Origin: Leptolyngbyaceae cyanobacterium
GTDB taxonomy: Bacteria; Cyanobacteriota; Cyanobacteriia; Cyanobacteriales; Nostocaceae
NCBI GenBank assembly: GCA_036704005.1
Contig: DATNQO010000120.1
Coordinates: 3,298-67,297 of the forward strand
Length of the DNA: 64,000 nucleotides
Direction of reading: 5' to 3'
Shown here: positions 1 to 64,000 of the stretch, in pieces
Numbering within the stretch: position 1 is the first letter of the stretch
How the letters are laid out: every line of letters begins with the position of its first letter
Made by a program: the position numbers and the translations under genes
The notes under the pieces: generated by a model
What the model saw: the letters and a program-made list of their open reading frames with translations, nothing else
Database searches by the model: none
Told to the model about the DNA's origin: nothing

Positions 1-440
1 TTATTATCAATGACCGGGTGGACTTGGCTTTAGCTGTGGATGCTGATGGGGTACATCTGGGACAGCAAGATATGCCGATCGCCATTGCGAGACAATTATT
101 AGGGCCTCAGCGTTTAATTGGTCGTTCTACGACTAACGCAGGCGAAATGCAAAAAGCAGTAGCCGAAGGTGCAGATTATATAGGTGTGGGGCCTGTGTAT
201 GAAACGCCAACAAAAGCAGGCAAGGCAGCAGCTGGCTTAGAATATGTTAAGTATGCTGCTGAAAATAGTTCAGTACCCTGGTTTGCTATTGGGGGCATAG
301 ATGCTAACAATATCAATGATGTAATTGATGCTGGAGCAGAAAGAGTGGCGGTAGTGCGATCGCTCATGCAGGCTGAACAACCTACCCTAGTTACACAATA
401 CTTGCTTTCACAACTCAATCGGATTAAGCCAGAAAGTTAG
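1..440 (+). CDS. thiE: thiamine-phosphate synthase, C-terminal part (5' end outside window)
   Basis: Frame is open to base 1 (IINDRVDLALAVDADGVHLGQQDM ... GVGPVYETPTK ... FAIGGI), typical TMP-synthase motifs. thiS follows. Confidence 0.85.
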   Translation, partial: IINDRVDLALAVDADGVHLGQQDMPIAIARQLLGPQRLIGRSTTNAGEMQKAVAEGADYIGVGPVYETPTKAGKAAAGLEYVKYAAENSSVPWFAIGGIDANNINDVIDAGAERVAVVRSLMQAEQPTLVTQYLLSQLNRIKPES

Positions 441-558
441 GGACTGGGGACTGGGGATTGGGGGAAAGGGAAGGGGGGAAAGGGGAAAGGGGAAAGGGGA
501 AAGAAAGTAATGACAACTGATAACTGATAACTGATAACTGACAACTGACAACTGACCA
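441..558. repeat. composite STRR arrays (ACTGGGG units, GGGGAAA units, TGATAAC/TGACAAC units)
   Basis: Tandem 6-7 nt units read directly between thiE and thiS. Confidence 0.9.
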
Positions 559-771
559 ATGACTAATTCAATTTCCTTACAAGTAAATGGGGAAACACAA
601 AATTGTTTATCCCAAACTCCTTTACCCGTGCTACTTCAGCAGTTGGGTTTTAATCCTCGATTAGTGGCGGTAGAGTACAACGGGGAGATTTTACACCGCC
701 AATTTTGGGAACAGACTAAGGTACAATCAGGCGATCGCTTGGAAGTAGTGACAATTGTTGGTGGTGGTTAA
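559..771 (+). CDS. thiS: sulfur-carrier protein ThiS
   Basis: 70 aa ending in VGGG (C-terminal Gly-Gly), ubiquitin-like length, immediately downstream of thiE. Confidence 0.85.
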   Translation: MTNSISLQVNGETQNCLSQTPLPVLLQQLGFNPRLVAVEYNGEILHRQFWEQTKVQSGDRLEVVTIVGGG

Positions 772-800
772 TTTTGATTATCAAACTCCTCACCTAAGCG

Positions 801-852
801 CCTCTAACCTCTAACCTCTAACCTCTAACCTCTAACCTCTAACCTCTAACCC
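801..852. repeat. STRR array (CCTCTAA x7)
   Basis: Perfect heptamer tandem array. It overlaps the stop and the last codons (LEVRG) of the glycosyltransferase gene. Confidence 0.9.
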
Positions 853-2115
853 CTGCCCAATGTATAATGAACGGTGCAGGGTTTTGCGTTTGGCTAGTTC
901 TTTACCCTGACTACCAAGTTGTTCGCGCAATTGCTGATTTTGGCACAGTTGTTTGAAGGCTTGAAAAACTTCGTAACCAGACTTGGGATTTACTAGCAAG
1001 CCGTTTTCTTCGTGACGTACTACATCAATTAAGGAAGGGTGGCGCGAAGCTATGACAGGTTTACCAAAGTAACTGGCTTCTAAATAGACAATTCCGAACC
1101 CTTCTAAGCTGCTGGCTTTACTATTGGCTGAGGTAAGCATGGCGAATATATCGCAAGCTGCGTAATAACTTGCTAATTCCTGATTGTTTACATATCCGGC
1201 AAAATGAACGCGCTTATCTACGCGCAAGCGCTTTGCTAAAGATTTTAATTCAGATTCGCAAGGCCCTTGTCCACAGATGATGTAATGCACATCTACGCCA
1301 ATAGTTAAGAGTAGGGGTAGGTTTTCAATGACGAGATCAAAGCTTTTTTCTTTGACTAAACGTCCTACAGAAAGGATGACTACGGCGGTTTTAGGGATAT
1401 TATAGGCTTGACGCAGGCGATCGCCGATGCTGATCTGAACGCCATCGCCGTCGGTTAATTCATCTAAACTCTTACCATTGCTGGCTAAACCAAATTTTTC
1501 TGGTCTGACTACGGGATGGATGACGTGGGTGGGAGTTTGTAAGCGGAATGTACTTCTGAGATACTCTTGTGTTGCGGAACTGTTACAGACAATTCCTTCG
1601 GCGCGTTTGAGCGTTAATTTAAAAAGCGATCGCCATAAAGGATTGGATAAAATACCAGCAATATCTTTCCCGTGTAAGTAAATAAAGAAGCGTATAGGTA
1701 AGATATAGCTCAATAATAAGAGTGAGGGAAACTCATAGCCGTGTCCCCATTCAATATAACGGTAGTGATAACGAAAATACAGTTTGATTGCCAGAATAAA
1801 GGATGCAGCCAAATTAAACAGAGGTTGTAAACAACTTCCTAAAAAACCACCCAGCCAATATCTCACATCTGGCCAGCGATATACAGGAAACTGTTGTGCT
1901 TGGTCAAATACTTTATCCCCTCTACAACTAGCCGCCAAAACAATTACTTGTTCTGGATCTTGAAGACAGCGATTATAAAGATACTCCCCAATTACAGCTT
2001 CTTTAGGCAAGAAAAGACGGGATATTACTAAAATATCTGGGGAAGCAGTCGTGTCTTGGATTTTTGTTGCCAGTTGCGAGATATGTTCCATGTTAAGTTG
2101 AATACTGTTACTCAA
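832..2115 (-). CDS. glycosyltransferase, GT-B fold (family 1/4 type)
   Basis: 427-aa ORF. The C-terminal region EGFGIVYLEASYFGKPVIAS...ENGLLV is typical of group-1 glycosyltransferases. Confidence 0.75.
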   Translation of the reverse strand: MSNSIQLNMEHISQLATKIQDTTASPDILVISRLFLPKEAVIGEYLYNRCLQDPEQVIVLAASCRGDKVFDQAQQFPVYRWPDVRYWLGGFLGSCLQPLFNLAASFILAIKLYFRYHYRYIEWGHGYEFPSLLLLSYILPIRFFIYLHGKDIAGILSNPLWRSLFKLTLKRAEGIVCNSSATQEYLRSTFRLQTPTHVIHPVVRPEKFGLASNGKSLDELTDGDGVQISIGDRLRQAYNIPKTAVVILSVGRLVKEKSFDLVIENLPLLLTIGVDVHYIICGQGPCESELKSLAKRLRVDKRVHFAGYVNNQELASYYAACDIFAMLTSANSKASSLEGFGIVYLEASYFGKPVIASRHPSLIDVVRHEENGLLVNPKSGYEVFQAFKQLCQNQQLREQLGSQGKELAKRKTLHRSLYIGQGLEVRG

Positions 2116-2933
2116 TAAGTTCTAATAATTCAAACTGCAACTAAAGCGAAGTAAATAGTTTGAGCCTGCTAGTCTCATCAAAGCTAAAATTTAATGACTT
2201 TGTATACTACTTACTTGTAAGCGTAACTTTATTGTGACTGTTGATACCCCTCCTGGCGAAAGTAAAAACTTGACTAGTAAATTTACTGAAGAAAATACTG
2301 GTCTTGTATCTAAATTTTCTCCTTTTTTTGATTTTTAGCCAATATCTCAGCTAAGAAATCTCAGTATTTACTACTTTTCTTTATAAAAATTTACAAATTG
2401 CAATCAAATCAGGACTACAGCAGCGAGAGGCTAGAGTAAAGTACCTCATCCATAATGAAAAGTGCTGTAGTTCCTATGATTAATGAGTGGAAGATAGAAG
2501 TTAGCGATATAGCGTTTCTCAATCTATTGAGGTACTAAGTAGAAATCCTCCGCGTTCCTCTGCGCTTCCCTCTGCGCTCCTCTGCGTTTAAAAAGAATAA
2601 CTCTGTACCTCAGTTGCTAAGGAATTGCTATAACTCTATTTTAAGATAGGAAATATAAGAATTAATTTATTGATTCTATGAAGTATTTGTTAATTAAATA
2701 TTTCGTTGTAAGTTAGTTATTTAAGAAGGAAGGTAGCGGTAAATATCTTTAAATAAAAGGTAAATCAATAATTATATTGATGTTTTTGTATAGAAAACTG
2801 AAGCAATAAATACTAAAAACTTCCTTGTCAAAATAATATCTTAAGTACATGAAAATATCATGCCAAAATGCCCTATAGGGTAAAATAGTTGCATTTTGTG
2901 TAAGAAACAGGACTTACGCAACCGGCACATATA

Positions 2934-2999
2934 GTAGGGTGCGTCAGATGTGGAAAATCCCTTCATTTGTACGAAATTATTGGGTCTGACGCACCCTAC
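2934..2999. repeat. hairpin repeat with 15-bp perfect arms (GTAGGGTGCGTCAGA ... TCTGACGCACCCTAC)
   Basis: Arms at 2934-2948 and 2985-2999 are exact reverse complements. Related copies occur at 45414-45477 and 45772-45838. Confidence 0.85.
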
Positions 3000-3417
3000 A
3001 GTTAGTTTGATTATGACACTTGGTTAAGTCCTAAGAAAATAGATATAAGTAGGAAGACGCAAATAAACTACACCACAAAAGTTTGAGTCAAAAAGCTAAA
3101 AACCTCCTACCTCTGCTGAGTGAGCGTAGCCGCACCACTGCCTTAACCTCCCCGTAATTATTAATTCATCCCAAAGTTCGCTTGAAGGAGATAACTTTCG
3201 AGGTACGGTTATCTACTACAGAAATCCCTCCCTGGTTTGCTGCCTAGCCAGAACAAGACGCGGTAGATTGAATATGTAGCCAAAAAAGTACACCGAGCTA
3301 CTGCCAATCTTAAAACTTGCGCTCTTTGATACTGGCTGGCATCACATCAGCACTGCAATGCTTCCACTAAAAGATAAGAATTAAATAAGTAATACTGTTT
3401 TTCGAGCGAATGTGACT

Positions 3418-4398
3418 ATGCCTAAAAAACTACTACAAACTATCAAACCTCTGTTAAAAACTGTCTTTACCCTGGGACTAGTGTTGGTTTTGGCTTTGGG
3501 ACAAGCCGATGGCGCATTAGCAGCTCGCAGTGGTGGACGAATTGGTGGTGGTTCCTTTAGAGCGCCTTCTAGCCGCACTTATGCACCTCCTGGCGGTGGA
3601 TATGGTGGTGGATATGGTTATGCACCTTACCCTGGTGGTGGTGGCTTTGGTTTCCCCTTCTTGCTGCCTTTTTGGGGTATTGGGGGAGGATTTAGCGGTT
3701 TATTTGGTATTTTAATATTTTTTGCGATCGCTAACTTCCTACTCCAAGCTTTCCGTCGCGTCTCCAGTGGTGAAGTAGGTGAAGATGTTGGTTACAGCAG
3801 CAACCCCACAGTAACAGTGTCTCGCTTGCAAGTTGGCTTGTTAGCGCAAGCGCGAGATTTGCAACCAGAACTTAACCACATCGCTGAAACGGCTGATACC
3901 AATTCCCCCGAAGGACGCGCAGAAGTGCTGCAAGAAGCTAGCCTAGCTTTGCTACGTCACCCTGAATATTGGGTATATGCGGGTGCTGGTACACAACAAG
4001 CGAAATTGAATGCGGCGGAGTCTCAATTTAACCGTCTAGCATTAGCAGAACGCAGTAAATTCACCGAAGAAACCTTATCTAACGTCAACAACCAGCTAAA
4101 AGCAGGGCGTACCCAAGATGCTTTACCTGCGGCTGATGAAATAGATAACCCAACTCGCCTAATTACTGAAGGCCCTGGCGAATATATTATCGTTACCTTA
4201 TTGGCGGCGACATTGGGTAAGGTTGAACTCCCAGCTGTTAACAGCGCTGATGACTTGCGCCAAGCTTTACGGCAAATTGGTAGTCTTCCGGCTGAACAAC
4301 TTTTAGCAATTGAGGTGTTATGGACTCCTCAAGCTGAAGGCGATACTCTTACATCTGATGATTTGTTTGCTGAGTATCCTGATTTGAAGTTGGTTTAA
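3418..4398 (+). CDS. Gly-rich membrane protein, DUF1517-like
   Basis: Signal/TM segment, then GGRIGGGSFRAP..GGGYGGGYGYAPYPGGGGFGFPF, a second hydrophobic segment and a long conserved-looking C-terminal domain. ATG at 3418 preferred over GTG at 3412. Confidence 0.55.
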   Translation: MPKKLLQTIKPLLKTVFTLGLVLVLALGQADGALAARSGGRIGGGSFRAPSSRTYAPPGGGYGGGYGYAPYPGGGGFGFPFLLPFWGIGGGFSGLFGILIFFAIANFLLQAFRRVSSGEVGEDVGYSSNPTVTVSRLQVGLLAQARDLQPELNHIAETADTNSPEGRAEVLQEASLALLRHPEYWVYAGAGTQQAKLNAAESQFNRLALAERSKFTEETLSNVNNQLKAGRTQDALPAADEIDNPTRLITEGPGEYIIVTLLAATLGKVELPAVNSADDLRQALRQIGSLPAEQLLAIEVLWTPQAEGDTLTSDDLFAEYPDLKLV

Positions 4399-4522
4399 TC
4401 ACGATTTCTTCTCACTTTGATAGTCGTAGGGTGGGGAGTAGGGAGTGCTGAGTGAATTATCCCCCTCATCCCCTGCTTCCCCTACTCGCTTTTTTGGGAA
4501 CCATATCAATAGCGTGCATTGA

Positions 4523-5605
4523 ATGGTTCTCATGATTGAACAAATTGCGATCGCCTTTGAGCGTAAAGACTATCCCACAGCCGCTAAACTTGTAAAACAG
4601 CTGCTAAAAGAATCGCCGGAAAATCCTTGGGTGCAATTTTATCAAGGGAAATTGTATGAAGTAGCAAACAAGCGTCGAGATGCGGAAAAAATTTATCGAC
4701 AATTGTTAAAGAGTACAGCCAATAACAAAATTGTGTCACTAGCACGGCAGGGTTTGCAGCGCCTACGAGAAATTGAACAAGAAGAAAAACAAAGAGCGAT
4801 CGCTCAAGCAACAGCCGAACCCTGCGATACTGAACAAGGGGTACTCATCCTAGAACCTTTCAGCAGTGAACTCAGAGCCACAGTCGCCGCCAAATTTGCT
4901 CAAATCATGCAGCTAGACCTCTACAATGCTAGGTTAATGCTTCCTAGTCGTAGTTGGAAATTTTACCGCACTGGGCGCGTAGGTGAACTCAAATTTTACG
5001 GCACACAACTACAACAAGCAGGTATTCCATGCTTTTGGACAGCCATCAGCACCATTGAACAAATACAAGTTTTTCAAGTCAAATATTTTTCACAGTCTCA
5101 ACCACAAGCTACTGTTATTTGCTCTAATCATACAAATCAACTCGGTTCCCTGACATTTGATTGGTCAGAAGTTTCCGCGCGAGTGGTGGGACTTTTGCCT
5201 ATTTTTGAGGACGTTGTAGACGTTGGCGCTTGGCGTAAACTCGAACGTAAAACCCAAACCCAAGACTATATCCATTTCTGTGATTTACATCTACCCGGTA
5301 GACGTTGTATTTTAAGACTCTACGATCAAGGCTATGAATTTCAGCAAGGTGTAGAAGTTACCCCTGTATCTAGCCAAAATACCACCAGAATCAATTGGAA
5401 TAATTTAACAGACTGGATAAACTCACACTTAGCACAAGTAAGGGTTTGGTCAGACTTTACACACTTTGCTGAGTCGGTATTAGAACAAAAAGAAATGCTG
5501 AGAAACATTCAGTCACACATTCACCTGTATCGTAGGGAAAAGAGTAACTGGGACTCAGCATTTCATTTGTATAGTGGATTGATATTTATGAGGCTAGGGA
5601 CTTGA
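4523..5605 (+). CDS. hypothetical protein with TPR-like N-terminus
   Basis: 360-aa ORF. The N-terminal helical repeat region (AFERKDYPTAAKLVKQLLKESPENPWVQFYQGKLYE) is TPR-like; the rest is unrecognised. Confidence 0.55.
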   Translation: MVLMIEQIAIAFERKDYPTAAKLVKQLLKESPENPWVQFYQGKLYEVANKRRDAEKIYRQLLKSTANNKIVSLARQGLQRLREIEQEEKQRAIAQATAEPCDTEQGVLILEPFSSELRATVAAKFAQIMQLDLYNARLMLPSRSWKFYRTGRVGELKFYGTQLQQAGIPCFWTAISTIEQIQVFQVKYFSQSQPQATVICSNHTNQLGSLTFDWSEVSARVVGLLPIFEDVVDVGAWRKLERKTQTQDYIHFCDLHLPGRRCILRLYDQGYEFQQGVEVTPVSSQNTTRINWNNLTDWINSHLAQVRVWSDFTHFAESVLEQKEMLRNIQSHIHLYRREKSNWDSAFHLYSGLIFMRLGT

Positions 5606-5642
5606 GGCTAGGGACTGGAGACTGGGGACTGGGGACTGGGGA
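5593..5642. repeat. STRR array (GGGACTG-type units)
   Basis: Tandem heptamers overlapping the last codons and stop of the 4523-5605 ORF. Confidence 0.85.
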
Positions 5643-5678
5643 AGTGATAATTACTTATGACTCAGCACTCAGCAAAAT

Positions 5679-6128
5679 TTAGCCAGGAGTTTTGACTTGG
5701 CTAGCCATGTCTAAGTAAGAACTCATATTCGCACCTGGACGACGACGACCATTAGAACTAGAGGCTGAAGGCGTTAAGTATTTAGGTGCGAATGTAGTTT
5801 CACCTGGTGGTGTTGTATTAGCAACTGGCGCTTTTTCTGGTTCAGCTTGCTTAGGTGCAGCTTTGCCATTTTTACCATTTTTAGATGCTTCTACTTTGGC
5901 GGTCGCAGGCGCAGGCTTTTTCTCTGTTGCTGGTGGCGCTTCTGCTTTGGCGGCGGCTTTTGTACCGTTAGATGCTACTGGTGTAGCTTGTGGGGCTGGT
6001 GCTGGTGCTGTTTGTTCAGTGCTATCTTCTTTCAGCTCTAAGTAGTAGCCACTGCTTTTCTTACCACCGATTAATCCGGTAAGGAAACTGAGAATCCCAG
6101 CGATTAATTTTTTGATAAAACCGAACAT
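5679..6128 (-). CDS. hypothetical Ala/Pro/Lys-rich protein with hydrophobic N-terminal helix
   Basis: 149-aa ORF. MFGFIKKLIAGILSFLTGLIGG is followed by a low-complexity APAPAPQATP... region. The plus-strand ORFs 5847-6045 are shadows. Confidence 0.45.
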   Translation of the reverse strand: MFGFIKKLIAGILSFLTGLIGGKKSSGYYLELKEDSTEQTAPAPAPQATPVASNGTKAAAKAEAPPATEKKPAPATAKVEASKNGKNGKAAPKQAEPEKAPVANTTPPGETTFAPKYLTPSASSSNGRRRPGANMSSYLDMASQVKTPG

Positions 6129-6523
6129 GAGAATGGCTCCCGAAGTTTTATATCTGTAAATAGACCGTAATGTTAAAAACTACGTCGTAATACTACGTTT
6201 TTTGACTATCAGCTATTGAGTAACAAACCTTGGAGGTTTGTGCTTTATCAAGCTTAAGAATATAAGCTGAGGTTTTCAGCCTTTGTTGGCAAATACTTAC
6301 AAGCTGTAGATATCGAGAATTAATTATTCAATTTTACCGCTACACAGAGCAAGATTCTGAAAGGTTGCTTAATAAAAATTAACATAAATTTTGTTCATAG
6401 GTATACATTGACACAAGCAATGATTTTACCCTGAACCAGTGGGAAGACTGTCATAATCTTTTTGCTGAGGGTAATCAGACTCAGTTAAATTTTCAACAGA
6501 GGCAAACACAAGCAAATTTGTTA

Positions 6524-7189
6524 ATGAAAACTCAAAATCAGCCACGTAATCCCGTAGTATTAGTGCATGGCATTACTGATACGGAAGTTGTCTTTAATTC
6601 GATGGCAGTTTACTTAAGACAATTAGGTTGGACTGTATACACAATAAATTTAGTACCTAACAACGGTGAAGCCCCGCTTAATGTATTGGCGCAGCAGATA
6701 GTTGATTATGTAGCTGCAACTATTGAGCCAGGACAACCCTTTGATTTAGTGGGTTTCAGCATGGGGGGAATTGTCAGCCGTTACTACGTGCAGAGATTGG
6801 GAGGTATTGAGCGTGTACAGCGCTTTGTGACAATTTCCTCACCTCATAATGGCACGGTAGTAGCTTATGCTTCTAGGCTTCCAGGGTGCTTGCAGATGCG
6901 TCCCAATAGCCTATTTCTGCAAGATTTGAATCGTGATGTGCAAATGTTGGAGCAGTTAAATTTTACTTCTATTTGGACACCTTACGATTTGATGATTATC
7001 CCCAATCACAGTTCAAAAATGCCTATAGGCAAAGAACTAATTATTCCCGTAGCGCTGCATTCGTGGATGCTGTCAGATTATAGGAGTTTAACAGCCGTCG
7101 CCGCAGCTTTAGCAGAACCGATTAATGTCGGGGATTGGGGACTGGAGACTAGGGACTGGGGACTGGGGATGGAGGATTTTGTTATTTAA
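6524..7189 (+). CDS. alpha/beta-hydrolase, lipase/esterase-like
   Basis: VVLVHGITD oxyanion-type start and nucleophile elbow GFSMGG. ATG at 6524 preferred over TTG at 6518. The C-terminal tail is encoded by STRR units. Confidence 0.7.
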   Translation: MKTQNQPRNPVVLVHGITDTEVVFNSMAVYLRQLGWTVYTINLVPNNGEAPLNVLAQQIVDYVAATIEPGQPFDLVGFSMGGIVSRYYVQRLGGIERVQRFVTISSPHNGTVVAYASRLPGCLQMRPNSLFLQDLNRDVQMLEQLNFTSIWTPYDLMIIPNHSSKMPIGKELIIPVALHSWMLSDYRSLTAVAAALAEPINVGDWGLETRDWGLGMEDFVI

Positions 7190-7274
7190 GTTACATTTTA
7201 AATTTTGATAGTAGTTAGTTGAAATACAGTTTTTCACGAGTTTAGCTTATATCCTAATTTGGTCATTAGTCATT

Positions 7275-7354
7275 AGTCATTAGTAAGTAGAGACGCGATT
7301 AATCGCGTCTGTACAGTCATTAGTAAGTAGAGACGCGATTAATCGCGTCTGTAC
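7275..7354. repeat. perfect 40-bp tandem duplication, each unit holding a 20-bp palindrome
   Basis: Unit AGTCATTAGTAAGTAGAGACGCGATTAATCGCGTCTGTAC occurs at 7275-7314 and 7315-7354. Palindrome AGACGCGATTAATCGCGTCT is at 7291-7310 and 7331-7350. Confidence 0.9.
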
Positions 7355-7587
7355 AGTCATTAGTCCAGAGAAAGGTAAAAGGTGAAGGCTTTCCCCTTTC
7401 CCCCTTCCCCTGTCCCCTCTTGTAATTAAAAATTAGTTTGCGGTTTTGCCTGTTGACTGTTAGCTTTACCCGTAGAGGAAATATGAAATATGCAGTTTCT
7501 CAATGGGGATGAAGGAAAGTAACCACAGAAGTCTAAAATTAGTTATTCTTTTGATATCTTGACAAAACTACTTGTGGTTGTTGGCTG

Positions 7588-8385
7588 ATGCTGTCATTTC
7601 TTAGCGCTGCGAATCCTTGGTTGGTGGGAGTTGGACTAAATACCGTTCTATTAAGTTTAGTCTGGTTCGCTCCTAAAAAACTGCTGACTCCAGCCGGTGT
7701 GTTTCATGCCTGGTTATTGGGCATACTGATTTGGGGAACTTTAGGCTGGCAGGGATATGTAGTAGTTATGTTCTATTTTATTGTGGGTTCTGGTGTTACA
7801 CGCATCGGTATGGCACAAAAAGAGGCTCTTGGTATTGCGGAAAAGCGTTCGGGAGCAAGAGGCCCGGAAAATGTTTGGGGTTCTGCTCTAACTGCGGCGC
7901 TTTGTGCTATGGGTGTCGGTGTTCTCAATGCCAAAATTTTCCCACTCAATCCCCAGTCCCTAATCCCTAATCCCCAGTCCCTCCTGTTATTAGGTTACGT
8001 CGCCAGCTTTAGTACAAAACTTTCTGATACCTGTGCGAGTGAAGTGGGTAAGGCTTACGGTAAAAGCACTTTCTTGATTACTACATTGCAACCAGTACCT
8101 AAAGGTACGGAGGGTGCGGTGAGTTTAGAAGGGACTTTTGCTGGTGTGGTGGGTTCAGTGGCGATCGCTATTATCGGTTGGGGTGTCAATTTAATCAGCC
8201 CATTAGGTATTCTTTGGTGTGTGCTGGCTGCTTTGATTGCCACGAATTTGGAAAGTGTGATCGGCGCTACCCTGCAATCTAAATATACTTGGTTAACTAA
8301 CGAGATCGTTAATATTCTTAACACTTTAATTGGTGCGATCGCAGCTATATTTTTTGCATTTATTTGGGCATACTCTTTTAGTTAG
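7588..8385 (+). CDS. integral membrane protein, DUF92/TIGR00297-like
   Basis: 265-aa polytopic ORF. Motifs KRSGARGPENVWGS and GTEGAVSLEGT resemble the DUF92 family. Confidence 0.55.
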   Translation: MLSFLSAANPWLVGVGLNTVLLSLVWFAPKKLLTPAGVFHAWLLGILIWGTLGWQGYVVVMFYFIVGSGVTRIGMAQKEALGIAEKRSGARGPENVWGSALTAALCAMGVGVLNAKIFPLNPQSLIPNPQSLLLLGYVASFSTKLSDTCASEVGKAYGKSTFLITTLQPVPKGTEGAVSLEGTFAGVVGSVAIAIIGWGVNLISPLGILWCVLAALIATNLESVIGATLQSKYTWLTNEIVNILNTLIGAIAAIFFAFIWAYSFS

Positions 8386-8592
8386 GAGTAAAGGAGGATA
8401 ACTTTTGACTGTTGAGTGTTGACTAAATTCTCTCTTGGTTTGATAGCTGGAGTAGAAAAATATACCTATGGCAAGACAATTAAATCAAAATAGCAAATCC
8501 ATTGAAATTAAACGATTTTTATTTTTCAACTTGCCATTAATTATTTATAGTTTATAAAATCTTGTTTTTAGCCGTTTTTACCAGGTGTTCTT

Positions 8593-9351
8593 ATGGAAAC
8601 TCTGTCATTTTTGAGTATTGATGACCAACCCATTTCAATTGAACAAACCGTAAAATACCTGCAATCTTCCGGGAAGTTGAGTCAATTTATTAGTGATGTT
8701 CTGCGTCAGTACGTCATTGAGCAGGAGATTCAAGGGCGAGATGATGTTGATATCAATCCAACCCTCACCGAACAAACAGTGATTGATTTTCGCCTGAAAA
8801 ATCAACTAGCTGACCCCCAAGCTTTTCAGGAATGGTTAGCGAGAAATGGTACAGATTACCAAAGATTTCATGCCTCAATTACTTCTAGCTTTAAATTAGA
8901 AAAATTGAAAACTTTGGTGACACAAGCCAAGCTGCCAGAGTATTTTATTGAGCAGAAAATTTTTCTGGATAGAGTTGTATTATCCCGGATTGTAGTCGAT
9001 AGTCGAGAACTAGCAGAAGAATTACAACTGCAAATTGCAGAAGGAGGCAGTTTTGAACAATTAGCCAAAGAGTATTCTGTATTAGACGATCGCGTTGTGA
9101 ATGGCATGATGGGGCCAATTAGTCGTGGTACTATGCCAGACAAGTTGCGGGCGGCTATTGATGCAGTTAGTCCAGGTGAATTAGTCGGGCCTATAGAAAT
9201 TGATGGACGTTATGGTTTGTTTCGAGTGGAACAATTTCTGCCAGCGTCTTTAGATGATATTCAACTCAAGCAAGCATTACAAAACGAATTATTTGAAAAA
9301 TGGTTAGCAGAGAAAATTCAAAAGCTGACGGTGAAATTACAAGTGAGTTAA
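8593..9351 (+). CDS. PpiC/parvulin-type peptidyl-prolyl isomerase-like protein
   Basis: The C-terminal half (SRIVVDSRELAEELQLQIAEGGSFEQLAKEYS...GPI..G.........GELVGPIEIDGRYGLFRVEQ) matches the rotamase pattern. Confidence 0.65.
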   Translation: METLSFLSIDDQPISIEQTVKYLQSSGKLSQFISDVLRQYVIEQEIQGRDDVDINPTLTEQTVIDFRLKNQLADPQAFQEWLARNGTDYQRFHASITSSFKLEKLKTLVTQAKLPEYFIEQKIFLDRVVLSRIVVDSRELAEELQLQIAEGGSFEQLAKEYSVLDDRVVNGMMGPISRGTMPDKLRAAIDAVSPGELVGPIEIDGRYGLFRVEQFLPASLDDIQLKQALQNELFEKWLAEKIQKLTVKLQVS

Positions 9352-11987
9352 AACTTCTGGAGAATGAATCCCTAAAAACCAAAGTGCTAACGGCTATACC
9401 TTGGAATCAACCCCCCCTCAATTGGCTTACTCCTGAGCAAAAAACCCGATTAGAAGAACGTTTAGAAATCCGTCGTTATCGACTAGGTGAAAAAATCTGG
9501 TCGAGTGAAGCGGGTGGTTATCAGTTTTTCATCGTCGATGGAAAGGTGCGCTTGCGGGACGAAGAAAGCGGTCAATCTCTATCAGCCTTACAAGTGGGAG
9601 ATTGGTTTGGTGATTTACAAAAGTTACCAGGAGAATACAAGGCTGTAGCCGCTAGTAAAGAAGTGATCTTGGCTTGTTGGGATACCCATTTGTGGGCGGA
9701 AATATCGACCCCAGCAATCGAAGATTTTTGGCTGGGATTGGTGAAACAGGAGAATATAGTAGTTGAAAATGAAGTAAAACCTTTTCAGCCTCCGGTTGTG
9801 CAACCATCTGTGATTGTTAAAGAACAGACACTAAGTCAGCCAGCTACTACGCCACTCACACACAGTTATCCTTTTGTTAGTAGTTGGAATACGGCGGCTG
9901 CTTGTTTAACAATGGCAGCACAACAGCTAGAAAATCCAGTGAACTTGGAATGGGTACAACGCCAACTGCGGGGACAAAATCCCAAACAAGTTGTGGAAGC
10001 TGGAGAAAAGTTAGGTTTAGTGTTGCGACGACTGCAAGTCAGTTGGGAGGAGTTGCGTCAGTTAACTTTCCCGGCTTTGTTAAGGTTGCAAGTTGAGTCT
10101 GTTCCTCAGCCTACTTGGGTTGTGGCTTATGGGATGAAAGGCGATCGCATAATTGTTGCTAATCCTTTAAATCCTGATAATCTTTGTGAAAGTCTACCAC
10201 AATCAGTATTGGAACAATGTTGGGATGGTCAGTTGTGGCAAGTAGAACTGATTTCTCGACAAGAAAAATTTAATTTAGGTTGGTTCATCCCAGCCGTTTG
10301 GAAATACCGCAAGCTATTAACAGAAGTATTAATAGCGTCTTTGACGTTGCAAGTGTTGGGTTTAGGCACACCGCTAATTACCCAGGTTGTGATCGATAAA
10401 GTCATGGTACAGGAGAGTTTACCCACTCTTGATGTCATGGCGATCGCACTTTTGTTAATAGCCATGTTTGAGTCTGTGTTGGGGATTCTGCGGTTATTTA
10501 TCTTTACCCATACAGCCAGACGTTTAGATTTAAGCTTATCAGCGCAATTATTCCGTCATTTGATGCGGCTACCCTTGGCTTATTTTGAGTCACGGCGTGT
10601 AGGTGACACAGTAGCCAGAGTGCAGGAACTAGAACAAATTCGTTCCTTTCTCACAGGTACAGCCTTAACAGTAATTTTAGATAGCATCTTTGCCGTAGTT
10701 TATTTGGCATTGATGTTTTATTACAATATTCCCTTGACCTTTGTAGCCTTGGCAGTGCTGCCCTTGTTTGCCACACTGACAATAGTTGCTACCCCAATTT
10801 TACGTAACTGGTTGAACGAAACCTTTAACCGTAGTGCTGATAGCCAATCGTTTTTAGTAGAAACAATTACAGGTATCCATTCTGTGAAAGCTCATGCAGC
10901 TGAAACAGTAGCACGCGATCGCTGGGAAGGCTTATTTGCTCGTTTCGTGCGTACTGGTTTCAAAGCTTCCACAACTTCCAACATTAGCAGTAACATTGGT
11001 GATTTCCTCACCAATTTTTCTTCCTTATTAATTTTGTGGTTTGGTGCAAAACTAGTCATCGACCATCAACTAACAATTGGGCAATTAGTAGCCTTTCAAA
11101 TGCTTTCCGGCAGAGTCACAGGGCCATTATTACGCCTAGTACAATTATGGCAAAATCTGCAACAAGTTCTACTTTCCGTAGACCGCATTGGTGATATTCT
11201 CAACGTAGCGCCAGAAGCAGAAATGGGGACGGGTTTAGTTTTACCACCCCTGAAAGGTCAAGTTAACTTTGAACAGGTATTTTTCCGCTACAAAGCTAAT
11301 ACCGAACCAGTGCTAAGAGGAATTTCCTTTAATGTAGAACCAGGGCAATTTGTCGGAATTGTTGGGCGTAGTGGTTCTGGGAAAAGTACCCTGTCTAAGT
11401 TACTACAAAGACTTTATCAAATTGAATCAGGACGTATTCTCATAGATGGTTTTGATATCAAAAGTGCAGATTTAGCTTCCTTGCGACAACAAATTGGCGT
11501 AGTTCTCCAAGAAGACTTTCTATTTAACGGTTCCATCTTAGAAAATATCACCCTTGGTAATCCCAATATTACCGCCGAGCAAGTAGTCGAAGCCGCTAGA
11601 CTAGCCGTAGCCCATGATTTTATCAGTCAATTACCCTACGGTTACGAAACTAATGTAGGAGAAAGAGGTACAGCATTATCTGGAGGACAGAGACAACGCA
11701 TTGCTTTAGCAAGATTATTCCTCTCTGACGCGCCGATTTTAATATTAGATGAAGCTACCAGTGCTTTAGATAGTGAAACCGAACAGCAAGTGTTGCAAAA
11801 TCTGCAAAAAATTTCCGCCAACCGGACTGTATTTCTCATCGCTCACCGCTTTGCACCCTTAAAACGAGCCGATTTAATTCTCGTTTTAGAAAAAGGTGTG
11901 ATTGCAGAACGGGGAAATCATACAGAACTCTTACAACAAAAAGGTTTGTATTGGTCACTATATCAACGCCAACAAGCAAATGTTTAA
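9300..11987 (+). CDS. ABC exporter with N-terminal cyclic-nucleotide-binding domain and C39-like (apparently non-catalytic) domain
   Basis: cNMP-type region YRLGEKIW...FFIVDGKVRL...VGDWFGDL, a C39-like region, six-helix TMD, Walker A GRSGSGKST, signature LSGGQRQR and Walker B ILILDEATS. Start is uncertain: ATG 9300 overlaps the upstream gene by 52 nt, and an in-frame GTG lies at 9384. Confidence 0.85.
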   Translation: MVSRENSKADGEITSELKLLENESLKTKVLTAIPWNQPPLNWLTPEQKTRLEERLEIRRYRLGEKIWSSEAGGYQFFIVDGKVRLRDEESGQSLSALQVGDWFGDLQKLPGEYKAVAASKEVILACWDTHLWAEISTPAIEDFWLGLVKQENIVVENEVKPFQPPVVQPSVIVKEQTLSQPATTPLTHSYPFVSSWNTAAACLTMAAQQLENPVNLEWVQRQLRGQNPKQVVEAGEKLGLVLRRLQVSWEELRQLTFPALLRLQVESVPQPTWVVAYGMKGDRIIVANPLNPDNLCESLPQSVLEQCWDGQLWQVELISRQEKFNLGWFIPAVWKYRKLLTEVLIASLTLQVLGLGTPLITQVVIDKVMVQESLPTLDVMAIALLLIAMFESVLGILRLFIFTHTARRLDLSLSAQLFRHLMRLPLAYFESRRVGDTVARVQELEQIRSFLTGTALTVILDSIFAVVYLALMFYYNIPLTFVALAVLPLFATLTIVATPILRNWLNETFNRSADSQSFLVETITGIHSVKAHAAETVARDRWEGLFARFVRTGFKASTTSNISSNIGDFLTNFSSLLILWFGAKLVIDHQLTIGQLVAFQMLSGRVTGPLLRLVQLWQNLQQVLLSVDRIGDILNVAPEAEMGTGLVLPPLKGQVNFEQVFFRYKANTEPVLRGISFNVEPGQFVGIVGRSGSGKSTLSKLLQRLYQIESGRILIDGFDIKSADLASLRQQIGVVLQEDFLFNGSILENITLGNPNITAEQVVEAARLAVAHDFISQLPYGYETNVGERGTALSGGQRQRIALARLFLSDAPILILDEATSALDSETEQQVLQNLQKISANRTVFLIAHRFAPLKRADLILVLEKGVIAERGNHTELLQQKGLYWSLYQRQQANV

Positions 11988-12084
11988 TAATTTCGGTTAG
12001 GAAAGGAACTAGGGCTTGTTTTCCAAGTCTTTAAATACCTCCTAACCGCCCTTAAAATTAGGTAATAGGTAATTGTCTGTTACT

Positions 12085-12149
12085 ATTACCCATTACCTAT
12101 TACCAACCCCAAGATAGGATAAGTGTTTAAGCGGACATAATATAATATC
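12085..12149. repeat. dispersed repeat (second copy at 54898-54955)
   Basis: Shared core TTACCCATTA..AACCCCAAGATA..ATAAGTGTTTAAGC..ACAT.ATAT in the same orientation at both loci. Confidence 0.7.
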
Positions 12150-12153
12150 TCAC

Positions 12154-13347
12154 CTAAGATTCTACTGTTGATGTAACTCCATCTATCTGTAGCACGAAGC
12201 ACATTTTACCCGCAGCTATATTTAAACTGAGGGCAATTACTCCAGCAACGAAACGGTCGAAGTTAAATGTAAAACCAAGTTCTTGAGCAAGTGCTGGTAA
12301 ACCAAAGTAAATCATAAAAATCTGTACTATTAAAGGCGTTCCCCGGAAAAAATCTACATAAACCCTAGCTAACAAACGCCCTGGAAGAAAGCGAGAAAGG
12401 CGGAAAAGGGCTATTAAAGTACCAGTTATTAAACCTAATACCGCAGATAAAATTGTCAGTTGTAGGGTAACTAATGCGCCTTGCAATAAAATCGGGAGGA
12501 ACGGCAAAATCAGATTAGGTAAGGTAGATTTATCAGCATTATTTGGATTTTCGTATGGTGATTTCGCTGGTAATGAAGCTGGAGGAGCTACTTTAAACCA
12601 TTTTTGATAAATTTGCGAATATGAGCCATTTGCTAAAACCTGATTTAAACCATCGTTAATTAGTTGTAAATTAGGGGAATTTTTGGCTGTGGCAATGCCA
12701 TAATATTCTTCTGTAAGTAATTTTTCAACAACTTTAATTCCTTGCAGATTACCTGTATTAATGGCGTACAAAGTTACAGGCGCATCATTAATAACTGCGT
12801 CTACATTACCGTTGACTAGTTCTTGCAAGGCTAGGGGTGCAGAATCAAAACTGCGAATTTGTACCCCAGGAATAGTTTTGGCTTTGTCTGCGCCAGTTGT
12901 GCCAATTTGGACGGCAATTTTTTTATTTTTGAGGCTGTCAAAACCTGTAATATTTTGATTATCGGCGCGAATGGCGATCGCTAATCCTGCTTTAAAATAG
13001 GGACGAGAGAAAGCCACCGTCTGGGAACGTTCGGCGGTGATGGTGATGGAACTAATCGCCGCATCTACGGTTTTGCTTTGCAAGGCTGGAATTATACCAT
13101 CAAAAGGTAGACTTTGGAAATCTATTTTAAAACTAGCAGCAGTGGCGATCGCATTCATCAAGTCAATGGAAAAACCCTGTAAATTACCACCTTGTCCGGT
13201 AAACTCAAAAGGTGGAAAAGCAGGTTCTGTAGATATTCGCAGAGTCTTCCCCCGATTAAGATTACCACTACAAGCTGTCAGTAACAAACAACTTAAGCCA
13301 ATCACCAGACACCCGCATAACCAATGCCTAAAAACCGATTTAGTCAT
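12154..13347 (-). pseudogene. amino-acid ABC transporter, fused lipoprotein substrate-binding domain + permease (BgtB/GlnH-GlnP-like), 3'-truncated
   Basis: Lipobox LLTAC, a periplasmic-binding domain, then a permease domain that stops after ...FFRGTPLIVQIFMIYFGLP...ALSLNIAAG. The expected AY.AE...EAA-loop half is missing and replaced by an unrelated 17-aa tail. Confidence 0.6.
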
Positions 13348-13447
13348 CTCATCCTTCCCTTATGATCACAATTAACTTTAAAGGTTAACTGTTGACGGTT
13401 GACGGTTGACGGTTGACGGTATAACGGGTTATGCAATACATCATCGG

Positions 13448-13648
13448 TTAAAGATATTCGCGCAAGAAATCGAAGGGATCGTCTTCCCAACAAGGTTCGG
13501 GTATCATCAACAGCAAATTCCTATTGATGTCTGTTTCGATTTCATCAATGTCTTCTCTGTCAAACATTTCCAATAAAACTTTCCAGTCGCGTTCTTTCAA
13601 AGAAGTAAATATTGGCGCGTATATCTGTGGATTGACCGGATAATTCAC
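13448..13648 (-). CDS. small acidic hypothetical protein
   Basis: 66-aa ORF with non-repetitive sequence in its own spacer. No family recognised. Confidence 0.4.
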   Translation of the reverse strand: MNYPVNPQIYAPIFTSLKERDWKVLLEMFDREDIDEIETDINRNLLLMIPEPCWEDDPFDFLREYL

Positions 13649-13740
13649 AGGCTAAATTTCAGTTAATGAATGCAGAAAATGGGTGTTAGACTGGCAAATA
13701 CTTCTAATATATCTTAAATCAGAATATTTGTAAATATGTA

Positions 13741-13890
13741 ATAGTCAATAGTCATTAGTCATTAGTCAATAGTCATTAGTCAATAGTCAATAGTCAATAG
13801 TCATTAGTCATTAGTCATTAGTCATTAGCAACTGACAACTGTCACCTGTCACCTGTCACCTGTCACCTGTCAACTGTCAACTGTCAACTG
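13741..13890. repeat. long composite STRR arrays (AGTCAAT/AGTCATT units, then CACCTGT/CAACTGT units)
   Basis: About 150 nt of tandem heptamers read directly. Confidence 0.9.
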
Positions 13891-14580
13891 TCAACCGTCA
13901 ACTATTTCCACCCCAAACACCTCTGCAAAAGCCTCGACAACATGACCTCTGACTTCTTGAGTGGTAATTCCTGGTATCCATTCAATTAAACTACCTACGG
14001 GCTTATCAGCAATACCACAGGGAACGATTCGCTCAAACCCTGTCATATCGGGACAGACATTTAAAGCGAAGCCGTGCATAGTAATCCAACGGCTAACTTT
14101 AATGCCGATCGCTGCAACTTTTCGCCCTTCTAACCAAACTCCAGTTAGAGGTGGTGTGCGATCGCCTTTTAACCCGTAAACTGCAAGTACACGGATGATT
14201 ACTTCTTCTAATTGTCGCAAATACCAATGTAAATCCTTGCAATGGCGATGCAGATTTAAAATCGGATACCCTACTAATTGACCGGGACAGTGGTAAGTAA
14301 CTTCACCACCACGTTCGATTCTATGTATCTCAAACTCACTGTGGTTAGGGTCAAATTTGAGAAAGTCCAAACTGCTGCCCTGCCCTAATGTATAGACTGG
14401 GGGATGTTCCAATAAGATTAGCACATCATCTAGATTAGGGTTATCGATGCGTTGGCGCAAGAGCGATCGCTGCCATGCGTGAGCCTCTAAGTATGGCATC
14501 AATCCTTTGTTATATAACAAACAACTTTTTACCGGGGATTCATTACTATGGATCATGCCAAAAATCAACTGAGTTAACAA
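13891..14580 (-). CDS. lipB: octanoyltransferase (lipoyl(octanoyl) transferase)
   Basis: Motifs [19 protein letters not shown] and [22 protein letters not shown]. The true start may be an internal Met. Confidence 0.9.
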
Positions 14581-15151
14581 CTAAATATATTTCAACTAAC
14601 ACAACTTAGTAATGCGAAATTGTCAAGCTTTGCAAAGGATTTTAAAGGAACATAAAGGGAAGCAACCATAGGAAAAACAAAGTGCTAGTTTGAATATATA
14701 ACCACATCAGGTGTTGGGAGGAATTCTCTACAATAAGCATCACGCCAAGTTCAGAGGAACAAATACACTGGCTGATGAATCTAAAATGAGTTGTTTGCAT
14801 CTACGGAACTTGTGTAATCCCTTAACAATGAGCAAAACCTCTTTTAACAGACCATAAGTAACTACTAACAGTTATATAAAGTTTGTGTTGATGAAGAAGG
14901 AAGTCAAAACAGTGATTGCTCACACTACCTTAATTGAGAAAGATATGCGCTCATCCAATTGCCTAGCAAACAGTTGGTATCGCATTTAGGTAGTAATATC
15001 ACAAGCAAGATGTAAAAAGCTTAAAGAAAGCAAGCTAGAAGTATATAAAAAAGTTCACAAGATGGTGCTGGTGCAATAAATATAACTTACCGCAATCTCT
15101 TTTCATACAAAAACTACATCAAATATTGTGCTATCGAGCGGGAGAGTTTAC

Positions 15152-15805
15152 ATGAAGCTTGTCATCCACGGCAAAAATATAGAAATTACCGATGCGATTC
15201 GAGAATATGTGCATCAAAAAATTGAAAAGGCAGTTAGTCACTTTCAGAACATCACAAACGAAGTGGATGTCCATTTAAGCGTGGCTCGCAATCCCCGAAT
15301 TAATCCCAAGCAAGCGGCGGAAGTCACCATCTTTGCAAATGGTAGCGTGATCCGCGCCGAGGAGAGCAGCGAAAATTTATATGCAAGTATTGACTTAGTA
15401 GCAGACAAGATTTCCCGACAATTACGTAAATACAAAGAAAGACGAATAGATAAGAAAACTCAAGCGCAACCAACTACCGAAGCCATTGTACCAGAACCAG
15501 TAGTTGCAAATTTAATAGGCGATCGCACTCCCGAACTCCCCCAAGAAGTCGTCCGCACCAAATACTTTTCTATGCCCCCGATGACAGTTGCCGAAGCCTT
15601 AGAGCAACTGCAACTAGTAGGGCATGATTTTTATATGTTCCACAACGCTGAAACAGGAGAAATTAACGTCATTTACGAACGCAACCACGGCGGCTACGGT
15701 GTAATTCAGCCCCGCAATAACAACGGACACACCAACGGACACACCAACGGTAAAAATGGCAAAGCCCATCATATCGTGATGCCCGAAAAGTCTCATAGTA
15801 AGTGA
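15152..15805 (+). CDS. hpf: ribosome hibernation-promoting factor, long form (LrtA-like)
   Basis: [20 protein letters not shown]... N-domain plus C-terminal dimerisation domain [29 protein letters not shown]...[21 protein letters not shown] lies 6 nt upstream of ATG 15152. Confidence 0.9.
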
Positions 15806-16161
15806 CGTTGCTGAAATAAGGGTGATTCTTGTGGGATAGGCATCATCAGCGCCTTGGGAATACAAAGGACGGGCAAAATGCCCATCCCACAAAACTTTCT
15901 ACATCATCCCACAAATATGCAGCTTTGCCCCTGGACATCTGGTAGAAATTTTCTTGAAGATGTAAAATTCACTATGAAAGACTAGCTTGATATAGCGAAT
16001 TCATCACATTCATCTCGCCGATTTATTCAAAAAGTCGGACAGATGAATTAGGGCATCGTTTTCACATCATGGATGAATAGTCTAGTTGAAAAGTAATATT
16101 TTTCCACCAGATTTTAGTAACTTAATAGCTACTAATTCTCGATTTTAGGTAAATAACAGGT

Positions 16162-16335
16162 TTAAAAATCTTCCCAATCCGAAGGGAACTTGAAAGTGTA
16201 AATCTGAGGAGGATTATTTACAGGAGGAGTAGCTGGAGGCTCAGTTGGCTGTTCAGATGAAGATTGCTCTTCTAAAAAACGAGCAAAAAATGGTACTTCT
16301 GTGGTACTTGATGCTATTAGTGTATTTGTAGACAT
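16162..16335 (-). CDS. microviridin-type RiPP precursor peptide (MdnA/MvdE-like)
   Basis: 57 aa from ATG 16335 (AAGAGGGGA Shine-Dalgarno upstream). Leader contains PFFARFL. The C-terminal core YTFKFPSDWEDF fits the microviridin TxKxPSDW[ED][ED][FYW] pattern and ends at the stop codon. Confidence 0.8.
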   Translation of the reverse strand: MSTNTLIASSTTEVPFFARFLEEQSSSEQPTEPPATPPVNNPPQIYTFKFPSDWEDF

Positions 16336-16800
16336 AATATCCCCTCTTAGGAAATATGTGTTAAACATACTCAAGCATATCAATAATTACCTAAAATCAC
16401 AAGAAAAACAAACAATTTGGTTAGTAAGTATTCAAAAAATCATGTACTATTAAAAACTGTTTATTTGGTAAATAAATAGTACTAAAATATCATATATTTT
16501 TACATTATCAAGCAATTATAACACCAATTCAATAATATAGTCAAAAACAAATAAACCTTGTTTTAAGAGGCTGTTTGAAAAGTGATTTGCTGTGATATTA
16601 GACCTATTGCATAAGTAGTTCTCATCGGTGTTCATTCCTTCTCTACGTTCCCTACGGGACGCTCCGCATTTCAAGTACCTAAAGGCGCGAGGAGTGTCAA
16701 CTCAGGACTTACGCATCAAAGTTTTCTGTTGAGGCAGGGTGTAAGGGTTTTCAAGATTTACACCCCTACACCCTTGATTTTTCTTTAAAGTCCCGCTAAC

Positions 16801-16840
16801 AAAACAACCCGCCCACGCCATCAAATGAGACGTGGACGGG
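16801..16840 (-). terminator. rho-independent terminator candidate for the 16887-17942 gene
   Basis: 10-bp stem (CCCGCCCACG / CGTGGACGGG, one mismatch), followed on the minus strand by TTGTTTTGTT. Confidence 0.6.
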
Positions 16841-16886
16841 AAATGTTCAACTATGGGTATCTACCCGCGCTTAATTAGAGGCGATA

Positions 16887-17942
16887 TTACACACCTGCGC
16901 CGCTAGCTTGACCTGCTAATCTTTGTTGAACCTTGCTCTTAGCAGCTTTAAACTCAGTAGCTAGTTGCTCACTTTGCTCGCTGCTGAGGTTGTTACGAAT
17001 AGCAGCAAACAAGGTGCTTTCTTCTTGACGAACGTGATCCATCACGACATCAGCCAAGTCTTTAATTCTATCTTTGATTTCAGGATTAGATGGGCTGATA
17101 GCCTTGATTTGCTCTAACCGACGCTTCATGTCAGCTTGTTCGTCATACAGTTCTTGGGTATCACTTTGACCGTAGAAAGAACGCACTCTGGGATATAGTA
17201 CTTCTTCTTCTGCTTCAGCGTGAGCGGTTAGATCCTTGTAGAGTTGACCGAAGTACTCTTGGATTTTTTGAGGATTGTTACTTTGGGCAATTTCTGTGAA
17301 CAGGACATTTACTTTGTTGTGATCCAGACGCAGAACGTCTTGGATGTTCATGTCTTGCTTATCAGAACCTTGGGTAACGGCGCTACCTACTGCACCACTG
17401 AAGGCGGCGATCGCATCTTGAACTCGTCCCCAAATACCTTGATCTGCGTCTTGTCCGGTGAGTTCACGCACACCCAAAATTTCTAAAATACCTTTGAGTT
17501 GTTCTTGGTGAGCGCGGTTCTCAAAGTTAACAGCGTTTAAGGGGCCGATGGCTGCTAATATGTCAGCGCCTACTTTTTGGGCTGCTTTGTGAACCAGCAA
17601 ACCGCTCATTACTTGTTGGTGTTTGAGCAACTCGTGCTTAGATACTTTTTCAAAGAAGCTGAGTTGAGAACCTTGCATCAATTGGCGAATTTGGTCAACC
17701 ATTTCGGTGACTGTTTGTCTTGGTTGTTGGGGAACACCATATTGAACGATAACAGTTTCTATGATGCCCAAATTCTTACGGTCATCTTCGAGGAAATCGC
17801 GAAGTCTTCTAGAGATTTCATCATCAGTTGTTTCTCTGAGAAACCTTTCCTCATTCTCAATAATCAACTGTTGAAGTAGTTTTACATCTGCTAATTTTAC
17901 ACCGATAGCATTACGTTTTGCATCATCTAAAGTTGATACCAT
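16887..17942 (-). CDS. hemerythrin-like (HHE cation-binding) domain protein with helical N-domain
   Basis: 351-aa ORF. The C-terminal half has H...E/H..E spacing (LRLDHNKVNVLF, HAEAEEEVLYP, MDHVRQEESTLF) typical of hemerythrin-like domains. Confidence 0.5.
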   Translation of the reverse strand: MVSTLDDAKRNAIGVKLADVKLLQQLIIENEERFLRETTDDEISRRLRDFLEDDRKNLGIIETVIVQYGVPQQPRQTVTEMVDQIRQLMQGSQLSFFEKVSKHELLKHQQVMSGLLVHKAAQKVGADILAAIGPLNAVNFENRAHQEQLKGILEILGVRELTGQDADQGIWGRVQDAIAAFSGAVGSAVTQGSDKQDMNIQDVLRLDHNKVNVLFTEIAQSNNPQKIQEYFGQLYKDLTAHAEAEEEVLYPRVRSFYGQSDTQELYDEQADMKRRLEQIKAISPSNPEIKDRIKDLADVVMDHVRQEESTLFAAIRNNLSSEQSEQLATEFKAAKSKVQQRLAGQASGAGV

Positions 17943-18205
17943 TCTGAAGTTCTCCTCAAGGAAAGTAGTCGGATTTTTAACTAATCTCAGGTTGACATAA
18001 TTGTTTGTGGTCTTTCCTCCTTCTTTTGAGCGATTAACTAGCTAACTCAGGATAGAAAACAAATATTTTTTTTATAGAAATAAACAGTTCTACTTTTAGA
18101 TGTACAAACATTCAATAATTACTCCATCTATAGATAGATAATTTTTTTATTTGACTTGTTTAAATTGACTCAAAGATATTTAATTTTATTGGAGATTTAT
18201 TGATA

Positions 18206-18952
18206 ATGCCGGAAACCCCCGGATTAGGAGAACAGGCGCTAAATAAAGCGGCAGAGATCGGGTTATCTAGCCAGTTAGATGAAGTCGAAAATCTTGATGT
18301 AGATATCAAAACCGATCCACTGAAAATAGTCCAGGGACAGGTGGATACGGTCAAGATTGACGGTACAGGTTTGGTAATGCAGAAAGACCTCCGTGTAGAG
18401 TCAATGCAAATGCAGGTCAATAATGTTGCCATTAATCCTTTAAGTGCAGCCTTTGGCAAAATTGAACTGACCAAACCCACAGTTGGTAGTGCGCGGGTTG
18501 TTTTAACAGAATCTGACATTAACCGCGCCTTCAATTCTGAATTTGTGATTGCCAAAATTCAAAGCCAGAAAATACATATTAATGGGCAGTTGAAAACTGT
18601 TAAGCCTCAACAAATAGACTTCCGCTTACCAGGTGAAGAAAAAGTAGCAATCAATGCTGACATTCTGTTAGTAGAAAATAACGAAACTCACAAAGTTGCC
18701 TTCACCGCCGTACCGCAAATTAATGCTAATGGCACATCTGTGTCACTGGAAAATGTTACCTACGGCGAAGAAGCAGAAATTTCACCAGAATTAACACAAA
18801 AGTTCGTAGAACAAACTAGTGAAATTTTAAACTTAAGCAACTTTGATTTAGAAGGTATGAGTTTGCGACTAAAGCGACTACAGGTAGAAACAGGCAAACT
18901 CACCCTGCAAGCGGAAGCTTATGTAGAACAAATTCCCTCAAGTAATAACTAG
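18206..18952 (+). CDS. DUF2993-like (LmeA-type) protein
   Basis: About 248 aa. GGAG lies 11 nt upstream of ATG 18206. The repeated beta-rich pattern resembles the DUF2993 family; assignment is tentative. Confidence 0.45.
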   Translation: MPETPGLGEQALNKAAEIGLSSQLDEVENLDVDIKTDPLKIVQGQVDTVKIDGTGLVMQKDLRVESMQMQVNNVAINPLSAAFGKIELTKPTVGSARVVLTESDINRAFNSEFVIAKIQSQKIHINGQLKTVKPQQIDFRLPGEEKVAINADILLVENNETHKVAFTAVPQINANGTSVSLENVTYGEEAEISPELTQKFVEQTSEILNLSNFDLEGMSLRLKRLQVETGKLTLQAEAYVEQIPSSNN

Positions 18953-18966
18953 TAGGATATTTAATT

Positions 18967-19527
18967 ATGGAAACCACAGATACAACTACTACAGGTTCCT
19001 CTGCTTCCTCTCCATTTCCGAATATTCCGCCAATTATTGAAACAGACGATCGCGAATATAGTGATACAGGTGTACCAAGTACAGTGGCGATCGCCGGACA
19101 CCCCCTCCACCCCCTCAGCGTGATTTTCCCTATCGCCTTCCTAGCCGCCGCCTTGGGTAGCGACTTCGGTTACTGGCTAACCCGCGATTACTTCTGGGCT
19201 AGGGCTTCTATCTGGCTAATTGGCTTAGGTTTAGGAGGCGGACTCATCGCCGCCGCCATAGGCTTAAGCGACTTCTTAAAAATTGAACGTGTCCGCAAAC
19301 GTAACGCCGGTTGGGTGCATTTAATTCTCAATGTGTCCATCCTCGTTTTGACACTAGTAAACTTCCTTGTCCGCTTGGGTAATATTGACGGCAGAATCTT
19401 ACCTTGGGGACTATTAATCTCTCTAGTTGTTGGTACTCTAACTAGCGCTTCTGGCTGGTTCGGTGCAGAACTTTCCTATCGCCACAAAATCGGCGTAGTA
19501 GGCGCTGGTAGTAAGAGATATCCCTAG
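18967..19527 (+). CDS. DUF2231-like membrane protein
   Basis: 186 aa with four hydrophobic helices and a GHPLHP motif before TM1. Confidence 0.5.
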   Translation: METTDTTTTGSSASSPFPNIPPIIETDDREYSDTGVPSTVAIAGHPLHPLSVIFPIAFLAAALGSDFGYWLTRDYFWARASIWLIGLGLGGGLIAAAIGLSDFLKIERVRKRNAGWVHLILNVSILVLTLVNFLVRLGNIDGRILPWGLLISLVVGTLTSASGWFGAELSYRHKIGVVGAGSKRYP

Positions 19528-19885
19528 TTAGGGGTGTATACTTCCCTTCGGGACGCTACGCGTAGCTTGCTTCCACGGAGTGGTACGACTGCGCTCAGTA
19601 ACCGGGTATAGGGGTATAGGGGTGTAAGGGAAAAATTACTGCTTCATACTCCCTTTCTCTGACAAAGGCTAAAATCTAGCGTAGTTTTTAGCCTGAATAA
19701 ATGAATTATCGACACTCTCAGACAAGAACCATCTTCCTATCGCTACTCATCATGGTAGTGATGGGATTTTTGTTTAAGAATAATAACAGCCCTGCTCATC
19801 AATAGTTGAATACAGCACTTTTCACTTTGATGAGGTACATTCATCTAGCCTCTAAGCGCTAGTCTCTAGCCTCTCTCCCTATATT

Positions 19886-20107
19886 ATGCAGAAAAAGGTT
19901 AAAGTTAAACCTAATTCCAAACAACAAAAAATTGTCGAAGAGGATGATGGTAGCCTGACAGTACACCTAAAATCCCCTCCGGTAGATGGTAAAGCTAATG
20001 AAGAGTTAATCAAGCTTTTAGCTGAAAAATTTGATGTGCCAAAATCTCATATCACAATTAAGTCTGGTTTATCTTCCAGACAAAAGTTAATTGAGATTGA
20101 CACATAA
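19886..20107 (+). CDS. DUF167/YggU-family protein
   Basis: 73 aa; V.VKPNSKQ..I......[34 protein letters not shown] matches the YggU pattern. Confidence 0.7.
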
Positions 20108-20210
20108 GCAGGGGCTAGAGGCTGGAAGCTAGAGGTTAGGGGTTAGGGATTAGATTAACGCTCCCTAGTTACAAAATAGACCCTAACTCAAAAACCAACC
20201 ATACATTGCA

Positions 20211-20259
20211 ATTACCAATTACCAATTACCAATTACCAATTACCAATTACCAATTACCA
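20211..20259. repeat. STRR array (ATTACCA x7)
   Basis: Perfect heptamer array abutting and overlapping the GST stop codon. Confidence 0.9.
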
Positions 20260-20886
20260 GTCATAGCATAATTGTGGTTCATGAGTGATACTAATATATC
20301 CCGATTGAGATTTGACTCTTTCTATCCAGGCTAAAATAGCGGGAAATTGTGTTAAATCAAATCCACCTTCATCAGCGACGTGAGTGTATGCAAACAAGGC
20401 GATATCAGCAATTGTGTAACGCTCACCCACAAAAAAGCTCCGGTGTTGCAAATGATTTTCCATGACTTTGAGAGCCGCGTAACCAGGTTCACGTTTTTGT
20501 TCTAAAGCTGTGAGATATTCTTCTGGTTTACCTAAAATAGAAACCCAAAATCGCGATGTAGCAATATACGGTTCATGACTGTTTTGTTCAAAAAATAACC
20601 ATTGCATGACTTGGGCTTTTAAATAGCGATCGCTTGGTAAAAATTCTGTATATTCGCTCAAGTAAAGCAATATAGCATTTGATTCTGCTAAATACTTACC
20701 AGGGGCAATTTCTAAAACTGGTATTCTGCCGTTAGGATTTTTACTTAAAAACTCTGGACTACGGCTTTCTCCTTTTAAAATATTTACTTCTACTCGTTCA
20801 AATGGCATACCCATTTGTGTTAACAAAAGTCTCACTTTATAGCCATTACCTGAAGGTAAAAAATCGTACAAACGTAATGTTTCCAT
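20254..20886 (-). CDS. glutathione S-transferase
   Basis: 210 aa. Thioredoxin-like N-domain (NPNGRIPVLE, ESNAILLYL) plus helical C-domain. Confidence 0.8.
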   Translation of the reverse strand: METLRLYDFLPSGNGYKVRLLLTQMGMPFERVEVNILKGESRSPEFLSKNPNGRIPVLEIAPGKYLAESNAILLYLSEYTEFLPSDRYLKAQVMQWLFFEQNSHEPYIATSRFWVSILGKPEEYLTALEQKREPGYAALKVMENHLQHRSFFVGERYTIADIALFAYTHVADEGGFDLTQFPAILAWIERVKSQSGYISITHEPQLCYDW

Positions 20887-21090
20887 GTAGAAATTAAGAT
20901 AGAGAATATGTTACGAAGTTAAGGTCTAAAATACAATATCTTACAAAAGTATTCCTGATTAACAGGATAATTATCTTATTTAATTTGTATTTTTATTAAA
21001 GATATTAATTATTTGCATAAATAAAAATAAACCTGTTAATTGAGGTGAGATAGAAATGTTTTTTTTGATGCCATAGGTTAAAATAACAAT

Positions 21091-21804
21091 ATGTGTGGAA
21101 GATTTACTTTAACCCAGTCAGCAGAAGCATTAGCCGAAGTTTTTCATGTCCAGCAACGGCTGGATTTAGAGGCTCAATATAACATTGCACCTACGCAAAC
21201 TGTGGTGACACTGTTACATAAAGCCGAAACTAACAAACGAGAATTTCATAAGTTCCGATGGGGTTTAATACCCTCATGGGCGAAAGATCCGACAATATCC
21301 ACCAAGCTCATCAACGCCAGAGCCGAAACTATCGCCGAAAAACCCTCTTTTCGTTCAGCCTTCAAGCAAAGACGCTGTTTAGTAGTAGCTGATGGCTTTT
21401 ATGAATGGCAAAGACATCAGGGTAAAAAGCAGCCATTCTATTTTCGGCTACGAGATGAGCAACCCTTTGGCTTTGCAGGATTATGGGAAAAATGGACAAA
21501 TCCTGATGGGGAGGAAATTAGCTCCTGTACAATTGTCACAACAGCAGCAAACGAACTACTCCAACCCATCCACGACCGAATGCCAGTAATTCTTTCCCCC
21601 CAAGATTACGATTTGTGGTTAGATCCCCAACAGCAAAAGCCCCAAGCGTTACAACACTTATTATCCCCCTATCCAGCCTCAGAAATGACCGCCTACCCAG
21701 TCAGCACCCTAGTCAATAGCCCAAAACACAACAGCGCAGAATGTATTATCCCCCTCGACGAGCAGAATAGCTCTCTAAATCAGTTACCGAAAAATTGCGT
21801 TTAG
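21091..21804 (+). CDS. SOS-response-associated peptidase (SRAP/YedK family)
   Basis: Starts MCGRF (Cys2 nucleophile); also has WGLIPSWAK, NARAET, PFGFAGLWE and HDRMPVIL. Confidence 0.85.
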   Translation: MCGRFTLTQSAEALAEVFHVQQRLDLEAQYNIAPTQTVVTLLHKAETNKREFHKFRWGLIPSWAKDPTISTKLINARAETIAEKPSFRSAFKQRRCLVVADGFYEWQRHQGKKQPFYFRLRDEQPFGFAGLWEKWTNPDGEEISSCTIVTTAANELLQPIHDRMPVILSPQDYDLWLDPQQQKPQALQHLLSPYPASEMTAYPVSTLVNSPKHNSAECIIPLDEQNSSLNQLPKNCV

Positions 21805-22186
21805 AGCCGCCGCCCACTTCTTGAGCTTCAGTGCAGGGAGCTTCTAGGGCGGCTTTTGTGGTACTATAACCGTAGCGGTAAAGCGCACAAATTAAAAACG
21901 AAGTAGGTCAAGCGGACGACTCCTGATCCGGAAAGATAGGTAGTAGAAATCCGCGCATCTTGTACCGCCACTTGCGCGATTGCCGGGAAACCCGTCCAAC
22001 GCAGTGGCTGACAAATGTGGGAGTAAACTCAGAAATTAAAAACCTTTTCAAACGCGGTCGGGCAGTCCGTGTAAGCTTGTGGACGTATCCAAACGGGGAA
22101 ATTTGAATAATTGTATTCAGGTTTCTAGGGAGGACGGATGAAGCAAGAATCCTCAGCCGTCATGCTGAGGAGTGTCAAATTAACTA

Positions 22187-22300
22187 TTGGATTGGGGATT
22201 GGGGACTGGGGACTGGGGATTGGGGAAGATAAAGAACTCCTTACTCAGAACTCAGGATTCAGGACTCAGGACTCACGACTCACGACTCATCACTCGTTAC
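22187..22300. repeat. STRR arrays (GGATTGG/GGACTGG units, then ACTCAGG/ACTCACG units)
   Basis: Tandem heptamers upstream of ycf3. The 22187-22486 ORF is a translation of them. Confidence 0.9.
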
Positions 22301-22320
22301 CAAAACAATAGAAACACAAT

Positions 22321-22842
22321 ATGCCAAGAACGCAAAAAAACGATAATTTTATTGATAAATCCTTTACCGTCATGGCAGATATCATTCTCAAAATACTGCC
22401 AACCAACAAAAAAGCTAAAGAAGCGTTCGTTTATTACCGAGATGGGATGTCAGCCCAGGCAGAAGGTGAGTATGCCGAAGCACTAGAATATTATGAAGAA
22501 GCCCTCACCTTAGAAGAAGATACCAACGATCGCGGTTATATTCTCTACAACATGGGGCTAATTTACGCTAGCAACGGCGACCACAAAAAAGCCTTAGAAC
22601 TCTATCACCAAGCCATTGAAAATAATCCCAAGCTACCCCAAGCTTTGAACAATATAGCCGTTATTTACCACTACCAAGGCGAAAAAGCCAAAGAAGCTGG
22701 TGATAACGATGGTGGCGAAGCACTGTTTGACAAAGCCGCAGACTATTGGGTACGCGCCATTCGCATGGCTCCCAATAACTACATCGAAGCGCAAAACTGG
22801 TTAAAAACCACCGGACGGATGCAAATTGACGTATTCTTTTAG
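22321..22842 (+). CDS. ycf3: photosystem I assembly protein Ycf3 (TPR)
   Basis: 173 aa. [15 protein letters not shown]..., [25 protein letters not shown] and [10 protein letters not shown] are essentially the canonical Ycf3 sequence. Confidence 0.9.
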
Positions 22843-22914
22843 TCATTGGTCATTAGTCATTGGTCATTAGTCATTAGCTGTTGACAACTGACCACTGACA
22901 ACTGACCACTGACC
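22841..22914. repeat. STRR arrays (AGTCATT units, then ACTGACC/ACTGACA units)
   Basis: Read directly after the ycf3 stop. Confidence 0.9.
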
Positions 22915-23020
22915 CTACGGGTACTCTCCGAGAACCCCTCCGGGGAAAGGCAGTTGCTTTAAGTCGGGAGACCCGCCCAACGCACTACCTCACAACTGAC
23001 CACTGACAACTAACAAAATT

Positions 23021-23311
23021 ATGATTGACCGCGAACAAGTTCGTAAAGTAGCTTTGCTGGCCCGTTTGGAATTGACTCCAGAAGAAGAGGAACAATTCAC
23101 TACTCAACTAGGAAGTATTTTGGATTATGTCGAACAACTAAATGAATTAGACGTTACTAATGTACCTCCCACAACCAGAGCAATTGATGTCAGCAACGTC
23201 ACCAGAAAAGATGACCTCCAACCCTACGCTGACAGGGAAGCTATTCTTAGCAGTGCGCCTGAACAAGAAGGCGAATTTTTCAAAGTACCAAAAATTCTTA
23301 ATGCTGAATAG
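23021..23311 (+). CDS. gatC: Asp-tRNA(Asn)/Glu-tRNA(Gln) amidotransferase subunit C
   Basis: 96 aa. [40 protein letters not shown] is the GatC pattern. Confidence 0.9.
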
Positions 23312-23420
23312 TCATTAGTCATTAGTCATTAGTCATTATTCATTAGTTTATAGTTCAAAACCTGAATGTTTGCTTTCAACTGATAACTGATAACTGATAA
23401 CTGATAACTGATAACTGACC
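23309..23420. repeat. two STRR arrays (TAGTCAT units at 23309-23347; CTGATAA units at 23379-23420)
   Basis: Read directly. Confidence 0.9.
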
Positions 23421-23432
23421 AAGGAGTAAATT

Positions 23433-24389
23433 ATGGGTCTGGGTGTTCTCAAAAATGGTCAGTGGATACCAGAGCGGGAGCAAGAAGATTCCCAAGGTAA
23501 ATTTATCCGTCCCTCAACTACATTTCGTCACCAGATTACAGCCGATGGTTCTAGTGGATTTAAGGCTGAATCTGGGCGATATCATTTATATATTTCTTGG
23601 GCTTGTCCTTGGGCTTGTCGCACGGCAATTATGCGCCAATTGAAGGGACTAGAAAATGCTATTGGTCTATCGGTAGTAACTGCCGAAATTGATCAAAATA
23701 GTTGGGAATTTAGTGATGAACCAGGAGCTATTCCTGATACTGTCAATGGCGCTCAATACCTTTGGCAAGTTTATCTGAAAGCTGCTCCTGATTATAGTGG
23801 GCGCGTAACAGTTCCGGTTTTATGGGATAAGCAAACCCGGACTATTGTTAATAACGAATCCCGTGAAATTATCCGAATGTTGGATACAGAATTTGAGTCT
23901 TTGGCTGAAAAAGATATCAATTTTTATCCACAACATTTACAAAAGACAATTGACGAAACTATAGACGCAATTTATCAACCTATCAATAATGGTGTTTATC
24001 GTGCTGGTTTTGCCACATCTCAATCAGCCTACGATGAGGCGGTAACAGAATTATTTGCTGCTCTTGAATACTGGGAAAATATATTAGGAAAGCAGCGTTA
24101 TTTATGTGGGGAGCAAATTACCGAGGCGGACTGGTGTATGTTTACTACACTGTTTCGCTTTGATGCAGTTTATTACGTGCATTTTAAATGCAATTTACAT
24201 AGAATTGTGGACTATCCCAATCTTTGGAATTACCTGAAAGAACTTTATCAATTTCCGGGGGTGAGAGAAACCTGTAATCTTGACCATATTAAACGCCATT
24301 ATTACAGAAGCCATCCCAAGGTTAACCCCACCCGTATTGTACCGAAAGGGCCTGTGATTAATTTTGATGAGCCTCATAATCGGGGGTAG
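23433..24389 (+). CDS. glutathionyl-hydroquinone reductase (Xi-class GST, YqjG/ECM4-like)
   Basis: 318 aa. GRYHLYISWACPWACRT carries the CPWA motif of Xi-class GSTs. Confidence 0.8.
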   Translation: MGLGVLKNGQWIPEREQEDSQGKFIRPSTTFRHQITADGSSGFKAESGRYHLYISWACPWACRTAIMRQLKGLENAIGLSVVTAEIDQNSWEFSDEPGAIPDTVNGAQYLWQVYLKAAPDYSGRVTVPVLWDKQTRTIVNNESREIIRMLDTEFESLAEKDINFYPQHLQKTIDETIDAIYQPINNGVYRAGFATSQSAYDEAVTELFAALEYWENILGKQRYLCGEQITEADWCMFTTLFRFDAVYYVHFKCNLHRIVDYPNLWNYLKELYQFPGVRETCNLDHIKRHYYRSHPKVNPTRIVPKGPVINFDEPHNRG

Positions 24390-24482
24390 GAGTGGGGAGT
24401 GGGGGGAGATGAGGGAGATGAGGGAGAATAACTAATGACCAATGACTAATGACTAATGACCAATGACTAATGACTAATGATT
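24390..24482. repeat. STRR arrays (GAGTGGG/GAGATGAGG units, then AATGACT units)
   Basis: Read directly between convergent genes. Confidence 0.9.
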
Positions 24483-25270
24483 CTATCTCCTCCCCAGAGC
24501 GATCGCACTAATTTATCGGTCATCTGTTCGCCAAATAGCCGCACTGCAATTTTATTATCTGGGTCGCGTTCGGCGATCGCACGACGGATAATTAAGTCAC
24601 GTTGGGCTAAAGCTGTACGTTCTAATTCTGGTACAGGTTCAGCTTGATCAACCCAAACCAACCAACAATCTATCATCTCATGAGCTACAGAACGTAGCGT
24701 CGCAATTGTTTCCTCTGTGACTGGGCTTGTGTAACACAGGCTTGTCTGAGATTGTACCTGACGGATGTAGAGAGTTTTACTAATATATTGTTGGAAGCGT
24801 TCATCATTAGCAAATGATAAGTATCTTTCATTTGCAGGTTCATAATAGCGGTCTAAGTAATCTAAGTCTGTGAATAAATCACTGCGAGCGATATAATCTA
24901 TATAGAAAAACAAATGTGGTACGGTGGCGAAAGCAAAAGCCAAATGGGGAACGCGAATATGTGACCCTAACCAAACAGTTAAGTGCATATTGCAAAAACC
25001 TGATTGTGGTTCACGCAACCATGAATGCACTAGCCAATCAATTTCCTTACCAGAAAAAGTATTCAACGAACCATGCGCTGCGCCTACTTGAGCCGTATAG
25101 TTTTGTAAATCTTTAGTAGACGGATCTGGCTGTAGTTCAAAACGCGCGTCTATTTTTTGGCGTAGTTCTTTGGTATTATTCCATAATTGCTCAAATATTG
25201 CTGTACTATCTACACGGCTTTGCTGTTCAATCATTATTGCCAGTACCGCTTTTAAGAGTGATGTATGCAA
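24467..25270 (-). CDS. hypothetical protein, possibly bilin-reductase/RCC-reductase-like fold
   Basis: 267-aa ORF. FCNMHLTVWLGSHIRVPHLAFAFATVP loosely parallels the xMHLE...LH.V.FP core of ferredoxin-dependent bilin reductases. Tentative. Confidence 0.35.
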   Translation of the reverse strand: MHTSLLKAVLAIMIEQQSRVDSTAIFEQLWNNTKELRQKIDARFELQPDPSTKDLQNYTAQVGAAHGSLNTFSGKEIDWLVHSWLREPQSGFCNMHLTVWLGSHIRVPHLAFAFATVPHLFFYIDYIARSDLFTDLDYLDRYYEPANERYLSFANDERFQQYISKTLYIRQVQSQTSLCYTSPVTEETIATLRSVAHEMIDCWLVWVDQAEPVPELERTALAQRDLIIRRAIAERDPDNKIAVRLFGEQMTDKLVRSLWGGDRIISH

Positions 25271-25354
25271 ACAAAGTTAATTTGAATGCAAAACAGTTAC
25301 ATCTTGCTTGTGTTCGAGTTCACTTCTACCCCTATGGATACAGAAAATTGGTTG

Positions 25355-25453
25355 TTATAGCAGTCGTGTGATAGGTTAGGACACGATACAATCTTAAAAC
25401 TTTTAGTTTCAAAGGCTTTCAGCCCTGTCACCTATCACCTGTCCCCTGTATAA
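25355..25453 (+). mobile_element. MITE-like element, copy a (TIR TTATAGCAG ... CTGTATAA, degenerate right end)
   Basis: Alignable over its whole length with copies at 43228-43319 and 51909-52015, and in reverse at 46085-46184 and 52505-52611. Contains 2 CCTGTC-type heptamers. Confidence 0.6.
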
Positions 25454-25454
25454 T

Positions 25455-25796
25455 TATACTGAGAAAGCACTGTATCATGCTCAACGTAAAGCTGTACGTT
25501 TTAAGGATAGTGACTTTGTAGATTTGTATGATTTTTTGAAAGTTTTACAGAATAAATACGCTGGGGATAGTGATGAATTAACCCAGGTTATTGATGAAGT
25601 GATGAATTTAATGATTTTTGAAGTTGAACCGCAGTTAATTTTAGCAAATGTAACTTCTGGGGTAAGATTTGAGCGAGTTAAGGGATTGTCAATTTATTCT
25701 CCGGTGAGAAGTTATTCTCAGTTTTATGACAGGTCAGATTTTGCAGGTTGTGGTTGGGGAGAGTTGGTAAGAGTTTTGAACTGCACAGAAAAATAG
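25455..25796 (+). pseudogene. 3' remnant of a clostripain-like (C11) peptidase gene (tentative)
   Basis: No credible start. The frame is open back to 25407 and runs straight out of the MITE-like element. EKALYHAQRKAVRF.DSDFVDLYDFL and VKGLSIYSP resemble C-terminal motifs of C11 peptidases. Confidence 0.35.
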
Positions 25797-25834
25797 TCAA
25801 CCTATAATGTGGAATATCTTAACTATAGGGAAAA

Positions 25835-27760
25835 TTATAGATAATTATTTCCAACATGCTCATGAGAACCGAATGTTTCTAAGCTTAAAATACCAGCCGA
25901 TGATTTACAACTAACTCGTAAACTAGAATCAACACGAAAGTAATAAATATCTGCATTTGCAAATTTTGCAAATTGTAAACTTCCATTTTGCTTAAGCACT
26001 ACGGTATCTCCATCTGCTTCTGTTAGTAAATAAGATACTTTCGCTAGTGTTTCCTGTAGCTTAACTCTATCTCTATTATTACGATTATTTTGATAATCCC
26101 TTATAAAAGAGCTTGTATAAGATAAACGAGGAAAAACTAATAAATCCTTTGATAAAAAATCATTTTTGCACTTTTTCCAAATTAATGCACCCCAATTTGA
26201 TAAAATAGCATTATTATCAATCGTAAATATAAATGTTTCGGGGATACCTTCAGCTTCTCGTAAATTGATAGAGCCTGCCTCCATTAATGCAAATTTGACA
26301 GGATTGATAATTGAAGTATCAAGTTGTATAGGTATTCTAGGAATATTTATAAGCGTTGGATTTACTCCTTCAAGAACATAAAGAAGCTCATCAGCATATA
26401 ACATTCCAATTATATCCATATATGCTTGTAAGACTCTAGAACTTGCTACTAAGTTAAAAGAAATTCTGTATCCAGAATTTCTGAAGTTAGAAGCTATATC
26501 GTCTAACCAAACCAACAATTCATCTACACCATTCTTAAATCTTTCAGTGTTCGCTGTTGAAAATCCTTTTGGTATATATATATTAGCATTAAGCCCTTGA
26601 CCTCTAAGAAAATCCTGAATAATATCAGCTGTAACTCTAGATATTAGAGTATCACTAGCAATTAAAAAATGATAATCTTGTTTCCCCTGTTCTAATTTAC
26701 CTTGATACAACGCATAAATTACACTAAGTTCAATACTTGCCAACCGAACATCTCTTATACGACCTCCAAAGAGATTTGTAATTGCTCTTTCTTTAAGTTG
26801 ATCAATTATACTTTTAGCTTCTGGACTATACTCTTCAAGTTCTATATTTGTATAGTTAATACTCCGCCGCAAAATGTCGAACCAATAGCTATGGTCGTAC
26901 TTTCTATCAAGTTGATTAGTTAATAGACTTGTACCAAGAGTGGAAATAACTACTCGACGCATAGAGGTTGTTTTTATAGAATTTACTAATGTCCAATCTG
27001 GGGTTTCTGATTCAAGGGATAAATCATAAAGAATATCCTCAAATTGGTTTGTTTCTATTTGTTCTGTAATGGGGAAAATTACACTAGCACTTTCTAACAG
27101 ATTTTTCTGTTGAAGTACTTCGTCAAGTTGATCTGGACGTGTCTCGAAATTGTCTCTAGCTTCGCTTGCAATCCTGTTTACGTCAACCAACAACGGCTCG
27201 AAGCCAGCCTCAAGCAGAGGCTCTGCCAAAGTCTCCACTAAAGAAGCTAACCGCAACACTTCACCTATTTCTTCTTGCTGCACTCTTTGACTTATTGCTT
27301 GGGCTAACTCCTGCGCCACTTCATCAGGTTTGGTATACGCCAACGCTGTCCACTCCTGAGCTTCTCGCAAATCCTGTGTATCTGCGTCATCATCAGTTAA
27401 TCGCTGCGCTACATAATCTAATAAAAATTCCCCCAGTTCATCAAATCTTTCCTGCCCAAACTCCTTCTTCAATTCCCGCAACAATAAATTGCGATCGCTA
27501 ATATCCATCTCATACATCTCATAACCCACCTGACGACACAACCGCGACAGCAACACATGAGCAACCGCCACCCAAGGGGCTTGAGGAACAAAGTTTGCCC
27601 AAATTTGGTAAAGTAAATCAGGTGTCAGTACCAAAGGAAACGCCGCATGACGAGCTAAGTTGCGGTGTGCTTCCCCAAACTGCTGGGCAAACCCTTCTAC
27701 CCGTCTTTGGGCTATTCTCATCGCACGACTTTGGTTAATATCTGCCGTCACATCAGCCAT
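25835..27760 (-). CDS. three-module protein: helical N-domain (vWA-MoxR-associated by position) + CARF-like domain (APE2256/Csx1-type motifs) + RelE/ParE-like C-terminus
   Basis: 641 aa; the start overlaps the vWA stop by 13 nt. aa 267-445 hold VVISTLGTSLLTN, RLASIELS, FLIASDT and FNLVASS. aa 595-641 read FAKFANADIYYFRVDSSLRVSCKSSAGILSLETFGSHEHVGNNYL (RelE/HigB-like). Confidence 0.6.
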   Translation of the reverse strand: MADVTADINQSRAMRIAQRRVEGFAQQFGEAHRNLARHAAFPLVLTPDLLYQIWANFVPQAPWVAVAHVLLSRLCRQVGYEMYEMDISDRNLLLRELKKEFGQERFDELGEFLLDYVAQRLTDDDADTQDLREAQEWTALAYTKPDEVAQELAQAISQRVQQEEIGEVLRLASLVETLAEPLLEAGFEPLLVDVNRIASEARDNFETRPDQLDEVLQQKNLLESASVIFPITEQIETNQFEDILYDLSLESETPDWTLVNSIKTTSMRRVVISTLGTSLLTNQLDRKYDHSYWFDILRRSINYTNIELEEYSPEAKSIIDQLKERAITNLFGGRIRDVRLASIELSVIYALYQGKLEQGKQDYHFLIASDTLISRVTADIIQDFLRGQGLNANIYIPKGFSTANTERFKNGVDELLVWLDDIASNFRNSGYRISFNLVASSRVLQAYMDIIGMLYADELLYVLEGVNPTLINIPRIPIQLDTSIINPVKFALMEAGSINLREAEGIPETFIFTIDNNAILSNWGALIWKKCKNDFLSKDLLVFPRLSYTSSFIRDYQNNRNNRDRVKLQETLAKVSYLLTEADGDTVVLKQNGSLQFAKFANADIYYFRVDSSLRVSCKSSAGILSLETFGSHEHVGNNYL

Positions 27761-28911
27761 GAGTACATCACCTCCCCAGCAATATATCGACCCCGCAACA
27801 CAGTAATTGCTGCATTCATTCCCTGCGGACTCATCTCAAACATCGGCACAAAACGGGCAATTTCCTCAGCCGTAGTTTGCCGCCAGCATTCACTAGGCAT
27901 GGGATTCAACCAAGCAAAATAACGCACCGACTGCTGTAACTGCTCAATCCATACCTTAGTATTATCAACCCGTTCTGGGTCAAAATTCCCCCGTGCTGCT
28001 CCGGCATCGCTAATAATTAATACAGCCGCCCTTTCGCCTATTTCCGCCAAGACTTCAGAAACAGCCTTCGCCTCAAGCATCGCTGGATGTCGATATAAGT
28101 ATTCATCCGGGTAGTCATGAAAATAAAATACATTGGTTGTTCTCAACCGTCCTCCCCGTTGTGCCGTTTCCACCAACTGCCGCGATAAATCGTGAAACGG
28201 AACCATTGAGCCTTCCTGGTCAATTAGTAGCACCAAATCCGTGCGATTTGTACGCGGTGGCATCATCACAGGTTGCAGTAAAATACCCTCACGCCCAATT
28301 TTCGCCACCGTCGCTTCCACATCTAATTCTGTAGGTACTCCTTGGCGCACCGGACGACGCAGATAACGCCAGCATTGCTTCATTTGTCGCTTAGTCACAG
28401 GGAAATATTCTGTCAACAGCATATAACGAGGGCGTTTGAGTTCCCTATCCCTGCGAATACTCCGCACCGCTTGGACAGCTTGCACTGGTTCTGGTGTAAT
28501 AGTGGGAGTTGTTTCTAAATTAGATATTACTTCATCATCAAGAGGAAATTCTTCAGATGTAGCTGTTTCAATTGAGGTTGATTCATCATTTTCTGGTGTA
28601 AATGATTCTGAAATTAAAGTTGAAGTGTCATTACTGGATGTAGGTTCATGCAAAGATTCTGGAGAATTTACAGGGTGTAATTCGATTTGTTTCCACATCT
28701 CCCCAAATAAGCGTTGAATCAGGCGATTTTCTTCTTCAGATTTTGCCCACAACATACAACAAAGCTGCTCTAATTCCAGGCGACTATTAACACCAAACCC
28801 GGCTTTGAAACTACGCACAACCACTAAATATTCTTCAACCCCCAACGGCAAACCATGTCTCTGTCGCAGGCTGTTAAAAATATCTAGCAGTGATAGTTCT
28901 TCAAGTTTCAT
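27748..28911 (-). CDS. vWA-domain protein, CoxE-like
   Basis: 387 aa. Helical N-domain, S/T/E/P-rich linker, WRYLRRPVRQGVPTELDVEATV, and MIDAS-position LLIDQEGSM. Overlaps both neighbours. Confidence 0.7.
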   Translation of the reverse strand: MKLEELSLLDIFNSLRQRHGLPLGVEEYLVVVRSFKAGFGVNSRLELEQLCCMLWAKSEEENRLIQRLFGEMWKQIELHPVNSPESLHEPTSSNDTSTLISESFTPENDESTSIETATSEEFPLDDEVISNLETTPTITPEPVQAVQAVRSIRRDRELKRPRYMLLTEYFPVTKRQMKQCWRYLRRPVRQGVPTELDVEATVAKIGREGILLQPVMMPPRTNRTDLVLLIDQEGSMVPFHDLSRQLVETAQRGGRLRTTNVFYFHDYPDEYLYRHPAMLEAKAVSEVLAEIGERAAVLIISDAGAARGNFDPERVDNTKVWIEQLQQSVRYFAWLNPMPSECWRQTTAEEIARFVPMFEMSPQGMNAAITVLRGRYIAGEVMYSWLM

Positions 28912-29821
28912 ATTTTTTTAAATATCGCAGATGGTCTTCCCATTTCTTTAACAGAACTTCTGGAAAAGGTATTTCTCCCTCTAACTGCTTTAACACCTCA
29001 TCTTCAGGAAATTGCCGCAACACTGCAAACCAATCTAACAACTCACTGGTGCTAACTTTTTTACCTGCTTTCCCCTTCTCCATTTTCTGACGTAATTCAC
29101 TAAAACGCTGCACCGCAGCTTCCACTAAATCCGGTGAAGATTCCGAAAAGTGTGACTTGACAATATTAGCTAATTGTGAATATGGAAACTGAATATAATA
29201 AAACAGACAACGCCGCAGGAAAGCGTCTGGTAAATCCTTTTCATCGTTGCTAGTAACGATAATAATTGGAGGGTAATTTGCTTTGACTTCTTCTCCCTTT
29301 TCTTCAATTGTAAATTTCTGTTCATCTAACTCTCGTAACAAATCATTAGGGAAGTCAATATCAGCTTTATCAATTTCATCAATTAAAACTACGGTGCGCT
29401 GTTCATTTTTAAACGCACGTCCCAAAGGCCCCAATTTAATATAATTATCTAAATCCTTGACTTGAGAATTGCTTGCTTCCCCGATGCGAGAAAGTTGAGC
29501 ATCATGCAAGCGTCCAACCGCATCGTAGGTGTAAAGTCCATCTCTCGCCCTGGTTGTAGACTTAATAAACCAAGCTTCATAGGGTAAACCCAATTCGTAA
29601 GCTACCGCTTGCGCTAAAGTCGTTTTACCGCATCCTGGTTCACCTTTGAGCAATAAGGGGCGTTTTTCTAAGAAAATTGCCAGATTAACAGCTTGAATGA
29701 GTTCTGGTGATGGTAAGTAAGGAGTGAGTCCGTACTTTTGGCACTCTTGGGGTGAAATTGGCTTGCCTGTATAATATTGCTTGCCATTGGCAGTGAGTAC
29801 ACTTGCTAAATTTTGATACAT
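28901..29821 (-). CDS. MoxR-type AAA+ ATPase
   Basis: 306 aa. Walker A GEPGCGKT, Walker B VVLIDEIDKAD, sensor-1 IIIVTSN and FLRRC. Confidence 0.8.
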   Translation of the reverse strand: MYQNLASVLTANGKQYYTGKPISPQECQKYGLTPYLPSPELIQAVNLAIFLEKRPLLLKGEPGCGKTTLAQAVAYELGLPYEAWFIKSTTRARDGLYTYDAVGRLHDAQLSRIGEASNSQVKDLDNYIKLGPLGRAFKNEQRTVVLIDEIDKADIDFPNDLLRELDEQKFTIEEKGEEVKANYPPIIIVTSNDEKDLPDAFLRRCLFYYIQFPYSQLANIVKSHFSESSPDLVEAAVQRFSELRQKMEKGKAGKKVSTSELLDWFAVLRQFPEDEVLKQLEGEIPFPEVLLKKWEDHLRYLKKYET

Positions 29822-31371
29822 TGGGTAAAAACCTTTTCACAATCAATACTAAAAAAACTACAAATTTCTTCAAAGACAAATTGGGGAATACCTTGACAAG
29901 ACTTTTGAAACAATATTTCAGATGTCAATTTATCAAATTCGACTTCTATATCACTACGCTGCATCACAACTTCTGTTATCCATTCTTCAAGAATTTCCAG
30001 GGAAAAACTATCTACTGCGGGTAAGTATAGAGGTATTCGTGGGTCTAGAGGTTGAGGAGTTGTTGATACATTAATATTTGACTGGTGTACTTTGCCGCCA
30101 TGATCTACTAAAAACATAAACAAGTGAGTAGATTTTTTAGGTGGATTTTCTTTTCCGATATTTACCAATGGCTGCCAAAACTCCTCTAGCCAAGCAGATA
30201 AAATTTCTGGTTGTAAGCAATCTACTTTATTAAATATGAAAACCATATCTTGAGTCTGCCAGCGATCGCAAATTTTCTCCAAAATTTCGGAGGTAGAAAT
30301 TGGATGTACATGAAAATAACGTCCTAATTGCGTCCATAAGCGTTCTATATCTCTGTAACCTACATCAATGACAATTGGCTTGTTTTTCAAACTTGGTATC
30401 ATACGAAATAACTTAGCCAGCAAAACTTCTAATCCACACTCAGGTGCGTGATGAACTAAGAAGCCTGCTGTAAAGTAGCTTTTCATTACCTTCTTGACTA
30501 TATTTGTCTGTTGTTTAAAATCTACTTGTAAGAGTAAATCAAATATTAAAGTATGTTTCGTGTTTTGAGAAAGATTCGTTGTTTCTGACTGAGGTTTAGC
30601 CTTTCCTTGAATCAGCTTAATAGCTTCGCCGTGGTTGCTAATTACTGGGGATTGGGGAATTTTAGCCAAATTGTAATATCTTTGTAGGTTCTGCTCAACC
30701 GAATCTGCAAGCTTCAGGTTTGTAATCCAGTCCCCTTCTGTAACTCGATGAGGGTTAAGTCCCGCTAAAATAGCACCTGTAAGTACCCCATGTTTACCAT
30801 CTAACTGCTGATAGGCAACTTCATAGTCACGGGATGCAGCAATCAAGAAGCGATCGCAACCAGAACTATGTCTTTCCAGTTCAGTATCTTGGAAATTTAG
30901 TAATTCTCCAGCAAAACAGCAATCAAGCCAGATAATCTGCTGTTTAACCTTACTTCGGTGCAATATATCCCATAAATCTCGTAGCGAAAAACCCCATTGA
31001 TTTTTGCTAGGACAACTATCACTAGCTGCTAAATAACCATACGTTAACTCTTGGCTTAATTGCTTACGCAGTCCATGTCCAGTAAAAAATAGTAGTGCTG
31101 TTTCTGGAGGTTTTTCGGTCTTCGGGAGGAATAGATCGAGAATTGCTTGTTCTAGTTCTTCTGTCTTAACTAGTTTATCTGGATCAACCTGCATCCCGTC
31201 TATATTGCTGGCTGGAAATCGCTTAACTCGGAAGTTCCCGTGGGTTTCTAGAATTTGAGCGATCGCTTCCGCATCCCCGGCTGGCGTAGTTAGGTGCTTG
31301 GCTTTACTTGTCGGTGTATCCTTTAAAGATGGATATTGATTGACCCCAACTACAATTGCTTCTCTTCTCAT
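29806..31371 (-). CDS. caspase-like (C14-type) peptidase fused to a degenerate P-loop-NTPase-like region and a short C-terminal domain
   Basis: 521 aa. His in LLFFTGHG (H99), Cys in IIWLDCCFAG (C151). aa ~275-430 have NTPase-like strand/helix spacing, but the Walker-A position reads HHAPECGLE. Confidence 0.7.
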   Translation of the reverse strand: MRREAIVVGVNQYPSLKDTPTSKAKHLTTPAGDAEAIAQILETHGNFRVKRFPASNIDGMQVDPDKLVKTEELEQAILDLFLPKTEKPPETALLFFTGHGLRKQLSQELTYGYLAASDSCPSKNQWGFSLRDLWDILHRSKVKQQIIWLDCCFAGELLNFQDTELERHSSGCDRFLIAASRDYEVAYQQLDGKHGVLTGAILAGLNPHRVTEGDWITNLKLADSVEQNLQRYYNLAKIPQSPVISNHGEAIKLIQGKAKPQSETTNLSQNTKHTLIFDLLLQVDFKQQTNIVKKVMKSYFTAGFLVHHAPECGLEVLLAKLFRMIPSLKNKPIVIDVGYRDIERLWTQLGRYFHVHPISTSEILEKICDRWQTQDMVFIFNKVDCLQPEILSAWLEEFWQPLVNIGKENPPKKSTHLFMFLVDHGGKVHQSNINVSTTPQPLDPRIPLYLPAVDSFSLEILEEWITEVVMQRSDIEVEFDKLTSEILFQKSCQGIPQFVFEEICSFFSIDCEKVFTQCIKI

Positions 31372-31417
31372 ACTAACTAATTTTCACCGTACCAAGTATC
31401 ACAAAATACCCACTTTA

Positions 31418-33628
31418 ATGAATACTTCCGTTCCCAAAACTCTACTAGCTTTTTTACTGGCGCTCAAAGAATTGGAAGTTCCGTTGAGCAAAGATGAACA
31501 AGAGCTTTTGCATGATATAGGAAATCAACTTAAACTAGCTCCTGATGATTGGGATCTGATTGAAGCCGAATTAATCGCTATTATTCAAGCAAACTCCGTA
31601 CTAAATCATATTTATGAGTATAACAAAGTCAAATTAGATGCTTTAGAGGGAAGTTTCCCTAGAGAATTGTTACCAAGTCTAGCTGACTTAGAGAAAGAAT
31701 TATTTGCGGACACAAGAGAAATCATCACTTTTGACGGTCAAACTAAAGGTGAACCTAACAATCAACCAAACCTATTAATTAGCCTGACCAGTTCTATCCT
31801 GCTTACTGATAACCAAGACAACATTATAAAACAGCTACCTTTCATACAAAATATTGCTGAGTATGTAGAAAAATATCGTTACTTTAATACTTACTTTGTT
31901 AAACCTGATGAGGATGGGCGATGTGATAATTTCACAACAGTACCACCCAGTCAACCTTTAATACACGGACAAACTTATTTATTATGTGTAGATATCAGCC
32001 CAGAACGAAAAGGCATAGAAAGTGAGCCTATGCCCTTTCCAGAGCAAGCCTTGGCTGAGGTTTGGCATGACTCAGAATCCTTACCTCTTGATTTAGTCGT
32101 GGCTTCCAAGGATTTTAACATTGATGCAACTGTCAAAAAACTAACCCTACCCCGCACTGGTGCATCAGAGATTGTACAGTTCACGATTAAACCTAACTTG
32201 TTTGAAGGTCGGGGTTACATTCACATAGACTTGTTATATCGCGGATATCTGCTTCAGTCCAAGCAAATCACAGTCCTTATCATCCCCATAGCAGGAGCCG
32301 AAATCCCGGAATCACTGCGCCCACCGCAAACCGCTAAGATAACCTTTACCACCACAGACTTACTGACTCATGAAAAGCTAGCACTGTTGCCTGAGCGATT
32401 CTTCACTGTAGATGTACAGGTAGATACAAGAGATGGTAGCACTGACCTGCGCTTTCTCGACAGAACACAGGGCAATGAAGAATTATTGTCTTACAGTACC
32501 AATTTACAATCTGGGCTGGGGAATGCGATCGCCAGAATCCGGCAAAAATTGCACTCAATGGCGACGGCTTATAAGTTTAAAACTCAAGGCGATATGCAGC
32601 TTCTAAATACTTGGCTACCTCAGTTAGCTGATGCTGGACACTCTTTATATCGCTCACTACTTGATAAAAACAAAGGTCTAACATTAGGTGAAGATAGAGG
32701 CGAAAAATTAAGCGCCGCCTTGAAACCCGATAGCGTCATCCAAATTAACCCGATTAACCCTATTTTAGGATTGGGAAAGTCTACCATTCCTTGGGCGTTA
32801 CTATACGAGCGTAAAGTAATGACCAGTAAAGAAAATCATGTCTGCAAAGAGTTTCTCAATCACGACATCGACTGTACTGATTGCCCTTTTAAAAATAATT
32901 ATAAAGTTGTTTGCCCTCATGCTTTTTGGGGCTACCGCTATGCTATTGAGCAATTACCAGCTTGGACAATTAGCGAAGGTTCTCAAACGCCTAGCCTTGT
33001 ATGGCAAATTGCTAACAATCAACCTTTATATATTAATTTCAACGTCTGGCGAGATTTTAGGTTTTGGCAAAACCACCTACCTAAAATTGAACAACTTGGT
33101 TCCGTGAAAATATTAATAGCTGAAGAAATAAACGACTTGGAACTAATTTGGTCAAATCACAGTTCAGACTTAGATATTATCTACTTTTATTGTCATGGAG
33201 GCATAGACGAAACTGAAAATTTGCCCTACTTGCAACTGAGCGATGACAAAATTTACAGTAATTTTATCGAAGCCTGTGAGGTAAACTGGCAGCATCGCCC
33301 TTTAGTTTTACTCAACGGTTGCGCTACAGGTGATTATGGCCCTGATAGTTACATCAGCTTAATTGATGACTTTCGTGTAGCTGGCGCTAGTGGTGTCATT
33401 GGTACAGAATGTCCTATACCAGAGTTATTTGCAGAACTTTATGCTGTCACTCTGCTGAAACGGGTATTTCGGGGCGAACCTTTAGGAAAAGCTATGCTGA
33501 CAGTGCGGCGAGAAATGCTTCAGCAAAACCTCAATCCTTTGGGTTTACTGTATTCATTGTATGCTCCTTATGAGATTGCTTTAGCTCGTGCGTTGGCGCA
33601 GCCCGCCGTAGGCATCGCCCCTAATTAA
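31418..33628 (+). CDS. CHAT-domain (caspase-fold) protease with unknown N-terminal region
   Basis: C-terminal IIYFYCHGG (His codon 33194-33196) and LVLLNGCATG (Cys codon 33320-33322). Cys cluster C-x9-C-x2-C-x9-C-x-H at 32843-32920. ATG 31418 preferred over TTG 31340. Confidence 0.75.
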   Translation: MNTSVPKTLLAFLLALKELEVPLSKDEQELLHDIGNQLKLAPDDWDLIEAELIAIIQANSVLNHIYEYNKVKLDALEGSFPRELLPSLADLEKELFADTREIITFDGQTKGEPNNQPNLLISLTSSILLTDNQDNIIKQLPFIQNIAEYVEKYRYFNTYFVKPDEDGRCDNFTTVPPSQPLIHGQTYLLCVDISPERKGIESEPMPFPEQALAEVWHDSESLPLDLVVASKDFNIDATVKKLTLPRTGASEIVQFTIKPNLFEGRGYIHIDLLYRGYLLQSKQITVLIIPIAGAEIPESLRPPQTAKITFTTTDLLTHEKLALLPERFFTVDVQVDTRDGSTDLRFLDRTQGNEELLSYSTNLQSGLGNAIARIRQKLHSMATAYKFKTQGDMQLLNTWLPQLADAGHSLYRSLLDKNKGLTLGEDRGEKLSAALKPDSVIQINPINPILGLGKSTIPWALLYERKVMTSKENHVCKEFLNHDIDCTDCPFKNNYKVVCPHAFWGYRYAIEQLPAWTISEGSQTPSLVWQIANNQPLYINFNVWRDFRFWQNHLPKIEQLGSVKILIAEEINDLELIWSNHSSDLDIIYFYCHGGIDETENLPYLQLSDDKIYSNFIEACEVNWQHRPLVLLNGCATGDYGPDSYISLIDDFRVAGASGVIGTECPIPELFAELYAVTLLKRVFRGEPLGKAMLTVRREMLQQNLNPLGLLYSLYAPYEIALARALAQPAVGIAPN

Positions 33629-33643
33629 TTGTCTGATACCATC

Positions 33644-35296
33644 ATGAAACGCTGGATTACTGCTGCATTACTAATTTTACTTGTTTGTCCTGCTCCTGCT
33701 ATTGCTCAAACTAACGTCAAAATTGAAATCGATGCTAAAGATAAGCCTTTAGAAATTAAAGGTTGGCTGGGTGAAGAGAATAGTTTAATTAGCAATATCC
33801 GATTAACCGCTTCTGGGGGAAACATCACATCTTGGACATTTCTACCCTCAGACTTGAAGCGCCAAGAGGGAGATGAGGTATTAGGCCGACAACAGGTAGA
33901 ATTAATAGGCGATCGCAAGTTAGAAGCTGGACTACCAAAGGATTTCCAGGTGAAACTTAACGGTGTTAAGTTACCAGGAACTTACCAAGGACAACTGGAA
34001 ATACTTCTACCCAATCAAAAGCGGTCTGAAGCTTTGGTAATTCCTTTAACAGTGACAGCAAAAGCCAAACCTGCATTAGTACCAGCCAAAGATTCAGAAC
34101 AATTGCAACTACAATTAGTCCGATGCAGTTGGGACTGTGGTTTAGCGCAGTTATTACTTCCTGCGAGTGCTTTCCAAAGTCAAAGACTAATTTATTTAGA
34201 TAATCCTAATCAAGCAACTGTATCTCTGACCAGTGCAGAAGTAATTTTACAAGGGAAATTAACAAACTATCAAATTACCAATACTGAGGTAGAACCACCA
34301 GTAAGTCCCCAAACTTTAGCTGCGAATAAAATTATTAGTTTGCCTTTGAAGTGGGAGCGATCGCAAATTCCCCCCGACAGATATACTGGAGCAGTTTACC
34401 TGACAATGGAAGGTAGAGAAGGAAGACTATCAATTCCCATAGATTTAAGTATGCGGACTGGCCCAGCCATACCAATTTTAGTGTTATTGCTGGGTATTTT
34501 GTTGGGTAGGTTGTTTAAATATATGCAGGAAAAGGGGATTCCACAATCGGATGCTTTGGCGAAAGTCTATGAACTAGAGAACTTGATTAGTCAAGCCGAC
34601 CCCCAAGACCAAGAAATTCTCAGTCCGATGATTAATCAAGTCCGAAGTTCAGTTACTCAAATGGATTTAGAAACAGTAAATGCAGATTTAGCCATCATTA
34701 AAGAGCGTTTCAACTCCTTAGATAAGCTAAGAAAAATCGAACAGCAGTTACAAGATATGAAACAAGACCCTGATGTGGGTGGTGATAACGGAATATTAGC
34801 CAAAATTAATGAAGCTCGAAAGAACATTAAATTAGAAAAGGATAATCAAGCTCAAGAATTGCTGCAACAAATACAGGATAGTATCATCCAACTCCAGAAG
34901 AATGTAATGATGGGAGGAAATCAACCACCTGATCCTAGTTTGATAATAGCCGCAAATGAAGCTGCTGAGGCTAGAAAATATGCTGAAGCTATACAAGCTC
35001 AGAAACTTAAAACTCCTCGGTTTGTTTGGTGGAGAAGACCTTTAATAGTTATAGCTGGAGTATCTAACGAATTACGAGCAGAAGCTACTTTGTGGGTGGT
35101 GCGACCACTGTTATCTTTAACTTTGTTATTAGGATTGTCCCTAGTAGGGTTACGTGCTTTGTATGTAGAAAAGGGGTTAACCTTTGGTGCTAACCCCTTT
35201 TCTGATTATGTGGAATTAATATTATGGGGATTGAGTGCAGATGTCGCTAGTCGGAGTTTGAGTAATTTGGCGGGGGGAGAGGAAAAGAAAGAGTAG
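33644..35296 (+). CDS. signal-peptide membrane protein with beta-rich N-region, coiled coil and C-terminal TM helices
   Basis: MKRWITAALLILLVCPAPAIAQ signal, TM at AIPILVLLLGILLG, long charged helical region, and two further hydrophobic segments. Starts 15 nt after the CHAT stop. Confidence 0.6.
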   Translation: MKRWITAALLILLVCPAPAIAQTNVKIEIDAKDKPLEIKGWLGEENSLISNIRLTASGGNITSWTFLPSDLKRQEGDEVLGRQQVELIGDRKLEAGLPKDFQVKLNGVKLPGTYQGQLEILLPNQKRSEALVIPLTVTAKAKPALVPAKDSEQLQLQLVRCSWDCGLAQLLLPASAFQSQRLIYLDNPNQATVSLTSAEVILQGKLTNYQITNTEVEPPVSPQTLAANKIISLPLKWERSQIPPDRYTGAVYLTMEGREGRLSIPIDLSMRTGPAIPILVLLLGILLGRLFKYMQEKGIPQSDALAKVYELENLISQADPQDQEILSPMINQVRSSVTQMDLETVNADLAIIKERFNSLDKLRKIEQQLQDMKQDPDVGGDNGILAKINEARKNIKLEKDNQAQELLQQIQDSIIQLQKNVMMGGNQPPDPSLIIAANEAAEARKYAEAIQAQKLKTPRFVWWRRPLIVIAGVSNELRAEATLWVVRPLLSLTLLLGLSLVGLRALYVEKGLTFGANPFSDYVELILWGLSADVASRSLSNLAGGEEKKE

Positions 35297-35300
35297 GTGA

Positions 35301-35804
35301 TTAGATAATAGGTGCATGAGGGCCTACATCACCCCCTGAAAAAGGTTGATTCTCTTTTATTCGCTCTTCCAAAAGAGTTGATAGTTCTTCTGGAGTTTTC
35401 ACCCATAATCTTTCAATATTAGAACTTTCTGATGTGTTCAGAAGTTCTTTGATGTAATTTTCTTGTTCTGTAGTCACAGCTACAGGTAAATCTGGTGTAC
35501 CCACAATAGTAATTGTTGGATAATACAGGGCTTCAGCAATAGTAAAGCCAAATCGACAGCGAAATTTATTAAAATATTGCCAACTGGCTTGAATCCAAGG
35601 GATAGGAACTATTTCGGTTTCATTTTGACCAAATAGAATATATTGTAATAACAAATTATCTACTTTATCGACCAACTCCATAGCTTTAATTATTTTGCAA
35701 GTTGACTCATTGTCAAAAGAAAACTTAACTTGTTTAGTATCTTCGTCTATCTTTAATTTTCTTCTAGTCTTTTCAACAGCAATAGAAAAAGGAACTAATT
35801 CCAT
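35301..35804 (-). CDS. hypothetical protein, operon partner of the caspase-STAND gene
   Basis: 167-aa ORF beginning 11 nt after the upstream stop. No family recognised. Confidence 0.5.
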   Translation of the reverse strand: MELVPFSIAVEKTRRKLKIDEDTKQVKFSFDNESTCKIIKAMELVDKVDNLLLQYILFGQNETEIVPIPWIQASWQYFNKFRCRFGFTIAEALYYPTITIVGTPDLPVAVTTEQENYIKELLNTSESSNIERLWVKTPEELSTLLEERIKENQPFSGGDVGPHAPII

Positions 35805-35815
35805 ATTTCATTCTC

Positions 35816-38800
35816 TTATTTAACTATAGGTTTATTAGAACGATAGACTCCTTGATCTGTCCCAATCCACAGATATTTATCCGTCCCCAAAATCATATTA
35901 TAAACTTTCTTAACTTGACCGTTTTTGATAGAAATATTTACCCAATTATTGTCTATATGGTTATATAAAGAAATATGGTTTTTATTTGTCAGAGCTAATA
36001 TTGATTTATTAGGTAAAATGATTAAATCTAATATAGTACTGCCTAATGTAGAGTAATTACTTATATCGTTATTTTTCAACCTGGAGTCACTGGAAACATT
36101 CGTGATCATACTCACATTTCCATTAAAGTCACCAATGGCTAAGGTTCTTTGCTCAGAATTAAAATTTAATGTTCTGAAATCTCTAAATGGTAATTTAAAA
36201 CCATCCTGTTGTTTTTCATGGTAACATATAGGTTGATCATTACCTATACCCATACGGATAAGAGCCTCTGGTGCAGATATCCATAAAGAATTATTATTTT
36301 TATCTATAACTATTTTATCAATATGCAATGATGAAGTAGGTAGGGATTTACATAGCTGATGAATATCTCTGATATATTGCCATCCTCTAGAATTTTGTAT
36401 GTAAAGCCCCTGATCAGTTCCTAACCACAAGTTACCTTGTTTATCTTTAGCTATCGTTAAAATTTCTGTATCATTAGGAATAGATTTAATAGTTTTAAAT
36501 ACCATTTTATCATTATCTAACTTGCCTTTTAGCACACCTAATTCTTTAACTCCAACCCAAATTTCTTCTCCTTCAGCCCAAATAGCACTGACTTTTTTTT
36601 CCGGTAAATATTTACTTAAAATATGAGTTTGCATATTGTACTGCCATAAACCTAGACCATGTTTTCTCAACAATCCATTATGGAAATATCTCTTAGGCGA
36701 ATATGCTGCCATCCACAATGATTTATTAGTAATAATTAACTTTTCTATGGAAAAATTCACTGTTTCTTGAATGGGCGAGGTTTGATTGATTGCTTGTTTT
36801 AAATTTTCTATTTCATTTTTCTTGGTTAGTATTTCTGTTGTTTTTACTAACTGAATACTCAGCATTATAGAAAATCCCGTAGTCATACATAAAGCAAAAA
36901 TTAAACCTATAAAAGTGTTTTTTCGCCGACGATTCTTTATAAATTCTTGTCTATCTGTTTCTATGCGACTAATTTTAATAAACTCTTGCGCTAAACTAGA
37001 TAAATGTATGATTCTGAAATTCTTTTCTAAAAAATATTCAACTTCAGCTAGTTTTTTTCCTTGTAATAGATAAGCTGATTCAAACATCTTACCTTTATCT
37101 TCCCATTCTTCGGCAGCAGCCTGGATCCTGCGCTCAGTTCTAATCGCCTCCCGATTATTATCCAGCAACTTTTGCAACCTTGACCAATGGCGAATTAAGG
37201 CTTCATGCGCTACATCCACTACCGCCACCTTCTCCTCACCTCGACGTTGTTCGCTAGTAACAATTAACTTAGCCTGTGCCAATTTTTGAATTACTTGCTT
37301 TACCAACTGTGCAGATTTACCCAACGAATCTAAATCTCGCTGCGGAACTTGCTTACGTGTATCTGGTGTCCCTTCCCCTAACTGAGTTAAATTAATAAAA
37401 ATCAAATCTGCTATTTTTTGTTCTTCAGCCGATAGTTGTTTGTAAGTTTGTTCTGCCAGATTTTCTAGAGTTTTTCGCACCCCACCTAATTGATGATAAC
37501 TGTCTAGCTTCAACCAATTTAATGTCTGCCGTTGCCAAAGTTGTTCTAAAGTATATGACAATAAAGGCAACATTCCCGGTTCAGGTTCTTGTGGGGAATC
37601 TTCAACAGCAACTCCCAAATCTTGGAGAATAGCATTAATGAGATTTTCTTCCACCTTCCGCCCTAGTTTGGCTGCTGGTTCTCTGATGACTCGCTGCAAC
37701 TCTTCTAAAGACATGGGAGTTACCATCAGCAAATTGCTTTGAATTAAATCAGCCAGTTGATGATGTGTAGCACATTTACCTAAAAAGTCATCACGCATGG
37801 CAAATATCAGGCAGAGTTTATCTTCTGTCTGTTTGAGCGCACCTAATAAACTAGAAATAAAATGTTGTCGGTCAGTTGGGTTTTGACAAAGGGTAAAAAT
37901 CTCTTCAAATTGATCGACAATTAGTAGGGTACGGGGCGATCGCGCTGCTTTAATTAATCTTGCCACTCCCGTTGCACCTTGAGCGATCGCATCTTCTGCT
38001 ATTTTTAGCTGTTCTGCACGCTGAATATCTGTGACTGACTCATCAAGAAATACCGTGGCTAAACTTACCAAAGGTCGCTCTGTGGGAGTCAACACCCGAA
38101 TCTTCCATTGTTCTGTCTCTGGTAATCTACGTTCCTGTTGTAATTGGTATATCAACCCCGCTCGTAGTAAGGAAGATTTCCCACTCCCCGACACCCCCAA
38201 GACTGCCAAAAAGTTGCCTTTACCCACCTGAATGTGCTGGATGAGCTTTTGGGTTAATAATTCTCGCCCATAAAAATAAGCTGCATCTTCAACATCAAAG
38301 AAACGTAATCCTTTGTATGGACAAACTCCCTCTGGGATGTGGATGAGAGTATTTTCCCGTTCCCCAGTGAGAATAATTTCCCGGTTGGGATTATACCATA
38401 TCGGTTGTTGGGGAATCTCCTTGAGTGTTTGGGAAATAAACTCAATTAATTTGTCATTGTTGACCAAACCATCTGGCTGTTGTCTGGGGTCTAGTCCTTG
38501 CCATAGTGCTTGAGAAAATACCCCATGCTGTCCTGCAATATCTTCCTCTGCAACTTCAAATTCTCTGGATGCCGCGATGAAAAATCGCGTCTGTTCTTGA
38601 GGCGATGTACCTAAATCTGCTTCTCGAAAATTAAATAACTCTCCACTGTAGCAACAGTCAAGCCAGACTATTTGCTGCTTGAGAGGGCTTTTTTGCAACA
38701 GTTCTCGCAACCATCGCAGGGAAACACCCCATTGATTCTTGCGGGGGTCAACGTCACTGGTAGCTAAAAAACCTTCTGTGACTCCGCCGCGATTTTTGCG

Positions 38801-39106
38801 TAAACCATGACCGATAAAGTACAGCAGTGCCGTTTCTGGGACATTCTGTCCCACTGGGTTAAATAGCTGAATAATTGCATCTTCTAATGTATCAGACTTG
38901 ACCAAGCCATCAGATGCAACGCAACGCTGTTCACCTTGAATCCTTTCTGGTAAGCGCCGCACACGAAAACCGCCATATTCTTCCAATCGTTGGGCGATCG
39001 CTTCGGCATCATTAGCAGGAGTAACCAGATTTTTCGCTTTGCTTGTTGGAGTATCTTTCAGGAAAGGATACTGATTAATTCCCACTACCAGCGCATCTCG
39101 ATTCAT
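35816..39106 (-). CDS. caspase-like peptidase + STAND P-loop NTPase + TM helix + beta-propeller (Reg_prop-like repeats)
   Basis: 1096 aa. H100 (YFIGHG), C151 (VWLDCCYSG). PYKGLRFFDVEDAAYFYGRE precedes Walker A GVSGSGKS and Walker B LLIVDQFEE. TM at aa 731-754. Repeats NLWLGTDQGLY, SLWISAPEAL and YLWIGTDQGVY. Confidence 0.75.
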   Translation of the reverse strand: MNRDALVVGINQYPFLKDTPTSKAKNLVTPANDAEAIAQRLEEYGGFRVRRLPERIQGEQRCVASDGLVKSDTLEDAIIQLFNPVGQNVPETALLYFIGHGLRKNRGGVTEGFLATSDVDPRKNQWGVSLRWLRELLQKSPLKQQIVWLDCCYSGELFNFREADLGTSPQEQTRFFIAASREFEVAEEDIAGQHGVFSQALWQGLDPRQQPDGLVNNDKLIEFISQTLKEIPQQPIWYNPNREIILTGERENTLIHIPEGVCPYKGLRFFDVEDAAYFYGRELLTQKLIQHIQVGKGNFLAVLGVSGSGKSSLLRAGLIYQLQQERRLPETEQWKIRVLTPTERPLVSLATVFLDESVTDIQRAEQLKIAEDAIAQGATGVARLIKAARSPRTLLIVDQFEEIFTLCQNPTDRQHFISSLLGALKQTEDKLCLIFAMRDDFLGKCATHHQLADLIQSNLLMVTPMSLEELQRVIREPAAKLGRKVEENLINAILQDLGVAVEDSPQEPEPGMLPLLSYTLEQLWQRQTLNWLKLDSYHQLGGVRKTLENLAEQTYKQLSAEEQKIADLIFINLTQLGEGTPDTRKQVPQRDLDSLGKSAQLVKQVIQKLAQAKLIVTSEQRRGEEKVAVVDVAHEALIRHWSRLQKLLDNNREAIRTERRIQAAAEEWEDKGKMFESAYLLQGKKLAEVEYFLEKNFRIIHLSSLAQEFIKISRIETDRQEFIKNRRRKNTFIGLIFALCMTTGFSIMLSIQLVKTTEILTKKNEIENLKQAINQTSPIQETVNFSIEKLIITNKSLWMAAYSPKRYFHNGLLRKHGLGLWQYNMQTHILSKYLPEKKVSAIWAEGEEIWVGVKELGVLKGKLDNDKMVFKTIKSIPNDTEILTIAKDKQGNLWLGTDQGLYIQNSRGWQYIRDIHQLCKSLPTSSLHIDKIVIDKNNNSLWISAPEALIRMGIGNDQPICYHEKQQDGFKLPFRDFRTLNFNSEQRTLAIGDFNGNVSMITNVSSDSRLKNNDISNYSTLGSTILDLIILPNKSILALTNKNHISLYNHIDNNWVNISIKNGQVKKVYNMILGTDKYLWIGTDQGVYRSNKPIVK

Positions 39107-39281
39107 TAGTTTGAGACATATTTTTGGTCAATATAATTGTTTTACAGCGAATTTCCAAAACTCTCAACATCTTCTCTTCCCACACCTCCCAAACCTTATA
39201 GATTATTTTCAATGAACGGCTTTAACTGAAAGATAACCTTAACATGAGATTCTATTGAATTATTTATTCGTAAGGAGAATC

Positions 39282-39467
39282 ATGGTATTCAACCAAGTCA
39301 CAGAACACCTGATTGCCCTCAAAAATGTTAGAAAATTTTATCAGCAACCCAACGGACAGCAAATTGTTATTTTAGAAAATATTCGTCTTGAGTTGCGTCC
39401 GGGAGAAATAGTGGCATTGCTGGGGCCACGGAAAATGCACCACAATCTTGGATGTTGGATATTTTGA
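39282..39467 (+). pseudogene. 5' fragment of an ABC-transporter ATPase gene
   Basis: AAGGAG Shine-Dalgarno plus ATG 39282. LKNVRKFYQQPNGQQIVILENIRLELRPGEIVALLGP then breaks exactly where the Walker A SGSGKS should follow. Confidence 0.6.
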
Positions 39468-39881
39468 GGCGATTGACATTTAATTATCCACAGCCAGAAT
39501 TTATACTCATTCTCTCATCTGTTAGGTTTAAAGTGAAACTATTTGTACTTCATAAAATTAATCCTAAAGATAGATGAAATATGAAATTTCATGCAATTTT
39601 TAATCGTTATATTTTAGATAGCTACGCAACAAAGCCCATTGATTTTACTCAGAATGCTTTGTTGTAAGCTTTTCAAATAATTTTTATAAGATTTTGATTA
39701 TTCCTGCTCTATTCCAATATTTTATTTATAAAGATAGATGATATTTATATTTATTTTTGATAAAAATAACTAGGATTATTTCCTAGCGTTTGCCAATCTT
39801 TATCCAGGTCTGTCAAATAAAGGGTATCCGCAAAAGTAGCCAAGCTTAACATTTATTGATGTAATTCTCTTACCATTTGCT

Positions 39882-40742
39882 ATGCTTAAAAAAATTGGTA
39901 TTATTACTTTAGGATATGGCAAACCTAGATATATTGAAATGGCAAAAACTTTAGCGCGATCGCTTAAGTTACACTCACCAAATATTTCCAGGGCAATTGT
40001 TACTGATAGAACAGAAGAGAAGGAGATTTTAGAACTTTTTGATATAGTAATTCCTTTTAACAAGGACTACGGTTCTAACTTAAGACAAAAGCTTTACATA
40101 AATGAATATACTCCCTATACGAAAACATTATTTATTGACAGTGACAGCATTGTGGTTAAGGATATTTATTTTATTTTTGAAGAGCTTGAAGGCAGAAGCT
40201 TTACTGTACCAGGGGAAAGACTTTTAAGTTTTGGGGATCAGGACAACTTTATTGAAGATGTAGATTTTATTTTAAAAAAGTTCAATTTAACAGCATTACC
40301 TAAATTCAATGGTGGCGTTTATTATTTTGATGATAGTGAGTGCGCTACTGAAATTTTTACAACAGCTCAAAGCATTTTAAAAGACTGCCACAATTTACCC
40401 TTTAGTCAATTTCGTAATGATGGGCCATCAGAAGAGCCTTTATTTGCAATCGCTATGGCAGTTCACAATCAAACCATGTTTAATGATGCTGGTAGATTTA
40501 TGCGCACCCCTATAGGGATTACAGGAAAGTTGGAAATTGATGTTTTGAAAGGAAAAAGTAGATTTAAAAAGTATCAGAACATAGTATCCCCAGCAATTGT
40601 ACATTTTGCAGGTGATTGGGCAGAAACCTATATTTATTATCGTGAAGCTTTAAAACTAACAGAACAATACCCTTTAGTAAAGTTAATAGCTTTGTTGAAA
40701 GTTTTGCTCCAAGCTCCCAAAAAGTTTTTTGCAAAACATTAA
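39882..40742 (+). CDS. putative GT-A-fold glycosyltransferase
   Basis: 286 aa in very AT-rich DNA. IGIITLGYG...ARSL and the DxD-like LFIDSDSIVV suggest a nucleotide-sugar transferase. Tentative. Confidence 0.4.
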   Translation: MLKKIGIITLGYGKPRYIEMAKTLARSLKLHSPNISRAIVTDRTEEKEILELFDIVIPFNKDYGSNLRQKLYINEYTPYTKTLFIDSDSIVVKDIYFIFEELEGRSFTVPGERLLSFGDQDNFIEDVDFILKKFNLTALPKFNGGVYYFDDSECATEIFTTAQSILKDCHNLPFSQFRNDGPSEEPLFAIAMAVHNQTMFNDAGRFMRTPIGITGKLEIDVLKGKSRFKKYQNIVSPAIVHFAGDWAETYIYYREALKLTEQYPLVKLIALLKVLLQAPKKFFAKH

Positions 40743-40948
40743 AATAGCGATATCAGTTTAATAGGTGGTAAAGAATTTACACTTGCCATCATTGTGAATT
40801 TAAAAATTGTAGATGAACTATTTAATTAAGAATTTCCTAGCGAATTTGACCCTTTGAGAATTGCCACTAAAATCTGCATTAGTTCCTTTAAATTTTTAGA
40901 CATATTTAGTATAACGGAACACAGAACAGCTTGAAAATTCCGATTTTT

Positions 40949-41242
40949 TTAGTTATTTCTGCCAACACCTGTAGAGGCAGCCTGTCCACAGGGTATTTCT
41001 AATTCTGTTGTATTTGCTTGATTGTTTGTAACTTGCCTATTCTCTTTTAATATCCGGCTATAAGTCCGTTGAGGTATAAAGTGAAGTGGGTTGTAGCCAA
41101 CAAAACGCAAAATTAATACACAAGCCCAGGAATATCTCCCATCAGTAATTGCTTCAATTATCTGATTTAATTGTTCAGTAGTCATCGTATTCTGAAAACT
41201 AGACCCAGAAGAATGGATGGGGTATCTCATAATGGTTTTCAA
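40949..41242 (-). CDS. HetP-family protein (heterocyst commitment protein paralogue type)
   Basis: TEQLNQIIEAITDGRYSWACVLILRFVGYNPLHFIPQRTYSRILKEN matches the conserved HetP core as I remember it from Anabaena. Confidence 0.65.
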   Translation of the reverse strand: MKTIMRYPIHSSGSSFQNTMTTEQLNQIIEAITDGRYSWACVLILRFVGYNPLHFIPQRTYSRILKENRQVTNNQANTTELEIPCGQAASTGVGRNN

Positions 41243-41736
41243 TAAAGTACAGGTTAGAGCCTTGAGAGTCTATTGCTATCCGTATTTTATGGTTAGTTGG
41301 TGTTTTATTTTAATCTATCTAGCGTTACCATTTACTTTAGAGTAGCTGATTGTTATACAAATTGAAACAATTCGCAAAAAATGGTTTAATTTTCTCAAAT
41401 AGAATATCTGCAATGCACTGGAAAATGAAGTTTATTTGACTAGCTTTTAACTTGATGGCTTGATTATTAGCAGTAATTATCACTGAAAAAACTGCACCTT
41501 TAGGAGAAATAAATATGGTTTTTTAACTTTTGAGTAGTGCAGTGAGAATATTGAAAATTTATAACCATTTCTTCAACTCCAGACAGCAACTTCACCAAGC
41601 AAAACAAACTACGAAACAGTTACCTAAAATACAGAATACTAGTTTATTGCGTCTAATTCAGCCAGATTGGCATTTTTTTACGAATAAAAATAATTCAAAT
41701 TTGTTGCCCGATTTTTTCCAAAGTCAAATAGTATTC

Positions 41737-42957
41737 CTATATGACCTTGACTTTAACCTCGCCTTGTGAGAGTTGAATCAACAATTCATCGCCCACAGCT
41801 AGTTCAGCCGCAGTTCGCGCGATCGCCCCATTTTCCTGTCTCACCACTGCATAGCCACGCTGTAACACCGCTTTCGGGTCAAGGCTGATTAATTTTTCTC
41901 GTAACAGTTGTAAGTGCTGCTTGGCTTGCTGCGATCGCCCCAAAGTTAACTGTAACAATTGTTGACGCTGCCAATTTAATTTTTGTGCTTCTTGTTGTAA
42001 CTGCTTATCCAAGCGCAGATTTAGCAAACGCTGGCGTAATCTTTGCAGATCATTTTCCGCCGATGTCTGAGAATAAAGTAAAACTTCGTGTAAAGCCGCT
42101 ATTCGCAACCGATGCTGATTATATAACTCTGCCAATGATGGGACAACCGTTTCGGCGGCTGCCGTCGGTGTATGTACGCAAACATCCGCCACCAAATCTA
42201 CCAAAGACTCATCTCGTTGATGACCGATCCCCGTCACTACAGGGATGGAACAATCAGCCACCGCCCGCACTACCCGCTCATCATTAAAGCAAGCCAATTC
42301 CTCAACCGCACCCCCACCCCGTGATAAGATTAGCACCTCGGCGCGTCCATCCCGTTCTACCCGTGCGATCGCCTTGACGATAGATTCTGGTGCTTGTTCA
42401 CCTTGCACTGTCGCCGGGGAAAATAAAACCTGTAACCCTGGATATCGATGTTTGAGAGTTTTTTGAATATCACCCCAAGCCGCAGCCGTTGGTGAAGTGA
42501 CAACAGCGATAGTTTGGGGATGTATAGGAAGCGATCGCTTTCTTTGGGGATCAAACAACCCCTCCGCCAACAAACGATTTTTGAGTTGCTGATAACGCAG
42601 CGCTTGTAAACCCGACCCCGCAGGCAAAGCTTGCCATACTGTTAATTGATATTCCCCCCTTTGCGGATACAGGCGGATACTACCCAACAATATGATTTGT
42701 TCGCCTGCGACAGGTAATTGTGCCAGCTTAGCTATTTGACCACTCCAGACAACACACTTAATTGCTGCTGTACCATCAGGGTCTTGTAAGGTGAAAAATA
42801 ATCCACTGCGATGATTATTAGCACTAGAAACTTCCCCAACTATCCAAACTTGCCGCAGTTGTTCATCATGTTCCAACAGCAAGCGCAGATAATCAGTTAA
42901 CCCAGATACAGAAAGTGCTGTATCGAGAATCATTGAACCAGCGAAATCAGAAGCCAT
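41737..42957 (-). CDS. xseA: exodeoxyribonuclease VII large subunit
   Basis: 406 aa. OB-fold N-terminus, IAVVTSPTAAAWGDI, SRGGGAVEELACFNDERVVRAVA, and a C-terminal coiled coil. Confidence 0.9.
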   Translation of the reverse strand: MASDFAGSMILDTALSVSGLTDYLRLLLEHDEQLRQVWIVGEVSSANNHRSGLFFTLQDPDGTAAIKCVVWSGQIAKLAQLPVAGEQIILLGSIRLYPQRGEYQLTVWQALPAGSGLQALRYQQLKNRLLAEGLFDPQRKRSLPIHPQTIAVVTSPTAAAWGDIQKTLKHRYPGLQVLFSPATVQGEQAPESIVKAIARVERDGRAEVLILSRGGGAVEELACFNDERVVRAVADCSIPVVTGIGHQRDESLVDLVADVCVHTPTAAAETVVPSLAELYNQHRLRIAALHEVLLYSQTSAENDLQRLRQRLLNLRLDKQLQQEAQKLNWQRQQLLQLTLGRSQQAKQHLQLLREKLISLDPKAVLQRGYAVVRQENGAIARTAAELAVGDELLIQLSQGEVKVKVI

Positions 42958-43000
42958 TTCAGGTCAGGTCTGTATAAAGGCTATCCAGATCGTAGCATTG

Positions 43001-43091
43001 GGATGGGGAGTGGGGGGAGATGGGGGAAAGGGGAAAGGGGAAAAGGGGAAAAGGGGAAAGGGGAAAGGAAGAACTGTCAACTGTCAACTGT
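43001..43091. repeat. STRR arrays (GGGGAAA-type units and CTGTCAA units)
   Basis: Read directly. ORFs 42959-43150 and 43020-43247 are translations of them. Confidence 0.9.
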
Positions 43092-43227
43092 ATATGGCCT
43101 GATTGTTGCTGTTTGAGGAAAGCTACAGTAGCCCTTGTGACATACAACACACCGAAAACGTTGACTTCAAACGATCGCCTCCACTCGCTAGGATTACCCG
43201 TATCAATTTATAAGCAACTTATCAGTG

Positions 43228-43319
43228 TTATAGCAGTAGCCACATAGGTTAGGACATAGGTAAATTATAAAACCTTATATTAAGCAGCTTTTGAAGCTGT
43301 CACCTGTCCCCTGCTATAA
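43228..43319 (+). mobile_element. MITE-like element, copy b (perfect 9-bp TIR TTATAGCAG / CTGCTATAA)
   Basis: TIRs at 43228-43236 and 43311-43319. Internal TAGGTTAGGACATAGG and CTGTCACCTGTCCC are shared with the other copies. Confidence 0.65.
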
Positions 43320-43650
43320 ATTAAAGATAGGGAATATATGAATATTCCCAAGAAAAAACCCCATAGCTCACTAGGGGTTGTAGTTAATAGTTCTCTCGTG
43401 TGTACAAATGTACTATATTTTGGAGCAGTAATCAAGAGATACCACAAGAAGCTCAGTATATTTGCCCCATAAAATGGTGGATTGCTTTGTTGTAAGTTAG
43501 CACCTCAGCTAAGGTCTTTTTTAACAGTGAACAGTTATCAGTTAAATACGTTGGTGAAACACCACACCAATTGGTGAAAGGCTTTGGTTGCGGTTCTTTT
43601 TCCCCCACCATACGCCCTGGCTGACTGATAACTGATAACTGATTTAAGAC

Positions 43651-45276
43651 TTAAAAAGTGAAGGTGGTTCTTAAAGTACCAATTATGGCATCATCGCCAT
43701 CAGCTTGGCCAGGATTGGTTAACCAAATCACACCAGGGGTAATAGAAATATTGTCACTGAGGCGATATCTGTAAAAGCCTTCAATATGGTATGGTCTGTC
43801 ATTATCTACACTACCTAGATATGGTTGAGCGCCAGCAAAAATGCCTAACAGGTTGCCTCTTTTACCAAAGTCTGGTAAGGCTACACCAAGACCGTAACTC
43901 CAAACTTCCCCATCATCACCATTGCCAAAGCCTGTAATATCGCTGTACATTACAAAGCCACTAATGGAGAGTTGATTACTAGGTCTGAAAGCAGCCTCAA
44001 AGCCGTAGGAGTTACTGGCGTAGGGGTTGCCACCTGCAACAAAGTTAGCTTGACTAGTACCAACTACAGCCCTATCGACTAAACCTGCATCAAATAAAGC
44101 ACTCCTTCCACCATGATAGCCGTGAACGTAGGTTGCTGCTACGGTGAGGCGATCGCCTACATCAAGTTTCAATTGCCCTAAAGCTGCATAATTACCCTCG
44201 AATAAACCTGAACCAGCATTAGGATTATTCGGTTCTGAAGCTAAATAACCCAAAGTGAGGGTAGGTTTGAAGCTACCACTACCAAGCACTAAGTTAACCC
44301 CAAGACCCGCACCTCCACCAATGCGATAGATGGGACTTTCTGAGGCAAATGTGGATAAAGCACCATTTCCACCGTCGAAGTCTTCAAAGAAAGGATTGAC
44401 TGTAGGTACATAATCGCTTTGAATACCACCTGTAGCAGCCAGGTAAATTTGGGCGTTACCAACAGGGAAGTAATAAGCTAACCAATCAATGACAGCATTG
44501 TTACCGCCTGGGGATAGATTAAAAGTTTGAGTTCCCTCAAATGTATCCGGTAAATTCAACCCCTGAGCATTCCCAGCAGCAATACGTGTATTGAGAGTGT
44601 CTCTACCTGTAAAACTGGTTTGAAAGTTTAACCTGACCCGATTTTGAAATACAGTGTTGTTTTCGTCGTCATTTCCAAAGGTATCAGTGACAGCAAAAAT
44701 TGCCTCTCCCACCAGTTTGGTTGTGGTGGAAAATTGATTTGCTTCTAACTCTGCTGTACGTGTTTCTAGCGCGTCTACTCTTCCTCGCAAAGTTGCGAGT
44801 TCGGCTCTAAATTCTTCTTGTAAACGTTGTAATGTGGCTAAGTCTTCTTTTCTGACTAAATCAGCCGTAGCTGTGGCAATTAATTCATTAACTCTATCCA
44901 AACAAGCATTCAAACCTGCGGCAAATTCATACCGCGTTAAAGCGCGATTACCTCGATAAGTACCGTTGGGATAGCCTGCAATACAACCATAACGTTCGAC
45001 TAGAGATTGTAATGCAGCAAATGCCCAATCAGTTGGCTGTACATCGGAAAATTGGGAGACTGATGTAACTTGAGACAGTGCATTGTTATCGTTGTTGACT
45101 GTTTCTACGATGTTATTTGCATCAGTTTTTGCTTGAGTAATTAATACATTTGTCTGTGCTGTTTTATTTGGCGATGCTCCCACTGTTTCCAAAGCATCTG
45201 CGTTAGCTGAAGCTAACATATTTAATCCTAAAACTAGCGGACTTAATGCTAGCGTTTTCCACAATATCTGCGACAT
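43651..45276 (-). CDS. SLH-domain / OprB-family outer-membrane porin
   Basis: Signal peptide, SLH motif TDWAFAALQSLVERYGCIAGYPNGTYRGNRALTRYEFAAGLNACL, coiled coil, and a beta-barrel ending ...RTTFTF. ATG 45276 has a GAGGAAG Shine-Dalgarno. Confidence 0.8.
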   Translation of the reverse strand: MSQILWKTLALSPLVLGLNMLASANADALETVGASPNKTAQTNVLITQAKTDANNIVETVNNDNNALSQVTSVSQFSDVQPTDWAFAALQSLVERYGCIAGYPNGTYRGNRALTRYEFAAGLNACLDRVNELIATATADLVRKEDLATLQRLQEEFRAELATLRGRVDALETRTAELEANQFSTTTKLVGEAIFAVTDTFGNDDENNTVFQNRVRLNFQTSFTGRDTLNTRIAAGNAQGLNLPDTFEGTQTFNLSPGGNNAVIDWLAYYFPVGNAQIYLAATGGIQSDYVPTVNPFFEDFDGGNGALSTFASESPIYRIGGGAGLGVNLVLGSGSFKPTLTLGYLASEPNNPNAGSGLFEGNYAALGQLKLDVGDRLTVAATYVHGYHGGRSALFDAGLVDRAVVGTSQANFVAGGNPYASNSYGFEAAFRPSNQLSISGFVMYSDITGFGNGDDGEVWSYGLGVALPDFGKRGNLLGIFAGAQPYLGSVDNDRPYHIEGFYRYRLSDNISITPGVIWLTNPGQADGDDAIIGTLRTTFTF

Positions 45277-45413
45277 CTTCCTCACACCTTGCCTTACGGA
45301 CATTGCTATCTTAACCAAGAATATTCTGCCATATTTTTTACAACTTGTCTGTGTTAGATGCGGCATATGTTAGGAGATTTTAAAAAAGGTAAGTCCTGAA
45401 AATATGCAAAATT

Positions 45414-45477
45414 TAGGGTGCGTCAGTAAGAGAAACCCTAGCCATACCAAGAAAATACTGATACTGATGCACCCTAC
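45414..45477. repeat. hairpin repeat of the GTAGGGTGCGTCAG family
   Basis: Arms TAGGGTGCGTCAG (45414-45426) and CTGATGCACCCTA (45464-45476), with one mismatch. Confidence 0.8.
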
Positions 45478-46084
45478 TAACTTTTATCTCTGTGTCTCTG
45501 TGCCTCTGTGGTTAATTAATGCAAAATTTTAGTCTATACACGAAAATAATGGCGTGGCAAGGCTAAAATATTTCAATAGATTTGAGAAAAAATTGAACGC
45601 AGATGAACGCAGATGTTGGCGCAGCCTTTGCTACGCAACGCTACCGCGTTCTCGCAGAGTACCCGCAGGGTACGCAGATGAGTAAAATTCAGATTTTTCG
45701 CTAATGCACAAGTTTAGGCTTGCCACGCTAATAATGTGCGTTAAGCGCTGCTTTAACGCAAGGTATTTGCTGGTGCGTTACGGCTAATTCCTCATTTCGC
45801 CAATGCTCAAATCCTTACATAGTCGTAACACACCCTACTTAATATTTACTTTATAAATAACCTCTTATTAAGTCCGATTAACTAGTGATCAGGGCATCTA
45901 TCTGTGCAAAAGTCGGCAAACGTTCTTTGCCCCTGCCCCCCTGCCGTCTTAATTATAAGTCTTTAACCGGACACGATATTAGGGTTCACGCTCACACCAT
46001 TGGATATAAGCTAGAAGTGAGCGATCGCAACCAAGCACTCATCCTCCCATGACAAAAACAGTTAATTTAATCTAGCAAGCTGTA

Positions 46085-46184
46085 TTATGGTAGGAGACAG
46101 GTACAGGATTAAAATCTGTTTTTTTGAGGTTTTATAATTATTCTATGTCCTAATTTATCTAACAACTACTATAAAATTGTTTTT
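46085..46184 (-). mobile_element. MITE-like element, copy e (degenerate, reverse orientation)
   Basis: Its reverse complement reads TTATAGTAGT...AAATTAGGACATAG...CCTGTACCTGTCTCCTACCATAA and aligns to copies a-d. Confidence 0.5.
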
Positions 46185-46686
46185 GGCTGGTTAAGTAAGA
46201 TGAATCATCAATAATGATGATTCAGTCATGATATTTTTATCTATGATTGAATAAATTTATTTTTTTTGGATGAAGATTTTTGTGAAAAAATGCGTAACAC
46301 CGATTCTCCAAAAGAGGGCGACAGATGCAAATCACCGAACTCCGGCAGCATCTGAGTTTCCTAATTGCCTTGGCATTAGCTCTTGCTACGCAGGCTATGC
46401 GCGAATTGCGAATTGGCATAACCTTTGAAAAGTAGCACTGGTGATGAGCAATTAACTATTCTTTGATAATCAATTCGCTAAATTTCTATAAATTTTTCAG
46501 CATTTAAGTTTTATTTTATCTGAATTTAGTGTATTCTAGTTTCTCCTGAGTATTTTTTACAACATCAGACATCATATCAGCTTCATTACGGATCTTTCCC
46601 AAGATTCTTGAAGAACTGTACTAGTGTGTCTAAAAATCAATCTTGAGATTAACCTTTTTCTGTCACTGTATAAGGCATAAAAACCA

Positions 46687-46953
46687 ATGGATATACGGCT
46701 AATAAAAAAATCGGAAAAATTAGTTCTGAAAAAGATAAAAATGATGGAGGAAACAGAAGAACAAAATCTGCCTCCTGATCCTCTGGATACACCAGAACCC
46801 ATTGTTGAAGAACAAACAGAAGTATATATAGATATTAGAGAACCTAACTATATTCCTTTACGAGATCAGCCTGTAACTCAGTCTGTGGGCAACTCAGGCT
46901 GGCAAGTATCTGATATTTGGCGAGATATTAGAGTAGATAACTTTTGTAATTAG
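46687..46953 (+). CDS. hypothetical acidic protein
   Basis: 88-aa ORF (may start at the internal MMEE). No family recognised. Confidence 0.3.
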   Translation: MDIRLIKKSEKLVLKKIKMMEETEEQNLPPDPLDTPEPIVEEQTEVYIDIREPNYIPLRDQPVTQSVGNSGWQVSDIWRDIRVDNFCN

Positions 46954-46970
46954 TTCAGAAGGCAGGAGGC

Positions 46971-47050
46971 AGTTGACAGTTGACAGTTGACAGTTGTTCT
47001 CCTCTGCTCCCCTACTCCCCAGTCCCCAGTCCTCAATCAACTGTCAACTA
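46971..47050. repeat. STRR arrays (AGTTGAC units; CCCCAGT units)
   Basis: Read directly. Confidence 0.85.
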
Positions 47051-49050
47051 ACCCTAATAACTACACCTAAGCTCTCATTTGCTAACCTATCTACTGCACA
47101 TACAGCATAGGTTCCTGGTTGGACTGTGGCGAATGTTGTACCTGCTGACAACACTCGCTGTATTGTCCAATTAGAGTCACTTTGACGGTAAAGTGTCCAA
47201 GAACGCACGGGTTGATTATCTCCTGGTTGCCAACTGAGTCTGCGGTTGTTGACTTGCAGTTCTTTTGGTGGCGGTGGTGCTGTGGTACTCTGCCAGGACA
47301 TTGTAGGTACTAGGGCGGGTTTGGTATACAGTGAGTTTTGGAAGCTGTCGGAGATATCTTGGCGATTTTCAATGATGGAACCAACGCTGAAGAAGATATT
47401 GCCTAGTGATAAGTCTGTGGCTTGGTTGCGGCTGATTTTGACTTGCTTTTCTATCTCTTCATTTTTCCAAGCTTTGCCATCAAGTTGTCCAATATTGTTA
47501 CCTGCGTAAATGTGCCGTCGTTGAGAGTTAATTTCTGTCCACCATTTCAACAGCACAGGATAACTCTGCTGAGTTTGGTCAGTACGCCAGTATAATTGAG
47601 GTGCTAGGTAATCTACCCAACCTTGCTCTAACCATTTCTTGGCATCAGCGTATAATACATTATAGGCATCTAAGCCTGTGATTCCCGGTGGTTGTCCGGG
47701 GCGATAAATGCCGAAGGGACTGATCCCAAATTTTACATGAGGTTTTGTGGCTTTGATTCCTTGGGATAGACGCAGTACCATTTGATCGACGTTTTGTCGT
47801 CGCCAGTCGTTTAAGCTAAGTTGTCCACCAGCTGCTTTATAGGCGGCGTAGGTTTTATTATCGGGGAAAGACTGTCCTTGAATGGGATAGGGATAAAAAT
47901 AGTCGTCTAGGTGGACTGCATCTATATCGTAGCGGCGGACAACATCCATGATGACGTTGTAAGCTCTATCTTGGACAATTTTTATCCCAGGATCCATCCA
48001 CAATTGATTACCCCATTGATAAACTACTTCTGGATTAGTTACGGCTATGTGGGGACGAACGTTAGATCCACTTTTGATGCTGGTTTTGGCGCGGTAGGGG
48101 TTGAACCAAGCATGAACTTCTATGTTGCGTTTGTGGGCTTCGGCGATCGCAAATTGCAAGGGATCGTAAAATGGTTCTGGGGCTTTGCCTTGTGTACCTG
48201 TCAACCAAGCACTCCAAGGTTCCAACGCAGACGCATACAAAGCATCCCCTTCTGGACGCACTTGCAAAATTATGGCGTTGAAATTTAATTCTTGCAGGCG
48301 AGTAAGAATTGCTACTAGTTCATTTTGCTGTTGAGTTGTAGACAGTCCCGCCTTGGAAGGCCAGTCACTATTCCACACCGTGGTTATCCAAGCACCCCGG
48401 AACTCTCTGGTATGATTTACCCGCACAGTATTTGGTGAGGATGTGGATGGTACAACTATATAAGCGGAGGGAATCTTTTCTACCTGACCGAGATACAATA
48501 AAGCTTGATAGATAATTACTGCCACATCAGCACGAGTAGCTGCATTCCCGAAGTTGAGTAATCTTGTATTGGGAAAGCTAGCAACTAAACCTGCACTAGT
48601 GGCGATCGCAATTTGATTTCTCCCATAAGCGGGAATACTAGCTGCATCTTGATATATTTGCGGTAATCTGTCTAGTAAATCTGGTTTAATTTTGCTGGAC
48701 ATTTCCAGACCATTGACCAGAGATACTATCACATCACCCCTAGAAATTTGATTACTGGGGCGGAATGTTGTGTCGGGGAAGCCAGTCAAAAAGCCGGTTT
48801 CGTAAGCTTCTTTAATTGCACCAGCCGCCCAAAAATTGGCGGGAATATCAGTAAAGTTGATGTACTGGCGTTTGACGGAAACATTAAATACGGCTGCAAC
48901 GATAGCGGCGAACTCAGCACGGTTAACTGAGTTATTGGGGCGAAAAGTCCCATCAGGATAGCCATTCAAAATCCGCCTTGCAGCCAAAGCTTCAATGAAT
49001 AGACTCGCCCAATGGTTTCTAGTATCAGAGAAGCGTGTAGTAAATACCAT
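47044..49050 (-). CDS. SLH-domain protein with glycoside-hydrolase-like (GHL10/DUF187-type) domain
   Basis: Three SLH-like repeats (GYPDGTFRPN, GFPDTTFRPS, ...) followed by a TIM-barrel-like region (FRGAWITTVWNSDWPS, NAIILQVRPEGDALY, HAWFNPYR, DAVHLDDYFYPY). Confidence 0.65.
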   Translation of the reverse strand: MVFTTRFSDTRNHWASLFIEALAARRILNGYPDGTFRPNNSVNRAEFAAIVAAVFNVSVKRQYINFTDIPANFWAAGAIKEAYETGFLTGFPDTTFRPSNQISRGDVIVSLVNGLEMSSKIKPDLLDRLPQIYQDAASIPAYGRNQIAIATSAGLVASFPNTRLLNFGNAATRADVAVIIYQALLYLGQVEKIPSAYIVVPSTSSPNTVRVNHTREFRGAWITTVWNSDWPSKAGLSTTQQQNELVAILTRLQELNFNAIILQVRPEGDALYASALEPWSAWLTGTQGKAPEPFYDPLQFAIAEAHKRNIEVHAWFNPYRAKTSIKSGSNVRPHIAVTNPEVVYQWGNQLWMDPGIKIVQDRAYNVIMDVVRRYDIDAVHLDDYFYPYPIQGQSFPDNKTYAAYKAAGGQLSLNDWRRQNVDQMVLRLSQGIKATKPHVKFGISPFGIYRPGQPPGITGLDAYNVLYADAKKWLEQGWVDYLAPQLYWRTDQTQQSYPVLLKWWTEINSQRRHIYAGNNIGQLDGKAWKNEEIEKQVKISRNQATDLSLGNIFFSVGSIIENRQDISDSFQNSLYTKPALVPTMSWQSTTAPPPPKELQVNNRRLSWQPGDNQPVRSWTLYRQSDSNWTIQRVLSAGTTFATVQPGTYAVCAVDRLANESLGVVIRVS

Positions 49051-49180
49051 AGGGGTTAGAGGCTAGGGAGGACTTGTGTGATTTATTACACGAGTATCTA
49101 GCTTGATTGTAGATGTCTCCTGTTACTCTAGCAAGATGAGAGCGATCGCTTCTCAAATAGCAATTAAATTTTCACATTTC

Positions 49181-50428
49181 CTACAATTGTTTACGCTTGC
49201 CTATCAAACTACCGCCCATACCAGCGAATGCTAACAAACCCAAGCCAAAAGATGGTTCAGGAACAGCAGCTGTAGCTATCGGGGTTAAAAGAAACGCACG
49301 TGTTCTGAAACTTGAAGCAGAATCATCAAGTACCAAAGCTTCGGCAATAATTTGTCCACGATTGTTGATTCCCCAAGCAAAATTTAATGTAACACCTAAG
49401 TTTGGGTCAATGAGGCTGTTGAGGTCAAACATTTGACCATTATCGTAGAGAAAAGCTCGCTCTCGGTTATTTGCCGGAGTGATATAACCAACTACCTGAC
49501 CTGAGTCATTAATGTCTGTGGCGATACTTTCTCTTCCGCCAAGTGTACCCAAGTCATCTGTGAGGGGATTAATAGCACTATTGGGGGCTGTGCGAAAGGC
49601 GCGTGTCTGTCCATCAGCAGTTGTTGAAGAACCAACTACCTGACCCAAGTTATTAATTGCTGTAGCGCGACTCTCAAAACCTCCCAGTGTACCAAGGTCG
49701 TCTGTAGCTGGATTTATGGCGCTATTTGGGGCTGTACGAAATGCGCGATATTGACCGGAGGCGTTATCCGAATAACCTACTACTTGACCTAACTGATTAA
49801 TGTCTTGAACAAAGGTACTAGTACGATCATTGAATACACTGTCAACATCGAGGCTACCCTGAAGATTACCGAGATAATCAGTTGCCTCATTGACTGAACT
49901 GTTGGGATTGGTGCGAAAAGAACGAACGCCAATTCGCGGTAATAATTGAACAACAGCTACTTGACCAGAATTATTGATTGCTTGACCAATACTCAAGCCA
50001 TTGCCATAGATTATATCTGTATCTTGATTAAATTGGCTGTTGGCAGCAGTACGAAACGCAACAAAATTTGATGTTTGAGGTGAAGTAGAAAAATAACCAC
50101 TTACCTGCCCTAAATCATTAATATCTTCAGCGAAAACATCGGTTTCAGGACTGACATCGATAAAATCTGTAGCTAAGTTGATAGGACTATTAGGAGCGGT
50201 GCGAAATGCCCGATTTTCCCATCCAGATTGTCGAGAACCTGAGCGCACATTACCAACTACCTGTCCTAAATTATTTATGCCAGTGACATTAACATTTGTC
50301 ATACCTGAAGTATCCAGTTCAGTGGCAGAATACATCGTCGCTGCATTGCTGGGCTGGCTGGTGGCAAAAGCTAAACCACCGGATAAAATTAAAGCTAGGC
50401 TTGTTTGATGAATGCCACCTAATTTCAT
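49181..50428 (-). CDS. HAF-repeat extracellular protein with PEP-CTERM anchor
   Basis: Repeats of the form (H/R)AFRTAPNS.IN..TD.LG.LGG and INNLGQVVG. The C-terminus VPEPSFGLGLLAFAGMGGSLIGKRKQL is a PEP-CTERM signal. Confidence 0.75.
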   Translation of the reverse strand: MKLGGIHQTSLALILSGGLAFATSQPSNAATMYSATELDTSGMTNVNVTGINNLGQVVGNVRSGSRQSGWENRAFRTAPNSPINLATDFIDVSPETDVFAEDINDLGQVSGYFSTSPQTSNFVAFRTAANSQFNQDTDIIYGNGLSIGQAINNSGQVAVVQLLPRIGVRSFRTNPNSSVNEATDYLGNLQGSLDVDSVFNDRTSTFVQDINQLGQVVGYSDNASGQYRAFRTAPNSAINPATDDLGTLGGFESRATAINNLGQVVGSSTTADGQTRAFRTAPNSAINPLTDDLGTLGGRESIATDINDSGQVVGYITPANNRERAFLYDNGQMFDLNSLIDPNLGVTLNFAWGINNRGQIIAEALVLDDSASSFRTRAFLLTPIATAAVPEPSFGLGLLAFAGMGGSLIGKRKQL

Positions 50429-50515
50429 AATTTCTCTTGGTTTGGAAGTTAACGTTAGTTAAATATTTGAGATGAAAAATTACTCACTACTCCCATAGCG
50501 ACTAAATCTGCACAG

Positions 50516-51742
50516 TTACGCTGACGACTTTTTCCCCTTGGCTATCAAACTACCGCCCATACCAGCAAAAGCTAATAAACCCAAGCCAAGAGATGGTTCA
50601 GGAACAGTAGAAACTATGGGGGTTAAAAGAAACGCACGTATTGAAGTCGGCGAATCGGAAGTAAACCAACCAGATTGAGCAATAATTTGACCGCGATTAT
50701 TGATTCCCACCGCATAGTCTAGCGTAACATCTAAATCTGTATCGATGAGGCTGTTGAGGTCAAATAGTTCTCCGTCGTCGTAGAGGAAGGCTCTATTTTC
50801 ACCAGTTGCAGTAGTCGAATAACCAACTACTTGACCTGAGTCGTTAATGTCTGTGGCTGAACTTAGTGAACCACCAAGTGTACCTAAGTCATCTGTGTTG
50901 GGATTAATTGCACTATTGGGGGCTGTACGAAAGGCGCGTGTCTGTCCATCAGCAGTTCTTGAAGAACCAACTACCTGACCCAAGTTATTAATTGCTGTGG
51001 CATCACTGTTATCACCTCCTAGTGTACCAAGGTCGTCTGTAGCTGGATTAATTGGGCTATTTGGTGCTGTACGAAAAGCGTGAGTTTGACCGGAGGCGTT
51101 GTCCGAACTACCGACTACTTGACCTAAGTCATTAATGTCTGTAGCCCTTGTAAAAGAAGTACCATTGGGCTGAACACCTCCAAGATTACCAATATTATCT
51201 GTTTGTTGATTGATGAGACTGTTGGGAGCGGTGCGAAAAGAACGTGTCCCTCCTCGCCCTAAAAACTGATAAACAGCCACTTGTCCAGAGTTATTAATGG
51301 CATTGGCAAAATTGAAAGTACCTTCACCGATAATATCTGTATCTAAATTAATTCGACTGTTGGGAGCGGTGCGAAACCCTGCATAAGTTAATGTGGAAGT
51401 CCCAGGAAGATAACCAGTTACTTGACCTAAGTCATTGATATCTGTGGGAACTGCTGTGTCGCCTGTAATCGGATCGATATAATCTGTATTTGGGTTGACG
51501 GGACTATTAGGATTTGTGCGAAATCCTTGTACTACAAAATTATTGTCACTTTCAGTATAAGTCAGACCAACTACTTGACCTAAGTTATTAATCCCTTCTG
51601 CCCTAATGCCTGATACACCTAAACTACCAAGGTCTTGGACAGAATACATTGTCGCTGCGTTGCTGGGCTGGCTGGTGGCTACGGCTAACCCACCTGATAA
51701 AATCAGAGCTAGGCTTGTTTGACGAATGCCATGTGGTTTCAT
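50516..51742 (-). CDS. HAF-repeat extracellular protein with PEP-CTERM anchor (tandem paralogue)
   Basis: Same repeat architecture, including QTHAFRTAPNS. C-terminus VPEPSLGLGLLAFAGMGGSLIAKGKK. Confidence 0.75.
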   Translation of the reverse strand: MKPHGIRQTSLALILSGGLAVATSQPSNAATMYSVQDLGSLGVSGIRAEGINNLGQVVGLTYTESDNNFVVQGFRTNPNSPVNPNTDYIDPITGDTAVPTDINDLGQVTGYLPGTSTLTYAGFRTAPNSRINLDTDIIGEGTFNFANAINNSGQVAVYQFLGRGGTRSFRTAPNSLINQQTDNIGNLGGVQPNGTSFTRATDINDLGQVVGSSDNASGQTHAFRTAPNSPINPATDDLGTLGGDNSDATAINNLGQVVGSSRTADGQTRAFRTAPNSAINPNTDDLGTLGGSLSSATDINDSGQVVGYSTTATGENRAFLYDDGELFDLNSLIDTDLDVTLDYAVGINNRGQIIAQSGWFTSDSPTSIRAFLLTPIVSTVPEPSLGLGLLAFAGMGGSLIAKGKKSSA

Positions 51743-51908
51743 GCTTTCTCTTGGTTTGGATGGTCAATTTTTAGCAGTAGCCTGTAGTAAATTTATCCTG
51801 GTTCTCAGTGGAATATAGTATGTGGGTATTTATAAGTCTGTAAATCTAACTTTAGTTATATATTGGAAATCAAAATTTATGAAAATCTCTATCTAGAGAC
51901 TGTGTTAG

Positions 51909-52015
51909 TTATAGCAGTCGCCTTATAGATTAGGACATCATTCAATCTTCAAACCTTTAATTTCAAAGGCTTTTAACCCTGTCCCCTGTCCCCTGTCCCC
52001 TGTCCCCTGCTATAA
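51909..52015 (+). mobile_element. MITE-like element, copy c (perfect TIRs, 4 CCTGTCC units)
   Basis: TTATAGCAG at 51909-51917 and CTGCTATAA at 52007-52015. Confidence 0.65.
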
Positions 52016-52049
52016 AATAGCAAAAAGAAATAATGTAGGGACTCAATAA

Positions 52050-52508
52050 GTGCTGAAAAGGTTTTTATTCTACATATTCTTTGCGCTGAGTTTATTTGGT
52101 GTCATGGGAGTATCTTATGTCTCAGATAAATTAGAGCGATCGCCTGTTGTCACTTGCAATGCTCCCTATGGTTTTTTTCCCACAAAAAATGCTAAATTCT
52201 ATACATATCCTGAAAAAATAGTCTTGCAACCCTGGCGCGGTCAGCATCATATATATGCTGTATTTAAGATTCCCCAGGGTTATCAATATGAGTATTTATT
52301 TAGACTCAAAATACCAGGTGAACCTATCCATTGTGGGGGGCTGATTCCTGTTGAGGAAAATGTCATTGCTGGCATTCCTCGTAAGCAAGGATATTATTTA
52401 GTTCGGGGGTATTTAAATACTCGTATTGCCCTAAATCTGATTTTTCAAGGCAAAATAAATCAGTTGCAGCAATCACAAAATTGGCAACTTGGGTATGTTA
52501 AAAAGTAG
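52050..52508 (+). CDS. hypothetical protein with N-terminal hydrophobic segment
   Basis: 152-aa ORF (GTG start in the track) bracketed by inverted MITE-like copies c and d. Confidence 0.35.
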   Translation: MLKRFLFYIFFALSLFGVMGVSYVSDKLERSPVVTCNAPYGFFPTKNAKFYTYPEKIVLQPWRGQHHIYAVFKIPQGYQYEYLFRLKIPGEPIHCGGLIPVEENVIAGIPRKQGYYLVRGYLNTRIALNLIFQGKINQLQQSQNWQLGYVKK

Positions 52509-52611
52509 AGCAGGTGACAGGTGACAGGTGACAGGTGACAGAGTTAAAAGTCTTTTGCTGTTTTAGTTTTTTCATTTCCTCATGTCCTAACTGTCTTGGC
52601 TATTGCTATAA
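52505..52611 (-). mobile_element. MITE-like element, copy d (reverse orientation, 4 CCTGTCA units)
   Basis: Its reverse complement reads TTATAGCAATAGCC...AGTTAGGACATGAGG...CTGTCACCTGTCACCTGTCACCTGTCACCTGCTCTAC. Confidence 0.6.
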
Positions 52612-52787
52612 ATGAGAAAATTAACCGCGATTATTTTTCATCAAAAAATTAGCTTCTTAACGTAAATAAAAGGGTTTAAGACCCCTACGTCTATACGTAG
52701 TATCAGTTTCAGTCGGGGTTTAAATCCCCGACTGAAAATGTCTTTAATGCGCGAATTTTGAATTTTGAATTTTGAATTGTTAATTAA

Positions 52788-53996
52788 TTAAATTAGCATT
52801 CCCGCAATAGAAGCGGTGATAAAACCTGCTAGTAATCCGCCAATCATCGTTCTCACACCCAGACGGGCGAAGTCATGTTGGCGATGGGGAGCCATACCAG
52901 TCATACCGCCAATAGTAATTCCAATTGAACCAATATTTGCAAAGTTACACAAGGCATAAGTGGCAATAATTACGCCTCTTTGCGAAATTTTGCCAGTTTT
53001 AATTAAGTTACCTAAATCTACATAAGCCAAAAACTCATTGAGGATAGTTTTTTTACCTAGTAGCGCCCCTACTTGAGCGCAATCAGCCCAAGGTACACCC
53101 ATCAAAAAGGCAATAGGAGCCATAATAAAAGACAAAATCCACTCTAAAGATAGTTGTGGTAAACCAATATAAGAACCTATCCATCCTAGTAGGGCATTGA
53201 CTACGGCGAGTAATCCTAAAAAAGCGATAATCATTACGCCCACATTGACTGCTAGCTTTACACCGTCAATTGCTCCACTCGTAGCAGCATCAATCACGTT
53301 GACATAATTTGTCTCTACATCCATTTTCGCAATTCCGGCGGTTTGGGATATTTCCGTTTCTGGATATAGTAATTTTGATACTACTAATGATGTGGGGGCG
53401 GTCATGAAAAAGGCGGCGATTAAATGTTCTGGTGGTATTCCAAATGAAAGGTAAGCGCCCAATACACCCCCAGCTATGGTTGCAAATCCTCCAGTCATCA
53501 CAGCATGGAGTTCTGATAGGGTCATGTTTGCTACGTAGGGTTTGACCATGAGGGCTGATTCTGTAGGCCCTAGAAAAATATTACCCGCGCAGGATAGAGA
53601 CTCGGAACCGGAGGTTTTCATGGTCTTCATCATCACCCAGGCCAGGCTATTGACTACTCTTTGCAAGATGCCGTAATGGTAGGTGACGCTAATAAAGGCG
53701 GAAAAGAAGATAATTGTCGGGAGTACCTGAAAGGCAAATAGATGATCCTTAAAGTTATCGCCAAAGACAAATTTTGCGCCTACGTCTGAGAATGAGAGAA
53801 AGTTGCTGACTATATCACCCAAGGATTTAAAGACGTTCAATCCCCAAGGTGTTTTGAGAATTATTAAGGCAAAGACAAATTCTAAACATAAGCCCCAGGC
53901 TACTGTTCGCCAACGTACTGCCTCACGCTGAATAGACATGGCATAGGATATACCAATGAATACTAAAATTCCTAAAGCAGAAATGGCGCGTTCCAT
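52788..53996 (-). CDS. NupC/NupG-family (CNT) nucleoside transporter
   Basis: 402-aa polytopic ORF with [16 protein letters not shown] and [13 protein letters not shown] motifs. Confidence 0.8.
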
Positions 53997-54116
53997 GTGG
54001 CTTTCCTTTTTTGTGGTTTGGTGAAAAAGTATACATATGGTTTTGGCTTTTTGCGAGGTTTAGAGAGGGTTTTTAACGCAGAGGGGTGGGAGCTATGCGC
54101 GGAGGAAGGCAGAGAG

Positions 54117-54872
54117 ATGATGAGGTTTTTGTTGGGTTTGTGGGCTAGCGTTTTGTTTTATACGAGTATTCCTTTGCCTTTTGTGCATGGGTTGGATTTT
54201 CAAGGTGTGGCGCGTTTTGTGCCTGTGGTGGGGTTGTTGATTGGGGGGATTTTGGGGTTGGTTGATGGGGGTTTGGGTGATTTGGGGATGCCTGTATTCA
54301 CTCGGAGTGCGTTGGTGGTGGGGTTGTGGATGGCGATTACGGGTGGGTTACATTTGGATGGGGCGATGGATACGGCTGATGGTTTGGCAGTGGGCGATCG
54401 CGAACGGCGGTTGCAGGTGATGGCGGATAGTGCTACGGGTGCTTTTGGGGCGATGAGTGCGATCGCCATTCTTTTACTCAAGACTGCGGCTTTAACTGAT
54501 ATGGGGTCAAGTCGTTGGCTGGTTTTGATGGGGGCTTGTGGCTGGGGACGCTGGGGACAACAAGTGGCGATCGCACTCTATCCTTACCTCAAACCCACTG
54601 GTAAGGGGGCTTTTCATAAGCAAGCGATTCGTAATTACAAAGATTTATTACCGGGTTTATTGTTGATGTTTGCCCTTAGTGGCTTATTCTGGTTAGGCAA
54701 TGGTCACAGTTTATTAGTCCCGGTGGTGATGGTGATTGCTGGCGGTGCGATCGCTATCTTCACAGGTGCATGGTTCAACCACAAATTAGGCGGACACACC
54801 GGCGATACCTACGGTGCGGTTGTGGAGTGGACTGAAGCCTTGTTTCTTTGTCTACTGACTATATGGGTATAA
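54117..54872 (+). CDS. cobS: adenosylcobinamide-GDP ribazoletransferase (cobalamin synthase)
   Basis: [12 protein letters not shown] and [10 protein letters not shown] motifs. ATG 54117, preceded by GGAGGAAGG, is preferred over the track start at 53997. Confidence 0.85.
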
Positions 54873-54897
54873 GAAACGACTATTCTTTGTTTTCTCC

Positions 54898-54955
54898 CAT
54901 TACCCATTAGCAACCCCCAAGATATCATAAGTGTTTAAGCAAACATGATATTACC
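54898..54955. repeat. dispersed repeat (second copy of 12085-12149)
   Basis: CATTACCCATTAGCAACCCCCAAGATATCATAAGTGTTTAAGCAAACATGATATTACC aligns with the 12085 copy. Confidence 0.7.
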
Positions 54956-55696
54956 TGATGCACGTCAATTATCCGATAAAATCTAAATGGCATTATTGAC
55001 AGCTAACCTTTTATACCAAATTAATATGAAGCTGCATAGAATAATATGTCGAGAATAATTGAACGCAGATGCACGCAGATAAACGCGGATAAATCAATGG
55101 GTTTTATATTATGTGCAACCTCATATAAAATTGGTATTACCAGTAGTTATAAATAAAATCATTTAATCTTTTCAGTTTATTTTGTCAACAAGAGGAAAAG
55201 GGGCTGCTCTTGCAGGGAGCAAGGGGGAAAACCAAGACAGAAGCTCAACTCCGCCCCGGTCAAGCGCACGCTTATGGGCGGGGCTTGTACCCATGTTCCG
55301 CTTCTCTACGAGACGCTGCGCGAATGCACTCGCGCTATCGGGGAAGGGCTTGCTCCCCCTGCTAGAAAGCTCCCTTCCCCCCTGCCTCTTCCGGTCACTC
55401 CACCCATACACCCATCATTCATACATTCTGGGTCAGGAATTAGCAAAGTTGGAACCAGAAATGGCAATGTATGCCTCCTTGGCTGTATCTCTTGAGGATA
55501 TCAAAAACTTCTCGTTATTAACACTGTTTTCATGGTGTGCGTCGAGTTAAGAAAAAAAACTCACTCAAAAAATTCAGAAATTTAGCAGAGGAATCGTCTC
55601 TTCAACAGAAAGCAGGAAAAAGAAAAACTTTATCTTGTCTCCGGTTCAAGTTTAAATATACCTGGGGCTTATGCCCTAATTCCACAAGGAGGAAAA

Positions 55697-55849
55697 ATGT
55701 CAGAACAGAAACTAGAGGAAGCAATGATCCAACTTACTGAGCCTCAGAGTCAGGAAGAAATAGAAGCACAGATTCGTCAGGAAGAAATAAACGAACAGAA
55801 ACTAGAGGAAGCAATTTTACAACCTATTGAGCCTAACGACATTCATTAG
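55697..55849 (+). CDS. small acidic ORF (50 aa) with internal duplication; not in the supplied track
   Basis: AAGGAGGAAAA lies immediately upstream of ATG 55697. Encodes MSEQKLEEAMIQLTEPQSQEEIEAQIRQEEINEQKLEEAILQPIEPNDIH, stop at 55847-55849. Confidence 0.4.
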   Translation: MSEQKLEEAMIQLTEPQSQEEIEAQIRQEEINEQKLEEAILQPIEPNDIH

Positions 55850-56141
55850 TCAGGAAGAGATAAACTAGAGGGGAGATACGATCGCTATCTCTAGCATCTA
55901 GAGTGGCTTGATTGTGGCTGTTTCTGAATTGGGCGATCGCTCATCTTTCATCACAGCCATTTTTACGACATCGCCATAAGCAAAGCATAAATTATCTACT
56001 TATTTAACAGTTTTAGTTTGAGAAAATAGAAATGTTAAGCAAAAACAAAAAAAATATAAAGAAATCTACCTAAATGCTGTGTAGCAGGAAACATAAAGAT
56101 ATAGATTTAAACCAAATTTTTCATAGCTTTAGGAGGGCCTG

Positions 56142-57608
56142 ATGGTTACAGCGAAGGAACCAAAGCAACAGGTGAAAATCGGCCCAACCAGGCTGCTAAT
56201 TAACAATGAATGGGTAGAAAGTGTTAGCGGTCGGAGATTTGAGACGATTAACCCAGCTACAGGCGAGGTCATCTGTGATGTGGCCGAAGCAGATGCGGCA
56301 GATGTGGATAAAGCTGTACAAGCAGCCCGCGCCGCTTTTCATGGAGAATGGTCAAAGATATCTGCTACCAAACGCGGTGATTTGCTTTATAAGTTAGCAG
56401 ATTTAATTGAACAGAATATTGATGAGTTGGCGCGGTTAGAAACTCTAGACAACGGCAAACCTTTACAAGATTCTCTAGGTGATTTAGGCTTAGTTATTGC
56501 CTGCTACCGTTACTATGCAGGTTGGGCGGATAAGGTACAAGGAAAAACTATCCCGATTAATGGGCCTTATTTCTGTTACACTCGCCATGAACCGGTGGGT
56601 GTGGTGGGACAAATTATCCCCTGGAATTTCCCCTTGTTAATGCAGGCTTGGAAGCTAGCGCCGGCTTTAGCAACGGGTAATGTTGTGGTGATGAAAACAG
56701 CCGAACAAACTCCATTGTCAGCGCTACGGGTGGGAGAGTTGATTGTGGAAACTGGGTTTCCTGCTGGTGTGGTGAATCTATTATCAGGATACGGCCCAAC
56801 GGCTGGGGCGGCGATCGCACATCACATGGATATTGATAAGGTGGCGTTCACTGGTTCGACTGAGGTGGGACATCTAATTATGGAAGCCGCCGCTAAAACC
56901 AACCTCAAGCGGGTAACTCTGGAATTGGGTGGTAAGAGTCCGAATATAGTATTTGCTGATGCTGACTTTGATCAAGCGATCGCTGGCGCTCATGATGCTT
57001 TATTCTTTAACCAAGGTCAATGTTGCTGTGCAGGTTCACGGCTATTTGTGGAAGAGAAATGTTATGACGATTTCGTCGCGAGAACTGTAGAACAAGCTAA
57101 AAAGCGTGTAGTTGGTGATCCCTTCGATGCAAATACCCAACAAGGGCCGCAGGTAGATCAAGAACAATTCGACCGCGTGATGGGTTACATTGAGTCGGGG
57201 ATGCGAGATGGCGCACAGATGTTGTGCGGCGGAAATCGCGTCGGGGAACGCGGCTTTTTTATCGCCCCGACAGTTTTTGCCGATGTGCGTGATGATATGA
57301 AAATTGCCCAAGAGGAAATTTTCGGCCCGGTGATGAGTATCATCAAGTTCAAAGACATCGAGGAAGTCATACAAAGGGCAAACACCACCATGTATGGACT
57401 CGCCGCCGCCGTCTGGACAAAGGATATCACCAAAGCTCATGCGATCGCCAATAATGTCCGCGCGGGTACAGTTTGGGTCAACTGTTACGACGTATTCGAT
57501 GCGGCTGCACCCTTTGGTGGCTTTAAGCAGTCTGGTATTGGTCGAGAACTCGGTGAATATGGGTTGCAACAGTACACAGAAGTTAAGACTGTGACGATTA
57601 AGTTGTAA
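56142..57608 (+). CDS. NAD(P)-dependent aldehyde dehydrogenase
   Basis: 488 aa. [20 protein letters not shown] (catalytic Cys) and EEIFGPV. Confidence 0.9.
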
Positions 57609-57776
57609 GCAGGGGCTAGGGCTTGTTTTCGCGCGTCTTGAGAACCGCCCTGGCTTAAAAAAGGGGGAAAATGAATCAAAGTCCACCTGCCAACGTACAA
57701 GCGATCGCAGTCTGGTAGTATGTAGGCGAGGGCAAAATTAAAAGAGTATTCCTGACATTTGACTCTCAAGCTAACC

Positions 57777-58046
57777 ATGACCTCAATCAAAGCAAAACTA
57801 TTGGCAGCGATCGAAACAGCACCAGACTCGATTTTAGAGCAAACCCTTGATTATCTGGAATACCTCAAAACCAGAGAACAGAAACCTCAAAGTTTATCTC
57901 AAGCAGTTTCTCAAAAAGAGGGAGAGCCGATTTTGCGTGGTTCCAAAGCCAAAGATTTACTCAAGTTTGCCAACACATGGCAGGGAGACGATTTCGAGGA
58001 ATGCCTTCAGCTTGTTTATGACACTCGTTCCCAAACAGAGTTTTAA
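57777..58046 (+). CDS. putative antitoxin of the VapC-like toxin
   Basis: About 89-aa ORF whose stop overlaps the PIN gene start (ATGTA... at 58046). ATG 57777 preferred over TTG 57759. Confidence 0.45.
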   Translation: MTSIKAKLLAAIETAPDSILEQTLDYLEYLKTREQKPQSLSQAVSQKEGEPILRGSKAKDLLKFANTWQGDDFEECLQLVYDTRSQTEF

Positions 58047-58495
58047 TGTACTTGCTTGATACCAATCACTGTAGCCGTATCATCTTTGGTGATCCTAATC
58101 TGATCCAACAATTACAGCTTCATAACGAAGCGGATATTGCTACTAGCGTCGTAGTATGTGGAGAACTCCTGTACATGGCAGCAAAATCTGAGCGCAGTGT
58201 CGCCAATCTTCAGCAGGTGAGATTATTTTTAGACACAATCGATATTTATCCCATCAATTTATCAATTTCTGAGGTTTATGGCAATCTTAAAGGCAAGCTG
58301 CTGAATGCTTTCGGGCCTAAAGAAAAAGCCCAGCGACGAAATTTCAACCTGCAAGCTCTTGGTTTTGGAGATAATGACCTCTGGATCGCAGCCACAGCAA
58401 TTCACTATAATCTGACTGTAGTTTCCACAGACAATGATTTTCGACGAATTCAACAAGTGGAAACTTTGCTTTTGGAATCTTGGCTTTCCAGTTAA
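58046..58495 (+). CDS. PIN-domain toxin (VapC-like)
   Basis: MYLLDTNHCSRII (first acidic residue) and NDLWIAATAI. Typical size, coupled to a small upstream ORF. Confidence 0.7.
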   Translation: MYLLDTNHCSRIIFGDPNLIQQLQLHNEADIATSVVVCGELLYMAAKSERSVANLQQVRLFLDTIDIYPINLSISEVYGNLKGKLLNAFGPKEKAQRRNFNLQALGFGDNDLWIAATAIHYNLTVVSTDNDFRRIQQVETLLLESWLSS

Positions 58496-58576
58496 TTTCT
58501 TGAGAAGAATTACGAGTCGGTATGGACTAATGATTAATGACAAAATCTCCACCCACAAAGGGGCGGAGATTTTTGA

Positions 58577-59086
58577 TTAATGTTGAATTTCTAAATTGAG
58601 AATATAGCGACCTAGTTGGACTTTCTCAGACCATAATTCATATTCCACACGCAAATTTTCAGGTAGTTCGCGTCCGCTTAGGCTTAAGGTATTGGTATAG
58701 TTCCTTAAGCGGATGGGATCGTTTGGTTGTAATGACTCGGCGGGTAGCCAATACCGACTCGTGCCATAAACGCCCTGTTCCCAAAAGTGGCGGTAACTGA
58801 CTTGATCGTTACCTTGCATGGTCATAATTACTCGATAGGGAGAAATCTCTAACCACAAAACTCTAGGACTAGCAGGGGCATAAGCTTTACTAGTACGTGG
58901 TAAAAGTTTTTCTTCTGGATTTTCAGGACTTAGTTCACAAGTGATTAGCGGTGGCGCAGTCAGTAATAAATGGAACCTATCAATATCTTTTTGATATAGT
59001 GTTCCAGCAGTTTCCACAACTGACCAGAATGGCAGGTCAGTTGATATGAGTGATAAGCACACGGGCTTGCGGTGATGGGTCAGCAT
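58577..59086 (-). CDS. hypothetical protein
   Basis: 169-aa non-repetitive ORF. No family recognised. Confidence 0.45.
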   Translation of the reverse strand: MLTHHRKPVCLSLISTDLPFWSVVETAGTLYQKDIDRFHLLLTAPPLITCELSPENPEEKLLPRTSKAYAPASPRVLWLEISPYRVIMTMQGNDQVSYRHFWEQGVYGTSRYWLPAESLQPNDPIRLRNYTNTLSLSGRELPENLRVEYELWSEKVQLGRYILNLEIQH

Positions 59087-59355
59087 GGGAGCAATGAGGG
59101 CTACAAGCTATTGAGTGAGTTGAAATTAATACTAGATGAGATGCTAGGTCAGGATGAGCAACTAAAGAGTAAAACCTGATTAATATTAACTGAAGTTGCT
59201 GATTTAGTAAGCTAAATAAACAAACTTCAAAATAAATTTGATAGATTTCAAAAGTTAAAACTATTCTTACTCTACGCTGTATGAATTTGTAAGTAAAGTA
59301 AGTGAAAAGTTATACTTATATTAATCTGGTTTGATGCCTGAATTTATGGGCGTAG

Positions 59356-59401
59356 ATAGGGGACTGGGGACTGGGGACTGGGAACTGGGGATAGGGGATA
59401 G
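59356..59401. repeat. STRR array (GGGGACT / GGGGATA units)
   Basis: Read directly. Confidence 0.85.
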
Positions 59402-59900
59402 ATATATCTAAGTATCTTGTGCAAAAATTAAATATGAATCTTATATATGAATGATTTAACGAAATAGGTTCACAATCACAGGATTTTGGAGAGTTTTTGA
59501 TTGTGAACAGTTAATGGTTAACAATTATCATGACCTACGGTCGGTCGGAAACCATCACCATCTTTTTGTTCGCTTGTTCGCCAGTTCCCAAGTTAACCGT
59601 AGTCGCCTGATATCAGCTTCTCTTGGTTGAGGTAGGATGTATTGTGGCGATCGCGCCTCAAGGTCGATAATTAAGTAAATATAAATTTACTCTGTCGGCA
59701 TCTCCTAGTTGTAATTTTGTTTACGTTTAAGAAATGTCAAGCCCGTAGTATATTCACGAACAAGCAATTAGGGACGCACAAATGTACGCCCCTACTCTGT
59801 TATCTGTCCTATTCGTTTTGCAAATCTGCAATTGCTTAAGTAAGGGGTGGAAAATAAACCAAACTATGTTAAGTGATCTAAAGTTATCACAATTGGGTTC

Positions 59901-59946
59901 GTAGTAAGGACTTTAGTCCTTTTTTTAGGACTAAAGTCCTTACTAC
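59901..59946. repeat. perfect 20-bp-stem hairpin with T6 loop
   Basis: GTAGTAAGGACTTTAGTCCT (59901-59920), TTTTTT, AGGACTAAAGTCCTTACTAC (59927-59946). Each arm also contains the palindrome AGGACTnnAGTCCT. Confidence 0.9.
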
Positions 59947-60053
59947 AAACCTTGATTTATTTAGTCCGTTTTACTTAGTCATATATATTATTGATAAGTA
60001 GGTGGGCAATGCCCACCATTTTATAATTGAAAAATCGCCCGATTGGAGATTAT

Positions 60054-60497
60054 TTACAGACTAATTGATTTGGCGTGAAAATTAGATTTATCATCCCAAT
60101 AATCCACCCTATTGATATTCACCTTCAGCAAGGCAATATCGGGTTCATCTAATCCTTGAGGAAACCAAGTTTCTAATTCAGGCTGCCATCTTTGTTGAAT
60201 TTCTTGGCGGTCTTTAACTAATTCTGCTGTACCTGTTATAGATATAAATCGCTGCTGATTGGGTGATGAAAAGTTAACACTCACCTGTTGATGGTGTTCT
60301 ACTTCAAGTGCTTTGTGAGAAGTAGCAGATGAGAAAAACCAAAGTGTGCCATTAGTATCAATGTCACCATTAAAGTACATCGGGCGGCTGTGCAGACTGC
60401 CATCGTCATCAATGGTAGTTAGCATGGCGTAATCAATGCCTTGAATTAGTTCTTGCAACTGCTGAATCTGTTGATTGTGGTCTGTAGAAATAGTCAT
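60054..60497 (-). CDS. pyridoxamine-5'-phosphate-oxidase-fold protein (general stress protein 26-like)
   Basis: 147 aa. LTTIDDDGSLHSRPM and LWFFSS...K are typical of the PNPOx-like split-barrel family. Confidence 0.65.
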   Translation of the reverse strand: MTISTDHNQQIQQLQELIQGIDYAMLTTIDDDGSLHSRPMYFNGDIDTNGTLWFFSSATSHKALEVEHHQQVSVNFSSPNQQRFISITGTAELVKDRQEIQQRWQPELETWFPQGLDEPDIALLKVNINRVDYWDDKSNFHAKSISL

Positions 60498-60911
60498 TTA
60501 TTTGGTATGTGTTAGTTATCAATGCTTCGGCTTTTCAGCCACTTAATTAGTACTAGCATTTTTATTTAGGTAATCCTTCAGACTAAAGGGGGAGTTTGCA
60601 GAATAGCTAAGTTATATTTTTAGTAAAGAAACGCCTTAGTTTGTAACTTTAGATTGATGGAGGGGAGGATTTATTTAAGTAAGGTTCTATATGGTTGATA
60701 GCTATAGGAGGAAAAATTTTATTTATCAACGCAGAGTAGCGCTGATTTAGATAGAATAAGTGCTACGTTTTATGAAATTCACTGGTTAGTTGGTTGCAAC
60801 TTTTAAGAAGATAAAAATATAACTTTGAAAGTCTTAACAATTATTGTGTTAAAAAATAATATTTTTATTATTTATAATTAGTTACGGGTCAGCATATTAT
60901 AGAAGTTTAAA

Positions 60912-63900
60912 TTGGTTCAGGGCGTTACAGGAGTAGGAGTCGCGGTGGTTCAAGCAATACATACTACTGTCAAGGGGAGAGCTAGATATAAGGTAAAAGA
61001 ACTTTATCGTTCGCTATCTCTAAAAGAATATTTGGAGCGATCGCTCCTCAATCAACCAGAAATTCTCAATGTTTCTGCTAATATCTCTACAAGTAATATT
61101 TTGGTCTTCTTTTCGCCAGAATATAGCTACAAGCAAGTTGCTTATTTAATTGATGAAGTTCTGTTAAATTTTCAAAAAAGCCATCAGCAAGTCCAGGCGA
61201 GAAAGTCGGAGAAAATCGTTAAGAAAACCAATCAAATCCCTGGTATTCAACAGCAAAAGAGCGAAAATTGGCATTTAATGCCAGCGAAGACGGTGCTGGA
61301 TACCTTCAAGACATCGCCATCAGGGTTATCTAGTGAGTCGGCTGCGGCTAATTTGAGTATATACGGGGCAAATGTACTTGCCCAAACAGAGGTGCGCTCT
61401 AGTTTAAGTATCTTTGTTGACCAGTTCAAATCCTTACCCGTGGCTTTATTAGGTGTGGCGGCTGGGGTTTCGGTATTTACTGGCGGATTGATTGATGCTT
61501 TAGTAATTTTGGGTGTGGTAGGATTGAATGCAGCGATTGGCTTCGCTACAGAAACTCAATCGGAACGCATCATCCATTCCCTGAAACATCAAGAACAAAC
61601 TACAGCTTGGGTGATGCGGGATGGGAAGCCACAGGAAATCCCCACAGAAGATGTAGTTGTGGGAGATATGTTAATTCTCAAACCCGGTAGTTATATAGCC
61701 GCCGATGCCAGATTAATCTACGCAGATAATTTAAGTATAGATGAATCGGCTTTAACTGGTGAGAGTCTGCCTGTAAGTAAGGATACTGCATCTTTGACAG
61801 GGGAAGATGTACCATTGGGCGATCGCCTGAACATGATCTACAGGGGAACCTACATCACCGGGGGACAAGGGTTAGCGGCGGTTATCGCCACAGGACAATT
61901 CACGGAAATGGGTCATATCCAAACCCTCGTAGGTACAGCCAATGCCACAGAAACACCCCTCGCCAGACAGTTAGACCAGGTAGGTAGCCAACTAGTAGTC
62001 ATCGGTATGGGTCTTTGCGGGTTGGTCTTTGGTATGGGACTGCTGCGGGGATATGGGTTAGTGCAGATGTTGAAATCATCCATATCTTTGGCGGTGGCGG
62101 CTGTTCCCGAAGGTTTACCGACAATTGCCACGACAACCTTAGCCTTGGGTATCCGCGATATGCGGCGGAATAAAGTCCTCGTCCGCAGTTTGAGTGCGGT
62201 GGAGGCTTTGGGTTCTGTGCAGACAATTTGCATGGATAAAACCGGGACAATTACAGAAAATAAAATGTCGGTGGTAGAAATTCACACCAACACAAGGGAA
62301 ATTAAAGTTACGAATGGGGAGTTTATCGCCGGGGAAGAAAATATCAACCCCTATATGTACGATGAACTGTTAAAGCTGATTCATGTCTGTGTTCTGTGTA
62401 ATGAAAGTGGAGTTGATCAGGCAGAGGGTGAGTATTTAGTCACAGGTTCGGCGACAGAAAACGCCTTGATTTACATGGGCATTGCGGCTGGAGTAGATGC
62501 AATTTCCTTGCGAGACAAGTATCCTTTACTACAAACTAACCTGCGTTCCGAAAACCGCAACATTATGAGTACCATCCATGAAACTCATAATGGACATAGA
62601 TTAGTCGCCGTCAAAGGTAGCCCCGGCGAAGTAGCGCAGATGTGCCGAGGGTGGATGAAAGATGGGGAAGTAATGCCTTTAAGCGACCAAGACCGCCAAT
62701 TGTTGGAAATTGAAAATGACCGCATGGCGGGTAAGGCGTTGCGGGTGTTGGGTGTAGCCTACAACCATATAGATGAATCCCACAACGGCAACCATGAAGC
62801 AGACTTGATTTGGCTGGGTTTGGTGGGGATGGCAGACCCAATTAGAAGGGGGGCGAAAGAATTAATTGCTGACTTCCATCATGCCGGCATTAATACAGTG
62901 ATGATTACTGGGGATCAAAGCCCAACAGCTTATGCGATCGCCAAAGAATTAGAATTAAATCGATCGCCCCAATTAGAAATCCTCGACTCCACCAACCTCA
63001 ACAACCTCACCCCCGAAGCCTTAACCGCCCTCAGCGACAAAGTAGATGTATTTTCCCGCATCAGCCCCAGCAACAAACTACAAATAGTCCAAGCTTTACA
63101 AAATGCAGGTCAAGTCGTCGCCATGACAGGCGATGGTATTAACGATGCACCCGCCTTAAAAGCAGCCCAGGTTGGGGTAGCAATGGGTAAAGGGGGAACC
63201 GATGTCGCCCGTGAAGTTGCAGATATCGTTCTGGAAGATGACCGCCTAGAAACCATGATTATCGCCGTCAGTCGGGGAAGGACGATTTACAACAACATTC
63301 GTAAGTCTGTGCATTTCCTCCTGGCGACCAACTTAAGCGAAATCATCGTCATGACCACCGCTACCGCCATAGGTATAGGCGAACCCTTAAATGCCATTCA
63401 ACTACTCTGGCTGAACTTAGTTACCGACATCTTCCCCGGCTTATCTCTAGCAATGGAAGCGCCAGAACCCGATGTATTAAGCCAACCACCCCGCAACCCC
63501 GAAGACCCAATTATCAAGAAATCTGATTTTGGTCGAATTACCTTTGAGTCCAGCACCATATCCGCCGGCACTCTAGCCGCCTACGGTTACGGCATCCTCA
63601 AATATGGTATCAGCCCCCAAGCCAGCACCCTAGCCTTCATGACTTTAACAACAGCCCAACTCCTGCATACAATTAGCAGTCGTTCCGAAAAACACAGCAT
63701 ATTTAGTCAAGAAAAACTCCCCAAAAATCCCTACCTCACGGCGGCGGTGACAGGTTCCTTCGCCCTACAATTAATAGCGATCGCAATTCCACCCCTAAGA
63801 AACCTGTTAAGAATTACCCCCATTAGTCTTGTAGATGGTGCTGTCATTGGTAGTAGTGCCTTGTTACCGCTAATTGTCAACGAAGGAACTAAAGATATTA

Positions 63901-63977
63901 GCGGCGGGACGAAGAAGATTAAGGCGATGAGGAAGATGGGGGGGATGAGGAAGATGAGGAAGATAAGGGAGACTTAA
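60912..63977 (+). CDS. cation-transporting P-type ATPase (type II-like) with N-terminal extension
   Basis: CMDKTGTITENK, MITGDQ and MTGDGINDAPALK. TTG start in the track, so the true start is uncertain. The C-terminal tail is encoded by repeat units. Confidence 0.9.
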   Translation: MVQGVTGVGVAVVQAIHTTVKGRARYKVKELYRSLSLKEYLERSLLNQPEILNVSANISTSNILVFFSPEYSYKQVAYLIDEVLLNFQKSHQQVQARKSEKIVKKTNQIPGIQQQKSENWHLMPAKTVLDTFKTSPSGLSSESAAANLSIYGANVLAQTEVRSSLSIFVDQFKSLPVALLGVAAGVSVFTGGLIDALVILGVVGLNAAIGFATETQSERIIHSLKHQEQTTAWVMRDGKPQEIPTEDVVVGDMLILKPGSYIAADARLIYADNLSIDESALTGESLPVSKDTASLTGEDVPLGDRLNMIYRGTYITGGQGLAAVIATGQFTEMGHIQTLVGTANATETPLARQLDQVGSQLVVIGMGLCGLVFGMGLLRGYGLVQMLKSSISLAVAAVPEGLPTIATTTLALGIRDMRRNKVLVRSLSAVEALGSVQTICMDKTGTITENKMSVVEIHTNTREIKVTNGEFIAGEENINPYMYDELLKLIHVCVLCNESGVDQAEGEYLVTGSATENALIYMGIAAGVDAISLRDKYPLLQTNLRSENRNIMSTIHETHNGHRLVAVKGSPGEVAQMCRGWMKDGEVMPLSDQDRQLLEIENDRMAGKALRVLGVAYNHIDESHNGNHEADLIWLGLVGMADPIRRGAKELIADFHHAGINTVMITGDQSPTAYAIAKELELNRSPQLEILDSTNLNNLTPEALTALSDKVDVFSRISPSNKLQIVQALQNAGQVVAMTGDGINDAPALKAAQVGVAMGKGGTDVAREVADIVLEDDRLETMIIAVSRGRTIYNNIRKSVHFLLATNLSEIIVMTTATAIGIGEPLNAIQLLWLNLVTDIFPGLSLAMEAPEPDVLSQPPRNPEDPIIKKSDFGRITFESSTISAGTLAAYGYGILKYGISPQASTLAFMTLTTAQLLHTISSRSEKHSIFSQEKLPKNPYLTAAVTGSFALQLIAIAIPPLRNLLRITPISLVDGAVIGSSALLPLIVNEGTKDISGGTKKIKAMRKMGGMRKMRKIRET

Positions 63978-64000
63978 TCAGTGAACAGTGAACAGTGAAC

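Follow-up and report, generated by a model that had tools for sequence, protein, structure and literature searches.

A microviridin precursor gene without neighbouring maturation genes, probably a conserved survivor of cluster erosion in the Nostocales

The locus studied here raises the question of what becomes of a microviridin precursor gene that stands apart from ATP-grasp ligase genes: is its peptide processed in trans by enzymes encoded elsewhere, or is the gene a relic? The preliminary description of this DNA had put forward both possibilities. We followed them up in the window, that is, the whole 64-kb stretch of cyanobacterial DNA that was analysed, and in related loci of other genomes.

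The precursor gene and its peptide

The gene and the parts of its peptide are the following.

16162–16335, minus strand: microviridin precursor coding sequence, class I, MdnA/MvdE family; 57 codons plus stop (translation, Pfam/NCBIfam and 26 homologues)
16340–16348, minus strand: Shine-Dalgarno sequence AAGAGGGGA, 4 nt upstream of the ATG and identical in Anabaena azotica (locus L012)
16264–16293, minus strand: PFFARFL recognition box (residues 15–21) running into LEEQ (residues 21–24), a putative NosP-type cleavage motif (alignment)
16204–16263, minus strand: Ser/Pro-rich linker SSSEQPTEPPATPPVNNPPQ, residues 25–44, the variable part of the leader (alignment A1)
16165–16203, minus strand: core IYTFKFPSDWEDF, residues 45–57, in which T47, K49, P51, S52, D53 and E55 are invariant

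Read on the minus strand, positions 16162–16335 translate into MSTNTLIASSTTEVPFFARFLEEQSSSEQPTEPPATPPVNNPPQIYTFKFPSDWEDF, followed by a stop codon. An alternative TTG start at 16383 would give a 73-aa reading; the ATG start is preferred because the homologues conserve the MSTNT N-terminus. When the ORF was compared with profile HMMs, Pfam PF12559 (Inhibitor_I10) scored 43 bits (E = 5.5e-11; curated cut-off of 21 bits) and NCBIfam NF033738 (microvirid_RiPP) scored 40.1 bits (E = 4.8e-10; cut-off of 26 bits). A database search with the precursor peptide returned 26 homologues, and the MdnA peptide bound to its ligase (PDB 5IG9 chain P) could be aligned with it across both leader and core. The ORF is short and lies in AT-rich intergenic DNA, as a chance open frame might. 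However, the HMM scores are far over the curated cut-offs, leader and core are invariant among the 26 homologues, and the orthologue of A. azotica carries an annotation of its own (WP_190474160.1); the chance-frame reading, to which we attach a vanishingly small probability, is effectively refuted already. At the level of sequence, ORF 16162–16335 is confirmed as a genuine microviridin-family precursor gene. The initial reading of a 57-aa ORF with a Shine-Dalgarno sequence, a PFFARFL leader and a C-terminal core agrees with the translation and with both HMM families, and the conservation of the ORF in relatives, on which that reading also depended, is borne out by the 26 homologues and the intact A. 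azotica orthologue.

The precursor has one C-terminal core and no GG, and so fits the definition of class I microviridins (single core, double-glycine motif absent; PMC13039773); the double-glycine leader cleavage site by which classes II and III are recognized is missing from it. Residues P15–L21 are unchanged in all 27 aligned sequences, and the recognition box matches that of the MdnA leader in PDB 5IG9. The core satisfies the pattern T-x-K-x-P-S-D-x-(E/D)-(D/E) as T47-F-K49-F-P-S52-D53-W-E55-D56, with T47, K49, S52, D53, E55 and D56 as the ring-forming residues and F48 at position 5 (P1). The invariant positions of the alignment are those of the ligase-recognition helix and of the residues making the two esters and the amide.

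The Pro-rich linker insertion is restricted to a sub-group of sequences (P0001–P0011 in alignment A1), which combine a long linker of this kind with a near-fixed core, (I/P/F)(Y/F)TFK(F/Y)PSDWED, followed by one or few variable residues. The spacing from box to core is 25 residues here, compared with 15–17 in the in-cluster precursors of A. azotica, and it reaches 28 in in-cluster relatives. The leader brings together both of the class I groups defined in 2026, having LEEQ as well as a Pro-rich C-terminal stretch (cf. PMC13039773). LEEQ/LAEQ is the motif cut by NosP, a trans-encoded M1 protease, and for Pro-rich class I leaders another, as yet unknown protease has been proposed (PMC13039773).

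The hybrid nature of the peptide is also apparent from comparison with known precursors. MdnA of Microcystis aeruginosa (microviridin J/L; PDB 5IG9 chain P with the ligase MdnC) shares the PFFARFL helix, a Pro-containing leader end and a T-x-K-Y-P-S-D-W-E-E/D core, and microviridin L also has Phe5 (PMC7823629). LEEQ is absent from the MdnA leaders of Microcystis, whereas the window peptide combines it with a longer Pro-rich linker; the window peptide also has KFP instead of KYP and is not clustered with mdnB/C. MvdE of Nostoc punctiforme/Planktothrix (LEEQ/LAEQ group) likewise has LEEQ right after PFFARF, together with a maturation enzyme, NosP, that is encoded at a distance (PMC13039773), but the leaders of that group are short and not Pro-rich, in contrast to the Pro-rich linker found here.

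The presence of F at the Y positions and of ED in place of EE had led to the suggestion that the core might specify a new variant. This did not hold up, as both traits are widespread in Nostocales. Most sequences of the Nostocales alignment have WED, KFPSD is present in dozens of precursors from the reference loci and has already been reported in print (PMC8386392), and an identical IYTFKFPSDWED core adjoins ligases in Nostoc ChiSLP02/DedSLP01 and Planktothrix; the core is therefore not a new type. No chemically characterised product with this core was found in the literature examined, and FKFPSDWED and related core strings, taken exactly, are absent from the literature that could be searched.

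The in-cluster members of the sub-family come from Nostoc sp. ChiSLP02/DedSLP01 (P0003; L002/L025), Brasilonema sp. CT11 (P0005; L008) and Planktothrix sp. (P0010; L004–L007). They have the same Pro-rich linker and core type, and the P0003 core is exactly that given above for Nostoc. Unlike the window gene, they have an ABC gene and two ATP-grasp genes of the MvdD family at a distance of 150–1800 bp, with a GNAT gene as well in Brasilonema and Planktothrix; the window is without all of these throughout its 64 kb. Because members of the sub-group stand beside ligase pairs, canonical ligases are expected to accept this type of core and linker.

The neighbourhood and its counterparts in other Nostocales

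The precursor gene is convergent with hpf (15128–15805, plus strand), and a hemerythrin-domain gene (16887–17942, minus strand) lies on its other side. Pfam scans of the ORFs in the 64 kb that do not overlap and reach 100 aa or more detected no ATP-grasp protein (PF21068 included), no acetyltransferase and no PF06472-type ABC transporter. We also ran tblastn over the 64 kb with queries drawn from three related clusters: six ligases gave no match below E = 0.9, and neither a gene nor a remnant was found for three MdnE-type ABC transporters, two GNATs, GUN4, or the patatin-like and 134/146-aa cluster proteins. The sole match was a generic ABC similarity (22–27% identity) to a C39-peptidase exporter encoded at 9300–11987. 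A motif search in six frames found no second precursor in the window, and Rfam gave nothing at the gathering score within it. The adjacent ligase pair and the MdnE/MvdA-type ABC plus GNAT by which canonical mdnA-E/mvdA-E clusters are recognized are lacking at this locus. The original observation that no maturation genes lie nearby, between hpf and hemerythrin-like flanks, is true, and the absence extends to 64 kb. The C39-ABC exporter, 4 kb away, was considered as a processing partner and rejected, as the peptide has no GG motif.

A scan with the precursor alignment, taking one genome per species, gave 180 relatives, and 78 loci from these were kept. Its top match was contig21 of Anabaena azotica FACHB-119 (L012), in which positions 9710–20168 are collinear with the window from 16625 down to 7846 at 93–97% nucleotide identity; at the protein level, hpf is 99% and LipB 97% identical between the two. 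The orthologue at this locus, WP_190474160.1 (P0043), is intact, has about 89–91% amino-acid identity to the window peptide and no adjacent ligases, and is annotated as a microviridin/marinostatin family tricyclic proteinase inhibitor. It is the same in its 57-aa length, its PFFARFLEEQ, Pro-rich linker and IYTFKFPSDWED core, and its hpf/lipB locus. It differs in its last residue, which is Arg rather than Phe, in five more leader/linker substitutions, and in being preceded by an ABC gene and two NRPS genes, none of which is present in the window. The collinearity ends at a single point.

16625, no strand: point at which synteny with Anabaena azotica FACHB-119 breaks off, ~290 bp before the start codon

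Past this breakpoint, the A. azotica contig carries the ABC gene and then NRPS genes of the A-MT-PCP and TubC_N-C-A-PCP-TE types, whereas the window carries the hemerythrin gene. P0001, a 96%-identical peptide, is encoded on a metagenomic contig whose gene arrangement agrees with the one in A. azotica. When the synteny junction (16540–16900) was searched for dispersed repeats, no further copy was found in the window.

As for the ABC gene beside the A. azotica orthologue, its product was considered as a microviridin transporter but more probably serves the neighbouring NRPS cluster as its exporter. The gene comes after the C-A-PCP-TE module, and many complete clusters have the same ABC paralogue (70–72% identity) ahead of their precursors in addition to an MdnE-type ABC.

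The order NRPS (C-A-PCP-TE), ABC, precursor, ligases and further cluster genes was found at loci L016, L019, L023, L027, L029, L050, L063, L065, and L082, and the precursor at the junction between NRPS/ABC and ligases is often of the Pro-rich IYT(F/L)K(F/Y)PSDWEDR type. The A. azotica locus keeps the left half of this arrangement (NRPS, ABC, precursor), with the hpf junction replacing the ligases and everything downstream of them. In the window, the NRPS and ABC genes are gone as well, and only the precursor with the ~290 bp upstream of it is left. This progression from the complete order through A. azotica to the window identifies the gene as the remainder of an eroded cluster.

Other precursors are also found apart from ligases. 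Nearly all of the 130 precursor ORFs from 77 reference loci lie within 2 kb of a ligase, the exceptions being a few contig-end cases and the ligase-less satellites, which make up the graded series listed here.

L035 (Nostoc sp. TH1S01): precursor, patatin-like gene, 134-aa gene, ABC, GUN4
L052: 134-aa gene, ABC, GUN4
L013 (Nostoc sp. FACHB-110) and Logan contigs L009–L011: 134-aa gene, then precursor
L012 (A. azotica): ABC, then precursor
Window: precursor alone

Where such ligase-less loci are well flanked (L012, L013 and L035), the genome has a ligase locus elsewhere in 3/3 cases (L049, L051 and L044/L082). The one in A. azotica, on contig24 (L049), is a complete mdn cluster with four precursors, MvdC (WP_190474818.1) and MvdD (WP_190474819.1), as well as a LamG-patatin protein, a 134-aa membrane protein, ABC, GNAT, and GUN4. 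The two ligases share 85% and 87% identity with those that Nostoc ChiSLP02 encodes beside a precursor with the same IYTFKFPSDWED core. Given this contig24 cluster, maturation in trans is feasible in the sister genome. For the source of the window itself, a 1581-bp contig in Logan run SRR5823602 is 100% identical to the window; no ligase could be linked to that run, and four ligase-cluster members were traced to different samples (GCA_037931745.1, SRR13498954/58/60, and SRR31851736). By extension from A. azotica, a relative with only about 94–95% nucleotide identity, we infer that the source genome would encode ligases too, although mdn clusters are patchily distributed.

Constraint and expression signals

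If the gene is what remains of a cluster, does it still behave as a functional gene? The elements that bear on its expression are as follows.

16008–16565, minus strand: self-contained module (promoter region, gene, 3′ hairpin) with 74.5% nucleotide identity to L009–L011
16515–16544, minus strand: promoter-like site TTGACT-18 nt-TATAAT with extended TG (consensus scan, 11/12 matches), putative in function
16336–16388, minus strand: proximal 5′ region common to mdnA genes of other Nostocales clusters (blastn; L020, L021, L029)
16008–16048, minus strand: 3′ UTR hairpin with a 14-bp stem and internal mismatch, kept in L012 and L009
15866–15888, minus strand: terminator-like hairpin, rich in G+C (10 pairs, 6 G-C), in the space separating hpf from the convergent precursor gene, a candidate by its structure

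The promoter-like site is partly kept in L012 and L009; a transcript starting from it would have a 5′ UTR about 170 nt long. The 5′ matches in L020, L021 and L029 sit upstream of the first precursors of these clusters and reach window position 16388; a conserved 5′ block, TGTGAnTTnAGGnAATTATTGATAT, was seen in the three-way alignment. The 3′ UTR is predicted to fold with −37.5 kcal/mol (z = −3.4), and the pairing of its hairpin is kept in L009 through a compensatory C-G to U-A change. Another terminator-like site, at 16188–16171 in the end of the CDS, was set aside as a chance occurrence, as its stem is weak (5 bp) and its T-run is broken in A. azotica. The L009–L011 contigs have different flanks: one side encodes a homologue of the 134-aa cluster protein, the opposite side a 99-aa ORF and an S8 subtilase. 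Since module 16008–16565 recurs in wholly different flanks, the gene persists as a self-contained module.

Five distinct alleles are intact, namely P0001, P0045, P0002 (80% identical) and those of the window and A. azotica. Between the window and A. azotica, 5 codons differ synonymously and 6 non-synonymously; between the window and L009 the numbers are 5 and 12. The amino-acid changes are confined to the N-terminal leader, the linker and the last residue (F, R or S), with a conservative E22D in L009 as the exception. The 12 core codons before the last one have only synonymous changes among the window, A. azotica and L009, and the PFFARFL-LEEQ box has no amino-acid change between the window and A. 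azotica. The last codon changed from CGT to TTT, by two nucleotide changes, in the window allele alone. This pattern points to purifying selection on the recognition and ring residues, in a qualitative sense given the small sample and the 57 codons of the gene. Taken qualitatively, the conserved module, its signals and this constraint argue for a functional gene.

The main rival reading is that the gene is a non-functional relic, the last piece of an eroded mdn cluster, unmodified or unexpressed and heading to a pseudogene. We consider this possible but less likely. Partner genes were lost stepwise across the synteny series, the change of the C-terminal residue (CGT to TTT) is seen in the window allele alone, and in the L013 satellite the otherwise invariant PFFARFL reads PFFAHFL. 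The loss of the leader-box Arg in L013 indicates that some satellites do decay. In Nostoc sp. TH1SO1, moreover, products were detected from the ligase-bearing cluster a only, and the predicted products of the two other clusters, b and c, went undetected (PMC8386392); one of these, L035, is ligase-less in our analysis. Against a relic, the ORF is intact in the five alleles and in the 74.5%-identical L009–L011 module, the substitutions spare the recognition box and the ring residues, and the Shine-Dalgarno sequence, the promoter-like site and the 3′ hairpin are conserved. At such divergence, a neutral 174-nt ORF would be expected to gain changes in the 22 critical codons.

The constraint also bears on a second alternative, namely that the peptide is active without ATP-grasp cyclisation, either as a linear secreted peptide or handled by, for example, the C39-peptidase ABC exporter. 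The gene has putative expression signals of its own, and the exporter is encoded inside the same conserved syntenic block. That block, however, is housekeeping-like and the exporter is present in it whatever the other neighbours of the precursor, the double-glycine motif needed by C39 exporters is missing from the peptide (class definitions in PMC13039773), and the strictest constraint falls on the ligase-binding and three-ring residues, which is hard to explain if the peptide is unmodified. We regard this alternative as very improbable.

A possible route of maturation and the predicted product

On balance, we think that the gene is a conserved survivor of cluster erosion whose peptide is probably matured in trans by enzymes encoded elsewhere. 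Of the two outcomes originally proposed for the gene, the relic was right in so far as synteny shows the locus to be the remainder of an eroded cluster, yet the gene is intact and constrained in five alleles; processing in trans has gained ground from the sister genome, which has a full ligase cluster on another contig. The ancestral place of the gene would have been the junction of NRPS, ABC, precursor, and ATP-grasp ligases that is common in Nostocales. The ligases would have been lost from the locus in the A. azotica lineage, with the NRPS and ABC genes also missing in the genome of the window.

In the present-day cell, transcription as a stand-alone unit would be driven by the gene's own promoter. 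The PFFARFL helix of the leader would then recruit the MvdD/MvdC-type ligase pair of another mdn cluster, a complete one at a different chromosomal site, and the ligases would close three rings, namely a T47-D53 ester, an S52-E55 ester, and a K49-D56 amide. Trans-encoded proteases would strip the leader, with a NosP-like M1 peptidase acting at LEEQ and some other activity on the Pro-rich stretch. Expression, cyclisation, leader removal and target are all predicted here from the features of the gene and its relatives. A precedent for a trans-encoded step exists, as the NosP gene lies 0.8 Mb from its cluster (PMC13039773).

The literature examined holds no demonstration that a dispersed microviridin precursor is processed in trans. 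Nor did we find a description of ligase-distant microviridin precursors in the literature searched, which did not cover the main survey of Ahmed et al. 2017, so that an earlier description is possible.

A similar architecture is known from the prochlorosins, for which ProcA precursors are dispersed in the genome and are all modified by one ProcM. In both cases, precursor genes with a conserved leader lie away from a single set of modifying enzymes; the prochlorosins differ in that they belong to the lanthipeptide class of RiPPs and depend on other enzymes. A tentative extension, which we put at somewhat below even chances, is that the microviridins of Nostocales are partly prochlorosin-like, with one ligase pair serving escaped, self-promoted precursors, of which the window would be the minimal case; the hybrid leader would need a two-protease or other removal route. 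In such a system, L035, L052, L013/L009, L012, and the window would form a graded series of ligase-less satellites, and escaped precursors could be regulated independently.

Since this family of peptides is already well understood in its chemistry and targets, the gain is incremental whichever reading is correct, and the locus adds modestly to a well-known group. If the peptide is matured in trans, pipelines that mine only beside ATP-grasp genes under-count microviridin diversity, and the substrate range of a ligase pair could exceed that of its own cluster. If the gene is a relic, it records the gene-by-gene erosion of RiPP clusters. It also provides a compact test substrate, with Phe5, KFP, and a WED core behind a LEEQ and Pro-rich leader, which bears on the removal route of Pro-rich class I leaders.

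The product of the proposed pathway would be a tricyclic peptide that has Phe at position 5 and should inhibit serine proteases of the subtilisin or chymotrypsin type. Position 5, which lies between Thr and Lys, sets the protease selectivity of microviridins; microviridin L, which has Phe5, is strongest on subtilisin, and its F5Y variant moves the preference to chymotrypsin (PMC7823629). Given Phe5, a subtilisin- or chymotrypsin-directed inhibitor is therefore our best guess. The hybrid LEEQ and Pro-rich leader might leave an unusually long N-terminal overhang, and we computed masses of the tricyclic product for alternative mature N-termini, given this hybrid leader. For IYTFKFPSDWEDF, the predicted [M+H]+ is 1640.742 (1682.753 when N-acetylated); for QIYTFKFPSDWEDF, 1768.801 (N-acetylated, 1810.811); and for YTFKFPSDWEDF, 1527.658 (N-acetylated, 1569.669). 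A tricyclic peptide cut after LEEQ and left untrimmed (SSSEQ...DF) would have an [M+2H]2+ of 1848.352.

Precursor genes without adjacent ligases

Precursor genes standing apart from ATP-grasp ligases were also found in two Nostoc genomes, together with other genes of the mdn cluster. In Nostoc sp. TH1S01 (contig-185, 9968-16992), a precursor gene is accompanied by genes for a patatin-like protein, a 134-aa protein, an ABC transporter and GUN4, and no ATP-grasp ligase was found within 10 kb to either side of this locus. In Nostoc sp. FACHB-110 (contig1, 9968-10186), the satellite precursor is directly preceded by a homologue of the 134-aa membrane protein of the cluster, and the ligases are all far away. 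This precursor carries PFFAHFL and LEYQ, whereas the leader recognition box PFFARFL and the putative cleavage motif LEEQ are invariant elsewhere. It may be a decaying copy or may have a changed recognition motif.

A further orphan copy, 80% identical to the precursor of the window, is present at 930-1839 in the loci L009-L011 (Logan SRR27453499-501). Its neighbours are a 99-aa ORF and the C-terminal end of a protease of the S8 subtilisin family, in which the GTSMATP motif is present. Since subtilisin-type enzymes are the predicted targets of a microviridin with Phe5, the core residue setting protease selectivity, the position of this protease beside the orphan copy may be meaningful or may be due to chance.

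In the 3' UTR of the window's precursor, the stop codon is separated from a hairpin by a non-coding stretch (16050-16110; for example, GACTATTCATCCATGATGTGAAAACGA). When the window is compared with the 74.5%-identical L009 module, this stretch is conserved to about the same degree as the coding region.

mdn clusters bordering NRPS clusters

The end of an NRPS cluster, consisting of a C-A-PCP-TE module and a paralogous ABC transporter, directly borders the mdn cluster in many Nostocales genomes (about positions 1-10000 in each of L016, L019, L023, L027, L029, L050, L063, L065, and L082). As a result, these loci encode two related ABC transporters, which flank the ligases. It may be that these two pathways, both for protease inhibitors, are inherited together.

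Transport genes in the syntenic block

Two transport loci of the window were compared with their counterparts in Anabaena azotica (L012):
8593-11987, PpiC-type rotamase gene and ABC exporter gene
12154-13347, minus strand, solute-binding/permease fusion gene

The rotamase gene overlaps the start of the gene for the exporter, an 895-aa protein that includes a C39 peptidase domain and is extended at its N-terminus by about 190 aa. This module, which is also kept in A. azotica, is of the bacteriocin export type; no precursor was identified nearby. The fusion gene encodes 397 aa, versus 507 aa in A. azotica (13619-15142), where the protein comprises SBP_bac_3 and BPD_transp_1 domains. In the window, 24 bp stand in place of about 955 bp of L012 (14755-15709), a replacement that truncates the permease domain. 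On this sequence comparison, the window probably carries a pseudogene here, or else a truncated variant of the gene.

Other gene groups of the window

Densely packed conflict-system-like genes occupy positions 25835-39106, a block resembling a defence island or an island for programmed cell death.

Proteins encoded in the block at 25835-39106
641-aa protein with a Cas_APE2256 domain
VWA-CoxE protein
AAA_5 (MoxR-like) ATPase
Caspase-iSTAND protein
CHAT-domain protein
Two proteins (555 and 167 aa) without a Pfam match
1096-aa caspase-nSTAND1 protein

Farther along, at 49181-51742, lies a tandem pair of paralogous genes encoding proteins of 415 and 408 aa with weak matches to DUF3466. Their neighbours encode SLH-domain proteins, namely a GHL10 hydrolase-like protein and an OprB porin.

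Follow-up and report, generated by a model that had tools for sequence, protein, structure and literature searches.

The minus strand of a 64,000-nucleotide stretch of Leptolyngbyaceae DNA (the window) carries between positions 25835 and 31371 four overlapping genes, which we assign with moderate confidence to an iSTAND-type MoxR-vWA ternary conflict system in a split four-gene layout, equipped with a processing caspase and a RelE output. The third component of MoxR-vWA subsystem 2 is an iSTAND protein (Kaur et al. 2020, PMC7159879, section 20), and a split layout, with the helical vWA-L domain and a variable effector encoded by a separate gene after the vWA gene, has been described (Kaur et al. 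2021, eLife 10:e70394). In the published model, N-terminal caspase, TIR or EAD modules on the iSTAND protein serve in signalling or processing, and the module after vWA-L is the effector (Kaur et al. 2020, 2021). The locus shares with the iSTAND-type systems (Kaur et al. 2020, eLife 9:e52696) a MoxR AAA+ ATPase without extra extensions, a CoxE-type vWA protein, a third protein composed of an inactive STAND and a caspase at its N-terminus, and the concentration of the family in filamentous cyanobacteria. A separate gene beside the vWA gene supplies the variable effector, which follows a helical module that matches the published linker by position. It differs in its CARF-wHTH-RelE effector, since the two papers and the searched supplements mention neither CARF nor RelE as an effector, and in that the split layout is no small minority within the cyanobacterial family, judged from the best 150 of 1942 cluster representatives. 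The preliminary description of this DNA had presented the combination as undescribed; this holds for the CARF-RelE effector in this context, but the four-gene layout was already known (Kaur et al. 2021). The tie it drew to the conflict systems with MoxR and vWA (Kaur et al. 2020) was upheld.

Gene layout and the three upstream proteins

The ORF listing gave four ORFs of 521, 306, 387 and 641 amino acids (Table 1), overlapping by 16 nt (29806-29821), 11 nt (28901-28911) and 13 nt (27748-27760), and reproduced exactly the coordinates and overlaps described earlier; all motifs quoted at that time were found in the genes named for them. The locus is 100 % identical over 6508 nt to an independent assembly (Logan SRR5823602). 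The earlier claim of an operon was upheld as one operon-like unit on the basis of the overlapping reading frames, from which co-transcription of the four genes is predicted. Promoter and terminator scans of the locus yielded the same counts as shuffled sequence and were uninformative. Of a neighbouring Peptidase_C11 gene just the last quarter is left in the window, and the HSP70 gene that adjoins Peptidase_C11 in the related loci L046 and L049 is missing.

Table 1 Features of the four-gene locus (positions counted from the first nucleotide of the window)
Feature	Position	Strand	Size and basis
Gene 1, caspase-like peptidase and iSTAND	29806..31371	-	521 aa; Pfam matches, motifs
Gene 2, MoxR-like AAA+ ATPase	28901..29821	-	306 aa; AAA_5 match, motifs
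Gene 3, CoxE-type vWA protein	27748..28911	-	387 aa; VWA_CoxE match
Gene 4, constant all-helical module, aa 1-207	27140..27760	-	conservation, AF2, position
Gene 4, acidic disordered tether, aa 208-266	26963..27139	-	pLDDT, non-conservation, sequence
Gene 4, CARF (aa 267-481) and winged-helix region (aa 482-543)	26132..26962	-	profiles, Foldseek
Gene 4, RelE/YafQ-fold domain, aa 544-641 plus stop codon	25835..26131	-	structure matches

The first gene matched Peptidase_C14 (PF00656; aa 3-241, nt 30649-31365, E 3.8e-11) in the Pfam profile search, in agreement with the caspase assignment made before, and further downstream the iSTAND family PF19995 over the entire model (positions 1-163 of 163; aa 280-422, nt 30106-30534, E 7.2e-21). 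The sequence motifs FFTGHG (95-100, with His99) and WLDCCFAG (148-155, with Cys151 and Cys152) indicate an intact caspase His/Cys dyad. Cys151 had been named as the catalytic residue. The segment D150-C151-C152-F-A-G resembles the metacaspase motif D-S-C-H-S-G, which we take to be its analogue, and by this analogy Cys152 is more likely the catalytic cysteine. The Walker A position reads HHAPECGLE (307-315) and is devoid of GK[ST]; together with the inactive-STAND match this upheld the proposed inactivity of the STAND region. Among the constant components of 45 related cyanobacterial loci, iSTAND evolves fastest, with 33-87 % identity compared to 74-94 % for MoxR.

The second and third gene products were affiliated to MoxR (AAA_5, E 1.5e-14) and to the CoxE-type vWA proteins (VWA_CoxE, E 3.4e-11) by profile matches well above chance, as assigned previously. 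Gene 2 has intact Walker A (GEPGCGKT, 60-67) and Walker B (VVLIDEIDK, 144-152) motifs, the sensor-1 TSN within IIIVTSN (186-192) and the arginine motif FLRRC; Walker A, Walker B, sensor-1 and arginine motifs were at least 95 % conserved among 35 homologues. Gene 3 starts with a conserved N-terminal part of about 75 aa, followed by a variable acidic, Ser/Thr-rich linker (about aa 78-140) and a vWA domain with a non-canonical yet conserved MIDAS, D-Q-E-G-S (aa 231-235); it ends without a C-terminal effector.

The fourth gene and its CARF-RelE cassette

The helical N-terminal module of gene 4, modelled by AF2 with a pLDDT of about 90, was retrieved in 1942 cluster representatives and lies almost always at residues 1-250, as seen in all but a few of the best 150 of them. 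It had no Pfam match in the profile search and no relative among solved structures (best Foldseek E 1.2), and a profile of the module failed to hit the long vWA proteins of loci L052, L015 and L016 in their C-terminal extensions; thus its equation with the linker domain vWA-L (Kaur et al. 2021) is a positional equivalence drawn from the literature. The tether that follows is acidic, predicted to be disordered (pLDDT 42-55) and not conserved, and may be the site of a proteolytic release of the cassette. Constant module and tether place 266 aa ahead of the CARF-RelE cassette.

Profiles and Foldseek agreed with the earlier assignment of gene 4 to a helical domain, CARF and RelE. Cas_APE2256 was matched in the profile search with E 4e-18, and the PADLOC model CARF7--CARF_RelE aligned over its full length to residues 267-635 (E 5.9e-115). 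The AF2 model of the cassette (pLDDT 88) had its best Foldseek match, over the full length, in Cami1 (8PHJ_X, E 4e-14, 397 columns), followed by Crn1 ring nucleases and then by the toxins RelE, YafQ and YoeB. The last 100 residues or so matched RelE, YafQ and YoeB structures with a Foldseek probability of 1.00 and TMt of 0.59-0.71. With a profile built from the last 113 residues, PDB and Pfam gave no significant match, only weak hints to YafQ (E 0.07-1.2); the sequence search being non-significant, the RelE call relies on the structure match and the PADLOC model. The type II RelE/YafQ/YoeB toxins share the fold with this domain, but the latter is the tail of a 641-aa protein, has a sequence similarity below Pfam and PDB thresholds, and no small antitoxin ORF adjoins gene 4 in the ORF listing.

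In type III CRISPR systems, Cami1 (PDB 8PHB, 8PHJ) is a CARF-RelE mRNA interferase activated by cA4. Cami1 and SyCsm6 (Sll7062) of Synechocystis share the three-part fold with the cassette along its entire length and belong to the same CARF7/APE2256 family. Standalone homologues with 44-52 % identity are found in type III CRISPR operons, flanked by the Cas10 and RAMP genes, whereas the cassette of the window is fused behind other domains in a MoxR-vWA operon and CRISPR genes are not nearby: neither Cas10 nor RAMP nor a cyclase was present among the ten largest other ORFs of the window. The fused proteins form a clade of about 15 clusters with 54-71 % identity.

The CARF core motifs are retained, i.e., GTS at 276-278 (with Ser278), N436 and R/K442, together with many invariant residues. 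The Crn1-type ring-nuclease lysine (K167 in SyCsm6, K169 in Sis0811) corresponds to Arg442 in the window; Arg occupies this position in 16 of 17 fused proteins and Lys in 100 % of the standalone ones. About ten positions of the putative CARF pocket region that are invariant in standalone proteins carry, in the sequence comparison, conserved clade-specific changes in the fused clade. These changes, the ring-nuclease lysine included, appear to be a new observation. They raise the possibility that CARF is a working nucleotide sensor, the system acting as an AND gate that combines the sensing of an invader with a nucleotide alarm; the ligand may be cA4, supplied by a type III CRISPR system at some other place in the genome, or a different compound, e.g., a TIR product where iSTAND is joined to TIR. 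The core motifs, conserved within the fused clade, speak for such a cross-talk, the pocket changes would fit an altered specificity, the exchange of Lys for Arg could prolong signal occupancy, and one CARF-RelE locus (L002) has a TIR-iSTAND protein. However, the large ORFs of the window encode neither a cyclase nor Cas10, and the cassette is combined without pattern with caspase-, TIR-, HTH- and EAD8-type iSTAND proteins; we regard a working sensor as quite unlikely.

The RelE domain of the family has the conserved set H607, R609, R615, R628, Y630 and G631 (window numbering). Standalone proteins kept H607 in 103 of 103 and Y630 in 102 of 103 cases. The residues in the window are Y, R, R, E, F and G, the most altered RelE domain among the fused sequences. 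The loss of three conserved residues (H607Y, R628E, Y630F) sets the window copy apart from Cami1 and SyCsm6 and seems to be a new observation as well. From conservation and strand position, H607, R628 and Y630 are putative catalytic residues. The substitutions at these conserved positions suggest that the RelE toxin of the window is probably weak or dead; the cassette may function by binding alone or be in decay.

Kaur et al. stress that among the variable modules of these systems many are inactive versions of cellular proteins and may be decoys. The cassette would then be no toxin but an impaired copy of a host immune protein, a type III CRISPR ancillary effector, that baits counter-defence factors of phages or soaks up cOA, and the caspase would be the executioner once the bait is bound or modified. 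An erosion of H607, Y630 or G631 in 7 of 17 fused but 5 of 103 standalone sequences (p = 1.7e-4), with the window copy as the extreme, agrees with a decoy, as do a CARF domain still under constraint with clade-specific changes, and the harmless host-type domains found in the place of the cassette in relatives (GUN4, REC, HEAT, RNAP alpha CTD, S1, DUF1257). Yet the full H607/Y630/G631 triad was present in 10 of the 17 fused sequences, eight of which also had R609, R615 and R628; the fast-evolving constant part, as expected of a sensor, is iSTAND and not the cassette; and no phage factor targeting Cami1-like proteins was found in the literature searched. On balance, a decoy function is unlikely. 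The three substitutions at near-invariant positions, along with the truncated Peptidase_C11 neighbour and the missing HSP70 gene, could also mark the system as a non-working relic in this genome. Against such a decay, for which we see a slim chance, all four frames are intact with conserved overlaps and without frameshifts, unlike the Microseira copy (L043), and the motifs of MoxR, vWA and caspase are intact.

Exchangeable ends and the proposed mechanism

In all 45 related cyanobacterial loci a gene with the helical N-module directly followed the vWA gene; one of them (L036) was counted although its vWA match was unscored there. The upstream order was iSTAND-MoxR-vWA wherever the contig reached far enough, and the gene neighbourhood was conserved in all loci with enough flank. 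Seven further genomic contexts support this conservation. The C-terminal cassette was hypervariable, with 39 Pfam families over 36 loci; NACHT, caspase and CHAT domains occurred on the constant module besides the host-type domains mentioned above. The N-terminus of iSTAND proteins in relatives is a caspase, TIR, HTH or EAD8 module. The system is thus exchangeable at both ends, N-terminally on iSTAND and C-terminally on the fourth protein, and the two are swapped independently. A caspase-iSTAND protein was paired with CARF-RelE in three loci, including L046 and L049, and no link of the cassette to the iSTAND N-terminus was detected (three caspases, one TIR, one HTH, two EAD8, one unknown).

The preliminary description had interpreted the locus as two independent damaging effectors on either side of a VMAP-like vWA-MoxR pair. 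Both enzymatic domains are indeed encoded within one operon, and the His/Cys dyad of the caspase is intact. However, the VMAP-type system was rejected, as a scan of nine proteins at E ≤ 0.01 gave no VMAP match and the third component is iSTAND; the caspase occupies the site of TIR, HTH or EAD8 modules in relatives; the published model gives it a processing role; and the RNase residues are degraded in the window copy. Two independent effectors are therefore very unlikely, and in terms of the published model an activating protease, rather than a second effector, is the most likely role of the caspase.

For the favoured iSTAND-type system with a processing caspase, we propose the following course, modelled throughout on the published one. 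The iSTAND protein would sense the invader. MoxR as ATPase, together with the vWA protein as co-chaperone, would remodel the complex and set a threshold. The iSTAND-fused caspase would then act as activating protease, probably by cutting the acidic tether (aa 208-266), and the freed cassette would halt translation via a RelE-type, ribosome-dependent mRNA cleavage. Growth arrest or abortive infection in the filament would be the outcome.

Relation to other systems and significance

Known defence catalogues covered the locus in part: PADLOC matched the caspase and CARF-RelE parts alone and nothing for vWA. An identity with MadB/MadC was rejected on NCBIfam scores far below the cut-offs. The statement that MoxR-vWA systems have no experimental characterisation has to be restricted. 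A 2026 preprint tested a beta-propeller-type MoxR-vWA system, the Esr pathway of Actinomycetota (bioRxiv 10.64898/2026.09.08.750141), the sole experimentally studied relative found; for the iSTAND type, experiments were not found in the literature searched. Esr is likewise a MoxR-vWA relay from a variable sensor to a variable output, but its sensor is a surface beta-propeller protein, its output reaches Esx secretion by way of kinase/FHA signalling, and it is without iSTAND, caspase or vWA-L cassette. SAVED-CHAT and CalpL of type III CRISPR systems also unite a nucleotide sensor and a caspase-like or Lon protease in one immune pathway. There, a single protein holds both sensor and protease, which Cas10 products drive, whereas in the window they are located on different proteins of a MoxR-vWA system without Cas10.

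Of the immune families predicted for multicellular bacteria, the MoxR-vWA ternary systems count among the largest, and the window represents, together with its relatives L046 and L049 with intact RelE, a compact four-gene version. The output module has a known readout, i.e., Cami1-type A-site mRNA cleavage, cOA binding and ring nuclease activity, so that the general model of sensor, ATPase threshold, protease release and effector becomes directly testable. There is a small probability that the fused CARF is a re-tuned second-messenger receptor, with the ring nuclease lost (K442R) and the pocket changed, which would wire a type III cOA or another nucleotide signal into the MoxR-vWA/caspase death machine. 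If true, CRISPR signalling would for the first time be functionally connected with the apoptosis-like conflict systems that multicellular bacteria possess. Judged by its sequence, the cassette is a type III CRISPR ancillary effector that was captured by a non-CRISPR system and then altered in its putative ligand pocket. This capture bears on the exchange of immune modules between systems and on the role of the variable modules as weapons or decoys.

Type and layout of the operon

The four overlapping minus-strand ORFs of the preliminary description were recovered in the ORF listing with exactly the coordinates claimed for them and overlaps of 16, 11 and 13 nt; all motifs cited from the sequence were found in the translated proteins, and profile searches backed every domain assignment. 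Gene 1 combines a Peptidase_C14 domain (aa 3-241, E 3.8e-11; Pfam) with an 'inactive STAND' domain (PF19995, aa 280-422, E 7e-21, model matched over its full length). Gene 2 codes for a MoxR-like AAA+ protein (AAA_5, E 1.5e-14) and gene 3 for a VWA_CoxE protein (E 3.4e-11). The MIDAS of the latter reads D-Q-E-G-S, not the canonical DxSxS, and is kept in 39 homologues. Gene 4 matched Cas_APE2256 (aa 341-475, E 4e-18), and the PADLOC model 'CARF7--CARF_RelE' spanned its residues 267-635 end to end (E 5.9e-115). Across 6.5 kb, the window does not differ from a separate assembly (L055) made from a public sequencing run.

The third protein of the MoxR-vWA system of Kaur et al. has an inactive STAND NTPase core with an N-terminal caspase-like or trypsin-like peptidase, a TIR or an EAD, and such iSTAND-type systems are concentrated in cyanobacteria (PMC7159879). 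Judged by their sequences, genes 1-3 match this description point for point. VMAP models had zero matches to the nine proteins scanned in the profile search, thus the VMAP label initially given was replaced by 'iSTAND'. System type and split layout are already published predictions. The initial statement that experimental characterisation is missing holds for the iSTAND type, for which the literature search found no experiments, but not for a beta-propeller-type relative, the subject of the sole experimental work found on MoxR-vWA relatives (2026 preprint, bioRxiv 10.64898/2026.09.08.750141).

Features of the window and of related loci
Feature	Location	Strand	Remark
Gene 1	29806-31371	-	521 aa ORF
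Gene 2	28901-29821	-	306 aa ORF
Gene 3	27748-28911	-	387 aa ORF
vWA MIDAS of gene 3	28206-28220		aa 231-235
Gene 4	25835-27760	-	641 aa ORF
Peptidase_C11 remnant	match 25461-25781, ORF 25524-25796	+	90 aa; convergent with gene 4
CHAT-domain protein	31340-33628	+	762 aa; divergent, upstream of gene 1
Protein without family match	33629-35296	+	555 aa; divergent, upstream of gene 1
ORF without family match	35301-35804	-	167 aa; after the 1096-aa gene
Caspase + nSTAND1 NTPase + beta-propeller	35816-39106	-	1096 aa
Uma2 or same-size ORF	L002 9308-9946; L051 1087-1725; L053 11194-11760; L054 3836-4405
Two-cassette operon: long vWA, vWA-L-CARF-RelE	L052 5091-6995, 7001-8920
vWA-L-CARF-RelE in three frames	L043 7457-9341

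Modularity and neighbourhood

The first ~207 residues of gene 4 form an all-helical domain (AF2 pLDDT about 90), followed by an acidic segment of ~60 residues predicted to be disordered and lacking conservation. The helical domain matched no Pfam family in the profile search and no relative among solved structures (best Foldseek E 1.2). A word-indexed search yielded 112 close cyanobacterial homologues (45-88% identity) that differ in their C-terminal domains: GUN4, DUF1257, vWA, receiver, HEAT, WD40, Macro, pentapeptide, Csx3, S1, RNA polymerase alpha CTD and GH25. An exhaustive profile search gave 1942 cluster representatives; among the best 150 of these the domain is, with few exceptions, confined to residues 1-250, and among the matches listed the proteins are 262-1647 aa long.

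Gene neighbourhood proved conserved in a comparison of 45 genomic loci. The helical-module gene directly follows the vWA gene in all 45, counting L036, where the vWA match was not scored, and wherever the contig extends far enough the MoxR and iSTAND genes lie upstream in unchanged order. The C-terminal parts of helical-module proteins from 36 loci presented 39 different Pfam families, among them DUF1257 (four times), AAA_35 and NACHT (three each), receiver, CARF, caspase and CHAT (two each), as well as TGS/RelA, FHA, septin-like and DUF2103. Kaur et al. (2021) named a helical linker that joins vWA to effectors 'vWA-L' (PMC8195603). The gene 4 module has exactly this position and architecture and is taken as a putative vWA-L, therefore the four-gene layout has already been described. 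Searched with the module profile, three long vWA proteins gave no match in their C-terminal extensions.

The system is modular at both ends. The iSTAND N-terminus is a ~100-aa helical domain in most loci (EAD8 in L052), a caspase in the window and six other loci (L014, L020, L032, L034, L046, L049), HTH in L013, L045 and L047, and TIR in L002. Identity to the window across loci was 74-94% for MoxR, 64-96% for vWA and 56-90% for the helical module, and only 33-87% for iSTAND, a low value that fits the published view of iSTAND as the sensor. The nearest relative of the core genes, in Calothrix anomala (L007; vWA 96%, MoxR 93%, iSTAND 87%), carries a cassette and an iSTAND N-terminus both unlike those of the window. 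The L052 operon has two cassettes, one as the C-terminal GerE/sigma70_r4 domain of a 634-aa long vWA protein, the other in a separate vWA-L-CARF-RelE gene. Three contigs assigned to bins of Acetobacteraceae, Chryseolinea and Actinomycetota (L001, L016, L044) carry genes 70-93% identical to cyanobacterial ones and are probably contaminations of MAG bins.

The CHAT gene upstream of gene 1 is annotated with a TTG start, which overlaps the gene 1 start. A CHAT gene adjoins the system also in L026, L014, L007 and L030, with the 555-aa partner detected in L026 and L014. The caspase N-terminus of the 1096-aa protein is a close paralogue of that of gene 1; together with the CHAT gene, the 1096-aa gene and the 167-aa ORF form a 13-kb caspase/CHAT conflict-gene island. 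Between the vWA and vWA-L genes, a gap of ~650 nt is seen in roughly half of the related loci. This place holds a Uma2 (DUF820) gene in L051 and an equally long ORF of 212 aa in L002. In type III CRISPR operons, the gene immediately after the standalone CARF-RelE gene is also a Uma2 gene.

Origin and alteration of the CARF-RelE cassette

The AF2 model of the cassette (residues 267-641, pLDDT 88) supported the CARF-RelE assignment, with Cami1 as best structural match (8PHJ_X, 8PHB; E 4e-14, about 390 aligned columns). In type III CRISPR systems, Cami1 serves as a CARF-RelE mRNA interferase activated by cA4. Crn1 ring nucleases followed for the CARF part, while the last ~100 residues matched the RelE, YafQ and YoeB toxins (prob 1.00, TMt 0.59-0.71). 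The homology search revealed two groups: fused proteins of 636-646 aa in about 15 clusters, sharing 54-71% identity with the window, and more than 100 standalone cyanobacterial proteins of ~375 aa (44-52%). Two examples of the standalone group are encoded between Cas10 and RAMP genes in type III operons. Because of this Cami1-like fold and the standalone homologues inside type III operons, the cassette is regarded as a type III CRISPR ancillary effector captured behind vWA-L. Such a capture from CRISPR systems is not without parallel, since Csx3, also a type III ancillary module, was recorded as an effector by Kaur et al.

At all eight loci examined, the fused gene stands in the iSTAND-MoxR-vWA context. 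Its partner is caspase-iSTAND in the window, L046 and L049, TIR-iSTAND in L002, HTH-iSTAND in L047, EAD8-iSTAND in L052, an iSTAND with an EAD8-type-like helical N-terminus of ~97 aa in L043 and one whose N-terminus has no family match in L050; no rule pairing cassette and iSTAND N-terminus was seen among these loci. In L043 (Microseira wollei NIES-4236) the fused gene is split into three frames, a probable pseudogene or sequencing error. The preliminary description regarded the combination as undescribed. For the layout this was not so; it stands for the effector, as neither CARF nor RelE is named as an effector in the main text or supplement searched of Kaur et al. 2020 (PMC7159879), and in the 2021 supplements searched CARF appears only in an unrelated 'CARF+PIN' entry (PMC8195603).

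CARF sites invariant in 103 standalone proteins are altered in the fused clade, and the alterations are conserved there: N346S, G347V, G350A, Q373I, G439A, F441S, K442R, N449D, T450I and R475K. K442 corresponds in the alignment to the lysine of the ring nucleases (Sis0811 K169, SyCsm6 K167). Most of the remaining invariant residues are retained, as is the GTS motif; the fused pocket looks constrained yet altered, not decaying. SyCsm6 (Sll7062), a standalone member from Synechocystis, is a demonstrated cOA ring nuclease, with K167A used as putatively inactive control (PMC9676260).

Departures at H607, Y630 and G631, strand residues of the RelE domain, are seen in 7 of the 17 fused proteins but only in 5 of the 103 standalone ones (Fisher p = 1.7e-4). 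Among them the window copy has changed most, with HFRV turned into YFRV and LRxYG into LETFG (H607Y, R628E, Y630F). Catalytic residues of RelE are K52, K54, R61, R81 and Y87; judged by strand position, the altered residues are putative counterparts of the basic and aromatic catalytic residues of this toxin family. Since the three exchanges hit these positions, the RNase of the window allele is probably weak or dead. Such erosion would also agree with a cassette that may act as a decoy. Alternatively, the window allele may be in decay: the convergent 90-aa ORF is the last quarter of a Peptidase_C11 gene (aa 327-433 of 437, 64% identity), so that most of C11 is missing, as is all of the HSP70 gene; in L046 and L049 a full C11 gene and an HSP70 gene come after the same operon. 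The CARF changes and the RelE deviations look like two new features.

Proposed working and significance

Following the model of Kaur et al., an invader would be sensed by iSTAND, whereupon MoxR with ATP hydrolysis and vWA would rearrange the linker regions and set a threshold. The gene 1 caspase would then release or activate the cassette by proteolysis, with the disordered tether of gene 4 as the obvious target, and the Cami1-like cassette would stop translation. The two different effectors originally proposed are not borne out by this model, in which the caspase would be a processing module. The ten largest other ORFs of the window contained no cyclase.

We rate the system as a member of a known and hypervariable kind, with a CARF-RelE cassette not catalogued so far. 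The architecture itself will not surprise a specialist; the cassette is useful for its assayable biochemistry. The Cami1-like module, captured and modified, and its relatives of intact RelE offer a practical way to put the mechanism of an iSTAND system to the test for the first time.

Follow-up and report, generated by a model that had tools for sequence, protein, structure and literature searches.

To our knowledge, nearly all that is understood about CARF effectors concerns their role as outputs of type III CRISPR systems. Among these effectors, Cami1 is a CARF-RelE protein of type III CRISPR-Cas for which structures have been solved (PDB 8PHB, 8PHJ; Mogila et al., 2023, as treated in PMC11229360). 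Also relevant are the Crn1-type ring nucleases, such as Sis0811 (7PQ2) and Sso1393 (3QYF), whose CARF domain is accompanied by an HTH domain and in which K169 (Sis0811 numbering) is needed for cleavage of cA4 (PMC9638899). The vWA-MoxR ternary systems form a separate body of work and were described in two computational studies (Kaur et al., eLife 2020, PMC7159879; Kaur et al., eLife 2021, PMC8195603), whose model proposes nucleotide-derived second thresholds for systems of this kind. In these systems the effector is carried on a helical linker domain termed 'vWA-L', which is either fused to the vWA protein or, as in iSTAND-type systems with a separate effector gene, encoded next to it (PMC8195603). 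Our search of the literature found no experimental work on any member of the iSTAND-type vWA-MoxR systems.

Here we describe a 64 kb stretch of DNA (the window) in which a Cami1-like CARF-RelE module forms the C-terminal part of a protein encoded by an iSTAND-type vWA-MoxR operon. A sequence-only reading of the window had proposed that the protein may connect the sensing of nucleotide second messengers to a MoxR/vWA machine. The helical domain and the layout of the operon are not a new link: the published iSTAND ternary system (PMC8195603) has the same arrangement of four genes and a comparable helical domain, and such systems occur in filamentous cyanobacteria. The operon type has therefore already been described, and what appears to be new is the CARF-RelE module in its effector slot. 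The main texts and supplementary files available for the two studies make no mention of a CARF-RelE effector, and the 2021 supplement lists only a 'CARF+PIN' protein from another system. Full-text searches combining Cami1 with MoxR, and 'CARF domain' with iSTAND, likewise returned no paper.

A four-gene operon of the iSTAND type

The protein of interest is encoded by the last of four overlapping genes. The features of the operon are as follows.

31605 to 31632, minus strand: promoter-like site (TTGACT, a 16 nt spacer, TATGAT), about 235 nt upstream of gene 1
29806 to 31371, minus strand: gene 1, a caspase (Peptidase_C14) with an inactive STAND module (iSTAND), assigned by Pfam and NCBIfam
28901 to 29821, minus strand: gene 2, a MoxR-type AAA+ ATPase (Pfam AAA_5, E 1.5e-14; NCBIfam MadB-type ATPase, E 3e-23)
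27748 to 28911, minus strand: gene 3, a CoxE-type vWA protein that lacks a C-terminal effector (Pfam VWA_CoxE, E 3.4e-11)
25835 to 27760, minus strand: gene 4, the CARF-RelE protein of 641 aa

The gene 1 product is the system-specific 'third component' of the iSTAND-type machine. Pfam places Peptidase_C14 at aa 3-241 (E 4e-11) and iSTAND (PF19995) at aa 280-422 (E 7e-21), and the NCBIfam model 'caspase, EACC1-associated type' also matches (E 1.6e-20). The His/Cys dyad of the caspase is intact (motifs FTGHG and LDCCFAG), and about 100 aa beyond the iSTAND module carry no assigned domain. The MoxR protein retains its Walker A (GEPGCGKT) and Walker B (LIDEID) motifs. The vWA protein, which also matches an NCBIfam family related to the SAV_2336 N-terminus (E 2e-18), consists of a conserved region (aa 1-80), a poorly conserved linker rich in Ser, Thr, Glu and Pro, and the vWA domain; its MIDAS-like motif is DxEGS in all loci whose alignment covered the motif.

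Consecutive genes overlap by 16 nt (genes 1 and 2), 11 nt (genes 2 and 3) and 13 nt (genes 3 and 4). The 11 nt and 13 nt overlaps recur in locus L001, and the 13 nt overlap is also present in L004, L005 and L007. These overlaps lend support to the earlier proposal that gene 4 is translationally coupled to the vWA and MoxR genes. The promoter-like site might possibly drive the operon; we list it only as a candidate because promoter and terminator scans of the region gave counts no higher than those for shuffled sequence. The next downstream gene on the same strand encodes an RCC reductase-like protein (24467-25270).

The gene order of X-iSTAND, MoxR, vWA and N-domain-effector is kept in related loci (L001, L002, L004-L008, L011 and L013), where the MoxR protein (82-97% identical), the vWA domain (78-98%) and the N-terminal domain of gene 4 together span 72-98% identity and the iSTAND protein only 43-77%. 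The partner encoded by gene 1 varies even among the operons that carry a fused CARF-RelE gene: it is a caspase-iSTAND in the window, L001 and L013, an HTH-iSTAND in L002 and a TIR-iSTAND in L008.

The gene 4 protein and its interchangeable C-terminal modules

The gene 4 protein has three main parts: it begins with a conserved helical domain, continues with a variable linker and ends in a Cami1-like CARF-RelE module. Its features are listed below.

27146 to 27760, minus strand: aa 1-205, helical N-domain with one beta-hairpin; the gene overlaps gene 3 by 13 nt here
26963 to 27145, minus strand: aa 206-266, variable low-confidence linker (conservation 0.2-0.4, pLDDT below 50)
26261 to 26962, minus strand: aa 267-500, CARF domain of the APE2256/CARF7 type, assigned by Pfam, PADLOC, PDB profile search and Foldseek
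26126 to 26260, minus strand: aa 501-545, alpha/beta connector from CARF to RelE, from secondary structure (pLDDT 73-92)
25835 to 26125, minus strand: aa 546-641 and the stop codon, domain with the RelE/YafQ/YoeB fold, from the AlphaFold2 (AF2) model and Foldseek

The open reading frame and the motif series reported from the sequence alone are all in place: VVISTLGTSLLTN, RLASIELS, FLIASDT and FNLVASS occur as quoted, and the protein ends in FRVDSSLRVSCKSSAGILSLETFGSHEHVGNNYL. The helical domain of about 210 aa that was said to precede the CARF-RelE unit and to be associated with the vWA and MoxR proteins is likewise upheld, with an end near aa 200-210.

This N-domain is the constant element of a large family. 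Its column identity is about 0.9 or more over aa 21-140 across proteins with unrelated C-termini, and conservation drops to 0.2-0.4 after aa 200. A search with the domain gave 1681 clusters at 50% identity, and the 150 matches listed from these clusters carry it at the N-terminus or close to it. Partner domains among the matches listed include NACHT, AAA_35, CHAT, kinase, RelA/SpoT, REC, GUN4 and FGE-sulfatase, as well as others. The related loci swap the C-terminal module in the same manner (AAA_35, CHAT, iSTAND and others), and the effectors published for iSTAND ternary systems (FGS, GUN4, REC, kinases, caspase/CHAT, STAND and RelA/SpoT) are found among them. CARF-RelE is thus one of many interchangeable C-terminal modules carried on the N-domain.

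No Pfam or NCBIfam model covers the N-domain, either in the window protein or in the 10 distant carriers that were scanned. Its AF2 model has a pLDDT of 92.4, although the N-terminal half is poor in the model of full-length gene 4, and a Foldseek search of PDB and BFVD yielded nothing significant (top match Apaf-1, 3j2t, E 0.24). On its position, architecture and shared effector repertoire, we tentatively assign the N-domain to the published 'vWA-L' linker domain. The fit comprises a place directly after the vWA gene, a helical fold, a conserved N-domain with swapped C-terminal modules, and the effectors themselves. The layout of the window operon corresponds as well, with an N-terminal signalling domain joined to iSTAND, then MoxR, a CoxE-type vWA protein and an effector with a helical linker domain and a variable C-terminus.

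Two other ideas about the N-domain were set aside. In effector-associated domain (EAD) pairs, one small domain is shared by a core component and the effector. An origin of this kind, by duplication of a segment of the vWA or iSTAND protein, was rejected because hhalign saw no similarity (probability below 0.1 against vWA and against caspase-iSTAND); at about 200 aa, the domain is also above typical EAD size. Of 227 carriers, 101 have an RG[DNE] motif where the N-domain ends; the background for RGD by itself is 0.7%. A proposed role of the motif as a ligand of the vWA metal site was dropped, since not all carriers have it and RDN stands in the window protein.

The linker that follows (pLDDT below 50 at aa 204-265 in the AF2 model) is conserved among CARF-RelE orthologues only. 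We regard aa 206-266 as a candidate flexible tether or protease-accessible segment.

The assignment of the remaining residues to a Cami1-like CARF-RelE unit, as read from the motifs, is supported by four approaches. Pfam detects Cas_APE2256 (PF09651) at aa 341-475 (E 4e-18), and the PADLOC profile 'CARF7--CARF_RelE' (PDLC01934) matches aa 267-635 over its whole length (positions 1-359 of 359, E 5.9e-115). A profile search of PDB sequences recovers the Crn1-type CARF7 proteins 7pq2 and 3qyf (E 1e-18 to 2e-15) and Cami1 (8phb, E 3e-9). Foldseek with the AF2 model matches the CARF-RelE part to the Cami1 structures 8phj and 8phb and ranks the ribosome-bound complex of Cami1 with cA4 first (8phj_X, E 1.1e-11, 394 aligned columns). 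The module thus resembles Cami1 in consisting of a CARF domain of the APE2256/CARF7 type and then a RelE fold, in having solved Cami1 as its top structural match over the whole length, and in matching the PADLOC CARF_RelE profiles end to end. The connector at aa 501-545 falls inside both the PADLOC profile and the whole-protein Foldseek match. Unlike Cami1, the gene 4 protein has an additional N-terminal part of 266 aa (vWA-L and linker), and its gene belongs to a MoxR-vWA-iSTAND operon instead of a cas operon.

The RelE assignment is one of fold. Pfam RelE-type models do not match gene 4, and searching PDB sequences with a C-terminal-domain profile gives no match either. The AF2 model is confident in this region (block-mean pLDDT 88-97 at aa 531-630), and the C-terminal domain alone matches YafQ, YoeB and RelE by Foldseek with a probability of 1.00 (9lew_B, TM 0.74, rmsd 2.5 A). 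Candidate catalytic residues are R609, R615 and H633. The two arginines hardly vary, and at position 633 most relatives have His and many have Glu. At three positions that are Arg, Tyr and Tyr in most orthologues, the window protein has E628, F630 and H635. Conserved basic and His positions align with R65 of YoeB and H87 of YafQ, in a register taken from non-significant hhalign alignments. The last 95 or so residues therefore share the fold of the RelE/YafQ/YoeB type II toxins. In contrast to those toxins, the domain shows no sequence similarity by Pfam or PDB profile, it is the C-terminal domain of a 641 aa protein rather than a small toxin gene, and no antitoxin gene lies beside gene 4. Its control is presumably allosteric or exerted through tethering.

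Probable descent from type III CRISPR loci and a remodelled ligand loop

The genes of stand-alone CARF-RelE homologues from cyanobacteria (39-52% identical) adjoin type III cas genes in all loci with resolved neighbours. Cas10 and RAMP homologues lie beside about 40 of these stand-alone loci, and Cmr2, Cmr3 and a RAMP at one further locus (L057). The fused genes form one clade (neighbour-joining bootstraps 100/100) that is always iSTAND-linked, and in the midpoint-rooted neighbour-joining tree this clade is placed beside a type III-linked subgroup. The CARF-RelE module was thus probably captured a single time, out of a type III CRISPR locus. A homologue (P0017, 69% identical), which seemed to be a free CARF-RelE with an ASSR-type loop, has a miscalled start; translation of the upstream sequence reveals a full N-domain.

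No CRISPR array, Cas10 or cyclase was found in the window itself, in line with the sequence-only reading. An array scan of the 64 kb found heptamer repeats only and no CRISPR-like array, Pfam scans of the 36 ORFs of at least about 120 aa found no Cas or cyclase family, and tblastn of the window with seven type III Cas proteins (four of Cas10 type, Cmr3 and two RAMPs) gave a best E of 0.3. No cas gene was found in the 0-10 kb of flanking sequence that the length of the contigs allowed for each of the 6 distinct fused loci. The same reading left the source of the ligand undefined. This holds for the window, where no source is encoded, but the field has narrowed, since, of three reference genomes with the fusion, two additionally contain a type III locus in which a Cas10 homologue is accompanied by a separate, canonical CARF-RelE. 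Specifically, Scytonema tolypothrichoides VB-61278 carries the fused gene L012 together with L081 (Cas10, RAMP homologues and canonical CARF-RelE), and the metagenome-assembled genome B12_bin-0982 carries the fused gene L013 together with the type III-type locus L073.

The CARF domain of the fused proteins retains several motifs, namely GTS (S278), SxE and SDT (S369, D370 and T371). In the window protein the ligand loop has been rebuilt as SFNLVASSRVLQAYMD, and R442 takes the place of a Lys found in all type III-linked relatives. FNLVASS had been read as standing in place of N.TGGFK, and the motif is indeed present; it is not a loose match, however, but a fixed, clade-specific remodelling of the loop that includes the exchange of Lys for Arg. 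The loop reads [AG]S[SF]R in 7 of 7 iSTAND-linked loci (6 distinct, as L012 duplicates L008) and G[GS]FK in 79 of 79 other loci, and its Gly-Gly has become the bulkier Ala-Ser. A further change in the fused clade converts SAELNGIYG to S.EL.VIYA. Altogether, 17 fixed differences separate the fused from the stand-alone proteins, and 7 of them fall within aa 434-449 (p = 9e-7).

The large stand-alone Crn1 ring nucleases offer a comparison for single positions. The GTS serine is kept (S12 of Sis0811 corresponds to S278) and the position of the base-contacting Thr98 is S369. In contrast, the equivalent of K169 is R442 in the window protein and Arg in all fused orthologues, and the position of Tyr191 is Glu throughout the CARF-RelE family. 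Within the fused clade the CARF domain is 56-75% identical and the RelE half 51-61%. This pattern of conservation suggests that selection continues to maintain the CARF domain as a ligand sensor and that its predicted pocket was rebuilt after capture by the exchange of Lys for Arg, of Gly-Gly for Ala-Ser and of other residues. Its response is therefore probably unlike that of canonical cA4-activated Cami1.

Proposed working of the operon and alternative readings

We consider it fairly probable that the gene 4 product acts as effector subunit in a 'ternary' conflict system of the iSTAND MoxR-vWA type, which comprises four genes, occurs in filamentous cyanobacteria and works as follows. This scheme is built by analogy to Cami1, a cA4-activated effector that is captured by the ribosomal stalk, and to the Kaur and Aravind model. 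The vWA-L domain (the first 200 or so residues) would dock the effector onto the vWA/MoxR pair, and a flexible linker of about 60 residues would lead to the C-terminal 375 residues that make up CARF-RelE. At rest, the vWA-MoxR-iSTAND complex would hold the effector. On sensing of an invader by the iSTAND component, ATP hydrolysis by MoxR would remodel the complex, and in versions that bear a caspase, including that of the window, the caspase may also cut the linker. Such cleavage cannot be the general release step because orthologous systems have HTH-iSTAND (L002) or TIR-iSTAND (L008) instead. The freed CARF-RelE would then dimerise, and its RelE domain would cleave ribosome-bound mRNA, leading to translation arrest and so to abortive infection or dormancy. 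The protein likely functions as a translation-arresting effector that is gated by MoxR, vWA and iSTAND and whose CARF domain has been retuned to another ligand.

The fused genes are a monophyletic branch of Cami1, an effector type already characterised, that has apparently moved out of the cas locus and become the payload of a different machine. That payload would offer a tractable read-out, mRNA cleavage on the ribosome, for the vWA-MoxR-iSTAND systems, whose description has so far been computational only.

The alternatives differ mainly in what they assign to the CARF domain. It is possible, though we would not expect it, that the domain has kept its response to cyclic oligoadenylate, supplied by a type III CRISPR system encoded at another site in the genome, such that both machines are needed or either one arms the toxin. 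The two genomes that hold a fusion and a type III locus are consistent with this arrangement, as are the retention of S278, S369, D370 and T371 and of a basic residue (Arg) at position 442, and at L088 a type III locus directly adjoins an iSTAND system. However, the co-occurrence check covers only two or three genomes, and neither the flanks of the 6 distinct fused loci nor the 64 kb window hold a cas gene. Moreover, all fused copies share the fixed loop changes and all CRISPR-linked copies have G[GS]FK, even when the two are paralogues in the same genome; a different ligand or response is therefore favoured over shared sensing of cA4.

The reading that we prefer, a retuned effector, can be extended in a more tentative direction. 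After its move from type III CRISPR, the CARF domain may have been retuned to another second messenger, either a different cyclic oligoadenylate or a signal of the 'multicellular' conflict systems. We hold this extension to be a little more doubtful than sensing of oligoadenylate from a distant CRISPR locus. The operon would then be a two-key device that needs release, whether ATP-driven or proteolytic, together with a nucleotide signal, and it would tie CRISPR-type signalling chemistry to an apoptosis-like pathway of bacterial caspases and STAND proteins.

Alternatively, the CARF domain could have lost signalling altogether and serve only as a scaffold for dimerisation or regulation, with activation purely through remodelling by MoxR, vWA and iSTAND or through proteolysis. 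We judge this unlikely. In its favour, no nucleotide cyclase is encoded in any fused operon, and the loop has lost both its Gly-Gly, replaced by Ala-Ser, and a Lys that is invariant in the stand-alone relatives (79 of 79) and catalytic in Crn1. Decay would be expected to leave scattered, variable changes, yet these replacements are fixed across orthologues that are 58-77% identical overall, conservation within the C-terminal module is highest in the CARF domain, and GTS, SxE and SDT are untouched.

The fused and stand-alone proteins form a natural experiment on CARF specificity, since paralogues with the ancestral G[GS]FK and the derived [AG]S[SF]R loops occur in the same genomes. Binding of a new ligand by the derived pocket would reveal cross-talk or a new messenger, and binding of nothing would show that a sensor domain can be repurposed as a scaffold.

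Less probable than a scaffold role is a retuned CARF domain that senses a nucleotide-derived signal produced by these conflict systems themselves, for example an ADP-ribose compound derived from TIR activity or the product of another effector encoded elsewhere. The remodelled pocket fits such a change, as does the L008 operon, which starts with a TIR-iSTAND gene. We know of no CARF domain shown to bind TIR products, and the same clade is also paired with caspase-iSTAND (window, L001 and L013) and HTH-iSTAND (L002) proteins that carry no nucleotide-generating domain. The nucleotide-derived second thresholds of the published model (PMC7159879, PMC8195603) are in keeping with a signal of this kind.

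Finally, a role of gene 4 mainly as a ring nuclease or sponge that degrades or sequesters cA4 as a brake on type III signalling is very improbable: although the closest solved CARF domains by sequence are of the Crn1 type (CARF7; 7pq2 and 3qyf) and the equivalent of the catalytic Ser is present (S278), the counterpart of the cleavage Lys, K169 of Sis0811 (PMC9638899), is Arg in all fused copies, the RelE-fold toxin domain is intact, and the gene occupies the effector slot of its operon.

The CARF-RelE protein and its operon

The ORF at 25835-27760 closes a group of four genes that run in one direction, each overlapping the next, by 16, 11 and 13 nt in turn:

29806-31371, minus strand, caspase-iSTAND protein (Peptidase_C14, E 4e-11; PF19995 iSTAND, an inactive STAND module, E 7e-21)
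28901-29821, minus strand, MoxR-type AAA+ ATPase
27748-28911, minus strand, CoxE-type vWA protein
25835-27760, minus strand, the ORF in question, 641 aa

This arrangement bears out the coupling to vWA and MoxR proposed in the sequence-only reading, and all of the motifs quoted there were found in the 641-aa protein. The caspase His/Cys motifs and the Walker A and Walker B motifs of MoxR are intact. The metal-site motif of the vWA protein (window 28218-28232, in the region of vWA aa 227-231) is D-x-E-G-S rather than the canonical D-x-S-x-S; among related loci from other cyanobacterial genomes it is kept across L001-L013 and in the distant locus L088, wherever the alignment covered the motif. 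A gene resembling RCC reductase (24467-25270) comes after the effector gene.

Profile matches and a predicted structure identify the C-terminal 375 residues as a module like Cami1, the CARF-RelE effector of type III CRISPR-Cas, as had been proposed. Specifically, Pfam Cas_APE2256 matches aa 341-475 (E 4e-18), and all 359 positions of the PADLOC profile 'CARF7--CARF_RelE' align with aa 267-635 (E 5.9e-115). When a profile of the module was compared with PDB sequences, it matched 7PQ2 and 3QYF, which are ring nucleases of the Crn1 type in CARF7 (E 1e-18 to 2e-15), and Cami1 (8PHB, E 3e-9). Sequence methods alone (Pfam, and the profile against PDB sequences) did not detect the RelE domain. In an AlphaFold2 model of the protein, calculated from an alignment of 22 sequences, block-mean pLDDT is mostly 72-88 (confident) for the CARF domain and 88-97 (very confident) for the C-terminal domain. 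Foldseek ranks 8PHJ_X first (Cami1 with cA4 on the 70S ribosome; E 1.1e-11, 394 columns), and the C-terminal domain separately matches YafQ, YoeB and RelE (probability 1.00).

Across the family, R609 and R615 hardly vary, and most members have His at position 633. These positions were aligned by hhalign with R59 and R65 of YoeB and with H63 and H87 of YafQ; because this alignment is not significant by itself, we infer only that R609, R615 and H633 are candidate catalytic residues. E628, F630 and H635 of the window protein are unusual, at sites that vary in the family except for a mostly conserved Tyr at 630.

A conserved core with exchangeable ends

The first ~200 aa of the protein (the N-domain) have a far wider distribution. 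A whole-protein homologue search recovered roughly twelve orthologues that match from end to end (58-77% identical). In ~100 further proteins the similarity is confined to the first 180-260 residues (local alignments, 62-88% identity) and the rest is entirely different; their C-termini include AAA_35, CHAT, NACHT, receiver, GUN4, FGE-sulfatase, WD40, kinase, PNP and EAD8-iSTAND. Column conservation is ~0.9 or higher over aa 21-140 and collapses past aa 200. An exhaustive HMMER search with aa 1-200 returned 1681 clusters at 50% identity; the 150 listed are proteins of 141-1647 aa in which the N-domain is N-terminal or nearly so. The N-domain is a promiscuous, highly conserved putative adaptor. 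It matches no Pfam or NCBIfam model. Its predicted structure (41-sequence alignment, pLDDT 92.4, pTM 0.86) shows helices packed in a bundle and a single beta-hairpin, and has no significant neighbour in the PDB or BFVD. An origin of the N-domain by duplication within the operon was rejected, as it showed no relationship to any segment of the vWA or iSTAND proteins.

The operon follows a published grammar. In vWA-MoxR ternary systems, an alpha-helical linker domain named vWA-L connects the effectors with vWA; in iSTAND2 systems, and also in a minority of iSTAND systems, vWA-L and its C-terminal effectors form a separate gene beside vWA (Kaur et al., 2021; PMC8195603). On the basis of position, fold class and shared effector repertoire, we consider the N-domain a putative vWA-L. 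The proposal of a CARF-RelE unit on this N-domain stands, and the interpretation given to it is supported in part; the machine and adaptor are already known from computational work. In the main texts and the supplementary files examined of both studies (Kaur et al., 2020, PMC7159879; Kaur et al., 2021, PMC8195603), a CARF-RelE effector is unmentioned, and a full-text literature search found no paper joining Cami1 with MoxR or 'CARF domain' with iSTAND. The CARF-RelE payload, its single-origin clade and its retuned pocket appear to be undescribed.

In all eight distinct N-domain loci compared (L001, L002, L004, L005, L006, L007, L008, which is the L012 site, and L013), the N-domain gene comes after X-iSTAND, MoxR and vWA genes, usually with a 13-nt overlap and sometimes with a Uma2 gene or small ORF inserted. 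L011 and the short contig L003 agree with this order as far as their sequence extends. Identity to the window proteins is 82-97% for MoxR, 78-98% for the vWA domain, 72-94% for the N-domain and 43-77% for iSTAND, and the C-terminal module is replaced outright in several loci. For example, the core of L004 (Calothrix sp. FACHB-1219) is 94-97% identical to that of the window, yet its first gene encodes an EAD8-iSTAND and its effector differs. What the system conserves is therefore the core of MoxR, vWA and adaptor, whereas the module at either end can be exchanged.

Several further features of these loci were recorded. Unusual modules on vWA-L include a complete RelA/SpoT (HD_4, RelA_SpoT and TGS) in the N-domain carrier P0214 (756 aa) and a second EAD8-iSTAND in L007 (5763-7595). 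The vWA-L domain ends in a motif, [FL]xRG[DNE] (ORF aa 203-209, ~27134-27154, where the window reads ARDNFE); RGD occurs there in 51 of 227 N-domain carriers, and 101 of the 227 have RG[DNE], whereas the RGD background elsewhere in the same proteins is 0.7%. As pure speculation, the metal site of vWA might make contact with this motif. A Uma2-family endonuclease gene lies between the vWA and vWA-L-effector genes at three independent loci (L006 7320-7958, L008 8534-9172 and L011 1874-2512); a Microcystis operon has one between MoxR and vWA (2021 eLife supplement, PMC8195603). A convergent Peptidase_C11 (clostripain) and HSP70-like pair follows the effector gene in L001 (12011-15201), L004 (7020-10194), L005 (10319-13493) and L013 (10373-13572), with Reg_prop and then CHAT proteins beyond it in L004 and L005; the pair is missing from the window.

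Origin of the payload and its remodelled ligand pocket

A scan of GTDB representative genomes yielded 80 CARF-RelE loci, only three of which (L011, L012 and L013; 66-71% identical) have the upstream N-domain, vWA, MoxR and iSTAND; cas genes are absent from their retrieved flanks. In about 40 of the remaining loci, Cas10 and RAMP genes accompany CARF-RelE in a constant layout, and one locus examined from the rest, L057, has Cmr2, Cmr3 and RAMP. The iSTAND-linked CARF-RelE genes form one clade (NJ bootstraps 100/100) that midpoint rooting places beside an 18-member type III-linked subgroup, which points to a single capture of CARF-RelE on this sequence-based tree.

One homologue, P0017 (L008 9203-11131; Scytonema tolypothrichoides VB-61278, JXCA02000001.1), was deposited as a 376-aa 'CRISPR-associated protein'. 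It was ruled out as a free CARF-RelE exception, its start being miscalled: the frame is open upstream through a complete vWA-L domain, and TIR-iSTAND, MoxR, vWA and Uma2 genes precede it. In L088 (Phormidium sp. OSCR, LJZT01000004.1, 1276-17073), a type III locus directly adjoins a caspase-iSTAND system:

1276-3597, Csm1/Cas10
9001-10137, canonical CARF-RelE
11621-13195, caspase-iSTAND, then MoxR and vWA
15499-17073, vWA-L-FGE-sulfatase

In neighbourhoods of this kind, recombination of CARF-RelE into the effector slot could be the source of the fusion.

No source of a ligand was found nearby. The window contains no CRISPR array, only heptamer tandem repeats; a Pfam scan of 36 ORFs in it found no Cas or cyclase families, and tblastn returned no match below E 0.3 for any of seven type III Cas queries (four of Cas10 type, Cmr3 and two RAMPs), upholding the earlier claim that the window has no CRISPR or cyclase gene. 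A cyclase is absent from every fused operon, the first-gene domain being caspase (window, L001, L013), TIR (L008) or HTH (L002). Scytonema tolypothrichoides VB-61278 and MAG B12_bin-0982 carry, besides their fused genes (L012 and L013), Cas10/RAMP homologues with their own canonical CARF-RelE (L081 and L073). Given these pairs and the L088 adjacency, cyclic oligoadenylate supplied in trans is possible.

The ligand loop differs between the two groups. All 79 stand-alone loci have SAELNGIYG-like and FNLVG[GS]FK motifs, whereas the window and all seven iSTAND-linked loci (six distinct, as L012 duplicates L008) have S.EL[SN]VIYA and FNLV[AG]S[SF]R. Among 17 positions fixed differently between the groups, seven lie in aa 434-449 and two at aa 347/350 (p = 9e-7 and 4e-8). 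The Lys lost in the fused clade aligns with Sis0811 K169, a residue on the pocket floor without which cA4 is not cleaved (PMC9638899). S278 (the S12 equivalent) is kept, and Ser (S369) occupies the T98-equivalent position. These changes amount to a specific rebuilding of the ligand loop after capture. Within the fused clade, identity is higher for the CARF domain (56-75%) than for the RelE half (51-61%), and the rebuilt pocket thus resembles a newly selected state rather than decay. Simple sharing of cA4 between paralogues is argued against because the pocket differences are fixed between paralogues of one genome.

Proposed mechanism and genomic surroundings

The data directly support the domain composition, the coupling of the operon, a conserved core with exchanged ends, the payload's origin and the pocket's remodelling; how the system works is proposed here. 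By analogy with Cami1 and the published ternary-system model, vWA-L would dock the effector onto vWA/MoxR, and iSTAND sensing with MoxR ATPase action would release or rearrange it. In the window system, caspase cutting of the aa 206-266 linker may help release; this cannot be a universal release step because TIR and HTH variants exist. The RelE domain would then cleave mRNA bound to the ribosome, and the CARF domain would add or alter a ligand-dependent threshold.

The operon is part of a larger conflict island (window 31340-39106):

31340-33628, plus strand, CHAT-domain protein, divergently transcribed
33629-35296, plus strand, 555-aa ORF of no family
35816-39106, minus strand, caspase-nSTAND1-Reg_prop protein

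The caspase domain of the last protein is 51% identical to that of the iSTAND protein, and CHAT and caspase-nSTAND neighbours likewise flank L001 and L013. Short tandem heptamer repeats are typical of heterocystous cyanobacteria, and many occur between genes in the window (units TAGTCAT, CAACTGA, CCTCTAA, CAATTAC and GGGGAAA; not CRISPR arrays):

453-563, 801-851, 13742-13903, 20209-20259, 22839-22914 and others
23309-23418, 24427-24480, 43014-43068

Together with the closest related loci, these repeats suggest that the window probably derives from a Nostocales cyanobacterium. At 7275-7354, a 40-nt unit with an internal palindrome (GAGACGCGATTAATCGCGTCTG) is perfectly duplicated in tandem. Two tandem paralogues of the DUF3466 family (415 and 408 aa) occupy 49181-51742, the first with an internal repeat of ~144 nt at 49486-49747.

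Follow-up and report, generated by a model that had tools for sequence, protein, structure and literature searches.

To our knowledge, the bacterial STAND/NLR-like immune proteins that are understood experimentally all detect their ligands inside the cell. In a stretch of 64,000 nucleotides from a Leptolyngbyaceae cyanobacterium (hereafter the window), one gene encodes a caspase and a STAND-type NTPase together with a single hydrophobic helix and a repeat-containing sensor, and this raises the question of whether the sensor of such a switch can lie on the other side of a membrane from its effector.

Domain Composition of the Caspase-nSTAND1 Protein

The caspase-nSTAND1-TM-Reg_prop propeller gene (35816..39106, minus strand) is a single ORF with an ATG start and encodes a protein of 1096 aa, whose full-length orthologues are P0002-P0004 and P0040. 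Its N-terminal part is a caspase of the Peptidase_C14, orthocaspase type (aa 5-210; 38477..39094, minus strand), assigned by Pfam (E 5.9e-11, 42.9 bits against a cutoff of 21.4) and by the positions of its motifs, that is, a predicted His-Cys dyad in canonical surroundings, with the catalytic His100 (nt 38807-38809, minus strand) in YFIGHG and Cys151 (nt 38654-38656, minus strand) in VWLDCCYSG. This domain is 51% identical to the caspase of an iSTAND protein encoded nearby. It is followed by an nSTAND1 NTPase module (aa 263-673; 37088..38320, minus strand), in which the match to PF20703 begins precisely at PYKGLRFF and covers profile positions 1-376 of 379 (E 2.8e-118, 396.3 bits against a cutoff of 27.1). 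Both nucleotide-binding motifs are intact: Walker A, GVSGSGKS (aa 304-311; nt 38174-38197, minus strand), has the form GxxxxGKS/T, and Walker B, LLIVDQFEE (aa 394-402; nt 37901-37927, minus strand), has the form hhhhD with an acidic residue. A linker (aa 674-730; 36917..37087, minus strand), which contains a recombination junction and has the basic stretch NRRRK at its end, then leads to the hydrophobic helix and the C-terminal repeats.

The tripartite order of an N-terminal effector (caspase), a central NTPase (nSTAND1) and a C-terminal sensor (TM helix and propeller) is thus present. Profiles and motifs bear out the original prediction that one ORF combines a caspase, a P-loop NTPase, a hydrophobic helix and Reg_prop-like repeats, each of the four parts lying where it had been placed, and the PF20703 match over the whole module assigns the NTPase to nSTAND1. 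The combined domain evidence for the ORF is well beyond chance. The caspase-nSTAND1 part had no relative of solved structure in a sequence search, and we know of no characterised member of the nSTAND1 family.

The C-Terminal Reg_prop Propeller

Structure prediction (AlphaFold2), structural comparison (Foldseek), Pfam and cysteine invariance all identify the C-terminal region as a seven-bladed beta-propeller of the Reg_prop type (aa 776-1090; 35837..36781, minus strand). The AlphaFold2 model of the C-terminal domain (pLDDT 88.5, pTM 0.83) consists of a helical stalk and the propeller: a helix at aa 722-774 is followed by about 28 strands arranged in seven blades, of which the seventh is closed by the N-terminal strand. 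The doubt that this region might fail to fold as a propeller is dispelled by such a confident model, and the likeness to Reg_prop blades first noticed in the repeats is confirmed both by the fold and by PF07494, at 31.8 bits against a cutoff of 20.4. The best Foldseek matches are 4a2m and 4a2l, the periplasmic domain of BT4663, with a probability of 1.00 for the BT4663 propellers; all in the top set are periplasmic Reg_prop sensor domains from Bacteroides hybrid two-component systems (BT4663, BT4673 and BT3049; E about 1e-11).

When the C-terminal 342 aa were used as a query against an index of 5.8 billion proteins, two weak Reg_prop matches only were returned and the orthologues were missed, and an exhaustive profile search was used in its place. 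With a profile made from the module, more than 15,000 Reg_prop proteins are recovered at E<=1e-10. The cassette itself is rare, with about six protein clusters and an occurrence in 2 of 185,579 species genomes, and no literature link between Reg_prop and STAND was found.

Two cysteines, Cys919 (nt 36350-36352, minus strand) and Cys961 (nt 36224-36226, minus strand), are invariant in all 13 known modules, down to about 25-30% identity, and the number of cysteines C-terminal of the TM helix is even in 12 of the 13. An invariant pair is what a disulfide in an oxidising compartment would lead one to expect, and the propeller may be stabilised by a C919-C961 bond, as judged from this pattern of residues.

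Transmembrane Helix and Membrane Topology

The single TM helix (aa 731-754; 36845..36916, minus strand) has the sequence TFIGLIFALCMTTGFSIMLSIQLV, with a polar patch T-T-G-x-S at mid-helix. For its best 19-mer, the Kyte-Doolittle value is 2.07 and the additive Hessa value -0.75; on the Hessa scale, the most hydrophobic 19-mer of the preceding ~700 aa, taken as a control, reaches +8.4, and the rest of the protein never falls below +8. The segment contains 24 uncharged residues in a row. With 15 residues assessed on each side, six K/R are found on the N side against three on the C side. In the AlphaFold2 model, the segment lies within one unbroken helix (aa 722-774), and its continuation, a stalk predicted to be extracytoplasmic (aa 755-774; 36785..36844, minus strand), is continuous with it in secondary structure. 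Mean identity among orthologues is 65% for the TM helix and 32% for the stalk. The structural and topological part of the original interpretation stands up to each computational test that was applied, and exactly one membrane-spanning helix is predicted.

The conservation of the helix was confirmed among homologues as well: a TM-like segment is present at the equivalent place in 101 of 119 close caspase-nSTAND1 homologues, with none of the N-terminal controls reaching the threshold, and it occurs irrespective of whether the sensor is WD40, FGE-sulfatase, pentapeptide or Reg_prop. Although the TM sequences of the different sensor classes are unrelated, their hydrophobicity is kept. Under a stricter hydrophobicity cutoff (62 homologues), flanking K+R average 5.5 N-terminally of the helix against 2.4 C-terminally of it, and the remote module relatives P0125-P0130 each have exactly one TM helix with a basic stretch ahead of it. 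The membrane-spanning layout is no one-gene curiosity: about 85% of a large cyanobacterial clade of caspase-nSTAND1 proteins have it. The opinion that it is unusual for STAND death switches is not supported for this family, because these homologues share it and published surveys had already predicted caspase-NTPase-TM-WD40 receptors whose sensor lies outside. Membrane-bound caspase/NTPase or NACHT proteins responding to extracellular or periplasmic cues were predicted in PMC3501461 (Asplund-Samuelsson 2012), in PMC7475262 (Bhattacharjee & Mishra 2020) and in bioRxiv 10.1101/2022.07.19.500537 (Kibby 2022).

Hydrophobicity, charge bias, cysteine conservation, conservation of the TM helix and analogy together suggest an N-in/C-out topology. 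The placing of the propeller outside and of the NTPase and protease inside agrees with the charge bias, the Cys pair and the periplasmic relatives of the fold, which bear on location indirectly. A cytoplasmic STAND, in which the hydrophobic segment would be buried, peripheral or re-entrant and the propeller would sense a cytoplasmic ligand as in Avs and Apaf-1, is hard to reconcile with a long uncharged run of negative insertion score in a protein that otherwise scores above +8, with a basic flank on the N side, with hydrophobicity retained over unrelated TM sequences, with an invariant Cys pair and even Cys counts, and with nearest structures that are periplasmic domains. Such a reading would keep the protein in the company of the experimentally characterised bacterial STAND sensors, all of them cytosolic as far as is known; 13 of 56 WD40 variants in the family lack the TM segment, a sign that the chassis does not need it, and p167, the product of the adjacent gene, is predicted to be cytoplasmic and co-varies with the sensor cassette. 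On balance, we consider the cytoplasmic arrangement very improbable.

Which membrane receives the N-in/C-out protein is a further matter, as a cyanobacterial host offers two target membranes, and no signal for sorting to the plasma or the thylakoid membrane is readable in the sequence. With the same architecture inserted into the thylakoid, the propeller would monitor the lumen for photosynthetic or oxidative damage, or for phage takeover of photosynthesis. The lumen is oxidising too, so the Cys pair cannot tell it from the periplasm, and the chassis also carries pentapeptide-repeat sensors, a kind of protein known to reside in the lumen. Against the lumen stands the fact that the propeller is closest in structure to glycan sensors of the periplasm, and a lumenal propeller appears unlikely to us.

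Cassette Exchange and Selection

The chassis (caspase and nSTAND1) is 83-90% identical between strains, and the N-terminal part is 82-85% identical to proteins with WD40 or FGE C-termini; in the strains that have such cassettes at the same chromosomal site, the chassis is 83-86% identical. Sliding identity and BLAST end-points show that identity to paralogues with other sensors drops from about 90% to background across aa 660-720, the loss falling at aa ~690-720. Moreover, the same syntenic site holds a WD40 cassette in one locus (L008) and an FGE cassette in another (L009), both without p167. That these cassettes occupy one chromosomal site on closely related chassis indicates exchange in place. 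The base composition differs as well: in all six orthologues, GC3 is 0.35-0.47 in the chassis against 0.19-0.27 in the cassette, and p167, with a GC3 of 0.21, is low like the sensor cassette. These observations indicate that the exchangeable C-terminal unit consists of the TM helix and the sensor, and in the Reg_prop type also of the 167-aa gene. Such cassettes would be swapped through recombination at a point shortly before the TM helix, which would give strains different outside-facing specificities.

The sensor is the faster-evolving part, by a factor of 3-5, with dN/dS of 0.36-0.43 in the propeller against 0.07-0.12 in the chassis; it is under purifying but relaxed selection.

Neighbouring Genes and Genomic Island

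Downstream of the caspase-nSTAND1 gene, at a distance of 11 nt, lies the orphan gene p167 (35301..35804, minus strand; 167 aa), and the two are probably co-transcribed. p167 adjoins the Reg_prop variant in all loci examined, being in one of them (L004) the C-terminal domain of the downstream gene, and it forms just six clusters among 5.8 billion proteins. It has no sequence match in Pfam, NCBIfam or PDB and neither a predicted TM helix nor a predicted signal peptide, and its AlphaFold2 model is unusable (pLDDT 43). A protein predicted to be cytoplasmic thus tracks a cassette that is predicted to face outside, and the receptor model offers no account of this.

The convergent neighbour (33629..35296, plus strand) encodes a conserved protein of 555 aa that combines a signal peptide and a periplasmic domain with TM segments and a coiled coil. 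Its identity is 80-83% in four of the five loci and falls to 65% in L003, and its gene remains next to the chassis irrespective of the sensor type. This gene is abutted by that of a CHAT-domain protease (31340..33628, plus strand; PF12770, E 7e-10), a neighbour that is likewise conserved, as synteny shows. Besides this protease, the window holds an iSTAND-MoxR-vWA ternary system. Found in the orthologous loci are an integrase, EAD8-NACHT, EAD8-trypsin, or a methyltransferase with an SNF2 helicase, the methyltransferase being of the restriction-modification type with matches to the MmeI/Eco57I family. Of the 164-aa ORF and the integrase found upstream in orthologous loci, no remnant is present within the window; the island has no flanking tRNA gene, and no retroelement was seen nearby.

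This setting bears on whether the protein serves in conflict at all. It could be a housekeeping or developmental receptor for filament differentiation, envelope remodelling or kin recognition, whose caspase processes regulators and does not kill; cyanobacterial orthocaspases and CHAT proteases do have non-death roles (PMC7475262, PMC7517822), selection on the propeller is purifying overall, at a dN/dS of about 0.4, and the Reg_prop domains of two-component systems sense glycans. A patchy and rare distribution (2 of 185,579 species genomes), a sensor swapped in place between strains and evolving faster than its chassis, and variable islands with integrase, restriction-modification-type and other conflict-system genes all speak against it. 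Because the sensor is patchy, swapped and fast-evolving and lies in variable islands, a conflict system is favoured over core development, for which the chances seem to us rather slim.

Relation to Known Systems

Membrane-bound cyanobacterial orthocaspases of the order caspase-AAA_16/NACHT-TM-WD40, namely Ava_0039, Ava_3079 and GEI7407_1667, have been described from sequence (PMC3501461, PMC7475262). The present protein resembles the Ava_0039 type in its N-terminal caspase with an intact dyad, its STAND-type NTPase, its one TM helix and its C-terminal propeller predicted outside. It differs in having one seven-bladed Reg_prop propeller of about 315 aa in place of some 600-700 aa of WD40 repeats, and in having the invariant Cys pair and p167 as a dedicated orphan partner.

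The nSTAND1 conflict systems were set out by Kaur, Burroughs, Iyer and Aravind 2021 (PMC8195603; Pfam PF20703), and nSTAND1-CLec sensors diversified by DGRs by Dore et al. 2024 (PMC10907252). With the conflict systems, our protein shares the nSTAND1 core, the logic of effector, NTPase and variable sensor, the enrichment in multicellular bacteria and the diversification of the sensor; it differs in its TM-anchored propeller and in an effector that is fused directly, with no recruitment through an EAD adaptor. In contrast to nSTAND1-CLec, its diversity arises through the exchange of cassettes and through faster point evolution.

The propeller shares its Pfam repeats with the sensors BT4663 (4a2l/4a2m), BT4673 and BT3049, the best propeller match reaching a TM-score of 0.61 on the query at an identity of about 15%. 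Sensors of this type are extracytoplasmic and relay the signal through a TM helix to cytoplasmic output domains, as is proposed here. They have two propellers with Y_Y_Y, form dimers and use a histidine kinase and a response regulator, whereas a single propeller is coupled here to a STAND NTPase and a protease. Pfam finds no match to Y_Y_Y, HisKA or HATPase in the 1096-aa protein, and this, together with the single ~315-aa propeller, rules out a hybrid two-component sensor of the BT4663 type. In the absence of the second propeller and Y_Y_Y, the ligand-binding mode of BT4663 may not transfer.

With Avs1-7, bacterial NACHT proteins and Apaf-1/NLRs, the protein is assumed to share the switch logic of ligand binding, NTP-dependent oligomerisation and activation of the effector by proximity. 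Those proteins are soluble and have intracellular ligands, while the sensor is predicted here to be across the membrane from the NTPase. Identification as an Avs or another validated anti-phage STAND was rejected, PADLOC giving only a generic caspase (PDLC02987) and weak P-loop matches. Kaur et al. [quoted passage not shown] The caspase studied here belongs to a related subfamily (NCBIfam caspase_w_EACC1, E 3.6e-22), but assignment to this system was rejected: the score is 78.9 bits against a cutoff of 140, and the upstream EACC1 ORF is absent, no small ORF for an EACC1 TM protein being found immediately 5′ of the caspase gene in 39107-39880.

Proposed Mechanism

Computational analysis demonstrates the domain identities, the fold, the TM helix with its family-wide conservation, the swapping of cassettes and the relaxed purifying selection on the sensor. 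The reading that we prefer, and judge to be fairly probable, is that the protein is a single-pass N-in/C-out receptor version of the STAND (NLR-like) switch in a Nostocales-type cyanobacterium. The caspase-type protease and the nSTAND1 NTPase would lie in the cytoplasm, and the TM helix and short stalk would hold the propeller on the periplasmic side or, possibly, in the lumen of the thylakoid. If the protein works like the STANDs that have been characterised, binding of an outside ligand to the propeller would reposition or cluster the TM helices and stalks, which would relieve the autoinhibition of nSTAND1 and allow nucleotide exchange and oligomerisation at the inner face of the membrane. 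Oligomerisation would bring the caspase domains together and activate them, and the active caspases would cleave cytoplasmic targets, leading to growth arrest or altruistic death. Activation, oligomerisation, the protease targets and any anti-phage role are proposed from comparison with related switches, and an outcome in death or defence is suggested by the domain content and the island context. p167 and the CHAT/555-aa pair may also have a role.

More tentatively, the whole caspase-nSTAND1 clade might consist of outside-in NLR-like receptors, a counterpart of extrinsic apoptosis, which survey the periplasm, with p167 as a cytoplasmic co-factor or substrate in the Reg_prop lineage; we think this possible rather than probable. 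Phage parts, envelope damage or non-kin cues in the periplasm would then be picked up by interchangeable TM-anchored sensors, and the signal would pass through the conserved TM helix to set off oligomerisation of the STAND and death driven by the caspase. It has been proposed that the cells of filamentous cyanobacteria share their periplasm.

Significance

The membrane-spanning layout itself was already predicted; what is new is the Reg_prop type of propeller, its rarity, its p167 partner and the in-place exchange of cassettes. The practical value of the finding is that of a candidate for experiment rather than of a new principle, and the Reg_prop variant is a compact, well-folding test case: a single propeller that has two diagnostic cysteines, next to a tightly linked partner gene. 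Should the outside-in reading prove true, signalling across a membrane would have been shown for a STAND for the first time.

Domain Architecture and Transmembrane Helix

The caspase-nSTAND1-TM-Reg_prop gene is an intact ORF at 35816–39106 on the minus strand, with an ATG start and a product of 1096 aa. In the Pfam search, Peptidase_C14 was matched at aa 5–210 (E 5.9e-11, score over the cutoff), nSTAND1 (PF20703) at aa 263–673 (E 2.8e-118, 376 of 379 profile positions covered), and a single Reg_prop repeat over the cutoff at aa 879–898, so the profiles bear out the STAND and propeller assignments of the original prediction. All of its caspase and NTPase motifs were also located where it had placed them: H100 within YFIGHG, C151 within VWLDCCYSG, Walker A (GVSGSGKS) at 304–311 and Walker B (LLIVDQFEE) at 394–402. 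Position 1 of the nSTAND1 profile falls on the motif PYKGLRFF at aa 263.

Beyond this caspase and nSTAND1 part (hereafter the chassis) lies the cassette, that is, the TM helix and the sensor. The helix corresponds to the uncharged stretch TFIGLIFALCMTTGFSIMLSIQLV at aa 731–754 (nt 36845–36916), whose top 19-mer has a Kyte-Doolittle value of 2.07 and a score of −0.75 on the additive Hessa insertion scale; the most hydrophobic 19-mer within the first ~700 residues scores +8.4. NRRRK stands directly on the N side of the helix, and the 15 flanking residues contain six K/R on the N side and three on the C side. Since the N-terminal 730 residues have no signal peptide and contain the NTPase, they would be cytoplasmic, and with a single span the C-terminal 340 residues would lie outside. 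We therefore infer an N-in/C-out topology with the propeller outside. Among the orthologues, the helix is one of the best-conserved segments of the cassette (mean identity 65%, against 32% for the stalk and 41–71% for the blades). Together with a mid-helix patch, T-T-G-x-S, this conservation suggests helix–helix contacts or packing rather than a passive anchor.

Fold of the Sensor and Its Cysteines

Using a six-sequence alignment (A1) of aa 721–1096 from the protein and its orthologues, AlphaFold2 gave a model with mean pLDDT 88.5, pTM 0.83 and every segment at or above 50. It contains one unbroken helix (aa 722–774), comprising the TM helix and a 20-residue stalk, followed by ~28 strands, which were assigned to seven blades of four strands each, blade 7 being closed by the first strand (776–778). 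In the Foldseek comparison with the PDB, the top matches (E ~1e-11, TM-score 0.61 normalised to the query) are the periplasmic sensor domains BT4663 (4a2m/4a2l), BT4673 and BT3049 of Bacteroides hybrid two-component systems, and generic WD40 propellers rank below Reg_prop sensor domains. The confident fold and these matches confirm the predicted propeller, the nearest solved relatives of which are themselves periplasmic.

A profile of the module, run against a set of 1.84 billion representative proteins, matched over 15,000 ordinary Reg_prop proteins at E ≤ 1e-10; only ~10 representatives matched it over its full extent of TM helix, stalk and propeller. In Pfam, the N-terminal part of these is Trypsin_2 + nSTAND1 in P0126, nSTAND1 preceded by a short N-terminal peptide in P0128 and P0130, and an AAA_35 ATPase in P0125; the remaining ones are fragments or short forms with an anchor. 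All of these representatives contain a single TM helix with a basic stretch before it. C919 (36350–36352) and C961 (36224–36226), both on the minus strand, are invariant in 13 of 13 TM-propeller modules, down to ~25–30% identity. Additional cysteines come in pairs, and 12 of the 13 modules have an even cysteine count C-terminal to the TM helix. This pattern suggests a structural disulfide of an extracytoplasmic domain, which would place the propeller in an oxidising compartment. If the helix did not span the membrane, the sensor would be cytoplasmic; the hydrophobicity of the helix, the charge bias around it and the invariant Cys pair make this unlikely. Alternatively, the protein may be inserted in the thylakoid membrane, with its sensor facing the lumen.

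Commonness of the Layout in the Family

The full-length search gave 2472 matches at E ≤ 1e-10. The caspase-nSTAND1 core is very common among cyanobacteria, and its alternative C-termini include WD40 propellers, FGE-sulfatase (C-type-lectin fold), pentapeptide repeats, Reg_prop and regions with no known domain. Among the 119 scorable top matches, the 150 residues after nSTAND1 were scanned, with an additive Hessa score below 3.5 counted as TM-like. Such a segment was found in 101 of 119 and in none of the control regions (N-terminal ~650 residues), the median score being 0.9 after nSTAND1 versus 8.4 in the controls. By sensor class, it occurs as follows: Reg_prop (6/6), FGE (9/10), pentapeptide (13/15), no known domain (30/32) and WD40 (43/56). 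In the 62 homologues below a stricter Hessa cutoff, the flanks contain on average 5.5 K+R N-terminal and 2.4 C-terminal to the segment. The other 13 of the 56 WD40-type proteins (P0009, P0010, P0024 and ten more) have no TM-like segment, with up to 84% identity in the chassis. That is to say, soluble and membrane-spanning versions of one switch coexist in the family.

The idea has also been published. Metacaspases with an inside-TM-outside architecture and extracellular receptor domains were catalogued by Asplund-Samuelsson et al. 2012 (PMC3501461). Bhattacharjee & Mishra 2020 (PMC7475262) described orthocaspase-AAA_16/NACHT-TM-WD40 proteins with WD40 predicted to be extracellular, and proposed an 'extrinsic' death pathway. 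Caspase conflict proteins with TM helices followed by extracellular domains were reported by Kaur et al. 2020 (PMC7159879). Some bacterial NACHT proteins have further been described as probable sensors of intramembrane or periplasmic signals (Kibby et al. 2022, bioRxiv 10.1101/2022.07.19.500537), and a periplasmic placement was predicted for some STAND-linked sensors (Dore et al. 2024, PMC10907252). In the literature searched, no experimental tests of these predictions were found. Therefore, the topology and propeller of the original prediction stand as predicted, and its view of the layout as unusual does not: the gene is a Reg_prop cassette variant, with a small downstream partner, of a type that earlier sequence-based work had described, and the concept itself is not new.

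Rarity of the Reg_prop Variant and Its Orphan Partner

In the full-length search, the complete architecture is shared only by P0002, P0003 (Nostoc sp. ChiVER01), P0004, P0013 and P0040. A pattern scan with one genome per species found it in at least two of 185,579 species (Nostoc sp. ChiVER01 and Calothrix anomala FACHB-343), two being a lower bound since the result depends on the patterns used.

The partner is p167 (35301–35804, minus strand), a gene of 167 aa that starts 11 nt past the stop codon of the caspase-nSTAND1 gene. All Reg_prop-type orthologues examined are followed by this gene; at the distant P0040 locus, the homologous sequence makes up the C-terminal half of a 376-aa protein. 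Among 5.8 billion proteins, the family comprises only six clusters, and its linkage with the Reg_prop cassette is strict. p167 has neither a TM helix nor a signal peptide, no match in Pfam, NCBIfam or PDB, and no confident AlphaFold2 fold (pLDDT 43). Its conserved motifs include LQYLLFGQ, PWIQASWxYIDKFRC, IVGTPD, IERLWVKTPEEL and GGDVGPHAP.

Exchange of the Sensor Cassette

The chassis (aa 1–660) is 79–90% identical among orthologues, and WD40- or FGE-bearing proteins are equally close to it (82–85%). A comparison along the protein with those paralogues gives ~90% identity as far as aa 660, ~65% at 661–690 and ~40% at 691–720, with identity lost beyond; this sets the junction a short way upstream of the TM helix. 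The type of TM sequence is particular to each sensor class. When metagenome contigs were probed with the conserved 555-aa neighbour, two further loci were obtained with the same site, composed of a CHAT gene, the 555-aa gene and a convergent caspase-nSTAND1 gene. The last encodes a 1447-aa WD40 variant in L008 and a 1007-aa FGE-sulfatase variant in L009, with N-terminal parts 83–84% identical, and p167 is absent from both loci. The sensor cassette is thus exchanged in place at one site. In L009, a different orphan ORF of 222 aa without a Pfam match (11643–12311 of that locus, minus strand) occupies the position of p167, so other sensor cassettes may carry small partner genes of their own.

A sharp GC3 break lies inside the gene in 6/6 orthologues (the window, L002, L003, L004, L005 and L007), with 0.35–0.47 in caspase-nSTAND1 versus 0.19–0.27 in TM-propeller; p167, at 0.21, is low like the cassette. 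The dN/dS ratio is 0.07–0.12 for caspase and nSTAND1 and 0.36–0.43 for the propeller. In the closest pair (window and L005), dS is similar in chassis and cassette, so in that pair the sensor protein truly evolves faster. In L002 and L007, dS in the cassette is ~2x that of the chassis, which fits recombination homogenising the chassis.

Genomic Surroundings

The gene sits in a conflict island. A complete iSTAND ternary system occupies 25835–31371 on the minus strand, consisting of a caspase-iSTAND (29806–31371), a MoxR-type AAA ATPase (28901–29821), a CoxE-type vWA protein (27748–28911) and a 641-aa protein with a Cas_APE2256/CARF-like domain (25835–27760); its caspase is 51% identical to that of the caspase-nSTAND1 protein. 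A CHAT protease gene (31340–33628, plus strand) abuts the 555-aa gene (33629–35296, plus strand), whose stop codon is 4 nt from that of the convergent p167. The 555-aa protein has a signal peptide, an outside domain of ~250 aa, a TM helix, a coiled coil and C-terminal hydrophobic segments, and is 80–83% identical in four loci of five, L003 being the exception at 65%; conservation of the CHAT/555 pair is about 80–83% in most loci and 63–65% in L003. The pair adjoins the chassis with any sensor (Reg_prop, WD40 in L008 or FGE-sulfatase in L009), and may either work together with the chassis or only reflect inherited synteny. The outer flanks vary by locus and include an integrase, EAD8-NACHT and EAD8-trypsin, a restriction-modification-type methyltransferase (MmeI/Eco57I family matches) with an SNF2 helicase, and another caspase-nSTAND1-WD40 gene. 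A developmental or regulatory role, instead of a defensive one, is less likely in view of the conflict-island context and the patchy distribution.

PADLOC recognised no validated defence system. An EACC1-type system was rejected, as no EACC1 gene lies upstream and the caspase score does not reach the EACC1-type cutoff. Upstream of the gene, a short ORF at 39255–39467 (plus strand) shows similarity to the N-terminal end of ABC-transporter ATPases (…IRLELRPGEIVALLGP…) and is probably a gene remnant in a low-GC spacer. On the opposite strand, also upstream, a 286-aa ORF at 39882–40742 (plus) has low GC (0.33) and no Pfam match, and is absent from the orthologous loci. The island is bordered by a red-chlorophyll-catabolite-reductase-like or bilin-reductase-like gene (24467–25270, minus strand; PF06405, E 5e-23).

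Proposed Mechanism

The best-supported reading is that of a single-pass receptor form of the STAND switch. The outside propeller would capture a ligand, upon which TM helices and stalks would rearrange or cluster; nSTAND1 would then oligomerise in a nucleotide-dependent manner at the inner face of the membrane, and the caspase, activated by proximity, would cleave cytoplasmic targets. p167 and the CHAT/555 pair may each have a role in this process. The domain identities, the fold, the TM helix with its conservation, the exchange of cassettes and the pattern of selection were established by computation; topology, activation and outcome are inferred. To our knowledge, no trans-membrane STAND has been characterised, and the compact Reg_prop variant would be a good experimental entry point. 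Through the cassette system, strains would be able to alter their sensing while the signalling chassis stays unchanged.
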